A DNA stretch of 61,064 nucleotides, filler included, from Basidiobolus ranarum (taxonomy: Eukaryota), in the NCBI GenBank assembly GCA_040143965.1. It is 5 parts of 5 records of this genome, joined end to end, with 100 filler letters (N's around TTAATTAATTAA, not from the genome) between each part and the next. Parts side by side here need not be neighbours in the genome. Positions count along the whole stretch, not along the records: positions 48,947 to 61,064 come from JASJQH010000566.1; 4 more parts are not named here. One strand, written 5' to 3'. Positions within the stretch are counted from its first letter, which is position 1. The number at the start of each line of letters is the position of its first letter. Shown in pieces: positions 1 to 61,064 of the stretch. A program made the position numbers and the translations under genes. A model generated the notes under the pieces. It saw only the letters and a list, made by a program, of their open reading frames with translations. It had not been told where the DNA came from and searched no databases.

Positions 1-209
1 GATATATAGATTTTTCAAACTTGTGCTAGAAGCCCCAAACTTTGCACACATGTTCCTGGGACCTTCCTTAACATATTCTACACGTTAGTTTGTTTACATC
101 TTGACAAAACTGTAAATGTCAACTTTCTACTCAATAAATCAACAAGTGAAAACCACCAATTCCTCTAATTCTCCAAACCACTTCTAACAGGCTCCCAAAT
201 ACTTTAACA
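1..209 (+). repeat. Partial LTR (3' part), inverted copy of the LTR at 820-1161
   Basis: 1-209 aligns by eye, with scattered mismatches, to the reverse complement of ~820-1030 (tttgcacacatgttcctgggaccttccttaacatatt vs tttgcacatatgtttctgggaacttccttaacatatt). It ends in ..ttaaca and is cut by the window start. Confidence 0.7.
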
Positions 210-299
210 AACAGAGGATTCTAATGGCAAATCAGGATCAGGTGAGATTTTCCTGATTATTTTCTGGTATTTCAGCTTGCATTTCCCACATGGTCTTAT

Positions 300-1161
300 T
301 GGCACATATGCCACTTTGGGCTCATTCAAGCTTGTAAAAGTTCTGGCCATTTTCTCTTAAAGCTATATAATACACATCTTGATCATTGATGCTGTATGTC
401 AACAAGCAATAAGTGATTTACTGTCTCTTCCTGCCTTTGTTTTTATGTTAAAGAGTTGGCTGCTCAGAAACATCTTGCTAGCAGCAGAACATGTATGGTA
501 GATGTCTTCCAAGGCTTTCCACACCTTCTTGGCAATTTTGCTCTTGTACATTGATTTAGCAAATTATCCTTAATATTAAGACAAGTTGTGTTCAAGACAC
601 TTTGTTCTTTTTTAGTTTGGAGTAAAATTTCATTTTGGGACAGCTCTGTATTGCTTTTTTCTTCTACAACAGTATTCCAGAGTTATTTTCTTGCCTCATC
701 AAAATCTGTTTAATTTTGTATGCTTGTTATTTGGCTCCATACAATTTTTCAGAAATGGGAAAAGTTCCATAAATTTGAGAAGTAGACATTTGGAGAGTGC
801 AAGCTTGAGGCTGATAACCTGTTGAGATATTTTAGGATCCTGTTGGAAGCAGTTTGGAGAATTAGAGAAATTGATGGTTTTCACCTATTGATTTATTGTG
901 TAGAAAGTAGACATATATAATGTTGTCAAGAGGCAAACAAACAAATGTATAAAATATGTTAAGGAAGTTCCCAGAAACATATGTGCAAAGTTTGGGACTG
1001 CTAGCATAAGTCTGACAAATCTATACATCAGAGAACTTCTAAGTTTGTAAACATATTCTAAGTTCCAATTAAGAATAGAGAGTGATATCTTGAAATATGG
1101 AATACTTAAATACTAAGCTATATGTGATTATATAGGTATTTAAGCAATGCTAACTTCAACA
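300..1161 (-). mobile_element. Degenerate Ty1/copia 5' end: LTR (820-1161), PBS and gag relic
   Basis: The LTR is bounded by TGTTGA...TCAACA. On the minus strand it is followed directly by a PBS-like GGTTATCAGCC (809-819), then a stop-riddled gag-like reading (MSTSQIYGTF...). Almost no CpG. Confidence 0.65.
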
Positions 1162-2269
1162 TATATATATATATTACTTTTATAGATAAGTAAATGACCT
1201 GCCAGCATAAAATCAAAATACATGAATTGGGAATAGTCCTAATCTTTGATTTTCTGACTAGGTGAATAGTGTAGTACCATATTGCTATGGGAATATTAGA
1301 TGGCAGTTCTTCACTTAATGAATAACTGATCTCGCAACACCAAGCATCACCAACACGTTGTTGGAATAAAGGTTCCGAATATCCCAAACAGTAATGGTTT
1401 GATGCATACAAAGCGAATTTGTCACGTGTTGTGGAAATAAAAGCCCAACCAATACGTCTTTATGTAGGTATTACTTCATAATTCCTTCTCATAGAGACTA
1501 TCGTGGAGTTTAATCTACCAGACCATCCTGTTCTGTTGGCTTGCTATCTGCACTTCTGAGGTGTTAGAAAGGGATGAATCGGCCATCTAGATTGTCTTAG
1601 CAATGCAGTGGCATGCTGCTGAAGCACCCTAAACGCCTCGTGAGACCACCTACTTCCACCTTATTCCACTCCTGAAGATAGCGCAACTATGACTTCAATT
1701 ATGACGCTTGTCATTGAACATGATGCAACCTTGAAAGCTGTCCAAGCTGCCTGTATGATTTTACTCTAACCTTACCTAATGAATAGACTCTTCTCAGGGT
1801 TGCAGCAAATCAACATCCAGTATGGTTATCTTTTGATATGCCCATTCAAAATAGAAACCAAGTGTAACTGTATATGGCCAATGCTATTCCGAAATGGAAT
1901 TATGTGCTACCCCAGAGCAACCTTTCGACAGATCTGACTGGCTGAGATCACCACGGAACAATGATCTAACAGGATCCAGATTCTAAATCAATCAATGATA
2001 ATTAACTCCTGTGTTTATGGCCAAAGTAACATTTGTATTCGGTGTGATTTGTTGTATTGTCAGAACAATGTGGTCATATGATTGGAATTTAATTCTCTAT
2101 TTCCATTTGGAGATGTCTACTGATTTCTGTGCTAGACAATGAAAAGGGAAATTATTAAACATTGAGATTTTTTTTCAACCAACAAATATTTATGTTTAAT
2201 GACTTTAAACAGCTGAAGTGTAGTCACCCCTTCTTTATTGCCGTTTATTGCCGCTCCAACTACCATACT

Positions 2270-3768
2270 ATGGCAACCTACGAGGAAACACCTCTTTTGT
2301 CTAGTGAAACTGAAGAAAAGCTCACATGGCGTGAAAGGATTATCCGGTTTCGCTCGTCCAAGACTGCTATTACCTTCGTGGTATCTTTAGCGTTATTTGC
2401 GTATGTTTTTTATGTTTGTTTCCACCTTCAATGGTTTTTAACTTCTAATTACTTCAACTAGCGACATGGTGGTGTATGGAATTGTGGTATGTTTTCGAAT
2501 ATCTTATTGTGAAGGGTCCAAACGACATGATGCTTACTTCACCTCACTTGATAGGTTCCCATTCTCCCTTTGATTGCGAAAGATAAGCTCAATGCTGATC
2601 CAGCCATGGTTGGACTTTTATTTGGAACCTATGGTAATTTTGGCTATCATATTTTACTTACTGCCTATATACTTATCTGTGAATTTTTTAACTAGCTTTC
2701 GGTTTATTGGGTTCAACACCCATCTTTGCTATTCTCAGCGATAGATACAATACTAGAAAAATCCCTATGGTTATTGGACTATTTGGTTTGGGTGTCTCAA
2801 CTATCTTTTTCATTGTCGCAGAAAACTTTTGGCAGTTGATGCTAGCTCGTATGGCACAAGGCGCTGCTGGAGGAGCGTCCTGGACCATTGGACTTACAAT
2901 GATTGCTGATGCCTTCCCTCCTGATCAACTTGGTGTAGCTATGGGAGTTGTTCTTAGTTGGAATGGGGTCGGGTTTCTAGTAGGTCCTGCCATCGGCGGT
3001 ATTCTATTTGAATATTGGGGCTTTGCAGCTCCATTCATTTTCTGTGCCGCCTTAGCCTTCATTGATCTTCTGGCTCAATTATATGTTATCCCTGCTACTC
3101 CTATTGACCACGATGATGAGTTTGTTGATACAACGGGAGATGTAGAATCCCAAAGCAGTATTCGGACTAAGCCATCTATTTGGACTCTGATTCGAGAGCG
3201 ACCCATTATCATATGTTCCCTAGCAACATTTTTAATTGCCAGTAACTACTCTAGTATTGAACCTACACTTGGTGTTTACCTTGAGGAAGAATTTCATTAT
3301 AACCCTAGCACCATTGGTGTAATCTACATGGCGCTTGTCATTCCTAATGTCTTTATGTCACCCATCGCCGGATATTTGAGTAGCCGATTTGGAGGCATGA
3401 CTATTTCCGGACTTGGGATCTTCGTCTTTGCCTTGGTGACTCCATTAATTGCTTTACCCAGGAGCTTTTGGTTGGAGTCCTTATCTCTTGTCTTGTGTGG
3501 TGCTGCCGGCGCCACTGCCATGACACCCATCTTACCTGAAATGGGGCTTCATGTAACCAAGCTAGGAGGGGGAGCATTTGCACAACTGGATGCTATCTTC
3601 AATATGGCCTATAGTCTTGGTATGCTTGGGGGACCTATTGCTGGTGGATACTTGATGAAACAATTTGGTTTCCTCAAAACCACACTTGCGTTTGGTATGC
3701 TGCTTCTTGTCTTCACACCACTAATCGTAATCAAGAAACGATCATCACACATAACAACACCCTCGTAA
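2270..3768 (+). CDS. MFS transporter (DHA1 / SLC18 vesicular amine transporter-like), 4 exons
   Basis: ATG at 2270 (MATYEETPLL). GT-AG introns near 2401-2461, 2487-2554 and ~2634-2694. Many hydrophobic helices, motif A-like SDRYNTRK, ARMAQG, and motif C-like GFLVGPAIGG. Confidence 0.9.
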
Positions 3769-5900
3769 TTTGTCACTCGATTGACTTTATTTTCTAACAT
3801 TTTAACCGACATTACAAGTCCATGCTCATTGTATCTTTTACATTATATCTTTTTCGTGAAGTTTAGCAAACACATTTCCTCCAAAGATTTTAGTACCCCT
3901 AAGTCACGTTCTAATACCTACCGTGGTTTCTATCGGGAACCAATCCAATTTTAGCTTCTTCTAAAGTAGTTAAATTACGATCTTTATGAATATGATATTC
4001 GATCCATTTTCGAAATAAAATACTTGGTTTAATATATACTCATCACAAAGCACACAAGTTAGAGTTCATCCCTTTCGATTCGTTCACGTTGAGAGGAGTA
4101 TTTACCAATTCAACTTGTAGAGAATGAATATGTTTCCTTGTTATGACAATTCTCAGGATATCAAGGTAGAGATGTGTACCCACTCCAACGTCCATAATAA
4201 ACCGATCTAGTAAGTACATCCATTGGGGATGTCAATAAGGGAATGGTGATACAAGATCATGAGTAACAACTGTACACATCCCTAGTATCATGAAGTGGGC
4301 GAATTAATCTTGTTGAAGATGAATGGAATTACACCATGTTACCATCATCTCCCCATTTTGAGTATTTCTGTCGATTGAAACCGATTCTCACTCCATCATA
4401 GCCCAGATTTGAACGCTTGTTAAATTAGAATACCTTTGACATGAGTTTGGCTAAAGGAATATTCACATTTATGGTAATGAGTCCCTCTCATCCCATTGGA
4501 TACCACGCTACCCTGAGCCTTTTATATTGGAATGGGAATCAATACAAGTCATCCAATGCAGGTGAAAACCTGATAAGAAAATTCGAGGAGAAAAGAGGAT
4601 ATGTTTAAGGAGAGCGCTGAATGGAATTCGAGGCATTATATCTTCATTCAATACTTACAAACAGTCCTTAAAATTCTAGTAGTCCAAAGCAAGCCAAAAC
4701 ACCTAACAATGTGTCAATCTACTTTGGTACAATTGATAGCCAGGAGGTTTACCCGTAAATGAGCCATTGGAGTCTTCGATAAGTAGCAGTAATTTAACCG
4801 GAGGAGGAAACTTGTAAACCAACCAATTTTAAACTTAGTCGCACCATAAAAGGAGGAATTGACTAATGAATACTAAATAGGCTATCATTTTCCAAAAATG
4901 GATTCAAACAGGTAATTCGGTGAGATGTGAGAAACGTGAAAACTACTATTGTGTGGTTCAAAGCTCAGTTTATTTACTTCTAATATTCGTGTTGGGGGAT
5001 AACCAAAATCATGACCATGTTACTTTGTTGGTGTCTTTAGCAAAGTGCGGCCTGTGGATTTCAGTTTTGCTATCGTAGCGTGAACAATTCTGGTTCCAGG
5101 AACTGGGGAATTTCCGTATTCTCTGATCCGTCAAATATATAGAATGGAAATATATCGCGGATACAGGTGTTTGTTGAGCAATATAGCATAAGGAATCAAT
5201 ACACCGAATTCAAGCTTCAGCGTCGATTCATTCTCGATATTCTTTGAATATTGTACTTTTATTAGGAGAGTGACCCTACATTTTACCATAATACCCATAT
5301 TTAGTCAATTCATCTGAAAATGGATAGAAGCGGAGATATCCTCAAATGATCTACATCCTAGGAATAAGTGCAGTTTTCTTTCCAGGCTTCTGTTGGTATC
5401 TCATGGTTGGGATAAGGCTGAGCCATACAACTTCTCACGATACTCCTTGGTTTCGACGGACATATAATCGATTCTCACGACTATCTGTGTACATTGATTG
5501 AGTTCAAATCATACTGATTGTAGTCAGACATTGCGTTGCTAGATTATCTAATATTTATTATTACAATATGTTTCTCTATAATTAAAACGATTGATGTGAT
5601 ATAAGAGAACGAAGATAATAAGGACCATACGGTCCTTCGGAGATTTGAAAATTTAACAGAACATCGGAACAGTAAAGATACTCTCATTGATATTGAGTTG
5701 AAATCTGGACAACTTAATTAATGATGGAATTGGTAAGGAGAAATAGCATGTATCTGAATTCTCTTAAAGGATTCATCAGAACAAAACCGATTACATATAT
5801 ACATTTAAACATGGAGTGGGCAGGCACCTGGGAATATGGTATTTGTCGAGTAGAATTATTATTCGGCCTATCTAACTAAAAAGTTTGATTTATAAAGCTC

Positions 5901-6933
5901 TCAAACATCATATAGGGTTCGTTTTGGCTTTCTCCTGTTACGTTGAGGACGCTGCACAATTAGTGGTATGATTTCCTCTTCCTCTTCTTCCTCAATCGGG
6001 TCCTTTAATTCTTCAGGCTCAGTGAAGCGCCTAATTTCCCCGTGCCAGCTCTCAACTTGAGCAGAGAGTTGCTTGTATTCATCTCTCAATGCTTCTAATC
6101 GTTGAATTGCACTGTAATGATCCTCTTTGGGTAAATAAATGTATTTCACTATAATTTAATAGTCAGTGCTATATTCAATGGAGATAAAATAGAGTTCATT
6201 TGAAAAACATACCTTGAATTCGTGCTATTTTCTTCTTGTCTGAGGCTTTCTTCTCTTTTTTCACACTGAACGTACTAGAACAACGTGTATGATTCAGGGA
6301 GATCTTAGTATCTACCGTTCGTTCAGAGGACGAGCTCGTCTTTGATGATCTCTTCTTTGAGTTTTCGATGGTTGGAGAGTATTCAGGACCGATTATTCCA
6401 TTATTTGACGGAAGAGTATCTGTAGGTATTTCTGAATTGGAGAGTAGATTGTTCTCCTCAATTCTTCGTCTTCTTTTTCGACTATTGGTAACATTTTTAT
6501 TGTTATCTGAAGAGCTGACCGAAGGCGTTTCTGGTAGGGTGCCGTTTTTGGAGGGATCTTCCGAGACATGAGAAGTATCGCTACCTGACCTTCGTGACAT
6601 TCTTGTATTTCGACGATATGAGGTCGAATATATGTCTGAGGTATCGGAACCGGGGGATTTCTCCGATTGACCTCTTTTTAACTGTCTTCGCCTGGAATTT
6701 CTATCTTTCTTTTCAGATATGATAGTTACCTCTAAAGTGTTATCATTATTAGATATGGATTCATTCGATTTGGTGCAGGTCGCCTGCTGGTTCATGTTAG
6801 ATGTGCGTTTTTTGGTAGATTTGAAACGCCCATTGCTAGAGCGATTACGGGTGGGAATCTTCTTGCTCGTATTAAGAGTATCTTGGATTTTTTCGGATGG
6901 ATCTCGAATATCAATCATACTTATAGGAATCAA
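5901..6933 (-). CDS. Hypothetical low-complexity Ser/Arg/Lys-rich protein with C-terminal coiled coil (2+ exons, start uncertain)
   Basis: ORFs 6196-6933 and 5901-6149 join in frame through a GTATGT...TATAG intron (~6211-6149), giving ..ARIQ|VKYIYLPKE... Basic NLS-like clusters (RKRRRR) and a helical segment with an acidic tract. Confidence 0.55.
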
Positions 6934-9900
6934 TTGTTACGACGAGGGAAGATATACTTGAAATCCCAGTGACTAGTATATAGTACTTGACGTTGAAAAA
7001 AGTGTCCAAAAATCACGAATAGTCGTATTCGTAAGGTAGTTCTATTCACTTGGAAAAGTGTACGGTTTTTACTAAAGCTAAAAATATTTTCCAAGTAAAA
7101 TTAGTTGAGTACTCTGTAAAAGTAACAGGATAGAATATGAAAGTAACAACAGTTATAGTCATCATAAAACCAAAACTGATAACCCACAAGTGAACTTACT
7201 TCTTCAAAAAGATATCAATAACAAGGAGACCGTCTGTTGTAGAGCGGTGTACGTTCGGACCGAGGTGAGAAAAGAGGTATCCCTATGGTGTAAATAGCGT
7301 TGAATCTGTTTGGCTAATTAGATTTCAATTCTCTGGACTAGTTTTACTGTCACCGTAAGCAAACAGTTGAATGTTTGCTCTGCTATCAACGAGTCTAGAG
7401 CGAACTATATATTCAAAAATATGGCTGAGGAAGAAAATAAAGTTTCTTCGTGGCAAATGAGCAAGTAAAAATAACAAAGTATAAATTAGCGGAGGTAGAT
7501 ACTTGACAGGGAAGAAACGTTGATTGTATATCCGTATAATAACCAGGGGAAGTTAAGTAAAGAGAAAGGTTTCAGAGGAAAGTCGGAGAAATGGGCTACG
7601 ATTGAATCAACTCCAATGCAGATTTCTACTGTGTATATATATATATATATATCAGAGATGTAGGTCTTCCCAATGAATTCCTTCTTGCCAATCATTCACT
7701 TAATTGCCAATGCCCTACCTAGTAAACTGAGATCAATTTAAATATAGGTGCACTCTAACAGATTTTGTAATACCAAGTAGTTTTCTTAAGACTGCCACAT
7801 ATCTTATATCACCGCGCTGAACAGGAAAAGTATGCCCAAAGTAATATTACTAGGTGATAAAGAGTAGAGACTTGGCACCAAGCGGTGTTATTCTCAAGAA
7901 AAAAGAATCCTGCCATCGACTAGAGCAAGTATACCATCCTCCTTTCTGTATATAAAGCGGCAATAGAGTTACATTGCGTACAGAGACTTTGACTCCCATT
8001 TTTATATGCAAAGAGTATCAGAGCCTTAAATATATCAATGCAAGGTCACTATATATACTCACTTGGCATTCTCCAGTACACTCGTGGTATTCAGATTACC
8101 CATAAACCTGTCGAAGTTGCATAAACAGATTCAATAGAACTGCCGGCAATCTAAAGTAAAGAGATAGACAGACTCGCACTAAAGGCAGTCTAAGAGATCC
8201 GTGATCTTTAGTAGATATATAATTAAATGCACTGAATGCCATTCTATATAATGATGACCCAACAGTGCCAAATCACGACTACCGTGTAACGTTCATCCAG
8301 ACGCATACAATCTTAAGATAACAAAGAAAATTTCTTGATATTGGATTTGGGATCTAATATCCTATATCAGAATCATGTCTCAAGCTTAAAGCTTAGTTCT
8401 AGCGTCAGTGCCATATTCGCAGCATACGATTTGCAGTTTTTTATCAACAATGGGAATCTTGAATATCTGTTCAAGGTGACATATTTGACTTTCACGCCTC
8501 TAGTCTATATATACAGTACTATAGGGGTGTTCTTTTCAAATCAACAGAGGATACTTGTGACAAATAATATAACTGCCTCGTGTGCCTTTTACCGCTTCAG
8601 CTAAAGATTGGGTGGCCTAGGTTTAAAACCCAACTCCCAAAGTGTAACCAAGAGAAACCAGTTTGATCAGTTGATTCATTGGCCTATAAATGTGACTCTT
8701 ACACTACAGACTAGCGATGGAAAGCTCTGCTTAAAATTTGAAGGGTTGCTGCTCATAGCAATGATTGCTTCTAAGGCACTCTGACTTGGCGGCTACATCG
8801 TATACAGCTCCAATTTACTTATGTCCAGATTTGGACAATTAACCGGAAGCCGAATATACATTCATCAACATATGAAGCTATCCAGGCGTTAAAGATGTAA
8901 TTTGATAACAGTATAGCGCTGTATGTTTATTCCTTTTTAGAAGATACTTCCTTTCATTAGGCGTTTCAGTAAATGGATGAATTGGTCATAGAAAATACAT
9001 CGCCAGCTGATGCTTATAAACGGTTATTTTGAATACAGCATCATCGAAAAGAGTAGTATTAGTATTGCCTAATGGTATTCGTAAATTTCTTATGGCTGCC
9101 AAGTGAATCCAATACCAATTGTTAAATACCCCCAACCCACAGGGTGCTTTAAACTTCTGGACAGGCTTGCCTCCAAAAGCACAGTGCATCGACAAATTGC
9201 CACAGATAAAATATTTAGCTGGCTGAAGTCTTTGCTATACGGATTGAGGATCGATGTAGTTATGGGGGTTAGAAAGAGGCTATCTCATTAGGAATGCGAT
9301 ATTGGTTAATTAATTAGAATGTCTAATCATGGAAAGAAACGGACTGCTCAGAGCCAATTAGATTGCAGCAAGGTTTCTCAGGGGTTGATACGGGTATTTC
9401 GAGTAATTCATCCTAGTTGATGCCCAGTACATGGAATCCGCTCTAACAGGTTGTTTGTTTTGCAATAAGGTACATAACACCATGAGTAATACAATCGAGG
9501 TTGAACCTGTTCCGAGATCCGTAGTCACGAAAACAAACTAGGAATGGTAGAGGCGGAGCGTATTTCAACTATTTGTACTTTCGACTTCCAATCTCTGAGG
9601 ATTGGAGTATCATGGAGATCAATTTTGTAATTTTGCAAAGGCATGAAGCCTAGAATGCAATTTTCGACGGGCCCTTTGATGTGTAACTTTTTAAAAGGGG
9701 CTACCTATCTGATTTGCAATCACCCTCGGATGCGTGGGCTTGTTTGTGTGCCCTACCGGTTCTATCGCTTCGTTTCAAAAACCATGCTGTAATACAGTAA
9801 TTTGATTATCTCCTTGGTATGATATATTGCAAACGAAGCCACCTCTGCTCGAGAGACGAAGAATTTCTCCTGCAGTTCATATCCTTGAGTGCCTGTTAGT

Positions 9901-10480
9901 TGCAACATGCAGGATGTGTCATTACTTGCAAGGTCTCTTGAGCTATCTCAGCCTTTTTCCTAACAAAAGACACATATCTCGACTTGTAGGGCGGACTTCC
10001 AAAAAGATATTAGATAGCATATAGGTCTTACGCGACCGATATACTACCCGGAAGCGAGGTATGATGTGGATCAGTTTGAGACAGTTGTCGATAGTAGCAT
10101 AAATTGGTGATTTTTGAGTAAGCGCCAATGCTAGCTACTAAGAGCAATTTACATGAATATTATCATGAGTCGCTGAGCATTCACCAATAAAACTCACCAA
10201 TCTACAAGTAGTAGCGAGATCGAAGCACCACCAAAATGCATCTGCACTCGTGACAATAGTGATATAATCAGAATCATGTGAATGTGTATCACTTGTGGGT
10301 AGAATGGATGACTTCAATATGGATGCTTTATGAAACTTTGATTAGGTTTTCGTAAGCACCAGTAGAAATCGCCACAACTTATTGGTTACTTGCTGAAAAA
10401 AACGGCCATAGGCATTTGGCGGCACGTATTTAAGCGTACTACTGATGCCTGGTCCATCATTCAAGAAATCTTTTTAAGCA

Positions 10481-11730
10481 ATGACTCACGGATCAACCAA
10501 TGCTGATATTCGTTCTGGTTACTGCACAGTAGGCCAGGCCAGTGGCTCGCCTGTTCAACTTCATTATGAGATTCGTGGCCGCAGTGACGCTAAAGAAAAA
10601 GTGGTTCTCATCATGGGTAGAGATTAACTTGGCATACATTGAATCCCTGAGCGCTGATTTCTCACTATATTCATGTTTAGGCTACTTGATCAGTGGATAT
10701 GCATGGAAGCTCCAGGTAGGTGATCCATTCTTTTAGTGACAAGACAGCCCAAGTCTTATACCATCTCACCCTCAAGGCAGACTTCCTTGCTAGTCAAGGG
10801 TATCAAGCATGCTTCTTTGACAATCGTGGAGTGGGTCGATCTGGTATTCCATTCCTCTTCTACAGATTACAATTCTCTTACAACTACTAATCCCATGGTT
10901 TATTTCATGAATTCGAATGCATATATCAGACGCCCCATTAGGAGCTTATACGTAAGTTTTAGTCAACATCTCATGGTAGAGTGTTCTCGCACTTATTCCC
11001 TTCAATTAGTACTTCTGGAATGGCAAAGGACGCACTCGATCTCTTGCAACACTTGGGGTGGACCTCGAACGTTCACATTGTTGGGATCAGCATGGGTGGA
11101 ATGATATCCTTGGAACTTGGCTTAATTGCTCCACCAGGGATGATTGCTTCACTGATCTTAACTTCAACTCATGCTGGCAGAACGCTAGTACCATTTGCGG
11201 GGCTCTTGGCCTTGTGGAGATCAATGTTATGCATTTCCGTTGCTGCACGAACTCATTCCAACACCAAATTGCTCTATCCAGCGGTAATGTATAGGTCTTA
11301 TGAATCAGTTGACCATTCTTTTCTTTGTATTCATTCCTTGACAAAATAGGCATGGCTTGATGCAGCGGCACCCGAAAAATCTGGCTATAAAACCAACCGA
11401 GACAAAATACTTGTTGGTATGTTAGAAACGGCTAAAGCTGCTCCCGAACCGAAGATCACCGGTGTTATGGGGCAAACATCAGCAGTAATTCGGCACTTCG
11501 TGAGTACCACAAGCCTGCACAAGATTAGAGATAAAGGCCTTCCTATTCTGGTGGTCACAGGGACTGAAGACCTGTTAGTACGCCCAAGTAACTCTCACCA
11601 TCTAGCTAAAGAGCTGGATGCAAGAATCGAAATATTCAATGGATCTGGCCATGTTGTCCCAGTTGAACAAGAAGAGAAATATAACAAATTATTGCTCGAG
11701 TTCATCGTCGACGCTAGTAGACATCACTGA
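10481..11730 (+). CDS. Alpha/beta-fold hydrolase (multi-exon)
   Basis: Spliced translation MTHGSTNADIRSG...LHYEIRG...VVLIMG|...FDNRGVGRS|...GISMGG (GxSxG nucleophile)...GTEDLLV (acid)...GSGHVVP (His). Several short GT-AG introns. Confidence 0.9.
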
Positions 11731-12040
11731 ATGTACAATGAAACAACTTGCGTTCAATTTATCTGTACATAATATGTTGATATTTTATAAATTCAAATAA
11801 ATTGCAAACGTTACGAAGTGGAAAACGGCATCCAAAAAACTATGAAAAATAATTGCTTTATTGAAATGGGTTCAAAATGGGTTTTATAGAGGCAAACGAT
11901 GAGAAATATGCTGTTATAAAAGATGTGACCATGAAAGAAAGAGTTTTTTAGGAGTTCGACGTCTATCATATGGAAAATCGAGTACTGTTTTCAGTTCACC
12001 ATACAATGGAGTCATCTCTCCTCAACATCAGTTTCTTTAC

Positions 12041-12150
12041 TCAGACTCTTCGGTCTTCTTGTTGTTTTCACGAATAAGACGAAGTTTTGTGGTAGAGTTG
12101 ACATAGGTACAGAAAACGAAGAAGACAACGTTGATGAAGGGAACCCACAT
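12041..12150 (-). CDS. 3' end of an Mpv17/PMP22-family membrane protein (partial, cut by contig end)
   Basis: Minus-strand translation ..WVPFINVVFFVFCTYVNSTTKLRLIREKQQEDRRV* resembles the WVPFxNxVxFxxxTYxN C-terminal helix of fungal PMP22-like proteins. Recognised from memory, not searched. Confidence 0.6.
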
Positions 12151-12250
12151 NNNNNNNNNNNNNNNNNNNNNNNNNNNNNNNNNNNNNNNNNNNNTTAATT
12201 AATTAANNNNNNNNNNNNNNNNNNNNNNNNNNNNNNNNNNNNNNNNNNNN
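12151..12250. other. Artificial contig spacer
   Basis: N44-TTAATTAATTAA-N44, which puts stops in all six frames. Confidence 0.98.
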
Positions 12251-12757
12251 ACTGGCATCTCAAGTGCTGCTACAGTTACTACCAGTGATACTGGCATCTC
12301 AAGTGGTGCAACCGTTACTACCAGTAGTGCTGTCACTAGTAGTATGGGACCTCCAATACCCACAGGTGAACCTAGTAAGACTGGATCATCCAGCGGATCT
12401 ACCGAAGTTTCCAAGTCAACCAGTAAGCCTACACATGGACCTAAACCAACCAAATCGGCCAGCAACTCAACTGCCTCATCAAAGCCAACCCACAAGCCCA
12501 AACCAACTCATGGAGGTGGCTCTAAGGGTAGAAGTACCGTCACTAAGACGATTACTACTACTGTATGGAGTTGCCATTCGAAATCTACCAAGTCTAGTTC
12601 TGGCCAGCCTGAACCAACCAGCGGGAATTGTACCGACGGGCAACTCCAATGTGTTGGCGACGCGTTTGCTCAGTGCTCTAATGGTCAATGGATAAAACGC
12701 CCCTGTGCCCCTGGTACAAAATGTGCTAGTGCTGGAGATAGCGTCGTGTGTGTCTGA
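12251..12757 (+). CDS. 3' part of a Ser/Thr-rich protein with C-terminal CBM19-like chitin-binding module (partial)
   Basis: The frame is open from the contig start. A 39-bp tandem unit (TGISSAATVTTSD / TGISSGATVTTSS) and an S/T/P/K linker lead to CTDGQLQC...FAQCSNGQWIKRPCAPGTKC...C, the Cys pattern of fungal CBM19. Confidence 0.7.
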   Translation, partial: TGISSAATVTTSDTGISSGATVTTSSAVTSSMGPPIPTGEPSKTGSSSGSTEVSKSTSKPTHGPKPTKSASNSTASSKPTHKPKPTHGGGSKGRSTVTKTITTTVWSCHSKSTKSSSGQPEPTSGNCTDGQLQCVGDAFAQCSNGQWIKRPCAPGTKCASAGDSVVCV

Positions 12758-14505
12758 AGCAACTCCATTGAATTTTATTATCTAACGTGATCGTATTCTA
12801 TATTGTTTTAACCATGATTTTTCTTTTTTGAGTGAAAGTATTTGATCCTCCTTTTGGGAATTTTGATCAACGATTCTTTTTTAAAATAAATAACTTTAAA
12901 ATCATCCTTTGTAAATGATCACAATGAGAGTGCAACTAGCCTCAAAACCCTCAAAAATGTAAAAGCTTAGCAAGTTGAAAAGTCATCTAACTTATTCGAA
13001 GAAATTCTGTATTGATATGGTTGTTAACTATTGATATATTATACTCTTTAAACGCTCGCTTAATTAATATTAATAAATGAGTATTATCAAATGTCTCTAT
13101 CACTATTGTATGACAGCCATTGGGTCAATAAAAAAAATCCCATGTTCAAAGGCACGATATTCTGATAGCTCAAAGCATGAATCCTTGGACCATCATGATT
13201 TTTAAGCCAGTAACACAAATGTACTAGTTTAAAGTCTTTCCTTTATGCAATCTAAATCAAAATTCTTTAACATGCAAACTGTATTCCATTCTAGGGATAT
13301 TGAAGAGTACGTGTTTCATGATCTCTGAACCATTGACTGGCTCTTTTTCTATTGTAATTTGGATGTTGCCAAGTGTGAATGATGTTATTCGTCACAGCGA
13401 GTGCAGTTTCGAAGTGATACCGCTGCTTGAGATTAAGGTTTTTGAAACAGTTTGTAGTATCAATCTATATCCAGAACAAAGTAAATATATTTTTGTTAAT
13501 GCTTTCTTGTTACGTATTTCTGGATAGTATGAAATAATACGTAACATCTTGAATTATACTTGTTGGTGTCCTTCAGAATATGGTCATCATTCTTAAATAT
13601 ACTGCCAACCGAAGACAGTTATATATAATATATAAATCACATATGGTATGCTCAGCTACGCTGTAAATACAAGGTTTGATATTATAGATTGTGGTTATGT
13701 GCTTTAATCTTAGTTCTAACGTGAAGATTGCAAATTATAGCACGGTCACTAAAGTATCTTACAGCAGCTACCTCCTAAATGTTTCAGAATTTTTTATGCC
13801 AATGATTCACCTCAGTCATGTTTCAAGGCGTGTGACATACTCCACCTCAAGATACTTATGCCTGTTGTAAAAATATTTAGGCGTTCTTTCCCTAGTTTTG
13901 GCCTTACTCGGTTATGCCACCATTCCTGATGGTCGTCACACTACGCCTAACTGATGGACCGCGGTTATTTGCATAACTGATGTTTTATAAAATTGAATAC
14001 TTGATCCCTGAATGATTTCTCAAATATACTCAGCTACTGATTAAATCGCATAGAATATTCGTGCTAGTTCCATCTCTTCTGAATTTAAGTTCATTGTAAA
14101 TATTGAAGCAAAAGATAGCGACTTTCATCAAACTTGTGTAGTTCAACTCTCATCCTTCATAGCAGGCATTCTTTGACTTTCAGTGGGGATCTGGCTTTAT
14201 TTGGTGAATGCATTTCTTAATAGATTTTGGGCCTACACTAGAAAAGATGGTGCTTTGGTCAACTTAAGGAGCGGAGCATTGAATTGGTGGTTCATGTTGG
14301 TAGAGTATATAATGCTCAATAAACGAGAATAAATATATAAATAAGAGGTTACTTAATATCGAAGAACTAATACATAGGAAAAATTTAGTATATACAACGG
14401 ATTCGAGGTGTGAATATTTACTTCAGAGTAGGGATTAATAATGAAATTTCAAGGTTTTTTGATGAGTTTGTAAGCAGTAAAATTGGGATCCTTGCACATC
14501 CTCAT

Positions 14506-16223
14506 TTACGCATTTGGGACAAAGAATTTAATGAAAACTATGGAAAGCACATTAATTCCTGCAAATACAAGGAAGGTGTACGGTCCTAAGGCCTGCTTCA
14601 TGATTGGAACGACTAAACCTACGGAAAATGTGCCACTAAGTATTTATGTATTAGTACTCATAGTATAAGGTATTTAAATCATAGTGAGAACTTACATCCA
14701 TCCAACACTGGTAGCAGCGCCAACAACTGTACTAACTGCCACTGTTGGCATTATCTCCGGAATAATAGTTACTGTCACTGGCCCCATACCAATCGCGAAA
14801 GAAGCAACAAATAAAAGCGCTATAAGATGTGTCAGTGTACCATGTGATAAATTGAACTAGATTGTGTAAAAAAAATCTGATGCTTACATGACACAACGAC
14901 CAACATATCGATGTTATAGATGGAGGCAAAGACCATCGCCACGGCCATGATGGCCATGCCACTAGCGCTGAGCAAAAGAAGAAGTTTACGACCAGTACGA
15001 GCGATGATAACAGCAGAGACTGAAGTCATGATCAAGTTAATTACTGCAATGCCAATGGTGACATAAGAGGCCTTCTCAGCACCGAAAACATCTTTGAACA
15101 TGCTTTGTGAGTAGTAAATGATCCCAATAATGCCTGATAGAGGCTGAAAGGCGAACAGAATGATGCTGATGACACTGAATCTTCGAAGTGAATCGTTACG
15201 AAGTATATCAACTATATTCAAAGGTTTCAAGGCTGTGATTACGGTAACTTCTTGTCTTTCTTCACTTTCATGCTCTTTGAAGCCTTTCCCTTTTGAACTG
15301 TCGAAAGTAATCACTGTCTTCTCTTCATACTCCTGACCGACACTTAGATCGTTAGAGCTAGAGACGCTAGGGCATAGTTGAGTGGAGCTAGTAGGTGTGT
15401 TATCGTATCTGTCTCCACGTTGTGCATCTAACATTTCTTGGAATTCATTCTCAATATCATATCCATTTCTTAGTTTTCCCAATACTTCTCTGGCTTCATC
15501 AAGTCTACCAGTCATTATAAGGTAGCGTGGTGTTTCTTTGCAAAAACAAAGAAGAACTGCTTGAATGACTGCTGGCGCAATAGTAGCACCCATTAACCAT
15601 CTCCATCCAGGTACCCCATTAAAGAATAAACAAAATCCCTGTGCCAGCATGATTCCTAGCATTTGTGAAGACTCAAAAAGAACACCCATAGTACCTCTGA
15701 GTCGATTGGTGGATGTTTCGGCAACATAAGTTGGTACCGCAACACCAGCTACACCACTTCCGATTCCTACTAAAAAGCGTCCAGTGACGAAAAGGATTGT
15801 TGATGTGGACATTGCGAGAGACAGACCTCCAAGCATAAATATTATATTGTTCCATAACAATGTGTTTCTACGTCCAATTTTGCTACTGATATGACCACCT
15901 GCGCTGCTTCCTATCAACACTCCAATTGCAAATACGCCGACAGCAAAACCCCTACAAGTCATAATATGCCGAGTTAGTAAGAGAGAGTGCGCATCATCTC
16001 TTTTAAGAAAAGGAACTTACCAAATAAGAGGCTCCATTGGAAGGCAATCTGGAAAGTAACTACCTGTACCTTTTGGAGGGCATACAAGAATTACATCTTG
16101 TGAGATATTTGGTACACCAGAGTTATACCCAGAATTTAAGCCGGCAATTAGCGCGGTCAAGTTGCTAAATAAAGCGTATTTGTCAAATACTTTATATCTA
16201 GAATCGCGGCTAGTAGTATTCAT
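14506..16223 (-). CDS. Sugar porter family MFS transporter (GLUT-like), 4 exons
   Basis: GYNSGV, GRRNTL, GRFLVG, YVAE, RG..G, GWRW, ETPRYL, GRKLLL and FAIGMGPV motifs. Introns near 16020-15953, 14888-14832 and 14696-14637. Apparent stop at 14506. Confidence 0.88.
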
Positions 16224-19200
16224 AATGCGACCTGTGTATTTTCTATAAAGACAATGTACTTGGAAAGTAAAATGTTTGATGAATAAGATAATAGTTAATC
16301 AATCTCAGGAAGAATACTCAGTATATATAGCACTGTTTTTCTGCTAATAGCCATTAAAACTGTTTTTATGGCGTCATATGTTCATCATAGAGTATGTATT
16401 GGCATAAATAAGCAGTGTAGTGGTTTATTGTATGATTGTTATTTACATAAATTCTTGTATACAACGCAAGAGATGATAAGTAATATGAGGATGCTTTTGG
16501 TCTTCTTATTTGATAGAAAAAGCAGATTTGATATCAAGTTGTCTAATCATGAGCATACTCTTTTCATGCAGCGACTGCGTTTAGTGACAAAACTCAATAG
16601 TGTACACGCACCGTAAGCTTATCTAGTAAATCTAGAGAGGGTGATATGGCATTTTCTCGAACTCAACATTACAATTGTAGTTTACATGATCATTTCAGAG
16701 GTTCCTCAAATCCATCCAAGGAGAGGCAACTTTTCGCATAAACTGTATTCAACCGGTTTCATGGATGACATAATTACCAATACATAGTACGTTAGGTACT
16801 CGATATATTGATGGACCTTTATGCCATTCCATAAGCACTAAACTTGATATGACCGCTAAATATCTGGAGGGCAACTTGATCCAAAAGAAATAATTGTGGG
16901 GCCACCTCTATGTGCCCCATGGCATATACAATATAGATTATGAGTGGAGTTGGTTCATTCTTTGAGCTAGTACAATACAGCGGTTCAATGACGTCGAATC
17001 AGTACCGTAGCGTAGTTCTTCAGAATATTTTAGACAGAAATACCCCAAGTAAAGCTGAACATTCTTCACCTCCGTACCTCAGCCAATTTTGTATGAGTGT
17101 TGCTACAATGCTAGATCTCCGCTATGCACCAACAGAGGCTGGATATAACTTTGAGGTAGATTTCAAAATGGTATAGCCAAGTGTAATGGAATTTACTTGT
17201 ATACAGATACAAATATCAAAGGATCAAAATTTTAAGAAAAATTCAAATAATTCAGGTAAGTAGCAAATATAAAATTCTCCCTCTATCCTTTGTACCTCAA
17301 GCTCAACAGCTTTATTTCTTACGTAACTTGTTTTCCGATCATGCAGGAAGCACAAACCTCCGATTCGAATCTAGTTTGAAACCTTGGCCTTTGTAGATTT
17401 TGTGTCACGAATTTTAAGCGGCCACAGTGACTACGCTTTGTATCCTTCTTGGTGGCTTTGTAGGTAACTAGACTCAATATCACCTGGAAAAGAAATATCT
17501 CTGCATGATCTAGTCTTGTATTAAAAACAATTGATTGATATCCAGACTAGCCGCTATTTTCATTTGTGGCTTCAATGAATGAGATTACTAACAGCCTTAA
17601 TCTCATTATTTCTCTATATCTTACGATGCCTCTCCGAGAAACGACTTGTATATCAGAAAGAGCCTTTCCAACAATATATGGCCGGTGCTATATCAAAATA
17701 CAATGCTGGTGTAACTCCAATAATCATGGACAAGGAGATATTTAATATCGGGTATGTTACTATGTTACTTTAATCCAACTGCCTCTGCTACTCATCGCGT
17801 GAAGTCTTTACAGGATCAGAATTTCCGACTCTTTATGTATGGATATGATACAGTCGCATTATACATTTGGTTGCAACAGTGATGTTACCACATATTTGTC
17901 CAATTATTCCACAATCAGGCACCACATGTATCCACCACAACTCATACTCCCGCCCACTATTTAACTCTTATTTCCGTATTCTGGTAATTCATAGGGGTCA
18001 CTTTGGAACTATATCATACTTTTCAAGTGGATCAACGTTGATCCATAAACTGAGCGTTAGGTTTCGTAATACTTAGGTCTCTCATGGCAGTCAAAAGTAC
18101 AGGCCGCTGTGGCCTCGCGTTAGCAAGACTTAATAGCGTCTTAGGTGGGTTTTACATTTAATACAGATAATTTCCATTAATGAGATTGTCATCTATGAGA
18201 GAAGGTCACAAATGCGTAGTTCAGGCAATTTTCACATCTTGTGTGTCACTACAAAACAAAGTCATCAGTAGCGTTACTAGAGTTAATTTAGGCCTTTTCA
18301 GTAGAATTTAGTCGAAGGTTGGGTCTCATTGATGCCAAATGAGAACATAAGAACTCAAGTAATGTGCGTAAGTAGACTAACGAATTGTAAAACTAGGTAG
18401 ACTGTAAATTTGTCACAACATATAGTCATCAAAATTCGCTCAGACACTTCCGTTCTCCGGATATATATACCACAATACTACTAGAATGGCATTGTGAGTC
18501 CACTTGCTAGACAGTGTTTTCTATACAGAAATAGGAATACCATACAAATGACGATAATATTCCAAACTGAGAATTGATTCGCCCATTTCCTGCTATGCTA
18601 TTTGAAACGCCCATATATATCATATAGTAGCTAATTAAAGGCTCACTCCCTGCGGAGATAGCCCGTGTGACTGGACACCAGCTATGCTTGTCGTCGAAAT
18701 TGTGGCTGAATGATATCTAGCAGCAATGCAACTGCCATCAACTAGAGCAGACTGTGACCAAATCCAATGGTTCCTTTCCTTGATTTCCAAATAGAGGAAT
18801 TGCAATTGTACCTCAAATTCAACTTTTCTCTGGTTTTATACTAAATGCACCCCTTTGTTTGAATATTAGGATTCTTTGAAACCGGTAGTCCAAGTGGCTA
18901 CAATGAGTAGGGTATAAGATGAGGACAGTTGGTTCATTAGCCATGGAAGTGTGTAAATTTGAACCTTTCATAATCAAATTTTCACTATTTCTTTGAAAAC
19001 TATACTGTAGGTAAAGTGGAAGTAGCATCGAAGTTGATTTATTTTACCTGTGGTTGGTAATACGATATTTCAATATTTCTTTGCAAAATTATATATTCCA
19101 AATACAACAAGATGCGGTTTCTTCCGAGATGATGGTTATGTCTTTTATCCGTTACATGCAGTGACTCAGAAATTGTATTCTTATCGTAACTCCATCAACA

Positions 19201-20266
19201 ACAAAGACAGCACCATGTTCCCTAATGTCTAATGGAATCGATATAGTTCAAAGAATACTATGAAACTAACTCTTCACTACAACCATCGTTTACGGGTGAG
19301 AATATATTGATGCCTACGACTAAATCTAATTTCACTGATCTGGAGTCGCACCCGAGCTTCTGAATGACTATCTTGAATATTTTCTCCAGTTCAGTAATGT
19401 TTGAATACTTGACTATTTACTGCATTTACTTGACCGGGTGGAGGTTTGTGTATGATTACACCTATCCATCATTATGTATGTACTAGTATAGTACTTCTTT
19501 GTATACAAATCACTTAATAATGTGCTCATTTGTTCTTGAACAATTGGAACATCTTCCTACATTTACCAACCAAATCAATAACGACCCACAAGTATGTTGG
19601 ATATCATCTATGCACTGTTAACTACAAATTGTCTATATATTAGCCCTAGTAATATCTGCCAACCCTATTTCACATACATTATATTGGACTGTTATGGGTT
19701 ACTCTATCAGATTTTCAAGGGATGTTGATTTTTGTATCGTATTCACTCAAAGAACTTTTAATAGCTTTTTTTTTTCTTTTCAAAATTACAAATATATGTA
19801 TATGGAGTGCTTAAAGACAATCATTGTGATGAAGAAAAAGCCTAGTGAAAGAATGCCTACCATGCAAGAAAAAGGAACTGGAAATAATAGTCATTAAAAT
19901 GTACGAAAAGGTGGTATAGTATTCTATATCCTTGTGATAGAGCGTATCAACATAAGATTATCGAGGACGACATATAACTGTGAAGGAGAGGAAAGCACGG
20001 TATACTCGTATCTAAAAATATTACTATCAAGAGAATAGAAATACTCTTTCTAAATTTTCAAGAAAATATTATAATATAAGGAGTCATCTGACACCTGAAC
20101 TAGCTAATGTGTATGTACATAGAAGGTGCTCTTCGAGCGATTCAACAAAACGTTTTCGGTTCCCCTTATATTAGCATGGAGCAGACGTGCATGATTCTCC
20201 TAAAATTCTGAGTTGGTGATGAGGAGGGTCATGTTGAATGGTGGCATAAGTAATGAATAGAAGGCC

Positions 20267-21352
20267 TCAGCATCTGGCTTTCAGACGGTACTGTTCGTTA
20301 ATAAAGCGAAACTCATGCTTTCCTATGACAAATGAATTTGGCGGTACGCAAACGATTTCATTTAACGGACGGGAACCATCATCTTGGGAGAGTTTTTGCA
20401 GACACAAGCTTGCAAACACTGCCTCGTTTAACTCTTTTGGATCCTCTATGAACTCTCTGTTGTAGGCCTCGTCGGCAGCCTTCCTACGTTTGTTCTGCCT
20501 TGGTTTGATGGTATTGGATTTCTTCGGGAAGACAGAAGCATGAAATGTGTATGTCACCGATGACTGATAAGGGATAGGTGATTGTGTGACACCATTTGCG
20601 AGCACAGAAATAAACCCCTTATCACCCTCATCGTCGATACTTTGTGACTTGCTATTTGCTTCTCTCTTGCGTTTCTGAATTCCGGGGACTTTCTTTGGAG
20701 CATAGCCTTCTTCACCACTAAGATTGGGGGTTTCTGGAGGACTTACCATACCAGCCTTGGATATTTTTGCTTTCTGTTTAGCGAGAGCGATTTCAGCCGC
20801 TCTACTTTTACGTTCCTCCATTGATATGGGAACACGGGAGGAGGAATTTGGGTGTGACGGCTCCAAGACATCTTGAAGAAATTGTGGACCACAGATAGGA
20901 ACTAGATCATCACGAATATACCAGCAAGTTTTCATAGCCAATTCGTAAGCACGTTTAAAAGGAAGCCTAAAATTAGATTGAAAGTATATGAGGAAGTGGG
21001 ATTTGATAAAGGAAAAAGGGGATATTTTAACTTACCATGTTCCTTGAATTTTCAAAAATCCTCCACGTATTTTCTTCACCTCCTTAGACAACTCGGGATT
21101 AGAGTCCACTAATTTTGCGATTTCACTCTTTTCTCGGCCAATGGCTTTCCAGATACCAGTCCAGTATACATAACCAGTTTCTCTGTCCCATAAAATAGGC
21201 GGCTCATTAAAAGTGAATTCGTATACTGGAATATACCCTCTGGAATCCAATGATGTAGAGTAGTTGGCGCAATGAACTTTATGCTTATCAGAGGGAAAGC
21301 GAACATGCGTGCTGGGAGCGGTGGTGGCAATTGGAGAACTAGGAGATATCAT
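20267..21352 (-). CDS. APSES/KilA-N domain transcription factor (Xbp1-like subgroup), 2+ exons
   Basis: ILWDRETGYVYWTGIWKA...KKIRGGFLKIQGTW|LPFKRAYELAMKTCWYIRDDLVPICGPQF across an intron at ~21035-20967. The start codon is uncertain. Confidence 0.85.
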
Positions 21353-24300
21353 GTTGATACTTGTGGGTGCGTGTGTGTAATAGAGAAGTGGCTGGTACTA
21401 ATGGGGAAGAGATGGCGAAGTACTCAAGGTCAGCTATTCTTTTGGGACAAGAATTCGCAAGGTTCGGCTTTGAGCTGAGTGTTTGCGAGTACGTGAAGAT
21501 GGTAATTCAAGGATCTGAGGGATATCGAGGGGCATCGATGATTTATATAGGAAATTCTGAATCCGAGAACGAGAACCCATCGCATCTAGGGATATTTCGA
21601 TATTAAGCCTTTGAGTGTATGCGTGAAATTAGGGGCTTTATTAGAGCCTAAGGGCCAAGCCAAGGTGAGGGGCTGCTCTCAAATATAGGTGGTCAATTTA
21701 TCTAGGGAATTTGGCTATGTCGAGTGGTGATGTTGGAGTTGGATCAGGAACCTGTATGGCAATTCGATCCGGGCTTGAAGAAAATGTGGTGGTTTACAAA
21801 ATAGATCACATTTCATTCATATCGAAATGGAACATTTGTTCAGAATGGTTTTACCAGAAATAATAAGTGCACTTTGTTATTTGATGACCGAGGAGAATTA
21901 ACCAGATTGGAGGGCTGGATTTTATCAAACTCTAATCATTTAGCCATGGTGTGGTTGATTCAGAATATGATCTATCGAAACGGAGATTTACTCGTATGTA
22001 CTTGGTTTAGAGATAGTTAGAAGCATAGATGGATATTTCATTGGATTGGGCAAGTGACCACTGGATATTTCACATTCCTCGAAAATCGGATCTCTAACCT
22101 GGAATCTACACCAAGACGAGCTGATTGCCTAGTGCTGATTGGAGAGGCCACGACCAAACGCAACGTGACCATAAGCTTGCTGCTTCTCGCAATCAAACTC
22201 GAGAAGAAACTCCCTTCCCCTGCAGCTGCAGCGGGATGAGTGGAAGTTTAAAGAGTCGGGATTTTGTACGGTAGATGCACAGTCCCAGGGGGCTTATCCA
22301 CTTAACTTTCTTATGGATCACTTTGAAAAATCCCGGTACATTGGGCAGCAGCATCTTCGAGAGGAGTCATGTGCAGCTGGAATTGGGTATCACCAGTTCT
22401 TTGATGGCTTAGCCTATAAACAAGATCGTCTGGACTCTGATTGGCTGTGCGACAAGTAATGACCAATTCTGCAGTCACTGATTGCAGTGCAATGATATAT
22501 GATCATTTATTCTTGAACAGTGCGCATTGTTCGACCCACAATGCCATTGCCAAGACTGATTGTATGAAGCAGATGGGAATCCCATTTTTTCGACGACGAC
22601 TCTCCGGCTGGAGTGAGGGTTGGATTAGAGAGATCTTCCATAGCTCTGGAGACACGGTGCTTCGTGACCGAGGATCTTCATTGGCCAGCGTGGATAGGCA
22701 GTCAGGACTCTCCTGAGACGTATAAGGATAAGTCGGGGTCAGGAAATGGACAACACCTGATGTCTTTTCGTGATTTGTGGCCCACATGCTGACAACACTT
22801 ACGGATTCACTTTAGGAGATCAGGGTTAAAAAGGGGTTACCTCACTACGGCTTGTCGAATAGCATTGAGAATGCTGTCCAGATTAATTAATCCCTTTCTC
22901 AACCAGCAAAACCAACACCCAATTCATTTGAAGCAGCCAAAACGGGCAATAGACTTTGACATTCATTTGGCGTCCAGGTATCACCTTCAGATTAGTAACA
23001 GGAAATTAAATTCATTCGTAATCACCGGAACAACTCGATAATCATTAGATATGTTTATTGTTGTAATGACAATAGACTCAATGATGACAGTTACCAAAGG
23101 AGAAATCCCATATCATTTAGACGTGAAACAGATTCTCAATGTATCTCTGTGAATCGATTAGAATGGTGATATAAGCCAACACAGCATCACCAGACTCGTC
23201 AACTTGGTCCGAAATAAAACTTATCAGGCAACGTAGCGGAAAATTACTTAGAAACCAAATGCAGCTGTGGAACACATCGAGAATCAGTCCAGAAACTCCA
23301 TCATCATTCTCGGGGGACTGCATCCACCACTATTCCTTTGTCTGAGATTTGAAACGGACTCGCTTCTTCGAGAGTTTCTTTTATACCGAAGAATCTGTAT
23401 ATTCACCAGCATGCCGCTTTGGAGCTATTCAGAGAAGAGGTGAAGCTTCGAACACATTCCAGAAGCTCTTTACTAGCAGTAATAATCTGACATTCAGAAT
23501 CGAGGAATGAGACTCCTTAATTCACCGAGAGCATTACCCCTTGAGCCAATACTAGTACAGAAACCTGATTCAAACTAGTCAAGGTAATCAGTCTGGTCGA
23601 AGACAAAGGATCCACCCGAAGCCGTTGAAAACATCGGAATTTACTGTTTCGGCTCTGGTCTTATTTGTTTCAGGATTCACAACTTTTAGTAAACTTGGGA
23701 CATATAGCTGTGATGTGGTCAACTTGGAAGATCCGTTTCTTAATTTCGAATGTACATAATTAAGCACATACATGTTAATGTGTGTACATTTACAGGTGAG
23801 AAACTTCCAGTTAATCTAATTGAATTGTTCAAGTGAAGATTCTCATCGCTCAAAGGGATTTCTTAGACGAACAGCAGACTTCAATCTGATTGAGTTTGAA
23901 CCAAGTGTCTTTGTTACAGCACAGAAACCAATCAAATGATGGAAATGCTTAATATGGAAGTGTCACGTTTGTTTTGCTGACAGATATTCGTGTGAGCATA
24001 CAATTCAGCCGTGGCTTTTGTATTAGTAGCTATAGCCAACTTCAAGCACCTCCAGAGTTTTTGTCGAATGTATTGCTGTTTCACATACTACAGCTTGTTA
24101 AATCGACTCGGCCATTGGTGCTTTGTGTTGATCAAATGTTTGACACTTAGCGACCCGAAAGATTGATACTCTCTAAGCCAACCAGCAAAATGGAATCTTG
24201 AGTTAGCGAGGAGGTACATTCTTCGGGAAGAATTGAATTCCAGAATTTGCTCTATAGAATAGATCAAGTCGATGACTTTGTTGAGCCCTGTACATATCAG

Positions 24301-24386
24301 TCGCACATACGAGAATGACCCCATCCTTTCCAAAGTCACCACAGTACCTCTCAACAGGGGTCATTTCGTAGATAGGTCTCCTGCAC

Positions 24387-24486
24387 NNNNNNNNNNNNNN
24401 NNNNNNNNNNNNNNNNNNNNNNNNNNNNNNTTAATTAATTAANNNNNNNNNNNNNNNNNNNNNNNNNNNNNNNNNNNNNNNNNNNN
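24387..24486. other. Artificial contig spacer
   Basis: N44-TTAATTAATTAA-N44. Confidence 0.98.
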
Positions 24487-25756
24487 ATGGACGATATTTA
24501 TTTACAGGTGGTATCGCTAGGAAACTCCAGAATCAATGTACTACATTTCTGATTTTTCTTTAGTGGTTACTGATAGGGCAGACACAAGTAGATGATCCCT
24601 ATCAGTGCATACTGAATTTGCTTGTTCCAATTTTAGCTCATGGGCAAAAATCCTTTTTCTGCTATCGTTGAGTAAATGCCTGATTTCTTGCAATACTTGC
24701 AGATGATTGATTTCCTGTTAGGGGCACCATTATTGAAGCCTGTTGGACATTAACAGCTCTAAAAAATGCCTGTTCTGCATTGTTTTCCTCAGAATTATAT
24801 CTTCTGAGTTCTTTATTCAAAAGCCTAGTACCAACATATTCCATTTTTATTAGCTCTGATCTTGATTCTAGAGCAATTAAGAGGTTCCCAAACTTGGCTG
24901 GCAGGCTCCTAAGTAGTGTCATGACTAAGTTATCATCATTTAGAGATGCTCTAATGGATGAGAGCTGATCTGCCATAGTTTTTATCCAGTTTGTATAATT
25001 CAGCATAGCATCATCAGATTTCATCTGAATTGAGAATTTTTTTTGCCTATGATATAGCCTATTAGGCAGACTTGTAGTCTCATATAGTCACTCAAGTGTT
25101 TCCTAAGCATTTTGGATGGTTTTGCTAATTGTATGTGCCTCAATCGATAGTTTCTGAGATGTATACAAAGTGTGGAGAGTGCTTTCCTCTGCTCCTTGTA
25201 AAAGGCAAGGACAGCTTCTGGTGGTCCCTTTGGCTCTATTTCCTCTCAGTAACAAAACCCCAAAGGTTCTTGTCTTCTAGCACCATTTGCATCTTGAACT
25301 TCCAAAGGTGAAAGTCTTCATCATCAAACTTCTTGGTGGAAGCAAAAATATTGGTAATAGTACTGGTAGACATTACATTAGCAGCTAGCTTGGGGCTCAT
25401 AACATGATGACATAGTTTAGCTGATTTGGATGTGTTTCCAACAAGATTTGGATTTGTGAATTAGACACTCAAGTTTTATTGAATTGAAGATGTCCTATTT
25501 ACAGTGTACTATGAAATAGGACTATTGGATGTGCTGAGATTGTAACAAACATGCCTGTTAAGCATGGGTGAAGATTTGTGGAGATGTGGAGAAGTTTTAA
25601 GAAAATAGTGAAAATTGGCAAAAGAGTTCTAATTGATACTTCTATCAATTATAGCAATAAACACACATTTTTGAATGACAGAATTTAGTGATAAATAATC
25701 AAAATATCAATGAACCAAGTACTAAATAATGAGATGCTATTTACCTAATTTCAAAA
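24487..25756 (-). mobile_element. Ty1/copia 5' portion: LTR (25405-25756), PBS, degenerate gag and protease
   Basis: The LTR is homologous to 26651-26999 and is followed by PBS TGTTATGAGCCC. gag reads MSTSTITNIFASTKKFDDEDFHLWKFKMQMVL from 25373, with LLRSLP. The protease motif *YIDSGVS lies near 24540. Internal stops. Confidence 0.85.
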
Positions 25757-25769
25757 AATTGATTAGTGC

Positions 25770-26650
25770 TCATTAATGTTTTAATTGTATTTTTGGGTAT
25801 ATTTTGAGATCCTTATAATTGCTCTAGAATTCAGATCAGAGCCAGTAGTAACAAAATATATTAATGCCAGGCTACTGAATAAATAATTATGGAGAACTTA
25901 TTTTCAGCAAAATAATGCATATTGGACATTTTTGAAGCTACTAATTATCCCACAGGTTCTGACAGTGGTGCCCTTAACAGGAAATCAGTAATCTCTAACA
26001 ATTGTAAGAAACCAGGACAGTTAATAAAAGAATGCATAAAGTGGATATTTGTCAAAATGCCCAAACTGGAACAAGCAAATCCTGTCAGCAAAGATAAGGA
26101 AAATTGATTTGTGTCCACCCTATCATTAACCACTAAGCAAGACTCAGAAATATAGTACATTGACTCAGGAGCAATATAGATCAAAATACTCTATCAGCAA
26201 GCTAAGTAACAGCTCTAGGACTATTTTTCATTTTCAGCAAGGCTGGATGCACCATTGCATATCAGAATGACATTAAATTTGCTAAGAGGATCATGACTCA
26301 CCACTGAGCTAAGCTAGTTATCAACAGAGTCAATTCTGAACATGTAAACTTGGCCAATATCATTGAAATAAGCTGTCAAACATGGCAAAGAAGATTAGGC
26401 CATTGCGGCACAAAAACTGACTGAAAGGCTGGAAATCAGCTTATCTCAGGATTAGAGATTATATATATCCATAAATTGCAACTATGTCAAGGTTGCATGT
26501 ATGAAAAACATGACAGACTGCCATTTTCAACCTCTGGGGAGATCAAATCCACTCATAATTTTTCCCTATTTTATTTCAACATGCGAGGGCCCATGAAAAT
26601 ATCGCATTAGGTGGCAAAAGAAAGCTCACAACTTTCATTTTTATAATTTG
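25770..26650 (+). mobile_element. Older copia internal fragment, left part (host of the nested insertion)
   Basis: gag end, decayed zinc knuckle CKKPGQLIKEC, *YIDSGA protease motif, WQRRLGH pre-integrase, CQGC and GPMK integrase start. It continues at 30751. Confidence 0.75.
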
Positions 26651-29600
26651 TGTTGAAATTGGAAAAATACTCTCCTTAATTAGTAGTCAGTTTGTCATAT
26701 TCTGATTATTTAGCACTCATTTCTGACATTAAAAAATGCATGTTTATTGCTCTAATTGATAGAACCATGAATTAGATCACTTTTACCAATTGTCACTATT
26801 TTCTCAAAACTTCTCCAAATCTCCTCAAATCTTCACCTATGCTTAACAGGCATGTTTGCTATGATTTAAGCTTTTCCAGTAGTCCAATTTTGTAGTAAAC
26901 TATGAATAGAACATATTTAATTCAACAAAACTTAAGTGTCTAATTCATAAATTCTAATCTTGTCAAGATCACTTCCAAGTGCCCTAAGTACTTTGATCAG
27001 GTTATGTGCCCTGAGCTAGCTTTTAAAGGAATGTCTGCCAGTACTATTATTCACATTTTTGCATCCACCATGAAGTTTGATGGTGCAGACTTTCACCTTT
27101 GAAAGTCCAAGATGGAAATGGTGCTAGAAGACAAGGGCCTTTAGGGATTTGTTACAGGAGAAGAAATAGGGCCAAAGGGACCATCAGAAGCCATCCTTAC
27201 TTTTACAAGGAGCAGAGGAAGGCACTCTCTATATTTTGTCTACATCTCAGAAACTCTCAATTGAAGCAAATACAATCAGTCAAAACCATTCAAAATGCTT
27301 GGGAAACATTTGAAGGACTACATGAGACTACAAGTCTGGCTAATAGGTTCTATCCTAGGCAAAAATTATTCTCACTTCAGATGAATTCTGATGATTCTAT
27401 GATTGATCATGTAAATTGGATAAAAGCTGTGGAAGATCAGCTCTCATCCATTGTAGCCCTTCTAAATAAAGATGACTTAGTCATGACACTACATGGGAGC
27501 CTGCCAGATGAGTTTGGGAACCTCATAATTGCCCTAGAATCAGGTTCAAAGCCATTAACAATGGAATATGTTGGTGCTAGGCTTTTGAGTGGGGAATTAA
27601 GGAGATCCAACTCTCAGCAAGATAATGCACCACAGGCATTTTTTACTGGAATCCCAACTCAAAATTTGTACAACCAAGAAATCAATAAATTGCATTCTGG
27701 GCATGCAAACTTGGCCAAAACTAATGAAATAAGCTGTCAAACATGTCATAGAAAATTAGGCAACATTGGGGAACAAAGACTGACCCAAAATATCTTAAAT
27801 CAACTTGTTTCAGGCTTAGAAATTGAAAACATCACCCAATTGGATATGTGTGAGGGTTGAATATATGGAAAACATCAAAGAAAGCCCTTATGCAGCTGTG
27901 GAAAGATCAAATCCACTTAGAATCTTACCCTGAATTGTGCTGATCTATGTGGGCCCATGAAAAATGTCTTTCTAGGTGTGAAAAGGTGCTCTATGACCTT
28001 CGTTGATGACAAAACAAGATATACTTAGGTATTCTTTCTCAATTCAAAATCTGAAGCCTTAGCTTTGTTCAAGAACTACAAAGCAATGGTAGGGAAAGAA
28101 TCATCACAAAAAATAAGGGTACTATGGAGTGACAATGGTGGAGAACACTGCTCCAAAGACTTTACTAGTTGTTGTTCTGATCATGGATTTAAACAACTAA
28201 GTACTGAATCTTTTACTCCACCACAAAATGGAGTTACAATATGTGTTCATAGGACCATAGTGGAGATTGCAAGATCAATGTTACATCATCAAAAGTTAAA
28301 TTAGATTACCAATGTTGTGCTGAATCAGTCTCCACTGCAGGCTATACAAAAAACAGATGCCCAGCATGATTGCCACAAAATTTTACTCCATTTGAAGACC
28401 TATATGGATCAAAACCAAGTGTGGATCATCACAGGTTCTTTGGTTGCACAGCATATTCCCTAATTCCAGCTCAAAAACACTCTGAATTGGAACCCAAAGG
28501 CTGAAAAAGCATATTTCTTCATGATTATGATGGAGCTAAGGCCTACATACTGTACTATACAGAAAATCAGAAGTTAATCACATGCAGAGATGTGATTTTT
28601 GATGAAAAAGCAAATTTCTCACCTCAAATCACAACTCATGATTCAGAAAACACACTCAACAGTATGCAGGAAGTGTTGGCCCAAATTCCAGCTGTATCTG
28701 TGCCCTATTCTGCCAGAATTTCAGTCCCAATTTCATCAGTTCATGATTCAGGGCCCAGAAGCTCTTCCAGAAGGAGATATAAGCCTGAAAACAGATGGAA
28801 CACTTCCAATGATGATGCATATGCTTTTGCATCATGGTGTGAGAAGCCACAGACTCTAGATCAAGCTCTGGAGTGTCTGAAATCATAATCATGGGTAAAA
28901 GCAATGTTGGATGAGTTTTCTTCACTTCAGGGCAATAAAACATGGGCTTTAAGTCCTCTACCATCAGGGAGAAAGCCAATAGGTTGCAAATGGGTCTACA
29001 AAAGTCAAAAAATGAGCTCATGGAACCATAGAAAGGTACAAAGTAAAATTAGTTACATAAGGCTATTCCCAGACTCCAGGAGTTGATTTAATGAAGCATT
29101 TACTGCAGTAGCTATGCTTAGCTACATTTGATCAGTCAGGGCACTTTCAGCTGCCCATAATTGTAATTAACATCTAATGGACGTAAAACAGCCTTTCTGA
29201 ATGTAAATCTAGCAGAAGAGGTCTATAAGGAGCAACCAGATGGATTTATTGACCCAAAACATCCTAATAGAGTCTGAAAACTGCAAAATTGCAAGATTGA
29301 CTTAAACAAGCCCTCAGGGCATGGTACAAAAGATTGATACCAAATTGAAATCAGCAAAATTTCAGAAAAGCACAGCAGATCACAATATTTACATCAAAAA
29401 AACTGGAATCAGGATCCTCATCTTGGCACCTTATGTGGATGACATTATCATAGCCACAAATGATCTTGAAGCACTTAATCAGACAAAGGGCAGCTTATCA
29501 AACCAATTTGAGATGATTGATATGGGTGAATTAAGTTATTTTCTTGGTGTCCAAATCAAGTCAGATAAACCCAATCAGAAAATCATGCTGAAGCAGTCTA

Positions 29601-30745
29601 ATACATCCTAGACATCCCAAAACACTTCAACATGGAGATTATCAAGCATGTATCAACACCAATAGATCCCAATGTGAAGTTAATCAAATATCATCTGATT
29701 TGGCCCAAAATGACTCAAATCACAGACAGCGGTTCCCTTATCAATCCATGTAGGATTTTTTAATGTATTCAATGGTTGGAACATGTCCACACATTGCATT
29801 TGCATTGGGAGCTGCCTTCCAATCTCTCAAGATTTCAGGACCGGTGCACAAAACTGCAGTAAAACAAATACTCAGGTACTTAAGTGGTACTGTTGATATA
29901 GTTCTGGAATACTCTGCCATTCCTGATGCCCAAAATTTTGAAGGCTACAGTGCTGCAGACTGGGGAAGAAACCTTGATGATAGAAGATCAAAAACTGTGT
30001 ACACTTTTCTCTATAGTGATGGAGCCATAACTTGGAATAGTAAGAAGCAACCAACTGTAGCACTTTCCACTACAGAATCATAGTATATGGCTGCCTCTGC
30101 AGCTTCACAAGTTAAGGAAGTTATTTACAGTCTTGGGATACATGCAAAAATGTGCTATCACTGTGTTTGAAGATAATCAAAGTTTTATTTCATTTTCTAA
30201 AAACCCTACATTTCCTGCTAAAACAAAACATATATATTAGGCATCACTTTGTTAAAGAAGCAATAGAGATTGATGTAATTGAACTTCTCTATTGGCCTAC
30301 TGAAGTAATGATTGTTGACATCTCAACTAAACCTTTAGTCAAAGCAAATATGAATTACTAAGATATAAGTTAGGTTTAAGAGTAATACAAAATAATTAGT
30401 TGAGTGGGAATGTTAAAACTAGGTAAACAGCAATTCACTATTTAGTACTTAGTTTGCTCATATTCTGATTATTTAGCACTGAATTCTGCCATTCAAAAAT
30501 GTGTGTTTATTGCTCTAATTAGATCACTTTTATCAATTTTTGCTATTTTCTTACAACTTTTTCAAATCACCTCAAATTTTCACCAATGTTTAACAGGCAT
30601 GTTTGTGATAATCTAATCACATTCAAGAGTCCTATTTCATAGTAAGCTTTATATAGGGCATATTTAATTCAATAAAACTGAAGTGTGTAATTCACAATCC
30701 AAATCTTGTCCAAAACAGTTGCAAGTCCCCTAATCACTTTCATCA
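26651..30745 (+). mobile_element. Two-LTR, non-functional Ty1/copia retrotransposon with TSD
   Basis: 5' LTR 26651-26999 (TG..CA), PBS GGTTATGTGCCC at 27000, gag, integrase (WSDNGGE, TPPQNG), RT (KPIGCKWVY, YVDD), RNase H (YSAADWG, KKQPTVALSTTES), PPT TGAGTGGGAA, 3' LTR 30411-30745. Flanked by the 5-bp TSD ATTTG. Many stops and frameshifts. Confidence 0.92.
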
Positions 30746-30750
30746 ATTTG

Positions 30751-31040
30751 AAGCTCTTGATTGACCAAAGACAAGTGTTGATAAGCTTGAGACCTTTGGT
30801 TTGCTGCAATGTGCCCAAGTCCAGCTCAAAAAGGCTTCAAGTTAGAGCCAAAAGCTGCAAATACATATTTCTTAATTCCTTTAATGGATCTTAGGTTTCA
30901 GTACTCTTGCATACCAAATATCACAAGTTAATGGATCTTAAAGATGTCATTTTTGAAGAAGTATATTTTCATTGCTGATCACAGTTGTTGAAGCTGATAA
31001 AATAAACAGCACACCGCAAGAAATTTCTGATGAAATTCAA
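30751..31040 (+). mobile_element. Older copia internal fragment, right part (integrase C-terminal SH3-like region)
   Basis: FEA...SVDKLETFG...KLEPKA..YIFL..DVIFEE, homologous to 28390-28610 and continuous with 26650 across the TSD. Confidence 0.7.
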
Positions 31041-31044
31041 TATG

Positions 31045-31740
31045 GAAGAAATATCTGGATGTATTTGCGGTGGAAATGACAGAGTTTCCATCTGCCACAG
31101 AAGTAGACTATGCATTTGAAACAGGAGACAGCAAAGCTGTGAGCAAAGTACCCTACTGCTTGAGTCTCTTGGAGTTACAAGAAGTTAAGAAGCAGAGTTA
31201 CCAAATCCTAGAGGCAGGATATATAAGACTAAGCAAGTAACCATGTAGAGCACTAGCCCTATTTGTCAAGATGAAAGATGGAACCCTAAGCATGTGTGTT
31301 GAGTAGTGAGAACTGAACTCAGTCACCATAAAGAGTAAATACCCTATCCCAACGATAGATGAGTTATTTGCTCAACTTGGAGGAGCCAAAAGTTTTAGCA
31401 AAGTTGATCTTGTGTAAGGCTACAATCAGAACCAAGTGAGATGGGAAGATATTTGGACTTAGTTCCAAAGCTACATAATGGCTATGATAACCCAGTGATT
31501 GAAAGAACACTTAGCCTGCGGATGACTTGAGGCTGGTTTCCTTAGGTCAAGAGTGACATTGAGAAACTAGTCAAGACCTACCCTACACATCAAAATAAAC
31601 AGGTCAGACCCAGAGACATGCAGATTTATTCCCTTTAGAGCCAGTGGGACCTTTGAAGGATGGGAGGTTGATTTCATTGGATGACTGCCCACTACTATTA
31701 AAGGCAACTGATAGATTCTTGGTGTCATTAATTGTAAAAC
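31045..31740 (+). mobile_element. Degenerate Ty3/gypsy fragment (RT N-terminus plus integrase piece)
   Basis: Relics of PYx[49 protein letters not shown] and a WEVDFIG-LP integrase start. Confidence 0.75.
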
Positions 31741-33790
31741 TAATGAAAATGTTTAGGGGGCTTGCAAGTGTTTTGCACATGACTTAGATTTGTGACTCAA
31801 ACACTTTGTTTTTATTGATTTGAATATGTCCTATTTGTAGTTTACTATGAAATTGGACTATTGGACAAGCATATATCATAACAAACATGCCTGCAAAGGA
31901 TGGTTGAAAAAATGAGGGGATTTGGAGAAATTTTGAGAACATAATGAAAATTGGTAAAAGTGATCTGATTGATATTTCTACTAATCAGAGCAATATACAC
32001 ACATTTCTCAATGGCAGAATTAAATACTAAATAATTAGAATAAAAATAAACTAACTACTAAATAATGAATTGCTGTTTACCTAGTTTCAACATTCCCACT
32101 CAACTAACAATTTTGTGTTTCTCTTACACCTTACTTATATCTTGACAATTAAAATTGTGCTTTAGCCAAAAGTTTGGTGAAGATGTCAGCAATAATTTCT
32201 TCAGAAGGGCAATAGACCGTTCAATTGTATAACTTGCTATTGCTTCTCTAACTAAATGATGCCTAATGTCTATAAGTTTTGTTCTAGCATGAAATGTAGG
32301 GATTTTAGCTAATGAAATACAACTTTGATCATCATCAAATACAGTAATAGCACAATTTGGATGTGTCCCAAGTGTATAAACAACTTTCTTAACCACATGG
32401 CTTCTTGTGTAGTGGCAGAGGCAACTGTATATTCTGCTTCTGTAGTGAAGTTCTATGGTTGTTTATTTATTACTGTTCCATGTTATGGTTCCATTGACAT
32501 TGAGAAAAGTGTACCTAGTTATTGTTCTTCTATCAACATGGTTTTGTGCCCAGGCTGCATCACTGTAGCCTTCAAAATTTTGTGCATCAGGAGTGGCAGA
32601 GTATTGTAGAACTAGATCTAAAATTCCTCTCAAACAACGGAATATTCCTTTTACTATAGCTTTATGCTCTGATCCTGGATCTTTGAGATAATGGCTCACA
32701 TTTCCCCTGCCACAGCAATGTCCAGACGTGTTCTAAATAATGTATACATTAGACTACCTGTGTTAACTATCCACCATGGACTGCTAAGCAAACTCCTAGC
32801 TTTGATTTCAGTCATTTTGGGCCAAACTGAATGAAAATTTGATTAATTTCAGGTTGGGAACCATTGGTGTTGATACTGGCTTGCTATTCTCCATGTTGTA
32901 GTGTTTTAGAATGTCTAGGATGTATCTAGACTGATTTGGCATGACATTCTTATTGGGTTAATCTCACTTTATTTGAATTGCAAGAAAATAACTTAATTCA
33001 CCCATATAAGTCATCTGAAATTGATTTAATAAGCTGCTTTTTGTCTGAGTAAGTGGTTCTACAGCACTGGTGGCCATGATCAAGTCATCTACATATAGAG
33101 CTAAGATAAGGATCCTATTCCTAGCTGTTTTTGTGTAAAAACTGTGATCTGCTGTGCACTTTTGAAATTCCAGTGAGTCCAAACTAGTATCTCTCTAGTT
33201 GTACTCTGCCCTGGGTGCGTACTTGAGTCCATAGAGTAATATTTGCAGCTTACAGACCATATCAGGGTGTTTTGGGTCAGCAAATCCATCTGGTTGCTAC
33301 TTTTAGCTCTCATTTTCCAGATTTCCATTTAGAAAGGTTGTTTTTATATCCATTTGATTTAAATCCAGGTTATGGATGGTTGAGTGAGCCGGAATTGATC
33401 TAACAGAGTTAAACTTAAGTTTTGGAGCAAAAGTGGCACCAAAATCAACTCCTGGAGTCTCAAAATTACCTTTCCTAACTAATCTTGCTTTGTACCTCTT
33501 TATGGTTCCATCAGCTCAATTTTTAGCTTTGTAGACATATTTGCAACCCATTGACTGCAACTCTATTTTGCTATGGAGTATATAGTGTGTTAGTTTGCTG
33601 CTTAATTCCATGTTTAGAACAAAAACTAACAAAGTCTTTAGAGCAGTATTCTCCATCATTATCACTCCTTAGTACCCTTATTTGCATGCTGATTCATTCT
33701 CAACTATTGCTTTGTACTGCCTGAACCTAGCTGAGGCTCCAGATGTTGATTTGAGATAGAATACTCAAGTATAGTGTGTTTTGTCATCAA
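31741..33790 (-). mobile_element. Ty1/copia 3' portion: integrase piece, RT, RNase H, PPT and 3' LTR (31741-32092)
   Basis: LALYVDDL, GYSDAAWA, FHARTKLIDIRHHLVRE. PPT TGAGTGGGAA followed by TGTTGAAACTAGG. Same LTR family as 30411-30745. Confidence 0.85.
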
Positions 33791-33799
33791 TACAGCTCA

Positions 33800-36127
33800 T
33801 AAAGTACCTTTTCCCACCTAGGGAGATGTTTTTCATGGCCTTCATAGGTCAGAATAAGTTGGGGCAAAATTCTGAGTGGATTTGATCTTTCCAGAGCTTG
33901 AAAAGGGCTGACATGCAGTGGGCCAATCAGCTTCAAAAATGTTTCTTCACTATACATTTCAATCTCTGCAGTCATACCGGTCATTAAAGCTGCGCATTAT
34001 ACTCCTGCTACCCAATTCCAAGTCTATAAAAACAACTGCACATCTTGATTCAGATGCTTCCTGCTGTTTTATTGACTATGCCTTTGTCAAATCCTACTCT
34101 ATCACAGCAATGAAGAAATATAGTCTAGTCCTTGTAGAAGTAATTGATGGAAGGCTGCAATTATCAGCTGTTGTAGCACATAAGACAACCTTTATGACAC
34201 TCATGTCCACTGCTCATCAAGAAGAAATAGCCTTTGATATCATATCTTCACCTCACCATCCTGTTAACCTTGGTATCTCATGGCTAATGAAGCACAACCC
34301 AGTGATCAGCTGTAAGAAGAAGATCATCACCAACAAGCAAGCTTCACCTCCTAATCCCTATTTGCCAACCTGCAAAGTATCCAACTCATCATCAGGCCAA
34401 ATCCTCAAGATATCTGTGAAGCCAATATTGATTGACAGTGTTGCTAAAGAGCTGAAACCAACAAAACCTATAGTTACTAAACCCCAACCCAAAAACTTAG
34501 CCTTTGCTGATGTCTTTGACAAGAAGAAATCCAAACTACTCCCAGCTCACCACCCTTATGTTTACCCCATAGATCTACAAGAAGGAAAACAACCACCATT
34601 TGGGCCTACCTACGGGCTGACCTAGCCAGAACTCAAAATTTTCAAAGAGTATATGGCAGAAATCTGGAGAAAGGATTTATCCAACATTCAAAGTCTCTAG
34701 CAGGCTCTCCAATCTTATTTATCAAGAAAAAGGATTGATTGTCCCATCTCTGTGTTGATTATCAAGGCCTAAATAGCATTATAATCAAAATTGATACCCC
34801 TTGCCATTAATCAACTCACTCTTGGATCAGCTTGCTGCAGCCAAGGTATTCACAAAAATTGACTCAAGAGGTGCTTACATTGTTGTAAGAAATAAACCAG
34901 GAGACCAATGGAAAACTGCCTTTCAAACTTGCTATGGACACTTAGAATACTATGCCATGCCACTTGGACTTACCAATGCCCCTACAGTCTTCCAATACAT
35001 GATGAATGATATTTTCAGAGAGTATCTTTTCCATTTTGTGGTAATATACCTTGGAAATATCTTGATCTTCTTAAACTATCAAGTAGAGTGTAATGATCAT
35101 GTTTCCAAAGTACTAGAAAAGTTGAAAATCTGTGGTCTCTCTGCTTAACTTGAGAAATGTGAATTTGACCAAGCTCAAGTTGAATTGCTTGGATATAACA
35201 TCAGCCCATCAGGCATCTCCATGGACCGTCAGATGGTTGAATCTGTTCTATCTTAGGATACTCCCAAGAAAGTGAAGGATGTCCAATCTTTTGTTATATT
35301 TGCAAATTTTTACCAACATTTTGTTAAAAAGCACTCCAAAATATCAGCCCCATTCACAACCCTTACCAAGACAGAACTCCCACTTGACTGGAAAATATCT
35401 TGCCAAGAAGCATTTGTAACTTGAAAGAATTCTTTTACCTCAGCACCAATCCTGGCATACCCCAAGCTAGACAAGCCATTTATTGTTGAAACTGATGCAT
35501 CTAACTTTGCTCTAGGAGCAGTATTATCACAGTATGGTGATGACAACTTACTGCACCCTGTTGCCTTTTACTCAAGAAAGTGTTCTGCAGCAGAAATTAC
35601 CTATGACATCTATGACAAGGTACTGTTGGCAACAATACTTAGATGAAGCAAATCACACAATTACAGTCTATTGCAATCATAGGAATCTTCAGTATTTTAA
35701 TAAAACCAAAGTTCTCAACCACCATCAAGCTAGATTGTCATTATTTCTTGCCAGTTTTGATTTTGTTATTACATAACAACCAGGTATCCAGCAAGGAAAA
35801 CCTGATGCATTATCACATAGAGCACAATGTCAACCTAAAGGGGTTGAGGCCTTTGGCAAACAAATTATTCCCTACTGGAGCCCCATCAACTTGAAATTAG
35901 AACATCAGCTCTTTCTCTGCCTAATTCAAGCACATTTCATGAAGACATCCACAAACTTCAATCTAAACACCCATGAGTAATATCAATCAAGAAAGCTTAG
36001 GATACACCCAAAGAACTCTCAAGTTTGAACATGTCCCATCACTTTTACTTCATCAATAATCTCCTGTTTTATAAGAAGTGCCTTAACATTCCAGACCATA
36101 CTTCCAGACTCAAAATCATGCAGGAAA
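33800..36127 (+). mobile_element. Degenerate Ty3/gypsy (Tf2-like) pol: protease, RT, RNase H, integrase start
   Basis: AHLDSDASCCFID (protease), [29 protein letters not shown] in place of YLDD, and VETDASNFALGAVL (RNase H). Multiple stops. Confidence 0.88.
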
Positions 36128-36619
36128 TGTTGAAGTTTATTGTCTTTACCCTAACAAAATTAAAATTGATTTGATCCGGATCAGATCCACCCTCCAAAAT
36201 AGCAAAACTGTCAGAGAACCGTCACAATATTGCTGGCTTGCATTCTGCCAGGGATTTTGATGGTGTGACGGTGGCTTCTTGATGGTATCTTAACGGTATT
36301 CATACATGTTAAAATATTGATCCTCAAATTTGTCATGCGTTATTCAATATCCAGCAATTTTTGCAAAAATATAATTTTCCAATGTCAAATTACTGGGTTT
36401 ACTGCTTAAGGAATTCGAATTAATATGCATGCCTTTATTTAGATATTTTACGCTTTGTATTCCAGCCATAATGAGAATCAAAAAATACAAGAATCTGGTT
36501 GTGTTTAGTCTCTACATGTGCACATATTTGACTGATTAGACATAACTCAACAACATCAATATGCTTTACCAGTAAACTAATGGTGGAAAAATTGCTAAAC
36601 ATCTGAAATTTTGAACAGC

Positions 36620-36719
36620 NNNNNNNNNNNNNNNNNNNNNNNNNNNNNNNNNNNNNNNNNNNNTTAATTAATTAANNNNNNNNNNNNNNNNNNNNNNNNN
36701 NNNNNNNNNNNNNNNNNNN
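36620..36719. other. Artificial contig spacer
   Basis: N44-TTAATTAATTAA-N44. Confidence 0.98.
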
Positions 36720-37055
36720 AGCCTAGTCGGAAATGATGTTCCTCTTCTCCGCTTTGCAATGATCCATGCTACCAAATACCTATCCATTGCTTTGAGTGAT
36801 GTGAAAGGAAAGGAGCTTGGACTCATTGGTCTAGTAGAAGGTGGATTCTCACGTAACTACCCAGGTACCGATATCAAAGTTACTTTTGATGGATCCATTA
36901 CCGTGGTCAAGAACGGACGGGCACAAGAGGTTGATGCACCATCCGGTACTTACACATTGACTGTTAAGGGACTCAAGCCATTTGGTAACCCTAATACACC
37001 TGCTGACTTTGACACTTGGACTTCAGCTCCATTTGAAGTGAAGAGAGCAAATTAA
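36720..37055 (+). CDS. 3' end of a large fungal S8 subtilase (C-terminal domain; partial)
   Basis: The frame is open from the contig start. GTYTLTVKGLKPFGNPNTPADFDTWTSAPFEV matches the GxYxxxxxxLKxFGxxxxxxDxxxWxS C-terminus of PA/Fn3-containing fungal subtilases. Confidence 0.65.
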   Translation, partial: SLVGNDVPLLRFAMIHATKYLSIALSDVKGKELGLIGLVEGGFSRNYPGTDIKVTFDGSITVVKNGRAQEVDAPSGTYTLTVKGLKPFGNPNTPADFDTWTSAPFEVKRAN

Positions 37056-38145
37056 TTGTGAACTCAGAAAAGGATATTCAATTAGAATGATTAATCTGCA
37101 AATTCATCTATTTCAACCCTAATAAATAATTATTGATACCTTCTCTGATTTCGATAGATTAGGATATCCTAAAAAACAGTAATCGACTTTTAAACTTTAC
37201 AGAGTCAAAGTTTCTCTGCCATAAGCAATGCAGTTACTACATTAGGAAGTAAATAGCAAATACATTATCATGTCACTCGATGGATCTTATGATGAACTTG
37301 AGTGACGAAGCAGGCTTCCTTGGTATACGTGTTCGAGATTTCCGGTTAAAGGTTACTTATGGCGTTTGTACGCGACTAAATTAAAATATCAACACTATAA
37401 GAATATTATACGTAAGTACTTCAGATTAGTCTCAGCTTCAATCTACTTTAAAACAAGACTAAGGCGAAATAGTCGTAGGAGCCTAGATCGCCATAGATAT
37501 TAATAGAAATGGATAGCCCATTCCGAGTCTTACGTAGTGCCAGAACAAGCATGTGTACATTGATCAGCAAATCAATTGTTGCGTTTAATCTGAAGTTGGT
37601 TGAAAAGCAATATGTTCTAGTTCCATTATTCCGTCCCGGTTATTATAAATTTTATGTCCAACAAGTGTTTACATAAGCATTGAACATTTGGTAGCGTAGT
37701 GAGTAGTTCTAAAGACACCAACCCTTGATTAAAAACCTATGGGATATACCCATATATATCATGATCAGGGAGTTTCCCTTCATTTTGGGCGATAATTTCA
37801 TGACTTGAAAATATCCTCATGTTGGCATTGATTGGTTTGTGTGGCTGCAACTCTGACACTCTACATTATAAGCTCTCCATTTGTTATAACTACAGTTTCA
37901 ATTCGAGCTTTTCTCACAAACTCAACCATGGAGTCTAAGTGCTATGAAAGTATAGAGACGACGGCTATACAGTTGCTACAGCAAATTATGAATTGGTATC
38001 AGTAGAGCTGCTCTGCAATATTAAGAGTAGCAAGGGTTTATAATGTTGTGGTAGTGATATGATGGAGCCAATCCGCAAATTGTCTCAGTAAATTGGAAGA
38101 CTGAATTCATTAAGCATCAAAAAAGATGGTCTTCATTTGTACTTT

Positions 38146-38261
38146 AATGGTTGCGGAGAATATAAAAGCAACATGAGATTAAATTTACCAGTGCAAAGGC
38201 AGAAATGGTTGCGGAGAATATAAAAGCAACATGAGATTAAATTTACCAGTGCAAAGGCAGA
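38146..38261. repeat. Perfect 58-bp tandem duplication (2 copies)
   Basis: aatggttgcggagaatataaaagcaacatgagattaaatttaccagtgcaaaggcaga at 38146 and at 38204. Confidence 0.9.
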
Positions 38262-39840
38262 TAAAGATATATACCAAATACTATGATGCATTTATCCGAA
38301 CAGGAATAAATATATACCGATGAGTTCCAGTCCCAAGTCCCCAAAGTAGATAAGTTAGGTACAGTATATATCAGGGAAAGAAAACCAAGTTGATTGTATT
38401 TGATGCATCACCAGCAGCATGCATTCGGAATAGTATGGCCTGTCTTGTATACTATTTGTGATGACAATATTGCTTAGTTTGGTATTGGCTAACAAATAAC
38501 ATGTCTTGCCTACTATCAATAAAAAGAATGAAATATAATATGGCCATTTCTTGTAGTCACTTTTATCGTTATTTTTACCATGGATAATATTTCCAGTGTA
38601 TTTGGTTCTCACTGGCCACGGCTGCTGAAGCAAGTATCTAAAGGAAATTCATATTTATTAAATTACTGATTTGTATCAATTATCCGGTTTTATACAACAT
38701 GCTATGGTATAACCATACAACTCAACTAAATACAGATATTCTTCATACTGGTAATTGCAGTATTTGACAGTTCACCAATTGTAAAACCGAATGCCATTAA
38801 CTTGAGGCAGTTAGAAAACGAGGAGCCGCGCTATCATTTATATGAACACTATCATTGGGAGAGAGAGAGAGAGCGTATATCTTTCATCTCTTATATGCAC
38901 TATCTGACTAATCTTCCTACTCATGAAGTTCTAGAATAAGTTACTTTCAGCTTCAGCTAATGGAATACTCCTAAGAAACCCATTAATATAGCAAGTTTTA
39001 GTATGTTACAATAGAATCCTTCCATCATACAAACATTATAGGAAAGAGCTGAAGGAGGAGATTGAAGTTAGAGAAATTATGAACTAGGCACAATAGCGAA
39101 ACTTGCCTCCATTATGAGATATATTCTCGATCAAACTTACCTATCGGTTCTTTGCCATAACATAGAGGTGGAATATTTTACCTCTCATATTTCATCAGAT
39201 ATATCTTTATAAAGTATGCTCATCGATTCCTAGGGATAATTAGGTAACTGAGGAAAGTGATACCATTATAAAAAACACTTGAATAGTTAACAGTTTATAA
39301 ATTTCAAATCAAATATTGTTATCATGCGATAATATAAAATTTATATTCCTTGCATCTTGTAAATGACCTCACTGACTTGCCAAGATGTTGGTATATTTAT
39401 GATGCAAGTAGTGCTGTGTATTCATGGTCTAGATTTTTCGACTAAGAAAGCATACAATATGATATGGCATGGAGTTGAACGAGTAGAGCTATACAAATAT
39501 GGTGTGTTCGCGAGATATATTCTGAATAGCCTGCTGTAGATAATAATCAAAAAATCCGCTCTAGTGTAGGGGAAACCTTATGTTGGCTACGTATCCTATA
39601 GCGAATACAGCTACCAATATACAGTAGCCCGTGCTCATGAAGATTTGAGAGTTCTGTAAATGTTACTGCTCCTCTTACCCAAGAGAGTACATCAAAATAT
39701 GGGAATAGTGAAAGTGGTTTTCTGATTTCCCAAGTGTCCGTAAGAGGAGCTGCCTCTGTGAAGACTATAAATACATTGATAAGCTTCAGTTCTTAACAAT
39801 TTCCCATACTTATCTTTTTGGTACTATTCTTACATCGAAA

Positions 39841-39965
39841 GGAGATAGCGATCCTAAGGTACTAATTGTAATGGTCACGGAACCCATGTTGCCGGTATCA
39901 TTGGTGCACGTGACAAAAACTTTCTAGGTGTTGCTCCTGATGTCACTTTGGGTGCTTATAAAGTG
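39841..39965 (+). pseudogene. Subtilase (S8) relic containing the catalytic His motif
   Basis: GDSDPK, then a frameshift, then [35 protein letters not shown]. No continuing subtilase sequence on either side. Confidence 0.75.
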
Positions 39966-40883
39966 TTATTAATTTTGATGTTTAGACTTCTGCACCATTT
40001 GAATTGAGAGCTAAATGATCTTTGAAAAATCCTGTCTTAATTGAGCAACTTACCTGAGGGTTTTGCTCTTCAGTCCTAATAAAGAATTTTGGACCTCTTG
40101 CCAGTCGTAGTATATGGTAGAAAACCACTCTGAACAGGTATTAATTGTCACTTGACATTGAGATGGGTTGATGTTTAAAATTGTATGTAAACTAACGCCA
40201 ATAACTCGAACTTGATCGAAAATATAGTATTGAGGGAAAAGGAGGAAGCAGAAATGGAAATGTTCATCGATTGTATTGCCATCTGAATCACAATCATAAC
40301 TAGTTTTGAAGGATCTTTATTCCATATCCTTATGCATGGTTGACTGATAGAAGTACACATGACATAAGCAATACAATTGCTACATTTAGATTAGGTACAA
40401 AATGTTTTGCAAGGTCACTTGATAGATCTGGTGATAGCGCTTGAGGGACAAAGTAAAGACAGGCTTCGTAGAGTAAAAATCATTATAAAATTAGAACCAG
40501 TTGAACCTAGATGTTTTAGATTTAAGGCTAAAAAGATTGTTACACATGATGTTCGTACACTACTAAATTAAAATGCTGATGTCATATAAATTTAATAGTG
40601 CACTCAGGCTTCGGTCATTATTAGGTTATCAATGTTACAGATTAGTCTTAGCCTCTTTCTGCTGCTAAACAGGATTAAGACACAACAGGCGTAGGAAGAA
40701 AACCCACTTAAATAAACATGTATAATAAATATAAAGCGCCTGCATTGTTAAGCAGTTCGTGCAAGCAAGCAGCTAGAATTGTTTGGTACAACTACATATA
40801 GTTACCTATAGTTAAACTCATTCCTACCCTTTCTTCACCTACTTCTAAAAGCTCTAGTTTTTGAATTGTCACCACTTAATAGA

Positions 40884-42574
40884 ATGTTGAGTTTTGTCAA
40901 AAACTGGTGGAAAAGTGTAGACTTAGACGACATGCTAGGGTAAGACAATCTTCTAAAGGATTTTGTTGTAGTATATAAACTCATTGGAGAGTAAATGTTA
41001 TCTGTACTCTACTATCTCTTTAACCAAATTTCACAATATTTGCTATTTTAGCTATGACACGTTTAAAGTAGTCCATGTTCGTGATCGTCGTTTAGGATTT
41101 ACTTTTCATGGTTTCCAAGCTGCTATCTTTGCATACATTATTTATTCAGTTATACATAATCAGCTCTATCTAAAAAAAGAGGCACCCGTACCAGGTACTA
41201 TCAGCTCGTTGAAAATAGTTTTCTAGAAATTCTCATCATAACTGGAATGAAATTTAACTAGGTGCAATCAGAGTGTCATTACTAGAGCCCGCAGGTGACC
41301 TACAGAATTCTACCTATTGTCAGCAGAAACCTTGTGTATATTGGGGAGCAAACCAAATATTGTATTGTTTATCGAGTTTTTTTCTATTCAGAACTTCATT
41401 GGAAAATAACCGATTTTCTTGAATAATCTTTAGGTTTAATCCTGGAGCCCAAGGGGTATCATTTTTAACAACGAGAATTTCGACCAAAATATTTCCTGCA
41501 CAGGCTGGATGTAATAGTATTCTTTCCACTACACCTGGGTGCAGGTACAATTTACCGAAGCCTACAGAAAGTCCAGAATATTATATTTCTGATTTGGAGA
41601 GATTTACAGTATGTCAAATAATTTGAAATCTTCTGACTATTAGTCTCATTAACACTTGTCTAGCTAATGATTGAACATTCAGTCCGTGGTACTTCTACAG
41701 GTATCTCTGTCCGTAATGGTGAGATGAAAGGAAGATTACTTATTACTAAAGACAATAATCCATTCTACAACAATGAGACTGAGCTCTCGTTCACTCCCCA
41801 GAATCGACCACCTAGAGTCCCCGGAGATATCATCACAGTAGCTAAGCTTCTACGTGCTTCTGGAGCCAATCTGGATGGTTTGTGATGTACTATTTTAGGA
41901 CTTGGTTAAACTGATAACTGATACATTTCATACAGCACCTTCCGATGCACCAGGTGCCGATCAAGCTAATGGAGAGAGTTACAGGTCATCTGGAATTGTC
42001 CTTAGTGTGGTTATTCAATATGACAATGATGGAAATGACAAATTTAAGTATTCCTATTCTGCCAACTACATCAAGGGGAATGAGTACAAAATCGAAGAGA
42101 CAATATACAATCCTACTGATGGTTCATATACCGAATTCAATAGACATGGGTAAAGCATCTAAAGTAACCAATATTTTCTTCACTTGTCACTGACAAATAT
42201 TCATACCTAGAATCCGAATCGTTTTTTCGCAAACTGGTAACATTGGTAAATTCGACTTCATGTCACTGTTAACAAACCTGGTAGCTTCTATCGCGCTACT
42301 GAAAACGGCTTCCTTGTTAGTGGAGATTTTCATGTTAAAATTCCTACCACAAAGAAAAATGTATTATGAAGCAAAGTATGAGCATACTGAAGATTTTGAT
42401 GATCTAAGGAAAGGTCGGGAACACAATCCTAATAATGGTGCCAGTACCTCGGAAGAGTTTGACCACGAAAAGGTTAAAAATCCCTCAACCGTTGCATACC
42501 CTCCTGATTGTCACACAGAATCCTCTTCCAACGTGTTTGTAGAGATGAACAACATAGGCAAGAGTAACAATTAG
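40884..42574 (+). CDS. P2X purinoceptor homolog (ATP-gated cation channel family), 7 exons, ~421 aa
   Basis: Exons 40884-40939, 41052-41194, 41262-41361, 41434-41608, 41664-41877, 41936-42149 and 42211-42574 splice in frame. N-terminal YDTFK (YxTxK), RDRRLG plus TM1, ectodomain, RHGIRIVFSQTGNIGKFD plus TM2, C-terminal YYEAK (YxxxK). Confidence 0.88.
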
Positions 42575-43148
42575 TCAACGAACCCCAATTTATCTGAGAA
42601 AACAACAAACTTGGTATATATAATTATTGCTTTCCTAATTTTGCGATACAATCATGTTCATTCTAGAAAATTCATCATTTCCTACCTAATAAACAAATGT
42701 ACAATCTGAACTATATAAACAATTTGACTTTCAGATGGAGCTTAAACGCATTGGCTGCAATATTAAATATCATCTAACTACAAACATCATGATAATTTTC
42801 ACCATATTCCAATGCTATAATAGTATATCTTGCTCCTAATTACTACACCATGTACTTCGCCGAACAGACCCGAAGTTATATAATGTTGAATGTTACACTT
42901 TTCGTTCAACACCCATTGCAGTTTATTGGCATAGTAGAAGGATTTACAAGTTCTAATGGAAAATTGCTTAGTATCCAACACAAAAGGGAGATCCATCACA
43001 TCAAATTCAGGGTAGTGAGAGATAAATTTAGGAGTATTGATACAAATTTAGTTACAAAAGGCTGTATTTCGGAGCCAACTCTAAACGAAGTATTTAGCAG
43101 AGTAATCATGGCCACATCATTCGCTGCACCTTTAACCCATTGACCGGA

Positions 43149-44405
43149 TCACTGGTCAAGGCACACTACTGCATCCACTTTCAGGATGTGAAGAGCCTTG
43201 GCATGAGCTGTAATGGCTTCACATGTCATGCTTTGAATCTCGTCTTTAGTGAGCTTGCCGCCGACTTTGATGTTGAGACAGATATCTGCGGCGACATCAA
43301 TACCTAGTACTCGTAGTCGGGCGACTATACTCTCACATTCATCATCGTGAGAGCCCTTGGCCTCAGTGCTTTTTCCCAGGTTGAGTACATTGTTCAGACA
43401 CACATTGACATCAGATTTGATGATCCCGAGTACTTTAGCTTTGGCCATGATACCCTCACATCCCAAGCGATCTATATGAGACTTTGACCAGACACCAGAG
43501 CCTTTGACTCCGACACAAACATTGGTATCAAGTTTGATCCCTAATAGACGGAGATGTGCCGCAATATCATCACATTCTTTGTCTGCGACATCATGAGCAT
43601 CTCCTGCTTTCCTTAAGTTCAAGATATTATTCAAGCAAACGTCGACATCGGCCTTAATGATACTAAGTACCTTGGCATGGGCCACAACATCATCACATGA
43701 CATACGCTCGGTTCTTTCTTTGGACCATCCACCAGCTCCTGAGATTCCAATACAGACATTCGCATCCAGTTTGATTCCAAGTAATCGAAGGCGAGCGGCA
43801 ATATCATGGCACTCGTTATACTCTACACCATCGGATCTACCAGGCTTTACTACCTGAAGACCATTTTTCAAGCAAATATCAACATCTGCCTTAAGAATGT
43901 GAAGTGCTTTGGCATGAGCCACAATTTCCTCACAACTCATGCCCCCAAATTGATCTTTAGATGGCCAAGCTGCATCTTTATTCTGGAGACAGACATCTGC
44001 ATTGATTTGAATGCCAAGTACTCGAAGTCGTGCGACAATATCGCGACAGGTGTGAGATTGATCACCCTCATTCTGACCATGTCGATTTTCTGGAAGTATT
44101 GAAATTTTGTTATCACCTAGACAAATCTTGGCATCAACGTTGATACCAAGAGCCTTGACTCGGGCCACAAGTCCATTACACGGCAGGTCAGCTGGATTGA
44201 TTAGGTCAGTATCACCACTGCTCCCATCAGGTCGGTTAGTGCACTGCTCTAGATGTATGTTCGCATTGTAGCGGGTATTAAGATGGGATAATAAATCCTG
44301 GCAGTAGCTGATTCCAACTGGGGGAACGTACCCTCTCTCTACAACAAGACTAGAGCCAAGAAGGGCACTAGATAGAACTAACAAAAGGCTATTGGCGGAG
44401 TACAT
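43149..44405 (-). CDS. Secreted Cys-bounded repeat protein, 418 aa (unknown family, paralog 1)
   Basis: Intronless ORF with a signal peptide, an N-terminal C-x19-C unit and 9 modules of type CxDIVARLRLLGIxxDAxVC / CxDIVAHAKVLxIxKADVxVC. Confidence 0.85.
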   Translation of the reverse strand: MYSANSLLLVLSSALLGSSLVVERGYVPPVGISYCQDLLSHLNTRYNANIHLEQCTNRPDGSSGDTDLINPADLPCNGLVARVKALGINVDAKICLGDNKISILPENRHGQNEGDQSHTCRDIVARLRVLGIQINADVCLQNKDAAWPSKDQFGGMSCEEIVAHAKALHILKADVDICLKNGLQVVKPGRSDGVEYNECHDIAARLRLLGIKLDANVCIGISGAGGWSKERTERMSCDDVVAHAKVLSIIKADVDVCLNNILNLRKAGDAHDVADKECDDIAAHLRLLGIKLDTNVCVGVKGSGVWSKSHIDRLGCEGIMAKAKVLGIIKSDVNVCLNNVLNLGKSTEAKGSHDDECESIVARLRVLGIDVAADICLNIKVGGKLTKDEIQSMTCEAITAHAKALHILKVDAVVCLDQ

Positions 44406-46051
44406 TTTGTATAGATCTATGGTATGGAGAGGAGAGTAGGAGAGGATACGCTTAGTTGTGTATTATTTCTTCATCTGCATGTCAGTTTTATATCTACCTG
44501 AGCATTCTCTGGTTCGACTTTACTCAGAGGTTATATGTGGATATTATCCGATTGGAATGCGGAGGATTACCGAATCTATTCTAGCAGCAGTTAGATCGGA
44601 ATTGCTTATTGATGCATAGCATGAGGGACTTTGAACCATTTAGTCAACAATAGGCAGTAACATTATATTCCTCGCTTTAACTATATTTAGCAAGGAATGG
44701 GAAACATGTTCAAGGACTTTGAAGGGTTTTCCAATTTTGATGTCTAAGTTTAGCGCATTTAACTGAAACCAATTCGATTATGCAAATATAATTTGGATCA
44801 TGATAACAATGGATAACTTCTTATCGTGAACAACTCCAATATGCAACTAAATTCATGCACGCTTAGACTGTCTGTATTCGAATGTTCTCTGTTTAACAAT
44901 TCTAAACGAGCAACTGTTTTACTTTTACATTTACGTCAGTTAACGTAACTTACACAGCAAAGTTAAGAGCAATATCAAACACAGTATTATAGAACCTGTG
45001 ATCTTTTCAACAAATCTAGGAACTATGCGCAAACGTCACAATATATATATACCGCGTGCTGTACATGGATATTATCATTCGCCCTCCCATTTAAAACTAG
45101 GTGGTAACATATCAAAAAATAACATCAGCTCGTGCTTGTGAGATATAATCGCTTGTGTTGGAGTTAACTGAGGATTAACGATTACTTTAATTAATGTAGA
45201 GTAAGGGCCCACAACCACAATCAGATTCCCTGTGATACATGAACAGTATTACACTTAGGGAGTTACATTAAAGTGAGCGTACGTTGTAAAGTCAGGTAGA
45301 ATCTGAATATTGTGCAATTTGCTAGAGACTCGATGATGATAAACATTATGAATATCCCAACTAAATCGTGTTAATTTGGGAGATTAGCTCACAATAGGCG
45401 CTTCGATTTTTATAGCACCGGATATAAGTACATAGTTGCCTGAGATTTACCCTGTTGATCACTCAACTTTTAAGGCAGCACCAGGAAAATAAATATGGTG
45501 GTAGCATTGCATACATTAAATCTCTGAAATGCACGTATCAAAAAACTACAGATAGTAACCACGATAGCAATTGTTGGTTGAACAATGAGATTAAGATCTG
45601 AAAAAAGAATTTTTCAAACTTGGTTAAAATGATTTTAATAACTCAAAATGTTACAATGAAAATTAATTCCTTGTATCAAAGTTATTTATTGATTTTACCA
45701 CCAGAATGAGTGATTATTTCGTGTAGCGGTAGCACCTTGGCACCTTCCGAATAATCAAGGTTGAAAATTCAACAGACAAATTCATTGGGTGCTTGTGATT
45801 AGTAAGAGTTAATTAACGCAGGCTAGTTCACATTCAACAATGCCTTAATTTGATTAGGGGTTAACCAATGTGATCGAAATTTCCGATGTCAGTTGATGTT
45901 TTACTTCAGCAATCCCTACGAGGAAGATAGCAAACCCGCCTTTCAGAAAATATCTATTTAAGACTAACCAGTAACTGCTAAAGTCAGTATTCTCATCTCC
46001 TTAGAGTTCTATCCTCTCTCTCTCACTCTCCATATACCTGTCACTAATAGA
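44406..46051. promoter_or_regulatory. Divergent intergenic/promoter region between the repeat-protein paralogs
   Basis: The genes are head-to-head. Both have a similar CT-rich leader (tatcctctc...ctctccata) just before the ATG. Confidence 0.45.
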
Positions 46052-48013
46052 ATGATTCCCGCCAACAACCTGTTGTTACTTCTATCTAGTGCTCTTCTTG
46101 CCTCCAGTTTTGTTGTAGAGAGAGGATACGTTCCACCTGCTGGAATCAGCTACTGTCAAGATCTGTTGTCTCACCTCAACACTCGCCATGGTCTGAACAT
46201 TGATCCAGGTATGTGCAGTGGCCGACCTGATAAGAGCGATGATGGGCTTGAGCTTCTAAATCCTGCTGATTTGTCATGCGACGAACTTGCAGTTCGAGTC
46301 AGGGCTCTTGGTATCCATATTGATGCCAATGTTTGTCTCGGAAATATTGTTAATGGGTCTCATCGAAATATCAAGAGAGGTGAGGATGATAATGAGTATG
46401 AGCGTCAGTGTAGAGACATCGTTGCCAGACTCAGACTTCTAAAGATCAATACCAACACCGATGGTGTCAAGGTAGATGCCAATGTATGTGTAGGCCTTCG
46501 AGGTACTGGTGAATTGTCCAGAAATGAAATTAATCGAATGGGGTGTGAAACTCTTGTGGCCCGGGCTAAAGTACTCGGTATCCTTGATGTGGATGTCGAT
46601 GTTTGCCTACAGAATGTTAGAGAACCACGCAAACTTCGAAGATCCGGTGATGATGAATACAATGAGTGTAAGGATATTGTCGCCCGCCTTCGTTTGTTGG
46701 GGATCCAAGTGGATGCAAACGTTTGCCTTGGTGTCAAAGGCAGTGATGGATGGTCAAAAGACTATATCGACCGATTGGGGTGCAGTGATATCGTCGCTCA
46801 TGCTAAAGTACTAGGTATTCTCAAGGCTGATGTCAACGTCTGCTTAGGCAACATCTTCAACCTTGGTCACACTAGTGATGAATATAATGAATGCTCTGAG
46901 ATCGCAGCTCGACTTCGTTTGTTAGGCTTGAAAGTGGATGCAAACGTATGCCTTGGTACCAGAGGGAGTAAAGGTTGGTCAAAGGACCATATCGCTAAGT
47001 TGAAGTGCGAAGATATTGTTGCCCATGCTAAGGTACTAGGAATTCTTAAGGCTGATGTCAATATCTGTCTAGGTAACATCTCGAACCTCGGCCACACTCG
47101 TGGCTCCAATAATGAAGAGTATAGCGAATGCTCCGATATCATAGCTCGACTTCGTTTATTGGGCTTGAAGGTGGATGCAAATGTATGCATTGGTATCAGA
47201 GGGAGCAAGGGTTGGTCAAAGGATCACGTCGACAGGTTGAGGTGCGAGGATATTGTTGCCCACGCTAAGGTACTTGGAATTATCAAGGCTGATGTCAATG
47301 TGTGCCTTGGCAATATCCTGAACCTCGGACACTCTCGAAAGTCAAATAGTGATGAATACAATGAATGTCCTGACATCGCTGCCCGACTTCGCATATTAGG
47401 TCTCAAGCTGGATGCTGATGTTTGTATTGGTGTCAAAAGTGCTGGTGGATGGACCAAAGACGACGTACACCGTAAGGGATGTGAAGACATTCAAGCCCAT
47501 GCTAAAGTGCTCAACATCATCAAAGCTGATGTCAATGTTTGTATTAGAGATATTTTAGCGCCTTCTAAATCTCGCAGAGCTGTTGCAGACGCTGAGTACA
47601 ATGAATGCAATGATATTGTAGTCCGACTTCGCTTACTTGGTATCAAACTAAATGCTGATGTCTGTATTGGTGTCAGGAGAGCTGGTGGATGGTCAAAGGA
47701 AGACACCGAGCACAGAAAATGCCATGATATTGTTGCACACGCAAAAGTACTCCGTATTCTCGAAGCTGATGTTGATGTTTGCCTTGCAAATGAGGCAAAT
47801 AATAGAAAATCCGAACACACAGATTACAACGAGTGTGAAGATATTGCGGTTCGACTCCGTTTACTTGGAATCAATATAAATGTGAATGTATGTGTTGGCG
47901 TCAAGAGTCATAGTGGATGGTCAAAAGATGATGTTGAGCAAAAGAGTTGTGACGAAATTGTTGCACATGCTAAAGTTCTTCGTATTCTTGAAGCAAATGT
48001 CAACGTTTGTTGA
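46052..48013 (+). CDS. Secreted Cys-bounded repeat protein, 653 aa (unknown family, paralog 2)
   Basis: Intronless ORF with a signal peptide and the VERGYVPP.GISYCQDLLSHLNTR N-terminus shared with paralog 1. 15 repeat modules. Confidence 0.88.
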   Translation: MIPANNLLLLLSSALLASSFVVERGYVPPAGISYCQDLLSHLNTRHGLNIDPGMCSGRPDKSDDGLELLNPADLSCDELAVRVRALGIHIDANVCLGNIVNGSHRNIKRGEDDNEYERQCRDIVARLRLLKINTNTDGVKVDANVCVGLRGTGELSRNEINRMGCETLVARAKVLGILDVDVDVCLQNVREPRKLRRSGDDEYNECKDIVARLRLLGIQVDANVCLGVKGSDGWSKDYIDRLGCSDIVAHAKVLGILKADVNVCLGNIFNLGHTSDEYNECSEIAARLRLLGLKVDANVCLGTRGSKGWSKDHIAKLKCEDIVAHAKVLGILKADVNICLGNISNLGHTRGSNNEEYSECSDIIARLRLLGLKVDANVCIGIRGSKGWSKDHVDRLRCEDIVAHAKVLGIIKADVNVCLGNILNLGHSRKSNSDEYNECPDIAARLRILGLKLDADVCIGVKSAGGWTKDDVHRKGCEDIQAHAKVLNIIKADVNVCIRDILAPSKSRRAVADAEYNECNDIVVRLRLLGIKLNADVCIGVRRAGGWSKEDTEHRKCHDIVAHAKVLRILEADVDVCLANEANNRKSEHTDYNECEDIAVRLRLLGININVNVCVGVKSHSGWSKDDVEQKSCDEIVAHAKVLRILEANVNVC

Positions 48014-48781
48014 GAATTAGTTCATCATGTTGCGACATTTACTGATGAAGTAGTTATACAGATGATGGAATATTTCAGTAGGAGCCTGTACCCTAATGCA
48101 AACCGCAAATTTACCGTTCAATCTTGATTTCTGATATAGAACATGATTTGGTTGGATTTTTTACTTGTGATATCTGAAATCATGACGAAGTAGAGCGCAA
48201 TGCCATGGAAAATAAACGAAACCAACTTTAAAATGCTCCATAAAGGCCAACTATATTTAATGAGTACGCCAGAAAGTACTGAAATATTATGCATATTATA
48301 TATTGCTATATTACTGGAGCCTGGATTGATTATTCCATGCTATACAAATCTACTAGAGTAGTAATAGCAGTAAGGTTTGGCGGAACTCTCATAAATAAAA
48401 TAAATAGTTGTCAAGAAGATAGCAGTGGTCAAGTAGCAACGCACATATATGCATAAAACCGAGTACATAATCAAACTAAACCTATTTAGTCCGTCATGCC
48501 CCCTCCCTATACGAAGTTGTAGATTTACCGATATGGCCATTATGCAATCTCTGATGAAACCTACCATCAATAGATATTGTTCGTGGAATAAAGTGGGTAT
48601 CGAGATATATCCGAGATTAATTGGCATTATACTTAGACATTTACAAAGGAGTTTATACTTCGAATTGGATGTAAGCATTAATATAAAATAACAAATTGCC
48701 GACAATAAACATCACATCTTTCTCCTCCTTAGAGCTCTATCCTCTCTCTCTCTCTCTCTCCATATACCTGTCACTAATAGA

Positions 48782-48846
48782 ATGATTCCCGCCAACAATC
48801 TTTTGTTACTTCTATCTAGTGCTCTTCTTGCCTCCAGTTTTGTTGT
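48782..48846 (+). CDS. 5' end of a third repeat-protein paralog (cut by contig end)
   Basis: ~48725-48846 is nearly identical to ~45995-46116 (leader plus MIPANNLLLLLSSALLASSFV). Confidence 0.75.
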
Positions 48847-48946
48847 NNNNNNNNNNNNNNNNNNNNNNNNNNNNNNNNNNNNNNNNNNNNTTAATTAATT
48901 AANNNNNNNNNNNNNNNNNNNNNNNNNNNNNNNNNNNNNNNNNNNN
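48847..48946. other. Artificial contig spacer
   Basis: N44-TTAATTAATTAA-N44. Confidence 0.98.
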
Positions 48947-49138
48947 AAGAAACCAGACTCCATTCAGGGTCGAACCAGTTTGAAGCATCTTCTAAGTACT
49001 AGGCGTAAGAATGAATGATTCTTTGGAATTACGTAGTAGCACCAAAAGAAACAATTCAGAGTTTAGCCCACCAGGGAAGTTATATAAAGATTAGAGAGTA
49101 TATAGTCATTCTTTAGTGATCTACTTGACTATCTTTCA

Positions 49139-49622
49139 ATGAGTGGTATGTAGTAGCTATTTATTGTTGTTGTTATCATGTACTTACACTTTGTAGATAT
49201 ATGTTCCGAGGCTAACAAATGGATAGGAGTAGCCTACCAATTGGGAGGGAATACTAAAAGCGGAGTCGATTGTTCTCACCTTGTACACCAGGTATTCAAA
49301 GGATGTAACAAAAGTTACAACTATACCACCACTGGTGCTTGGCCTCCCAAAGAATTTCGAGTAATTCCCAAATCTGATGTACAGCCTGGTGATGTAGTTA
49401 AATTTGCTGGACACGTAGGAATAATGATAAGCCAAAATGAGTAACACTTAGCTAGAATTTCTTTCACCTTCCTCAGTACTCTAAGGCCTTTCTTAATTCA
49501 GGATGATCAGTGCAGAAAGTGGGAGCCAAAATAATCCTGGTGCAGTCAAGAAATCTTCTGTTGGGCCCAATACCTATTGGGGAAAAACCGCAACTGTCGG
49601 GAACTATTATAGATATCAATGA
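49139..49622 (+). CDS. NlpC/P60 (peptidase C40) family protein, 3 exons, 123 aa
   Basis: Exons 49139-49145, 49197-49440 and 49502-49622 give MSDICSEANKWIGVAYQLGGNTKSGVDCSHLVHQVF...DVQPGDVVKFAGHVGIMISQNEMISAESG...YWGK...YYRYQ*. The G-x-x-Y-x-x-GG, DCS, QPGD and GHVG motifs are present. TATA-like TATATAAA at 49081. Confidence 0.88.
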
Positions 49623-51327
49623 AAAGTATCTATTGGCCCGAGTTGCTTCTCAAGCAATATCGTTTTTCGTCTCTAAAATGTACCAGTTTATATTTGATAA
49701 ATATATCTATCAATTCAAGTAGTGGTTTTGAACTCAGGATTTAGTTGTGTGAATGTGGTATTACAGAAAGTGCAACTATACAAATTGAGGGTGCTTATTC
49801 TGTTGACATTTAATATAGATTTCAAGAAAGACAGCTGCACCGTTAGAGGATCCAACCTTATTTACTTACTTCCTACTGGGATTTACATAATGTGCAGTAA
49901 ATTCACGGATCTTATATATATTGTGAATGTTCTGTATTCTTGATGTGTTAAGTAATATAACTGAATTTCTCTCACCCAATATACTACACATTCTAGGGAA
50001 GATGCCACTCTCCTAAGGTCGATTTCACAACCCTGTAATACCACTACATACTACTATCATCAATTAACTTTGATAGGTGTATTGGATGTATAAAGCGACG
50101 CTACGAGGTACACTCAATTATAGGCGGGTTAGAGCAATGAAATCTTGATTCTTGATATTTTGTATACTCAGTACTAGTCTGCATCATGTTAGCCACCGCC
50201 TATCAGATTCTTCTAAACCGACCGGTTTCTCCCAAGACTTCGTTTCACTTGTCACAGATCACGTGGTTACTTCGCAATGTCCGATCGTGTAACTGCTGTA
50301 GCATGGGAATTTAAGACTCAAGTTTAGCACACTACTCGATCACCAATGCAAAGGTCTATAAGCCATGTTAGATCGTAACTAGCTCTTAACATTTGAAGTA
50401 ATTAAGTGTTTTAGTACTTATCAGACATAAAGCATCCCTCTTCTTTACAATGCATATTCCTCCTAGAATAAGAATAATTATGTCTGTGGGTATAACGAGT
50501 TACTCTTTTGTCTGTGCTTTAGAGACCTCCCATCTCTTTTTGTATTTCACGAACCTAATGGTAAAGGGCCTAGATGGTGGCTGCTGTCTCTAATATTCTG
50601 AGGTTTTGCTGCCTTGAGAAATCGTGGATAATTGAAGTGATGTCTTCAGTGAGTATTACAATCCTTGTCCTCCAGCAATTTGAATTCGTGGATATTAGCG
50701 TATCTTAATCCTTAATCCTCACTTAGATACTCGTATCATTTTGTAAATATGCGTAAACATTTCGTTCAAGGGCGATCTCCCGTTATCAGGTAGGACTACT
50801 TATGTTAATGAACCGTACTATTATCTTACTGGTTTCTATTCACTCGGAGAACAAATACATGACCAAGAGATTGGACCATTGTTCTTTTTTGACCATTAGA
50901 GGGACCCAATAAAGATAGTACTTGCACGATGAATGTGTACTTTTGCAGGAACGGAATTATCATAAGTATCGTGAATACCAAGCATGAATACAATTACTTG
51001 AAACGGTCCAACACCCAGTATCCTTCGTCCCCGTAGCAATTTCTTAATGCACTCCTACCTGTTGATGAACAAACCTCACGTTCTTCTAGTGACAAATAAA
51101 CCACATGTATTGTGCAGTAAAGCAAAATGGTTGATTTAATATGTTGGTGCTGCGGATCTTCCTACACAAATCCATTCAGCCAATTGTAGTGACATGTAAT
51201 GGACACATGGGATAAGTTCCTTAATAAATGTTGACTCCTGCGGCATTCACGTGACCATGGATCGATGCTTCGTACTTATATATCGCTTAATCTAGATTGT
51301 TCAAGTACCTATATTACTCAAACTAAC

Positions 51328-51577
51328 ATGGCCAATCTTACCTCTAACGAAATACTTGAGCTTCTTCTAGCTTTATTTCTCCCACCTCTTGCAGTGTTCT
51401 TAAAGCGTGGTATTAAGGCAGACTTTTGGATCAACCTTGGACTCACTCTTCTCGGATGGATCCCAGGTAAATATCTTGTGCCTACATGCACCTTCTTTCA
51501 AACTAACCATCTTCATATCAGGTGTTGTTCATGCTTGGTATGTCATAATTAAGCATCGCCGTGAACCTCATGTTTAA
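51328..51577 (+). CDS. PMP3: Pmp3/UPF0057 plasma membrane proteolipid, 2 exons
   Basis: LALFLPPLAVFLKRG...FWINLGLTLLGWIPG|VVHAWYVI. Intron at 51467-51521. Confidence 0.9.
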
Positions 51578-52776
51578 ACAGTAGTTGATTGTTCGTTAAC
51601 TTTTCTGGGTAGATGTACCTTCATTTGCTTATATACATACATACCATATACCTCAATGTACTCTCCTAACCCTAATAAATATCTCTTAGACAAATCATCA
51701 TCTAGTGATATTTGCCAATAGCATTTGGAGATAATAGATCAAACTAAAATCTGTGGGGTGGGGCGGGGGCGGGTATCACCTGTTGGCTCAATTGAGTTGG
51801 TTTCTAGTGTATGTACCCCTTTTCCCAACAAAGGGATAATTAAGAACGTAACAATCAGACTAGTTGGGCATCGCGTCCATTCAACGAGTTTACTATCTAT
51901 ACACTGTAATGAATCTATAATATATACAATCTACAATATATACAACGTCATAATGAATTTACCTTCATCCGATAATAAAAAACCACTGATACATAATGAG
52001 ACCACCAACGTACAAAAACTGCATAATAAAAGAAATACCAATGCATTCATAATAAAAGAAATACCAATACATACATAAAACCAATACTCGTATTCCACCG
52101 TTCTATTAAGCTCATCTGTTAGCCAGTCCAAATGTAGCAAGTCAACAAAGAATAACCTTCTGACAATAGAATAGTCGAAATAGAATTTCTGACTTGATGG
52201 ACACGTAAACCCAGCTAGAACTAGGAATAATAATATATGTGATGTGCTTGCTTCATGAAACATCGCTATTTGATTCAGTGTTTGCGGCTATTTGATTTGC
52301 TATTCCACTCGGCTATATGCTCAATGTAGCTTTTCTTCAACCAATCTAATATATAATCAGAGCAATTGATTTCCACGTGTTGTATAAGACCCCAGTTCAT
52401 GTTGTTGCGGATAATCTTGTCGTTTAATCTGTTTTTTCGTACATTACTATTTTTACTGTTTCTGTTCTTAATTAATCATCACAAGTGACTTTTAATCTCT
52501 TCTATTCTTTCAACCATTTCATTCACATATTTTCTGTTATTCCTTCCCATTCCTTTCTTCTTTAAAAGTAACAGTTATCCTCCTGTTACATTCAAGTACT
52601 GTAGTTTCTCTTTATATTGCGATTAGATCCTGGTTTTCTTTCACTCCCTTATTGAAAGCTTTCTACTTACACACCTTGTAACAAGTGCGCATCAGATAGC
52701 ACTACCGTTCTAAAAATTAGAAAAATTCAAAAAAAGAGGAAGCCAACTAATTAATTATACAAACCAGGAGTTACAT

Positions 52777-55700
52777 ATGTATACAAATTTCTCTGACCAA
52801 TCTAACGTTAAAAGCTCTGAAGATGATTTGATGGCGTCAAATGCTCAACTTCCCCTTCGGAATCTTCACGAGGCTACTTGCACAACTCAAGAAGCATTTG
52901 CCACGATCTCACTAGACCCAGTCACTACTACCACAATTGTTACTACCACGACCTCAACTTCATATCCACCGTTGCATTTTCAACCACCTGCATATCGAAA
53001 TCTCGATCCTCAACTCTATCCTCTAGCTCATATTCCTACACCACCTGCACTCAGGAATTTTTACTTTGATTTCAATGGTCATCCAACAATATTTCGTGAA
53101 AGTGATTCTTACGAAGCTTGTATAAAGCAGGTATTTTATTTTATTATTTGCATTAATTCGACACTTGCTGTTTGCTTACTCAATGTACTTAAAGGCTAGC
53201 GGTAACTCTACCATCACAACGGTTGAGGAATCTGAAGTAAATTCTAGTAAGACCGGTCGTAAACGTTCTTTAACAGCCATAGACAACGTCAGAACGGAAG
53301 GTTGCTTGGGTACTCCGATCAGAGAAAACAGCTCCCGCAAAAAACTCAAACCTTCGATTCACATTGAAACACCACCACACACAGTTTCATCCAAGTTTCA
53401 GAAAGAAGTATACACTCCATCTTGTGATTCCACATATGAACCTGAAGAATACGAAATACCTTCCTCTTTAGCTTCTATATTAAATGATCCAAGGCACGAT
53501 ACTATATGGAATGAGCCGACTTCCCCAGCACTACCTTCCCCTTGTTTATCTCCCACAACGCTTTCCGATCGTAATCTTCCCTTCTTACCAGAGGACTCTC
53601 AAGATGAATCGTTTAGCGATACAAAGAAGGAAATCTCTACTGATGTCTCCCTTGTAAATTATGATAGCAATTTCAAGAGTGAATCTATATCATCATCTAG
53701 CTTAACGAACATGCTAAGCTCATTTGACGCACTTCCATATTCTCTTCAATCTTATATGCTTTTTCAAATGCTTCGGAGATGTCCCACTAACACACTTCAA
53801 TATGTCAGCTCAGTCATATTGCCGACACTTAAATGTGATTTTTTTGGGCTTCTTCCTTATTGCCTAAGTCTTAAGATTGCCAGTTTTTTGGATTGTAGAA
53901 GCATGTGCAAAGCTGCACAGGTCAGTAAGAAATGGCGAAAAGTGATCGACTCTGATCCAATCACTTGGAAGAGATTAATTGAACGGGAAGGCTATATAAT
54001 TGACGAAGTAGACGAACACTCTTTAATGAAGTGTGTGGGTAACCAACACACTATTTCGAATTTGCAAGTACCTAAAACTGCACCTAGAGAATCATCACCT
54101 TGTGATTCTGATCAAGGTTACAAATACGCATGTAAAACATCGTCCAGTTACGAACAAGGGTACTTCAATATCAAGAGCGAGTCTCACACTCCTTTGGCCA
54201 ATAGTAATAAGATCATGGAAGAACCGCCATTGGAATATCACGACACTAAATCTGAACTTACAGCTGAAGTTAGAAAGTTATCGAAATATCACGCCCTAGA
54301 AAAAGAAGTGACTCATTTTGAGAAAGAATATCTTTCAGCCTCCGCTGATAGTTTCCATTCTGGAGTAAAGAAAACTTCTACTGAGAATGAAGATCATCAA
54401 GGACCGCCAATGAATTTACCTTCTGTTGCTAACCATGGATATAAGCAAGTTTTTCGCCGGCATTACTTGATTCAACGTAATTGGATGGAAGGAAAATCCA
54501 AATCCATATCATTCCCTGGACATGGCCATTCGGTTGTTACATGCTTACAATTCGACTCGGACAAAATCATTTCGGGCTCTGAAGACCAATGTATTAATGT
54601 TTACGACATAAAAACTGGGCAATTGAGAAAGCGTTTGGAAGGACACGATGGTGGTGTTTGGGCCTTGCAATATGTGGGCAATACCCTAGTATCTGGGTCA
54701 ACTGACCGAACAGTCAGAGTTTGGGATATTGAAAAAGGGATATGTACTCATATTTTCTATGGACACACTAGTACTGTTCGCTGCCTACAAATCATAATGC
54801 CAAGTAATGTCAATCCCAACCCAAATGGACCCCCGGTCATGGAGCCGCCTTTTCCTATAGTAGTAACTGGGTCTCGTGACTCGACTCTTCGGATCTGGCG
54901 TCTTCCTTCACCAGTACACGACCCTCCGTACTTACCTAGTCACCCCAACTCTCCTATGAGTCAAGCTAACCCCAACCCATTTTTGATCAACACGCTTACT
55001 GGGCATACACACTCTGTTAGAGCCATAGCAGGACTTGGAAACCTTGTTGTTAGTGGAAGCTATGACACTACAGTGCGGGTTTGGAACTATATGACTGGAG
55101 AGAATATTTGGCGAATGGTTGGACACACCCAAAAGGTTTATAGTGTTGTTATTGATAAAAAGCGAAAACGCTGTATGAGTGGAAGCATGGACTGCACCGT
55201 ACGTGTTTGGAGTCTTGAGAATGGCAGTTGCCTGCACATTCTAGAAGGTAACTTTTATTTTTTGGCCATACCATATGACAACATTGCTAACTCTTGTTTT
55301 TGTAGGGCATTCATCGCTGGTAGGATTGCTGAACTTGACACCTGAATATCTAGTATCTGCAGCAGCAGATTCCACTCTTCGTATTTGGTCCCCTGATGAC
55401 GGGACATGCTCAAATGTATTATCTGCTCACACTGGAGCAATTACGTGCTTTCAGCACAACTCTGAAAAAGTAATTTCAGGATCTGATGGCACATTAAAGA
55501 TGTGGGATATTCGAACTGGAAAGTTTATTCGAGACCTTCTAACCGGATTGTCAGGCGTGTGGCAAGTCCAATTTGATCATCGTCGCTGCGTGGCTGCTGT
55601 GCAAATAAATTCAGCTACTTGGTTTGAGGTCTTGGACTTTGGAGTGGATGGTATTGAAAACTCCACCCCTATTCATGAAATTGGGGGATCTGTTGATGAA

Positions 55701-55871
55701 CAAATGTCAGTATTTTCCGACTCTGAACTCGATCCGACTTCCATCGAAACTGAGCCGAGCAGTGCGCAGCCCGCCATGCAGTATTCTTATCCACTTCTTC
55801 CATCGCAAACCCATTTTCCGTCCTCTAATCATCATTTAAATATCTCCTCATCGTTGCATTTTAGTCTTTAA
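52777..55871 (+). CDS. CDC4: SCF F-box/WD40 substrate receptor Cdc4, 3 exons
   Basis: D-domain and F-box (DFFGLLPYCLSLKIASFLD...AAQVSKKWR), WD40 repeats (VVTCLQFD, GHDGGVWAL, GHTSTVRCL, GHTHSVRA). Introns at 53131-53194 and ~55248-55305. Confidence 0.92.
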
Positions 55872-56474
55872 CATCATTTTGGACATTAGATTTCGTATGC
55901 TATTATCTTTCTTGTACACTTAATCACAATCCCTTCAGTCTAATATTCTCTTTACTTTGAATTCTGTTGAAATTTGTATTCTTCGTAACTTTTCTTGGCA
56001 CTACGCTGCATATCCATACCTTTACCACTGGAATAGTTCACCCCTTACTATCACCACACAGCAGTTGGCGATCGAACATTTGGAATATTTATCGTTATTT
56101 ATGGTCTAGCCTGTTCGTTCACTGATTAAATGGTGATTCGACTTCATCCCATTTCCTTACCTGAACTCCTTATCTGCTACTAATAAGCGTAATAAACTAG
56201 CTGGTCTGAAAATACAATACACCAATGTGAATGGAGATGTCTTCAGATTCGAACGAAACAACGGAATAAAGTGCACATGTCGAAGAAATATTCTAAAAGT
56301 GTATAGAAATACTGTCTTTATACAATTAACATATACACATAATAAATTAATATAAACGTAATAGAATAGAAAGCGGAAGAGATTCGGATGCGGATTCGTT
56401 ATCACTCGAGTGATACATATAATTCGTGGTGATTGAACAAAAGGGGAGTTATTTGGTCAAAATTGTATAGTAAA

Positions 56475-59400
56475 TTATGGTACACTACGGAATTTGTTGA
56501 TGGTAGTAATGAATTCATTAAACCGTAAAGGCTTGGTAACATATTCATCCATTCCAGCTGTGAGACATTTCTCACGATCCCCGATCATAGCATGAGCAGT
56601 AAGAGCAATGATGGGAATGTGGGTTCCAGTGGTGCGCTCCATCTCTCTAATACGTGCTGTAGCTTCGAAGCCACCCATGATGGGCATTTGAACATCCATT
56701 AAAATTAGATCAAATTTATGGTGTTCTGTAGCTTCCACTGCCAACAATCCATTGGAAACAATGGTGACCTCGTGTCCATGCTTCTCTAATATTCTTGCTG
56801 CAAGTTTTTGGTTCACCAGGTTATCTTCCGCCAAGAGGATACTCATATTTTTACCAGTGTTCTCAGTTGCCATCGCAATGTGGGATTCTAAGGCTGGCAT
56901 CAAAGCGTTGGTTAACTCTGGAAGAGTCACCGGAACGTTGATGTACGAGGTAATCAACATATCAATACAGCTCTTCATCTTGAGTTGCATAGGCATCGAA
57001 ATGGCCAGCAGTACTACGGGAACATATCGCAAGCACGAATGATTCCGAATCTTTTCGACATCTAATAAATCATCTACAATAATCATTTCAAATAAAGGTG
57101 TGTCGGGCCTGGAGGAGTTCGCAATATCCACAACTTCTTGAACCGACGACGCATTAATCGGCTTCAAATGGAGTTCTTCAAGCATATGGAATACACTCTC
57201 ACTTGCTGGGTGATTCTTAGTATTTAAGAATAAAACATGGCGTTTGTTGAACATGGTAATCCGTTGTTCAAGCAAATCAGGGGCCATTACTCCAAGTTTG
57301 AACAAGATGGTGAAGTAAAAGTCACTTCCCTCTCCATAAACACTATTAACCCAAAGATCACCTCCCATAAGTTGCACTAGCTGCTTAGAAATGGAAAGAC
57401 CTAGACCAGTACCACCATACTTTCGTGTGGTTGATCCATCAGCTTGTGAGAAAGTATCGAAGATAAGGTCGTATTTATCGCTTTGGATACCAATTCCAGT
57501 ATCACTGACGCAGAAAGTCAGGATCGCAGTATCACTAGTGACCTCTTTAACGGTAGCCTGTAAAGTCACCTGTCCGTCGGTGGTAAACTTGATGGCATTT
57601 CCTACTAGGTTCGTAATAACTTGGCGTAGGCGGAGAGGGTCACCAACTAATTGGTCAGGAATGTCTTTGTCCAGATCATAAACAAGGTCCAACTTCTTCT
57701 GGTTGGCTTTGACAGCTAACGTCTTGAGGACACTGAACATTGCATTTCTTAATGAGAAAGGAATCTGTTCAATGACAAGTTTTCCGGCCTCAATCTTCGA
57801 AATATCCAGAATATCATCAATGATGGTCAATAGAGAATTGGCCAGCTGGCTCACAATGGTTAGATTTTCCCTCTGTTGACGTGTGAGGTCCGATTCTAGT
57901 GTCAGCACAGTCATTCCAATTATTCCGTTCATTGGAGTACGAATCTCATGCGACATATTGGCTAAAAATTCACTTTTAGCTCGGTTAGCCAGTTCTGCAG
58001 CATCACGAGCTGCCAGGTTCCTTTGAATACTTTCGCGAAGATTGTAGACCATCTGGTTAATTTTTGTCTTCAGGGAGTCCATCTCTCCAGATGCTTCAAC
58101 TGTGATATACCTAGTGAAGTCACCATCAGTAGCAGCAGCAGAAATTTGGGCAAAGGCACGGACTTGGGTAGTCAAATTGGCCGCCATTGTATTCACATTA
58201 CTGGTAATTTCCTGCCAAATTCCCAAGACATCGTTGACTTGAGCCTGAGCGCCAAGATTTCCCTCTGTACCTACTTCTCGAGCAACTCTGGTAACCTCAG
58301 CCGCAAATAAGCTTAGTTGATCGACCATAGTATTGATTGTGCTTTTAAGATCCAACATTTCTCCTTTTACGTTTACCGTAACCTTTTTAGAGAGATCACC
58401 ACAGGCGACAGCCTTACTAACATTTGCAATATCACGAACCTGAGCTGTCAGGTTGGAAGCCATCAGGTTTACGTTGTCAGTAAGATCTTTCCATGTTCCA
58501 TCAACATCCTTGACAACTGCTTGGCCACCTAATCTACCTTCAGTTCCAACCTCGCGTGCAACACGCGTGACTTCAGCAGCGAATGTACGCAATTGATCAA
58601 CCATGGAGTTGACGGTATTTTTGAGTTCTGAGATCTCTCCCTTCACATCAATACTAATCTTCTTGGATAGATCTCCTCGCGCCACAGCAGTGGTGACAGC
58701 AGCGATAGAACGAACTTGACCGGTGAGGTTAGCAGCCATGGTGTTGACATTGTCAGTTAAATTCTTCCAAACACCAGCAACATCTTTTACGATTGCTTGA
58801 CCACCCAATTTACCCTCTGTTCCAACCTCCAATGAAACTCGGGAAACCTCGGTAGCAAACGTCTGAAGTTGATCAACCATTGTATTGATGGTATTTTTAA
58901 GATCAAGCATTTCGCCTTTAACATCAACTGTAACTTTGGTGGAGAGATCTCCTCGTGCGATAGATTTACTTACATTCGCAATATCACGCACTTGATTGGT
59001 TAGATTGGACGCCATGAGATTGACGTTATCTGTCAGATCTTTCCAAGTACCTCCAACGTCTTTGACAACAGCCTGACCTCCTAGTTTACCCTCTGTACCA
59101 ACTTCTCGGGCTACACGAGTAACTTCGGCTGCAAACGTTCGTAGTTGGTCTACCATAGAGTTGACAGTCATTTTGAGTTCGTTAATCTCACCTTTGACAT
59201 CAACCTTGATTTTTTTGGATAAATCACCACAAGCAACTGCCGTTGTTACCTCTGCGATCGAGCGGACTTGCCCCGTGAGATTTGCTGCCATGATATTTAC
59301 ATTATCTGTAAGCTCTTTCCATATACCGGCAACATCCTTTACAATCGCTTGGCCGCCAAGTTTACCTTCAGTACCAACTTCAAGTGAAACTCTGGTAACT

Positions 59401-61064
59401 TCGGTAGCAAATGTTTGTAACTGATCCACCATCGTATTGATGGTGTTCTTCAAATCAAGCATTTCGCCCTTTACATCTACAGTGATCTTTTTAGAAAGAT
59501 CACCCTGTGCAACGGCTTTACTAACATTGGCTATGTCACGAACCTGAGCCGTCAGATTGGAAGCCATCATATTGACATTTTCGGTTAGATCTTTCCAAGT
59601 ACCTCCAACATCTGTGACAACTGCCTGACCTCCTAGTTTACCTTCCGTACCGACCTCTCTGGCGACACGAGTGACTTCCGCGGCAAAAGTACGTAGCTGA
59701 TCCACCATAGTATTGATGGTCAATTTCAAATCTAGTATCTCACCCTTGACGTTGACTGTTACTTTTTTCGAAAGATCTCCCGTTGCAACGGCCTTACTGA
59801 CATTAGCAATATCACGAACTTGGCTTGTCAAATTCCATGCCATCATATTCACATTTTCAGTAAGATCTTTCCAGGTACCACCAACATCGGTAACAACGGC
59901 TTGGCCACCTAGTTTACCTTCAGTGCCTACTTCGCGTGCGACTCTCGTCACCTCTGATGCGAATGTTTGCAGTTGATCTACCATAGTATTGATCGTCACC
60001 TTGAGTTCGTTGATTTCACCCTTCACATCAACAGTGACCTTTTTAGAAAGATCACCATATGCTACGGCTTTACTTACATTAGCAATATCACGTACTTGGG
60101 CGGTAAGATTTGATGCCATAAGGTTCACATTATCTGTAAGATCCTTCCAAGTACCTCCAACGTCCTTGACAACGGCTTGGCCTCCTAGTTTGCCTTGCGT
60201 ACCAACCTCTCGAGCTACACGGGTAACCTCAGAAGCAAATGTTTGTAGTTGGTCAACCATGGTATTAATCGTCACCTTGAGCTCTTTGATTTCGCCCTTC
60301 ACATCAACAGTAATCTTCTTGGATAAATCTCCAACGGAAATGGCTTTGCTCACATTGGCAATATCACGCACTTGGTCTGTGAGATTAGACGCCATAAGAT
60401 TGACGTTATCTGTAAGATCTTTCCATGTACCTCCAACATCTTTGACGACGGCTTGCCCACCGAGTTTACCTTCTGTGCCTACTTCTCGGGCTACACGTGT
60501 GACCTCAGAGGCAAAAGTCTGCAGCTGATCAACCATTGTATTGATCGTCATCTTCAGCTCATTTATCTCTCCTTTCACATCTACAGTGACCTTCTTGGAA
60601 AGATCTCCTTTAGCCACTGCTTTACTGACATTAGCAATATCTCGCACTTGATTTGTCAGATTCGATGCCATCATATTCACGTTTTCAGTTAGATCTTTCC
60701 ACGTTCCGCCAACATCTTTGACTACTGCTTGGCCTCCGAGTTTGCCTTCCGTTCCAACTTCTCTCGCCACTCGCGTTACCTCGGATGCAAACGTTTGCAG
60801 CTGAACAACCATCGTATTGATTGTATTCTTCAAGTCTAGCATTTCACCTTTCACATTGACTGTGACTTTCTTGGAGAGATCACCTTTGGCAACTGCTTTA
60901 CTCACATTGGCAATATCTCGCACTTGGTTCGTGAGATTAGATGCCATCATATTCACATTGTCTGTTAGGTCTTTCCAAGTACCACCAACATCTTTGACGA
61001 CAGCTTGACCACCGAGTTTACCTTCAGTACCTACTTCTCTGGCTACACGGGTAACCTCAGAAGC
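56475..61064 (-). CDS. NIK1: Group III hybrid histidine kinase (Nik1/Os-1 type), poly-HAMP, 5'-truncated
   Basis: At least 11 ~92-aa HAMP units ([32 protein letters not shown]), H-box [17 protein letters not shown]1/F/G2 boxes, a degenerate receiver and a C-terminal receiver (LAEDN, LMDVQMP, KP). The frame is open to the window end. Confidence 0.95.

Follow-up and report, generated by a model that had tools for sequence, protein, structure and literature searches.

What kind of protein is encoded by the cluster of cysteine-patterned repeat genes on one contig of the Basidiobolus ranarum genome, and what might such proteins do for the fungus? The window, by which we mean the whole stretch of DNA analysed (61,064 nucleotides), consists of five contigs of ~12.1 kb each, with joints made of N44, a 12-base motif carrying stops in all frames, and a further N44, and positions 36720-48846 therefore represent a single contig of 12,127 bp. 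This contig carries two complete genes, here called p1 and p2, and the beginning of a third, p3 (Table 1), in line with an earlier note on this DNA that had reported three paralogs, two of them complete and one cut, and our analysis confirms that the cluster of paralogs encoding cysteine-bounded repeat proteins is real. Both complete genes are intronless and encode 20 (p1) and 32 (p2) cysteines, and p2 terminates right behind its last cysteine. The 22 codons of p3 encode a peptide identical to that of p2, with two synonymous differences at the DNA level, and p3 is cut at the end of the contig itself rather than at a gap within a scaffold.

Table 1. Positions, along the whole window, of the genes, their parts and neighbouring features.
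Feature	Position	Strand	Remarks
p1, complete single-exon gene, 418 aa	43149..44405	-	signal-peptide-like N-terminus, head module, 9 modules
Head module of p1, C-x19-C, residues 35-55	44241..44303	-	cysteine spacing
Module array of p1, 9 modules	43161..44180	-	pattern scan
CT-rich tract 5' of p1, looser match	44406..44465	-	comparison with p2 and p3 upstream
CT-rich tract immediately 5' of p2 start codon	45990..46051	+	common to p3; looser in p1
p2, complete single-exon gene, 653 aa	46052..48013	+	signal-peptide-like N-terminus, head module, 15 modules
Head module of p2, C-x19-C, residues 35-55	46154..46216	+	in N-terminal region common to subfamily
Module array of p2; 14 regular modules by pattern	46277..48010	+	pattern scan
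DNA-level tandem array within p2, period 237 bp (79 codons, A+B + spacer)	46688..47435	+	Tandem Repeats Finder
CT-rich tract 5' of p3, same as that of p2	48720..48781	+	comparison with p2 upstream
p3, third paralog, first 22 codons	48782 (ATG)..48846	+	cut by contig end
Artificial inter-contig spacer, non-genomic	48847..48946		recurs at 12151, 24387, 36620

Behind the N-terminal head module, both complete proteins are built of modules bounded by cysteines, with C-x18-C modules (type A) alternating with C-x19-C modules (type B), and the series behind the head opens with A, A, B, A, B and continues in this alternation. The alternation and the counts of 9 (p1) and 15 (p2) modules given in the earlier note hold, with one exception in p2, whose second A module is an irregular C-x25-C (residues 120-146). 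A six-frame scan of the window with the module pattern returned 23 modules, every one of them within p1 or p2. Cysteine counts are even in both proteins, and no two cysteines are separated by fewer than 16 residues; that all cysteines pair within modules, as the earlier note had it, is an inference from these counts and positions. Of 114 unique modules compared, 94 have glycine at position 12. The A-to-B linkers had been described as carrying G..GW[ST]K, which is true of some of them: 7 of the 11 contain GW[ST]K, and six of these are among the seven linkers of p2, but the motif is missing from the other 4, and p1 has it in only one of its four; the shorter W[ST]K is found in 8 of the 11.

The single module had been taken as the repeating unit, but Tandem Repeats Finder detected a period of 237 bp in p2, in two overlapping rows of 2.8 and 2.4 copies with 79% and 78% matches, and the unit that evolves is thus the A+B pair of 79 aa. 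There are four regular A+B units in p1, six in p2, and five in P0003, a relative from B. meristosporus. A relative of 129 aa, P0017, has a single A+B pair between a signal peptide and a Gly-rich tail, and wherever a relative looks complete and has all its cysteines at module ends, its cysteine pairs come in even numbers (2, 4, 6, 8, 10, 14 or 16), implying that the modules act in pairs. Among the ten regular units, dN/dS is ~0.15 (finite estimates were obtained for 26 of 45 pairs, with dS close to saturation), which indicates that the A+B unit is under purifying selection; by part, the A module has a ratio of 0.15 and the B module one of 0.10, as against 0.41 in the A-to-B linker (23-26 of 45 pairs finite). 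The internal units of P0003 are 92-95% identical to one another, the terminal units of p1 and P0003 are 78% identical, and copy number would shift through unequal recombination of the 237-bp unit. The alternative that these ORFs are non-functional, representing decaying repeats or an assembly artefact, could be suspected from the break of the contig within the third copy, as is expected where repeats disrupt assembly, and from the location of the B. ranarum relatives on very short contigs of 1.3-2.6 kb. However, the frames stay open for 418 and 653 codons with all cysteines retained, the low dN/dS is that of constrained sequence, and relatives with matching ends occur in two Basidiobolus species, so that this explanation is close to refuted.

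The relatives all come from one genus. An exhaustive search among 1.84 billion representative proteins gave 15 matches, all from Basidiobolus, with lengths of 129-582 aa and no fused form among them, and all 11 matches of a profile search were from Basidiobolus as well. Horizontal transfer from bacteria was considered and dropped because there was no match outside Basidiobolus among those 1.84 billion representatives. The cysteine spacing is kept in 25 relatives from two Basidiobolus species. Over its full length p1 is similar to P0003 (582 aa, 50% identity), p2 is 76% identical over 384 columns to P0005, a B. ranarum fragment, and P0006, another B. ranarum fragment, stops at the same cysteine as p2. 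These homologues, among them K493DRAFT_308797 of B. meristosporus CBS 931.73 and K7432_018244, K7432_018151, K7432_016940 and others of B. ranarum, have the N-terminal head, the C-x18-C and C-x19-C spacing and the A+B units in common with p1 and p2, vary in unit number, and are annotated only as hypothetical or uncharacterised; several relatives connect their A+B pairs by Gly/Asn- or Pro-rich low-complexity stretches, which gives them the look of structural proteins. In UniRef, two relatives are named 'Secreted protein' and one, P0014, 'Hydrophobin'. P0003 bears the precomputed Pfam accession PF28059.1, a family that the local Pfam copy lacks, and it is possible that the unnamed four-cysteine repeat family of Basidiobolus corresponds to PF28059. 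Both p1 and p2 fit the family pattern of paired C-x18-C and C-x18/19-C modules with a mid-module glycine behind a signal-peptide-like N-terminus, and p1, p2 and p3 would appear, from their sequences, to be members of a secreted protein family restricted to Basidiobolus. The literature searched contained no paper describing the family, and a search by its accessions and locus tags, PF28059 included, found none.

The earlier note had not recognised the family, and our searches bear this out. With the local Pfam copy (without PF28059), no accepted family was found for p1, p2 or P0003-P0020 at E-values up to 0.01-1. The only hits, Urease_alpha and DUF1889 among them, were below threshold or summed over repeats and were judged spurious because no single stretch passes the cut-off; Urease_alpha, with 24.7 bits over the whole of p2 against a cut-off of 23, was read as summed repeat noise. 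A profile search of PDB sequences gave two chains at an E-value of 0.78, both flavodoxin, which we treated as noise. Foldseek gave no match at E ≤ 0.001 among the 50 listed from the PDB (best E-value 2.5), VIA-align 2 gave 43 of 48,161 chains with Z ≥ 2 and none with Z ≥ 5 (best Z 2.8), and no saposin chain was among the matches listed by either program, all of this with a model of pLDDT 61. For whole p1 and one p2 unit, a feature search of the ESM Atlas returned no usable match, and the structural neighbours found there all had a TM below 0.5, with Atlas models at a pLDDT of 0.47 and 0.45. The 59-residue core of the unit may represent a fold that has no solved relative.

The earlier note had proposed disulfide-closed amphipathic beta-hairpins stacking into a solenoid or an amyloid-like or hydrophobin-like layer, in the role of hydrophobins. 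The alternating aliphatic/polar pattern that it had described is present, as the spectrum of mean module hydrophobicity is stronger at 160-180 than at 100 degrees in each half of the module (power at 180 against 100 degrees: first half, 0.37 against 0.20; second half, 0.56 against 0.21), and this period-of-two profile fits strands better than amphipathic helices. The alternating hydrophobic residues flank the nearly invariant glycine, their parity, as we read it, would permit one common face in a cysteine-closed hairpin, and proline occurs in positions 3-11 of only 2 of 114 modules. Chou-Fasman-type propensities give a near tie between helix and strand. However, both AlphaFold2 models (mean pLDDT 52.1 and 61.3, from 7 and 19 aligned rows, many of which are repeats of the same proteins) give every module a helix of 10-12 residues in its first half, agree in where these helices lie, have no strand (pTM 0.39), and leave the B-to-A linkers disordered (pLDDT 23-46); in the two-unit model, pLDDT is 66-75 over the first unit and 32-46 in the B-to-A spacer. 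Helices, the lack of strands and disordered linkers argue against a continuous solenoid, with model confidences of only 52 and 61. Proline and acidic residues are favoured near the start of helices, and the modules would suit such a start in that position 2 is proline in 19 of 114 and position 2 or 3 is acidic in 79 of 114. Within-module covariation gave neither a consistent helix pattern nor the anti-diagonal ladder of a hairpin (sets of 78 and 36 unique modules, with Neff of 47 and 15). A prediction of self-association for three copies of one unit, made without an alignment and with the chain fold uncertain, gave a score of 0.00 and a mark of 0.32, which speaks neither for nor against assembly. 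Taken together, the models suggest disulfide-stabilised mini-domains on flexible spacers rather than a beta-hairpin solenoid, although the periodicity of the modules is beta-like, and the interpretation in the earlier note is as a whole partly supported.

The comparison with hydrophobins (PF01185, PF06766) bears on the same proposal. Hydrophobins are likewise small secreted fungal modules stabilised by cysteines and with an amphipathic pattern, and the name given to P0014 points the same way, but they are proteins of ~100 aa with an eight-cysteine pattern that includes two adjacent Cys-Cys pairs, whereas p1 and p2 are long arrays in which this pattern is absent; an adjacent cysteine pair occurs in none of the 21 listed proteins, and hydrophobin Pfam models gave no match for p1, p2 or P0003-P0020 (E-values up to 0.01-1). 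With GRAVY values of -0.05 and -0.20, neither mature protein is hydrophobic as a whole. We regard the beta-hairpin layer as distinctly unlikely. Hydrophobins are not known from the Basidiobolus lineage, and it could be imagined that the family is the genus's own stand-in for hydrophobins or repellents, with disulfide-closed amphipathic modules that self-assemble into a surface layer or an adhesive on aerial and adhesive spores in a fold unlike any solved structure, an idea that we consider quite improbable.

The reading that we prefer, at a probability of about 0.45, is that p1 and p2 are lineage-specific, multivalent extracellular scaffold or surface proteins. Each would begin with a signal peptide and the conserved head, followed by a tandem array of 79-residue units. 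The core of a unit, ~59 residues with four cysteines (C-x18-C-x18-C-x19-C), would comprise the A module, the conserved Gly/Trp linker and the B module and would fold alone into a small mini-domain, largely helical and held by disulfides. A spacer of 16-21 residues, polar, little conserved and probably disordered, comes next. Independent cores on disordered spacers would resemble beads on a string and hence form a multivalent extracellular scaffold, whose most likely role would be at the surface, in association with the wall or in the matrix (for adhesion or protection), as a protein that tolerates proteases. Secretion, as claimed in the earlier note, is predicted by an N-terminal hydrophobic stretch with a best 10-residue Kyte-Doolittle mean of 2.7 (a heuristic rather than a dedicated signal-peptide predictor) and agrees with C-termini that have no hydrophobic tail; there are no N-glycosylation sequons in p1 and two in p2. 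Against a scaffold stand the strand-like module profile, the RR in some spacers, which would allow processing, and the absence from p1 and p2 of the usual marks of fungal wall proteins and adhesins, as neither has a GPI-type C-terminus or a Ser/Thr-rich region and both are poor in aromatic residues. The Als and Flo adhesins of the yeast wall are comparable in their intragenic tandem repeats, copy-number change and homogenisation of internal units, all found in the p1/p2 family, but differ in having the Ser/Thr-rich repeat and GPI-type C-terminus, and p1 and p2 have no Pfam match to them.

The spacers raise the question of whether the arrays are instead polyprotein precursors, cut between B and A by Kex2 or another basic-residue protease into two-disulfide peptides of ~60-79 residues, which by analogy with Kex2-processed repeats, Ustilago repellents and prosaposin-type proteins might be antimicrobial, signalling or surface-active. 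A signal-peptide-like N-terminus and at least three repeats are present, most spacers have a basic residue ~8-12 residues past the last cysteine, and their predicted disorder would make them accessible. However, the positions of these basic residues are not conserved, and KR, RR or KK is found in none of the three B-to-A spacers of p1 and in only two of the six of p2 (RR in both), which also speaks against the release at basic linker sites that had been suggested earlier. P0003, the B. meristosporus protein nearest to p1, has no dibasic pair between its regular units, and P0015, P0017, P0021 and P0023 have no KR, RR or KK at all. Rep1, the repellent precursor of Ustilago maydis, yields short peptides that are cysteine-free, whereas the units here have 79 aa and four conserved cysteines. 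In PMC6339444, repeat proteins processed by Kex2 (KEPs), a class of secreted fungal tandem repeats that includes Rep1, are defined by a signal peptide, internal repeats of 3-352 aa and KR, RR or KK between them; p1 (four units) and p2 (six units) have the first, by the heuristic, and at least three repeats, but a dibasic pair in only 2 of 9 B-to-A spacers. Processing of this kind seems to us unlikely.

Two other precedents share architecture with the units. Prosaposin and amoebapore-type precursors are tandem arrays of small, disulfide-stapled helical domains with linkers, a likeness to p1 and p2 in architecture only; saposin-like domains have six cysteines as opposed to four per unit, and no Pfam SapB match was found. 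The helix-loop-helix of twin Cx9C (CHCH) proteins, like the A+B unit, has two cysteine-bounded segments, a loop and four cysteines per domain, but the spacing is x9 rather than x18/x19, p1 and p2 are predicted to be extracellular, and neither the sequence nor the fold searches gave a match.

Independent tandem domains on flexible spacers, as modelled, would also fit a multivalent binding protein or effector, in which every A+B domain has a ligand, for instance a polysaccharide, a lipid, a microbial surface or the mucus of the host gut, with avidity supplied by the array. The conserved tryptophan and Gly-rich loop in each A-to-B linker could serve such a purpose, and the family is genus-specific, expanded and clustered, with five relatives on a single 205,583-bp contig of B. 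meristosporus. In contrast, there is no similarity to known binding modules in Pfam, PDB sequences or fold searches, aromatic residues are scarce (F 0.2-0.3%, W 0.8-1.0%, Y 1.0-1.6%), and within the core, constraint is weakest in the A-to-B linker. This makes binding, too, a distinctly doubtful explanation.

With regard to a scaffold or surface role, Basidiobolus is an isolated fungal lineage, which the NCBI taxonomy currently ranks as a separate phylum. It lives in the guts and dung of amphibians and reptiles, produces adhesive spores as well as spores that are discharged by force, and is able to infect humans. The surface or matrix material on which these habits depend may reasonably be sought in a family that is genus-only, expanded and clustered, under purifying selection and apparently secreted. 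The present value of the finding is limited, as the structural models are weak and many fungi have secreted repeat proteins that are rich in cysteine and specific to their lineage. The genes also resemble each other outside their coding regions, in that a CT-rich tract precedes p2 and p3 and, in a looser form, p1, and this tract is probably a core promoter or 5' UTR.

The two complete genes p1 and p2, together with a third copy on the same contig, belong to what is, judging from their sequences, a real, constrained and genus-restricted family of predicted-secreted four-cysteine repeat proteins without recognisable relatives. p1 and p2 are divergently oriented, and the third copy, whose first 22 residues are identical to those of p2 with two synonymous changes between them, is truncated by the assembly rather than by biology. 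Common to all three copies is a CT-rich tract immediately 5' of the start codon, and such upstream tracts are a mark of strongly expressed fungal genes. Pairs of 44-N runs around a 12-base all-frame stop motif show the window to be five separate pieces of ~12.1 kb each, so that features on different pieces are not genomic neighbours. GC content across the window is 0.34-0.44, and elsewhere in the window genes come as groups of short ORFs, the pattern that a eukaryote with introns should give.

Positions of the repeat genes, spacers and other features along the window
Feature	Position	Strand	Detail
p1	43149-44405	minus	418 aa, uninterrupted ORF
p2	46052-48013	plus	653 aa, uninterrupted ORF
Third copy	48782-48846		starts 766 bp beyond p2 stop, ends at contig end
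Second A module of p2	46409-46489		residues 120-146; C-x25-C, 7-residue insertion
Contig with p1, p2 and third copy	36720-48846		12,127 bp
Artificial spacers	12151-12250, 24387-24486, 36620-36719, 48847-48946		N44 + 12-base all-frame stop motif + N44
P2X receptor-like gene	40975-42574	plus	multi-exon; both family ends matched, PF00864, E 8.5e-07 and 1.3e-08
NlpC/P60 peptidoglycan-hydrolase-type ORF	49160-49444	plus	PF00877, E 4.9e-11
Copia-type LTR retrotransposon gag ORFs	24665-25087, 27081-27857	minus, plus	PF14223, E 3.3e-17, 3.2e-25
F-box-like domain then WD40 repeats	53126-55868	plus	long ORF, runs on in second overlapping frame
Major facilitator superfamily and sugar-transporter ORFs	2692-3765, 14835-16016	plus, minus	first two contigs

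The repeat anatomy described in the earlier note was correct. In both proteins the first module is a C-x19-C head; 9 (p1) and 15 (p2) modules come after it, an initial A (C-x18-C) and then A and B (C-x19-C) in alternation, and every cysteine (20 in p1, 32 in p2) bounds a module. Scanned in six frames for the module pattern, the window yields 23 modules, none of them outside p1 and p2, and GW[ST]K is present in 7 of the 11 A-to-B linkers. The insertion in the second A module of p2 is lacking in P0005, a B. ranarum fragment that is 76% identical to p2. Tandem Repeats Finder reported a period of 237 bp (79 codons) in mid p2 with 78-79% matches, which implies that the duplicating element is an A+B pair plus its spacer; A and B themselves are diverged products of an older duplication of one module. 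Purifying selection clearly acts on the coding sequence: mean dN over mean dS in ten regular units is 0.15 in A modules, 0.10 in B modules and 0.41 in the A-to-B linker, figures that are rough because only 23-26 of 45 pairs were usable, the others being saturated at synonymous sites. The cysteine-pair count is even in every complete-looking member that has all its cysteines at module ends, and in the smallest member a single A+B pair stands between a signal peptide and a tail, both of which observations support the A+B pair as the probable structural unit.

A word-indexed protein search returned seven proteins, namely p1 and p2 themselves and five from Basidiobolus, while exhaustive phmmer against 1.84 billion representatives gave 15 at E <= 0.001, all named B. 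meristosporus or B. ranarum; a profile from 14 divergent members likewise retrieved 11 proteins from Basidiobolus only. No fusion to a known domain showed up among the 15 phmmer matches, as none exceeds 582 aa, the length of the longest. Clustering is characteristic of the family, since five relatives share a single B. meristosporus contig of 205,583 bp. Architectures vary: in some members the head is followed by only a few divergent modules, one member strings ten modules together on short linkers, and in others Gly/Asn- or Pro-rich low-complexity stretches join a single A+B pair or two. p1 is ~50% identical to P0003 of B. meristosporus, with the last units of both 78% identical; given this and the 76% identity of p2 to P0005, the copies in the window are distinct from those sequenced in either species. 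The internal units of P0003 are mutually 92-95% identical, the usual sign of what would be recent expansion or homogenisation within the array.

On p1, p2 and 18 relatives, no Pfam family had an individual stretch that passed. The sole whole-protein score over its cut-off was Urease_alpha on p2 (24.7 versus 23 bits), rejected as summed noise from the repeats, with no single stretch passing. P0003 bears the precomputed Pfam accession PF28059.1, which is missing from the Pfam copy searched here, so the family may already be covered by a recent entry. The PDB-sequence profile search returned just two chains (E 0.78), the ESM Atlas search gave no usable match, and the papers searched make no mention of the family accessions. 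Although UniRef names the relative P0014 'Hydrophobin', it has neither the hydrophobin cysteine pattern nor a Pfam match, and the adjacent cysteine pairs typical of hydrophobins are absent from every protein examined.

The beta-hairpins, stacked as a solenoid or amyloid-like coat, that the earlier note envisaged are made less likely by the AlphaFold2 models. In both models, of whole p1 (7 alignment rows; mean pLDDT 52.1, pTM 0.24) and of two consecutive p2 units (19 rows; 61.3, 0.39), each module carries a helix of 10-12 residues in its first half, and short helices lie at the A-module end and in the A-to-B linker; neither model has a strand, and pLDDT in the B-to-A spacers is 23-46. No solved structure of similar fold came up in Foldseek (best E 2.5) or in exhaustive VIA-align (best Z 2.8), which shows little at such model confidence. 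The hydrophobicity profile, however, points the opposite way, as the alternation of hydrophobic and polar residues noted earlier does appear across the unique family modules, with a period of two on either side of a nearly invariant Gly. Secondary-structure propensity scores are close to a tie, and covariation within modules forms no ladder. Module position 2 is Pro in 19 of 114 modules and position 2 or 3 is acidic in 79 of 114, followed by Leu-Gly, starts that under helix-capping rules would suit a capped helix. We tentatively favour a helix with an extended return segment over a hairpin at roughly 60 to 30.

The most economical reading of p1 and p2 would be a secreted multivalent scaffold, in which independent disulfide-stabilised mini-domains of ~59 residues each would be separated by flexible polar spacers and would change in number through unequal recombination. 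Alternatively, the array might be a precursor cut within its B-to-A spacers to release peptides, in line with the release at basic linker sites once proposed; this is weakened by the presence of KR, RR or KK in just 2 of 9 such spacers, since the definition of Kex2-processed repeat proteins asks for these sites between repeats (PMC6339444). For the scaffold, a structural, adhesive or protective role outside the cell is suggested by the Gly/Pro-rich relatives, the lack of similarity to enzymes or binding modules, a pI close to neutral (6.1 for p1 and 6.6 for p2, both as assumed mature chains) and the CT-rich tracts ahead of the genes. Neither p1 nor p2 has a GPI-type tail or Ser/Thr-rich regions.

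The P2X-like (ATP-gated) gene shares the contig of p1 and is positioned upstream of it; P2X channels have a patchy distribution among fungi. The gag ORFs lie on the third contig. In the F-box/WD40 ORF, the overlap of frames suggests a probable intron or frameshift. The NlpC/P60 ORF, on the contig after that of p1 and p2, may belong among the genes of bacterial type that have been reported in Basidiobolus.

Follow-up and report, generated by a model that had tools for sequence, protein, structure and literature searches.

A bacterial-type NlpC/P60 gene in fungal form in the genome of Basidiobolus ranarum

How does a gene for a putative bacterial-type peptidoglycan hydrolase come to stand among ordinary fungal genes in Basidiobolus ranarum, and what might its product do there? 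Basidiobolus lives in the gut of amphibians and reptiles. Its interaction with gut bacteria has been treated in two sources (PMC10964425, PMC12400927), and bacterial genes are put at 2–5% of Basidiobolus gene sets (PMC7466969). We found no literature report joining Basidiobolus and NlpC, and neither PMC7466969 nor PMC11291939 uses the term “NlpC” in its main text, though their supplementary gene lists may include the family. Earlier publications describe both the transfer of NlpC/P60 genes into fungi and extensive gene transfer from bacteria into Basidiobolus, and the gene described here, K7432_009309, adds to both.

The window, that is, the whole stretch of 61,064 nt analyzed, is made up of five contigs of ~12.1 kb each, brought together by four artificial joints of the form N44-TTAATTAATTAA-N44. 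The joint at 48847–48946 precedes the gene-bearing contig, which runs from 48947 to 61064 (12,118 bp, no N inside); its length agrees with that on record for the contig of the NCBI protein. The fungal genes on this contig are a Pmp3 proteolipid gene (51328–51577, + strand; PF01679, E 3.8e-18) with one 55-nt intron (51467–51521, GTAAAT..CAG); a CDC4-like gene with F-box and WD40 domains (53126–55871, + strand, coordinates that do not derive from a mapped gene start; F-box-like E 1.5e-9, WD40 E 1e-37) with a 58-nt intron (55248–55305, GTAACT..TAG); and a hybrid histidine kinase gene (56475–61064, – strand) encoding 10 HAMP stretches, HisKA, HATPase_c, and a receiver, the 5′ part of which is lost at the contig end. 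The first-pass annotation had placed the NlpC/P60 gene beside PMP3 and CDC4 and argued from this against simple contamination. Although the window itself proved to consist of joined contigs, K7432_009309, Pmp3, the CDC4-like gene, and the kinase share one true contig, so the linkage argument survives this correction and K7432_009309 is not contamination. Downstream of the gene there is 1.7 kb without a recognized ORF, followed by Pmp3. The gene is also ameliorated, with a GC of 0.417 and a GC3 of 0.339 in its CDS vs. 0.412–0.437 and 0.354–0.394 in its neighbors, and with introns of 51 and 61 nt vs. 55 and 58 nt.

K7432_009309 occupies three exons at 49139–49622 on the + strand, and its spliced CDS of 372 nt, with exon coordinates joined by script, translates into a protein identical to the NCBI entry of that name (P0003, 123 aa, Basidiobolus ranarum). 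Exon 1 (49139–49145, ATG AGT G) is only 7 nt long and is the least certain piece of the model. Intron 1 (49146–49196, 51 nt, GTATGT..TAG, GC 0.29) is predicted and is required for the MSD N-terminus of the NCBI protein; an in-frame ATG at 49178 provides an alternative start without it. Exon 2 (49197–49440) encodes the NlpC/P60 core with Cys28 (DCSH) and His75 (GHVG), and exon 3 (49502–49622) encodes Ser87, which sits where the canonical third His would be, as well as Glu89 and the C-terminal strands, before ending in TGA. Between them lies the predicted intron 2 (49441–49501, 61 nt, GTAACA..CAG, GC 0.38). If this is left unspliced the frame ends at a TAA (49442–49444) and the product is cut after residue 84, whereas excision of precisely this 61-nt stretch changes the frame, restores homology, and regains a gap-free conserved tail (ISA[QE], YWG, YYRY). 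The two spliceosomal-type introns that had been proposed have GT..AG ends and yield the NCBI protein when spliced out; judged from the sequence, intron 2 appears secure and intron 1 probable.

The start of the gene is less firmly placed than its core. Because only 192 bp separate the ATG at 49139 from the 5′ edge of the contig, an upstream exon (e.g., one encoding a leader) is possible and the 5′ model is insecure. Read by eye, the N-terminus (MSD..) carries no hydrophobic leader, in agreement with the earlier statement that a signal peptide is lacking. The TATA-like motif TATATAAA (49081–49088, + strand) that had also been noted is present 51 nt upstream of this ATG, though it is weak promoter evidence because the motif class is frequent, with 73 matches to TATAWAWR on both strands of the 61-kb window vs. 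39.7 expected. A tblastn search of the window with the protein found no second copy of the gene. The first five bases of intron 2, GTAAC, are common to it and the CDC4-like intron.

The product was described as a stand-alone NlpC/P60 domain of 123 aa with a Cys in DCS and a His in GHVG, and this description is accurate. The protein matches PF00877 (NlpC/P60, C40) at E 8e-14 (51.9 bits vs. a cut-off of 23, profile positions 1–87 of 105), and exon 2 does so by itself at E 4.7e-11. It is a catalytic domain alone, with no SH3b, LysM, or other wall-binding module. A PDB sequence search returned Spr (2k1g, E 5.5e-9), and the AlphaFold2 model (pLDDT 93.7, pTM 0.88, no segment below pLDDT 50) had E. 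coli MepS as its top Foldseek match (7v6u/8xup, TM 0.78, 30% identity, probability 1.00) among 63 PDB matches at E <= 0.001. The ESM Atlas model aligned to bacterial NlpC/P60 clusters with TM 0.83–0.86. As modeled, K7432_009309 adopts the papain-like alpha+beta NlpC/P60 fold. Cys28, in GVDCSH, aligns with the Spr Cys and starts a helix (residues 28–38) in the model, His75 falls in a column that is invariant in both family alignments and kept in all 51 clade relatives, and other nearly invariant positions of the subfamily are also kept.

The third active-site residue was said to be Ser (MISA) in place of the usual His. Ser87 does align with the third His of E. coli Spr/MepS, so the canonical residue is absent; however, this is no oddity of the fungal protein. 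Among the 51 clade relatives the column holds Gly (24), Ser (21), Ala (3), Asn (2), or Asp (1) and in no case His, and by this alignment Ser is in keeping with the norm of the subfamily and not a fungal peculiarity. The subfamily is marked by G[IV]DCSH, GH[MV]GI, Gly or Ser for the third His, usually a Gln two residues on, and a YWG..YYRY tail. This Gln is found in 35 of the 51 relatives, whereas the fungal protein has Glu89 in its place, followed by a 4-residue insertion. The pairing depends on the alignment, as MAFFT --auto matched the subfamily Gln with Gln93, while L-INS-i on the clade matches MISAE with [FL]I[GS]AQ; we adopted the latter because it keeps hydrophobic strand residues in register, a choice that is unproven. 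A coherent and uncharacterized NlpC/P60 subfamily without the third His, present in Rhs toxins of several phyla, has a chemistry that merits biochemistry.

Where did the gene come from? In a prokaryote genome collection 99 of 124 pattern matches encode relatives, and a JGI metagenome scan gave four relatives among 46 pattern matches, at 31–36% identity. The best bacterial relatives are 38–46% identical and belong to Ruminiclostridium, Armatimonadota, Geobacteraceae, Cystobacter, and others. Every relative that bears a name is bacterial, and none exceeds 46% identity. Chromosomal bacterial genes of seven phyla combine DCSH and the YWG..YYRY tail with the lack of a third His, the signature of the subfamily. 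In a careful IQ-TREE analysis of 84 rows, in which the bootstrap stopped short of full convergence (correlation 0.957), K7432_009309 falls within a 52-row clade (UFboot 97, SH-aLRT 87) that nests in further bacterial rows (62-row clade 97/87, 66-row clade 99/94), and all 22 name-bearing rows are Bacteria. The phylogeny that had been proposed as a check therefore places the gene in a bacterial subfamily clade, but as sister to the other 51 members (their grouping 98/77) and not nested among them, on a branch of 0.89 changes per column. This long branch fits faster or relaxed evolution of the sequence as well as an unsampled donor. Neither a FastTree of 261 rows nor the quick and careful IQ-TREE runs of 84 rows resolved a donor lineage or gave a starred sister group.

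Two apparent close relatives were set aside. P0114 (Chondromyces) is sister to the fungal gene in the FastTree, which joins two long branches and is likely an artefact. P0004, the top phmmer match (E 2e-39), is a metagenome protein of 1183 aa with 8–9 tandem NlpC/P60-like repeats, and its high score is summed over these repeats and denotes no special kinship. A search with exon 2 among proteins of 44–140 aa returned K7432_009309 alone and no orthologue or paralogue, and among 98 candidates of 217–2000 aa no fused or longer form was found at E <= 0.001. K7432_009309 may be restricted to one species or strain.

As its nearest relatives are bacterial, the gene is best read as acquired from bacteria, as the first-pass annotation had suggested, and comparison of the sequences makes bacterial transfer followed by intron gain a well-supported account. 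On balance we favor a fuller reading, for which we would claim a little more than an even chance: that this is a nuclear gene derived from a bacterial lineage not singled out by the trees and remodeled to fungal form, and that it encodes a leaderless, peptidoglycan-cutting C40 enzyme. We infer its expression, catalysis, substrate, and benefit to the fungus. Cys28 would act as the nucleophile and His75 as the general base, and Glu89, at the place of the subfamily Gln, may orient His75. Like MepS and LytE, the enzyme would cleave the stem peptides of peptidoglycan, at a peptide or isopeptide bond. As a fungus has no murein, such an enzyme would be harmless to its maker and an immunity protein unneeded. 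Being leaderless in the present model, it would reach its substrate only if released by a non-classical route or freed by lysis of the hyphae, or it may instead act on intracellular muropeptides. Against this reading count the absence of a signal peptide from the model, which leaves access to bacterial walls unexplained, the lack of any orthologue or paralogue among the matches found, the long branch, the change of the subfamily Gln to Glu89 with the insertion after it, and the insecure 5′ model. The term “domesticated,” and an antibacterial or endosymbiont-control use as envisaged earlier, are conjecture.

The opposite view, that the gene is a decaying or silent relic that was transferred and ameliorated but has lost, or never had, any use for the fungus, and whose predicted introns are in part a gene finder's bridging of defects, strikes us as unlikely. 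It would account for a single known copy in one species, the long terminal branch, the lack of a leader, and the replacement of the subfamily Gln by Glu89 together with an insertion after the active-site strand. The 7-nt exon 1 and the availability of an intron-free alternative start also suit it. However, a frame of 123 sense codons has stayed open, for which the chance probability at the gene's base composition is about 7e-4, Cys28, His75, and the near-invariant subfamily positions are retained, and the AlphaFold model is confident throughout. Intron 2, moreover, has GT..AG ends and a host-like size, and its removal costs no residue, which would be rare for an arbitrary defect.

The enzyme may alternatively be active and yet no weapon. 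Some NlpC/P60 proteins work in the cytoplasm, among them B. subtilis YkfC, and take free muropeptides as substrates; acyltransferases also belong to the superfamily. A cytosolic peptidase acting on imported peptidoglycan fragments or on gamma-glutamyl or D-amino-acid peptides, in nutrition or signaling in a gut rich in bacteria, or an enzyme with a non-murein substrate, would be consistent with a model without a signal peptide (as judged by eye), with the altered third-residue region, and with the lack of SH3b, LysM, or other wall-binding modules, which many lytic NlpC/P60 proteins in the Atlas clusters possess. Against this, the bacterial proteins nearest to it are toxins that are exported, or other secreted proteins, and not recycling enzymes, and no uptake system or partner gene was found beside K7432_009309 on the same contig. 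We rate this possibility, like that of a relic, as doubtful.

We think it very improbable that the gene came down by vertical descent from an old eukaryotic or fungal gene, or that its source was a phage and not a bacterium. Its basal position in the subfamily clade, outside the other members, might suggest such an origin, and an ESM feature search ranked small phage C40 peptidase clusters first (0.95 and 0.94). However, no eukaryote-named relative appears among the best 150 or the best 120 matches, with the proviso that only two of the 120 listed carry an organism name and that most are metagenome proteins, some of which may be eukaryotic. Phage matches are weaker, the best having 38% identity over 75% of the query (E 9e-8) and only three of 49 records covering 80%, and K7432_009309 has the subfamily signature in common with genes on bacterial chromosomes of seven phyla. 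A plasmid origin was likewise rejected, as plasmid matches are weaker than the chromosomal relatives. Finally, bacterial contamination or an assembly chimera, which the bacterial family, the closeness of the gene to the contig end, and an assembly fragmented into ~12-kb contigs might suggest, is close to refuted by the unbroken sequence between the gene and its fungal neighbors (48947–61064), by a frame that demands a 61-nt GT..AG intron foreign to bacterial genes, by a GC3 that matches the neighbors, and by the lack of any bacterial sequence above 46% identity.

Returning to the favored reading of a bacterial-derived, peptidoglycan-cutting enzyme, we can compare it with known systems. E. coli MepS/Spr and B. 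subtilis LytE (MEROPS C40) have the fold, domain size, and Cys/His motifs in common with K7432_009309, and the model of the latter aligns with LytE (8i2d) at TM 0.79. In contrast, MepS has the third His where K7432_009309 has Ser87, and both MepS and LytE are exported, as a lipoprotein or LysM-anchored, whereas K7432_009309 is an intron-bearing fungal gene whose product has neither leader nor anchor. Trichomonas vaginalis NlpC_A and NlpC_B likewise represent a bacterial NlpC/P60 gene in a bacteria-associated eukaryote (PMC6299479). These proteins carry SH3b, have been proven active, and are induced by bacteria (Pinheiro et al., 2018, PMC6299479). Their structures, at ranks 34 (6bim) and 36 (6biq) of the Foldseek list, have the superfamily fold in common with it, though at just 18–20% identity, and from the sequences K7432_009309 appears to belong to a different subfamily and to an independent event. 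Other candidates for lateral transfer of NlpC/P60 genes have been named in the fungi Aspergillus and Metarhizium and in the mite Dermatophagoides (LytFM; cited in PMC6299479). None of these turns up in the best 150 or the best 120 matches to K7432_009309, which points to a separate acquisition of another subfamily, in Zoopagomycota rather than Ascomycota.

The bacterial relatives suggest a more specific version of this reading. The subfamily includes C-terminal toxin domains of Rhs proteins as well as small secreted or leaderless proteins, and the Rhs-borne domains L004/P0022, P0013, P0023, P0052, P0036, and P0188 share the 52-row clade with K7432_009309. In L004 the domain closes a YD-repeat protein of 1439 aa, taking up its final ~120 aa, in P0013 and P0188 the Rhs_assc_core (TIGR03696) comes directly before the NlpC/P60 domain, and P0072 is annotated as “RHS repeat-associated.” A Tox-NLPC/P60 toxin domain was listed together with RHS repeats by Zhang et al. 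(2012; PMC3482391), though our comparison uses the sampled clade members and not the sequences of that study (Haliangium Hoch_2166). K7432_009309 spans the module that in Rhs toxins comes after the core DPxGL. This C-terminal position is seen in L004, P0013, and P0188, but not in the fungal protein, which stands alone with no Rhs repeats or secretion-system marker; it also has no adjacent immunity gene, none being found beside it on the same contig.

We would tentatively entertain, as a lesser possibility within the favored reading, that the toxin module of an Rhs-type, contact-dependent interbacterial effector was captured and became a leaderless, immunity-free antibacterial with a Cys-His plus Glu site and no third His, and that its non-classical or damage-related release thins the gut bacteria. 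Through such a capture the fungus would have its own equivalent of Dae2 in ticks. The dae genes of ticks and other eukaryotes reportedly derive from bacterial type VI Tae toxins, as Chou et al. are said to have described in 2015, and the Dae proteins reportedly have signal peptides and demonstrated activity. The concept is the same: a eukaryote takes over a toxin with which bacteria degrade the walls of other bacteria, and the toxin belongs to the papain-like NlpC/P60 superfamily. However, K7432_009309 lacks the signal peptide reported for Dae, and its own enzymatic activity is predicted. Tae/Tse1 structures are not among the PDB matches listed by the sequence search or by Foldseek, so nothing here points to descent from the Tae families. 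Should the fungal enzyme prove to be expressed and active, it would represent the first murein-cleaving toxin module of bacterial source in early-diverging fungi, and it would offer a molecular handle on the dealings of Basidiobolus with gut bacteria. As a minor observation on the bacterial toxins themselves, a 185-aa ORF overlaps the end of the toxin gene in L004.

The NlpC/P60 gene of Basidiobolus ranarum is composed of three exons on the plus strand, with exon 1 (49139-49145) contributing only 7 nt from the ATG at 49139, exon 2 spanning 49197-49440 and exon 3 (49502-49622) ending in TGA. These are separated by intron 1 (49146-49196, 51 nt, GTATGT..TAG) and intron 2 (49441-49501, 61 nt, GTAACA..CAG). 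When spliced by coordinate with a script, the exons give a 372-nt CDS whose translation matches the 123-aa database protein P0003 residue for residue, and therefore the three-exon model of the first-pass annotation is also that of the annotators. NCBI lists P0003 as "hypothetical protein K7432_009309 [Basidiobolus ranarum]", and UniRef calls it "NlpC/P60 domain-containing protein". Judged from the sequence, intron 2 can be considered secure, because its retention closes the frame at TAA (49442-49444), while cutting out precisely 61 nt changes the frame and recovers the conserved C-terminal third of the bacterial relatives (ISA[QE], YWG, YYRY) with no residue missing. Intron 1 is less sure due to the brevity of exon 1 and the presence of an in-frame ATG at 49178, which would provide an intron-free start. 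A further exon may lie upstream of 49139, since no more than 192 bp separate this start codon from the edge of the fifth contig. The TATA-like box proposed for the gene is present at 49081, however, it lends weak support to a promoter as motifs of this type are frequent, with 73 in the window.

The window joins five contigs of ~12.1 kb each through N44-TTAATTAATTAA-N44 linkers (12151-12250, 24387-24486, 36620-36719, 48847-48946), thus arguments from a shared contig are valid within each piece only. The NlpC/P60 gene is located in the fifth contig (48947-61064), whose 12,118 bp equal the length given in the protein database for the contig bearing the product. This contig is gap-free and carries three ordinary fungal genes, namely a Pmp3 gene (51328-51577; PF01679, E 3.8e-18) containing a single intron of 55 nt, a CDC4-type F-box/WD40 gene (53126-55871) interrupted by a 58-nt intron (GTAACT..TAG), and a hybrid histidine kinase on the minus strand (56475-61064), in which ten HAMP stretches are followed by HisKA, HATPase_c and receiver domains and which we take to be of the fungal group III/Nik1 type. 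The N-terminal part of this kinase is cut by the contig end, and its HAMP units are near-identical repeats. The CDS of the NlpC/P60 gene has a GC of 0.417 and a GC3 of 0.339, compared to 0.412-0.437 and 0.354-0.394 in the neighboring genes. Its introns are sized like those of its neighbors, and intron 2 shares its first five bases, GTAAC, with the intron of the CDC4-like gene. Bacterial contamination or an assembly chimera is very unlikely as the source of the gene considering this host-like GC3 and intron size and the gap-free linkage to the Pmp3, F-box/WD40 and HAMP kinase genes; the linkage to PMP3 and CDC4 had already been invoked against contamination and holds within this contig.

The product of this host-like gene is an intact C40 domain with its Cys-His pair, which folds confidently in the model. 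The whole protein matches Pfam PF00877 at 51.9 bits (cut-off 23, E 8e-14) and the exon 2 product alone at 43 bits. Among solved structures, the best sequence matches are those of E. coli Spr/MepS (2k1g, E 5.5e-9), the diffocin hub hydrolase and B. subtilis LytE. An AlphaFold2 model from a 76-row alignment reached a pLDDT of 93.7 and a pTM of 0.88 with no segment below 50, and Foldseek ranked MepS highest (TM 0.78, 30% identity), with other peptidoglycan endopeptidases next. Alignment matches the catalytic pair, Cys28 (DCS) and His75 (GHVG), as the first-pass annotation had read it, and places Ser87 at the third His of Spr.

Homologues of the fungal protein are numerous but distant. A HMMER scan of 1.84 billion representatives with the fungal protein as query returned 2144 matches at E <= 0.001, 40 at E <= 1e-10 and three at E <= 1e-30, including the query itself, and no close relative was among them. 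Word-indexed searches returned only the fungal protein for the exon 2 query, no longer form of it and no orthologue. With a 20-row subfamily profile, the word-indexed search yielded 348 proteins at E <= 1e-5. No eukaryote besides the query was seen in the best 120 of these, which is weakly informative because only two rows carried organism names (B. ranarum and a Chthoniobacteraceae MAG), the others being metagenome or MAG proteins. In the prokaryote species collection, relatives were encoded at 99 of the 124 pattern matches, the best (38-46% identity) in Ruminiclostridium sufflavum, an Armatimonadota MAG, a Geobacteraceae MAG, Cystobacter fuscus, Acidobacteriota, cyanobacteria and Lachnospiraceae. 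Matches were weaker in phage records (best 38% identity, E 9e-8) and plasmids (best 36%, E 2e-9), and JGI metagenomes held only four relatives (31-36%). One metagenome relative of 1183 aa (P0004) is secreted-looking and has 8-9 tandem NlpC/P60-like repeats, most of which lack the catalytic Cys, with D-C-S kept in one late repeat only; its architecture resembles a series of degenerate modules for wall binding plus a single active unit.

For the phylogeny, 335 domain matches covering at least 95 profile positions were reduced to 263 with [DN]C[STAG] and to 261 rows at one domain per protein; Cys28 is thus present in every row by construction. From these, 84 rows were taken for the tree, comprising the 60 top scorers in phmmer, the 22 best loci bearing a name and 8 canonical proteins with the third His. 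In the careful IQ-TREE analysis under LG+C20+F+G4, whose bootstrap had not settled fully (correlation 0.957), the fungal protein falls in a 52-row clade (UFboot 97, SH-aLRT 87) nested in clades of 62 (97/87), 66 (99/94) and 79 rows (99/90). All 22 named rows are Bacteria, 12 of them, from seven phyla, within the 52-row clade. The proposed bacterial origin is upheld by membership of this bacterial subfamily, although the fungal protein is sister to the other 51 rows (group support 98/77) rather than placed among them. We consider it very probable that this is a real gene of bacterial origin, with the transfer running from bacterium to fungus and the tree leaving the donor lineage unspecified. 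Its long terminal branch (0.89 changes per column) is compatible with rapid change following the transfer as well as with a donor that was not sampled. The open frame (chance ~7e-4), full amelioration and intron gain suggest that the gene may have been retained under selection.

The bacterial subfamily is characterized by G[IV]DCSH[LF]V (DCSH, in contrast to the canonical DCSG), often [WF]PP, GH[MV]GI, a strand [FL]I[GS]AQ and a YWG..GYYR[YW] tail. None of the 51 relatives in the clade has His at the canonical third-His column, which is occupied by Gly in 24 rows, Ser in 21, Ala in 3, Asn in 2 and Asp in 1. Two residues later, Gln is found in 35 rows, the others having Thr (7), Arg (3), Gly (3), Ser (2) or Asn (1); at the same two columns, the five canonical outgroup rows carry His and Ser. 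The Ser in MISA, noted earlier as a departure from the triad, is therefore genuine but normal for the subfamily and not an oddity of the fungal copy, whose own departures are Glu89 for Gln and then a four-residue insertion.

Several members of this subfamily are borne on Rhs proteins. In the Geobacteraceae MAG, the domain makes up the C-terminal ~120 residues of a YD-repeat protein of 1439 aa, directly after the DPxGL motif that closes the core. A 185-aa ORF (4296-4853, +, in locus L004), hydrophobic over a stretch near its N-terminus, overlaps the stop of this protein and is a candidate immunity protein for toxins of the subfamily. The Rhs-associated core (TIGR03696) immediately precedes the domain in the database proteins P0013 and P0188, P0072 (1632 aa) is named "RHS repeat-associated", and a regular-expression search and inspection by eye identified Rhs core or YD-repeat sequence upstream in P0023, P0036, P0052, P0029 and P0041. 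Small members also occur, one with a leader by eye (161 aa, Ruminiclostridium) and others without (136 aa, Cystobacter; 127 aa, P0195 and P0183). In Zhang et al. (2012), a Tox-NLPC/P60 toxin domain is described with RHS repeats and predicted to degrade target cell walls (PMC3482391).

Cys28 and His75 would hydrolyse a peptidoglycan stem-peptide bond, as MepS and LytE do, with Glu89 possibly orienting His75. We lean slightly toward the fungal product being an active murein peptidase, but consider a role as an antibacterial weapon of Rhs-type toxin descent unlikely. The fungal host would need no immunity protein because it has no murein. Since the present model lacks a leader, the product would have to be released non-classically or by lysis to reach its substrate, or would act intracellularly on imported muropeptides.

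Both NlpC/P60 transfer into eukaryotes and bacterial genes in Basidiobolus are already in print, and only two points are new here, the connection between the subfamily and Rhs toxins and the lack of a third His in its members. The Trichomonas study reports laterally acquired NlpC/P60 enzymes with demonstrated activity and, in its phylogeny, lateral-transfer candidates of fungi (Aspergillus, Metarhizium), mites and Acanthamoeba (PMC6299479). In the Foldseek search with the fungal model, the two NlpC structures from Trichomonas come at ranks 34 and 36 (18-20% identity). An NlpC/P60-like endopeptidase domain is also mentioned for Neocallimastix in a preprint (bioRxiv 10.64898/2026.06.07.730663). 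The B. ranarum gene derives from another subfamily and was acquired separately. In three other genomes of Basidiobolus, bacterial genes account for 2-5% of the gene models; their composition is indistinguishable from that of host genes and their introns are fewer (PMC7466969). Among the papers searched, none mentions both "Basidiobolus" and "NlpC", although supplementary gene tables may list the family.

Elsewhere in the window, the third contig carries two oppositely oriented open frames that match the copia-type LTR-retrotransposon gag polypeptide (PF14223; 24665-25087, -, E 3e-17, and 27081-27857, +, E 3e-25), and long exons of an MFS transporter (2692-3765, +) and a sugar transporter (14835-16016, -) are found in the first and second contigs, respectively. 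The large ORFs at 43152-44462 (-) and 45968-48010 (+) had no Pfam match at E <= 1e-5. A (CT)n microsatellite at 48745-48770, near the 3' end of the fourth contig and just ahead of the linker, is probably the reason that this contig stops there.
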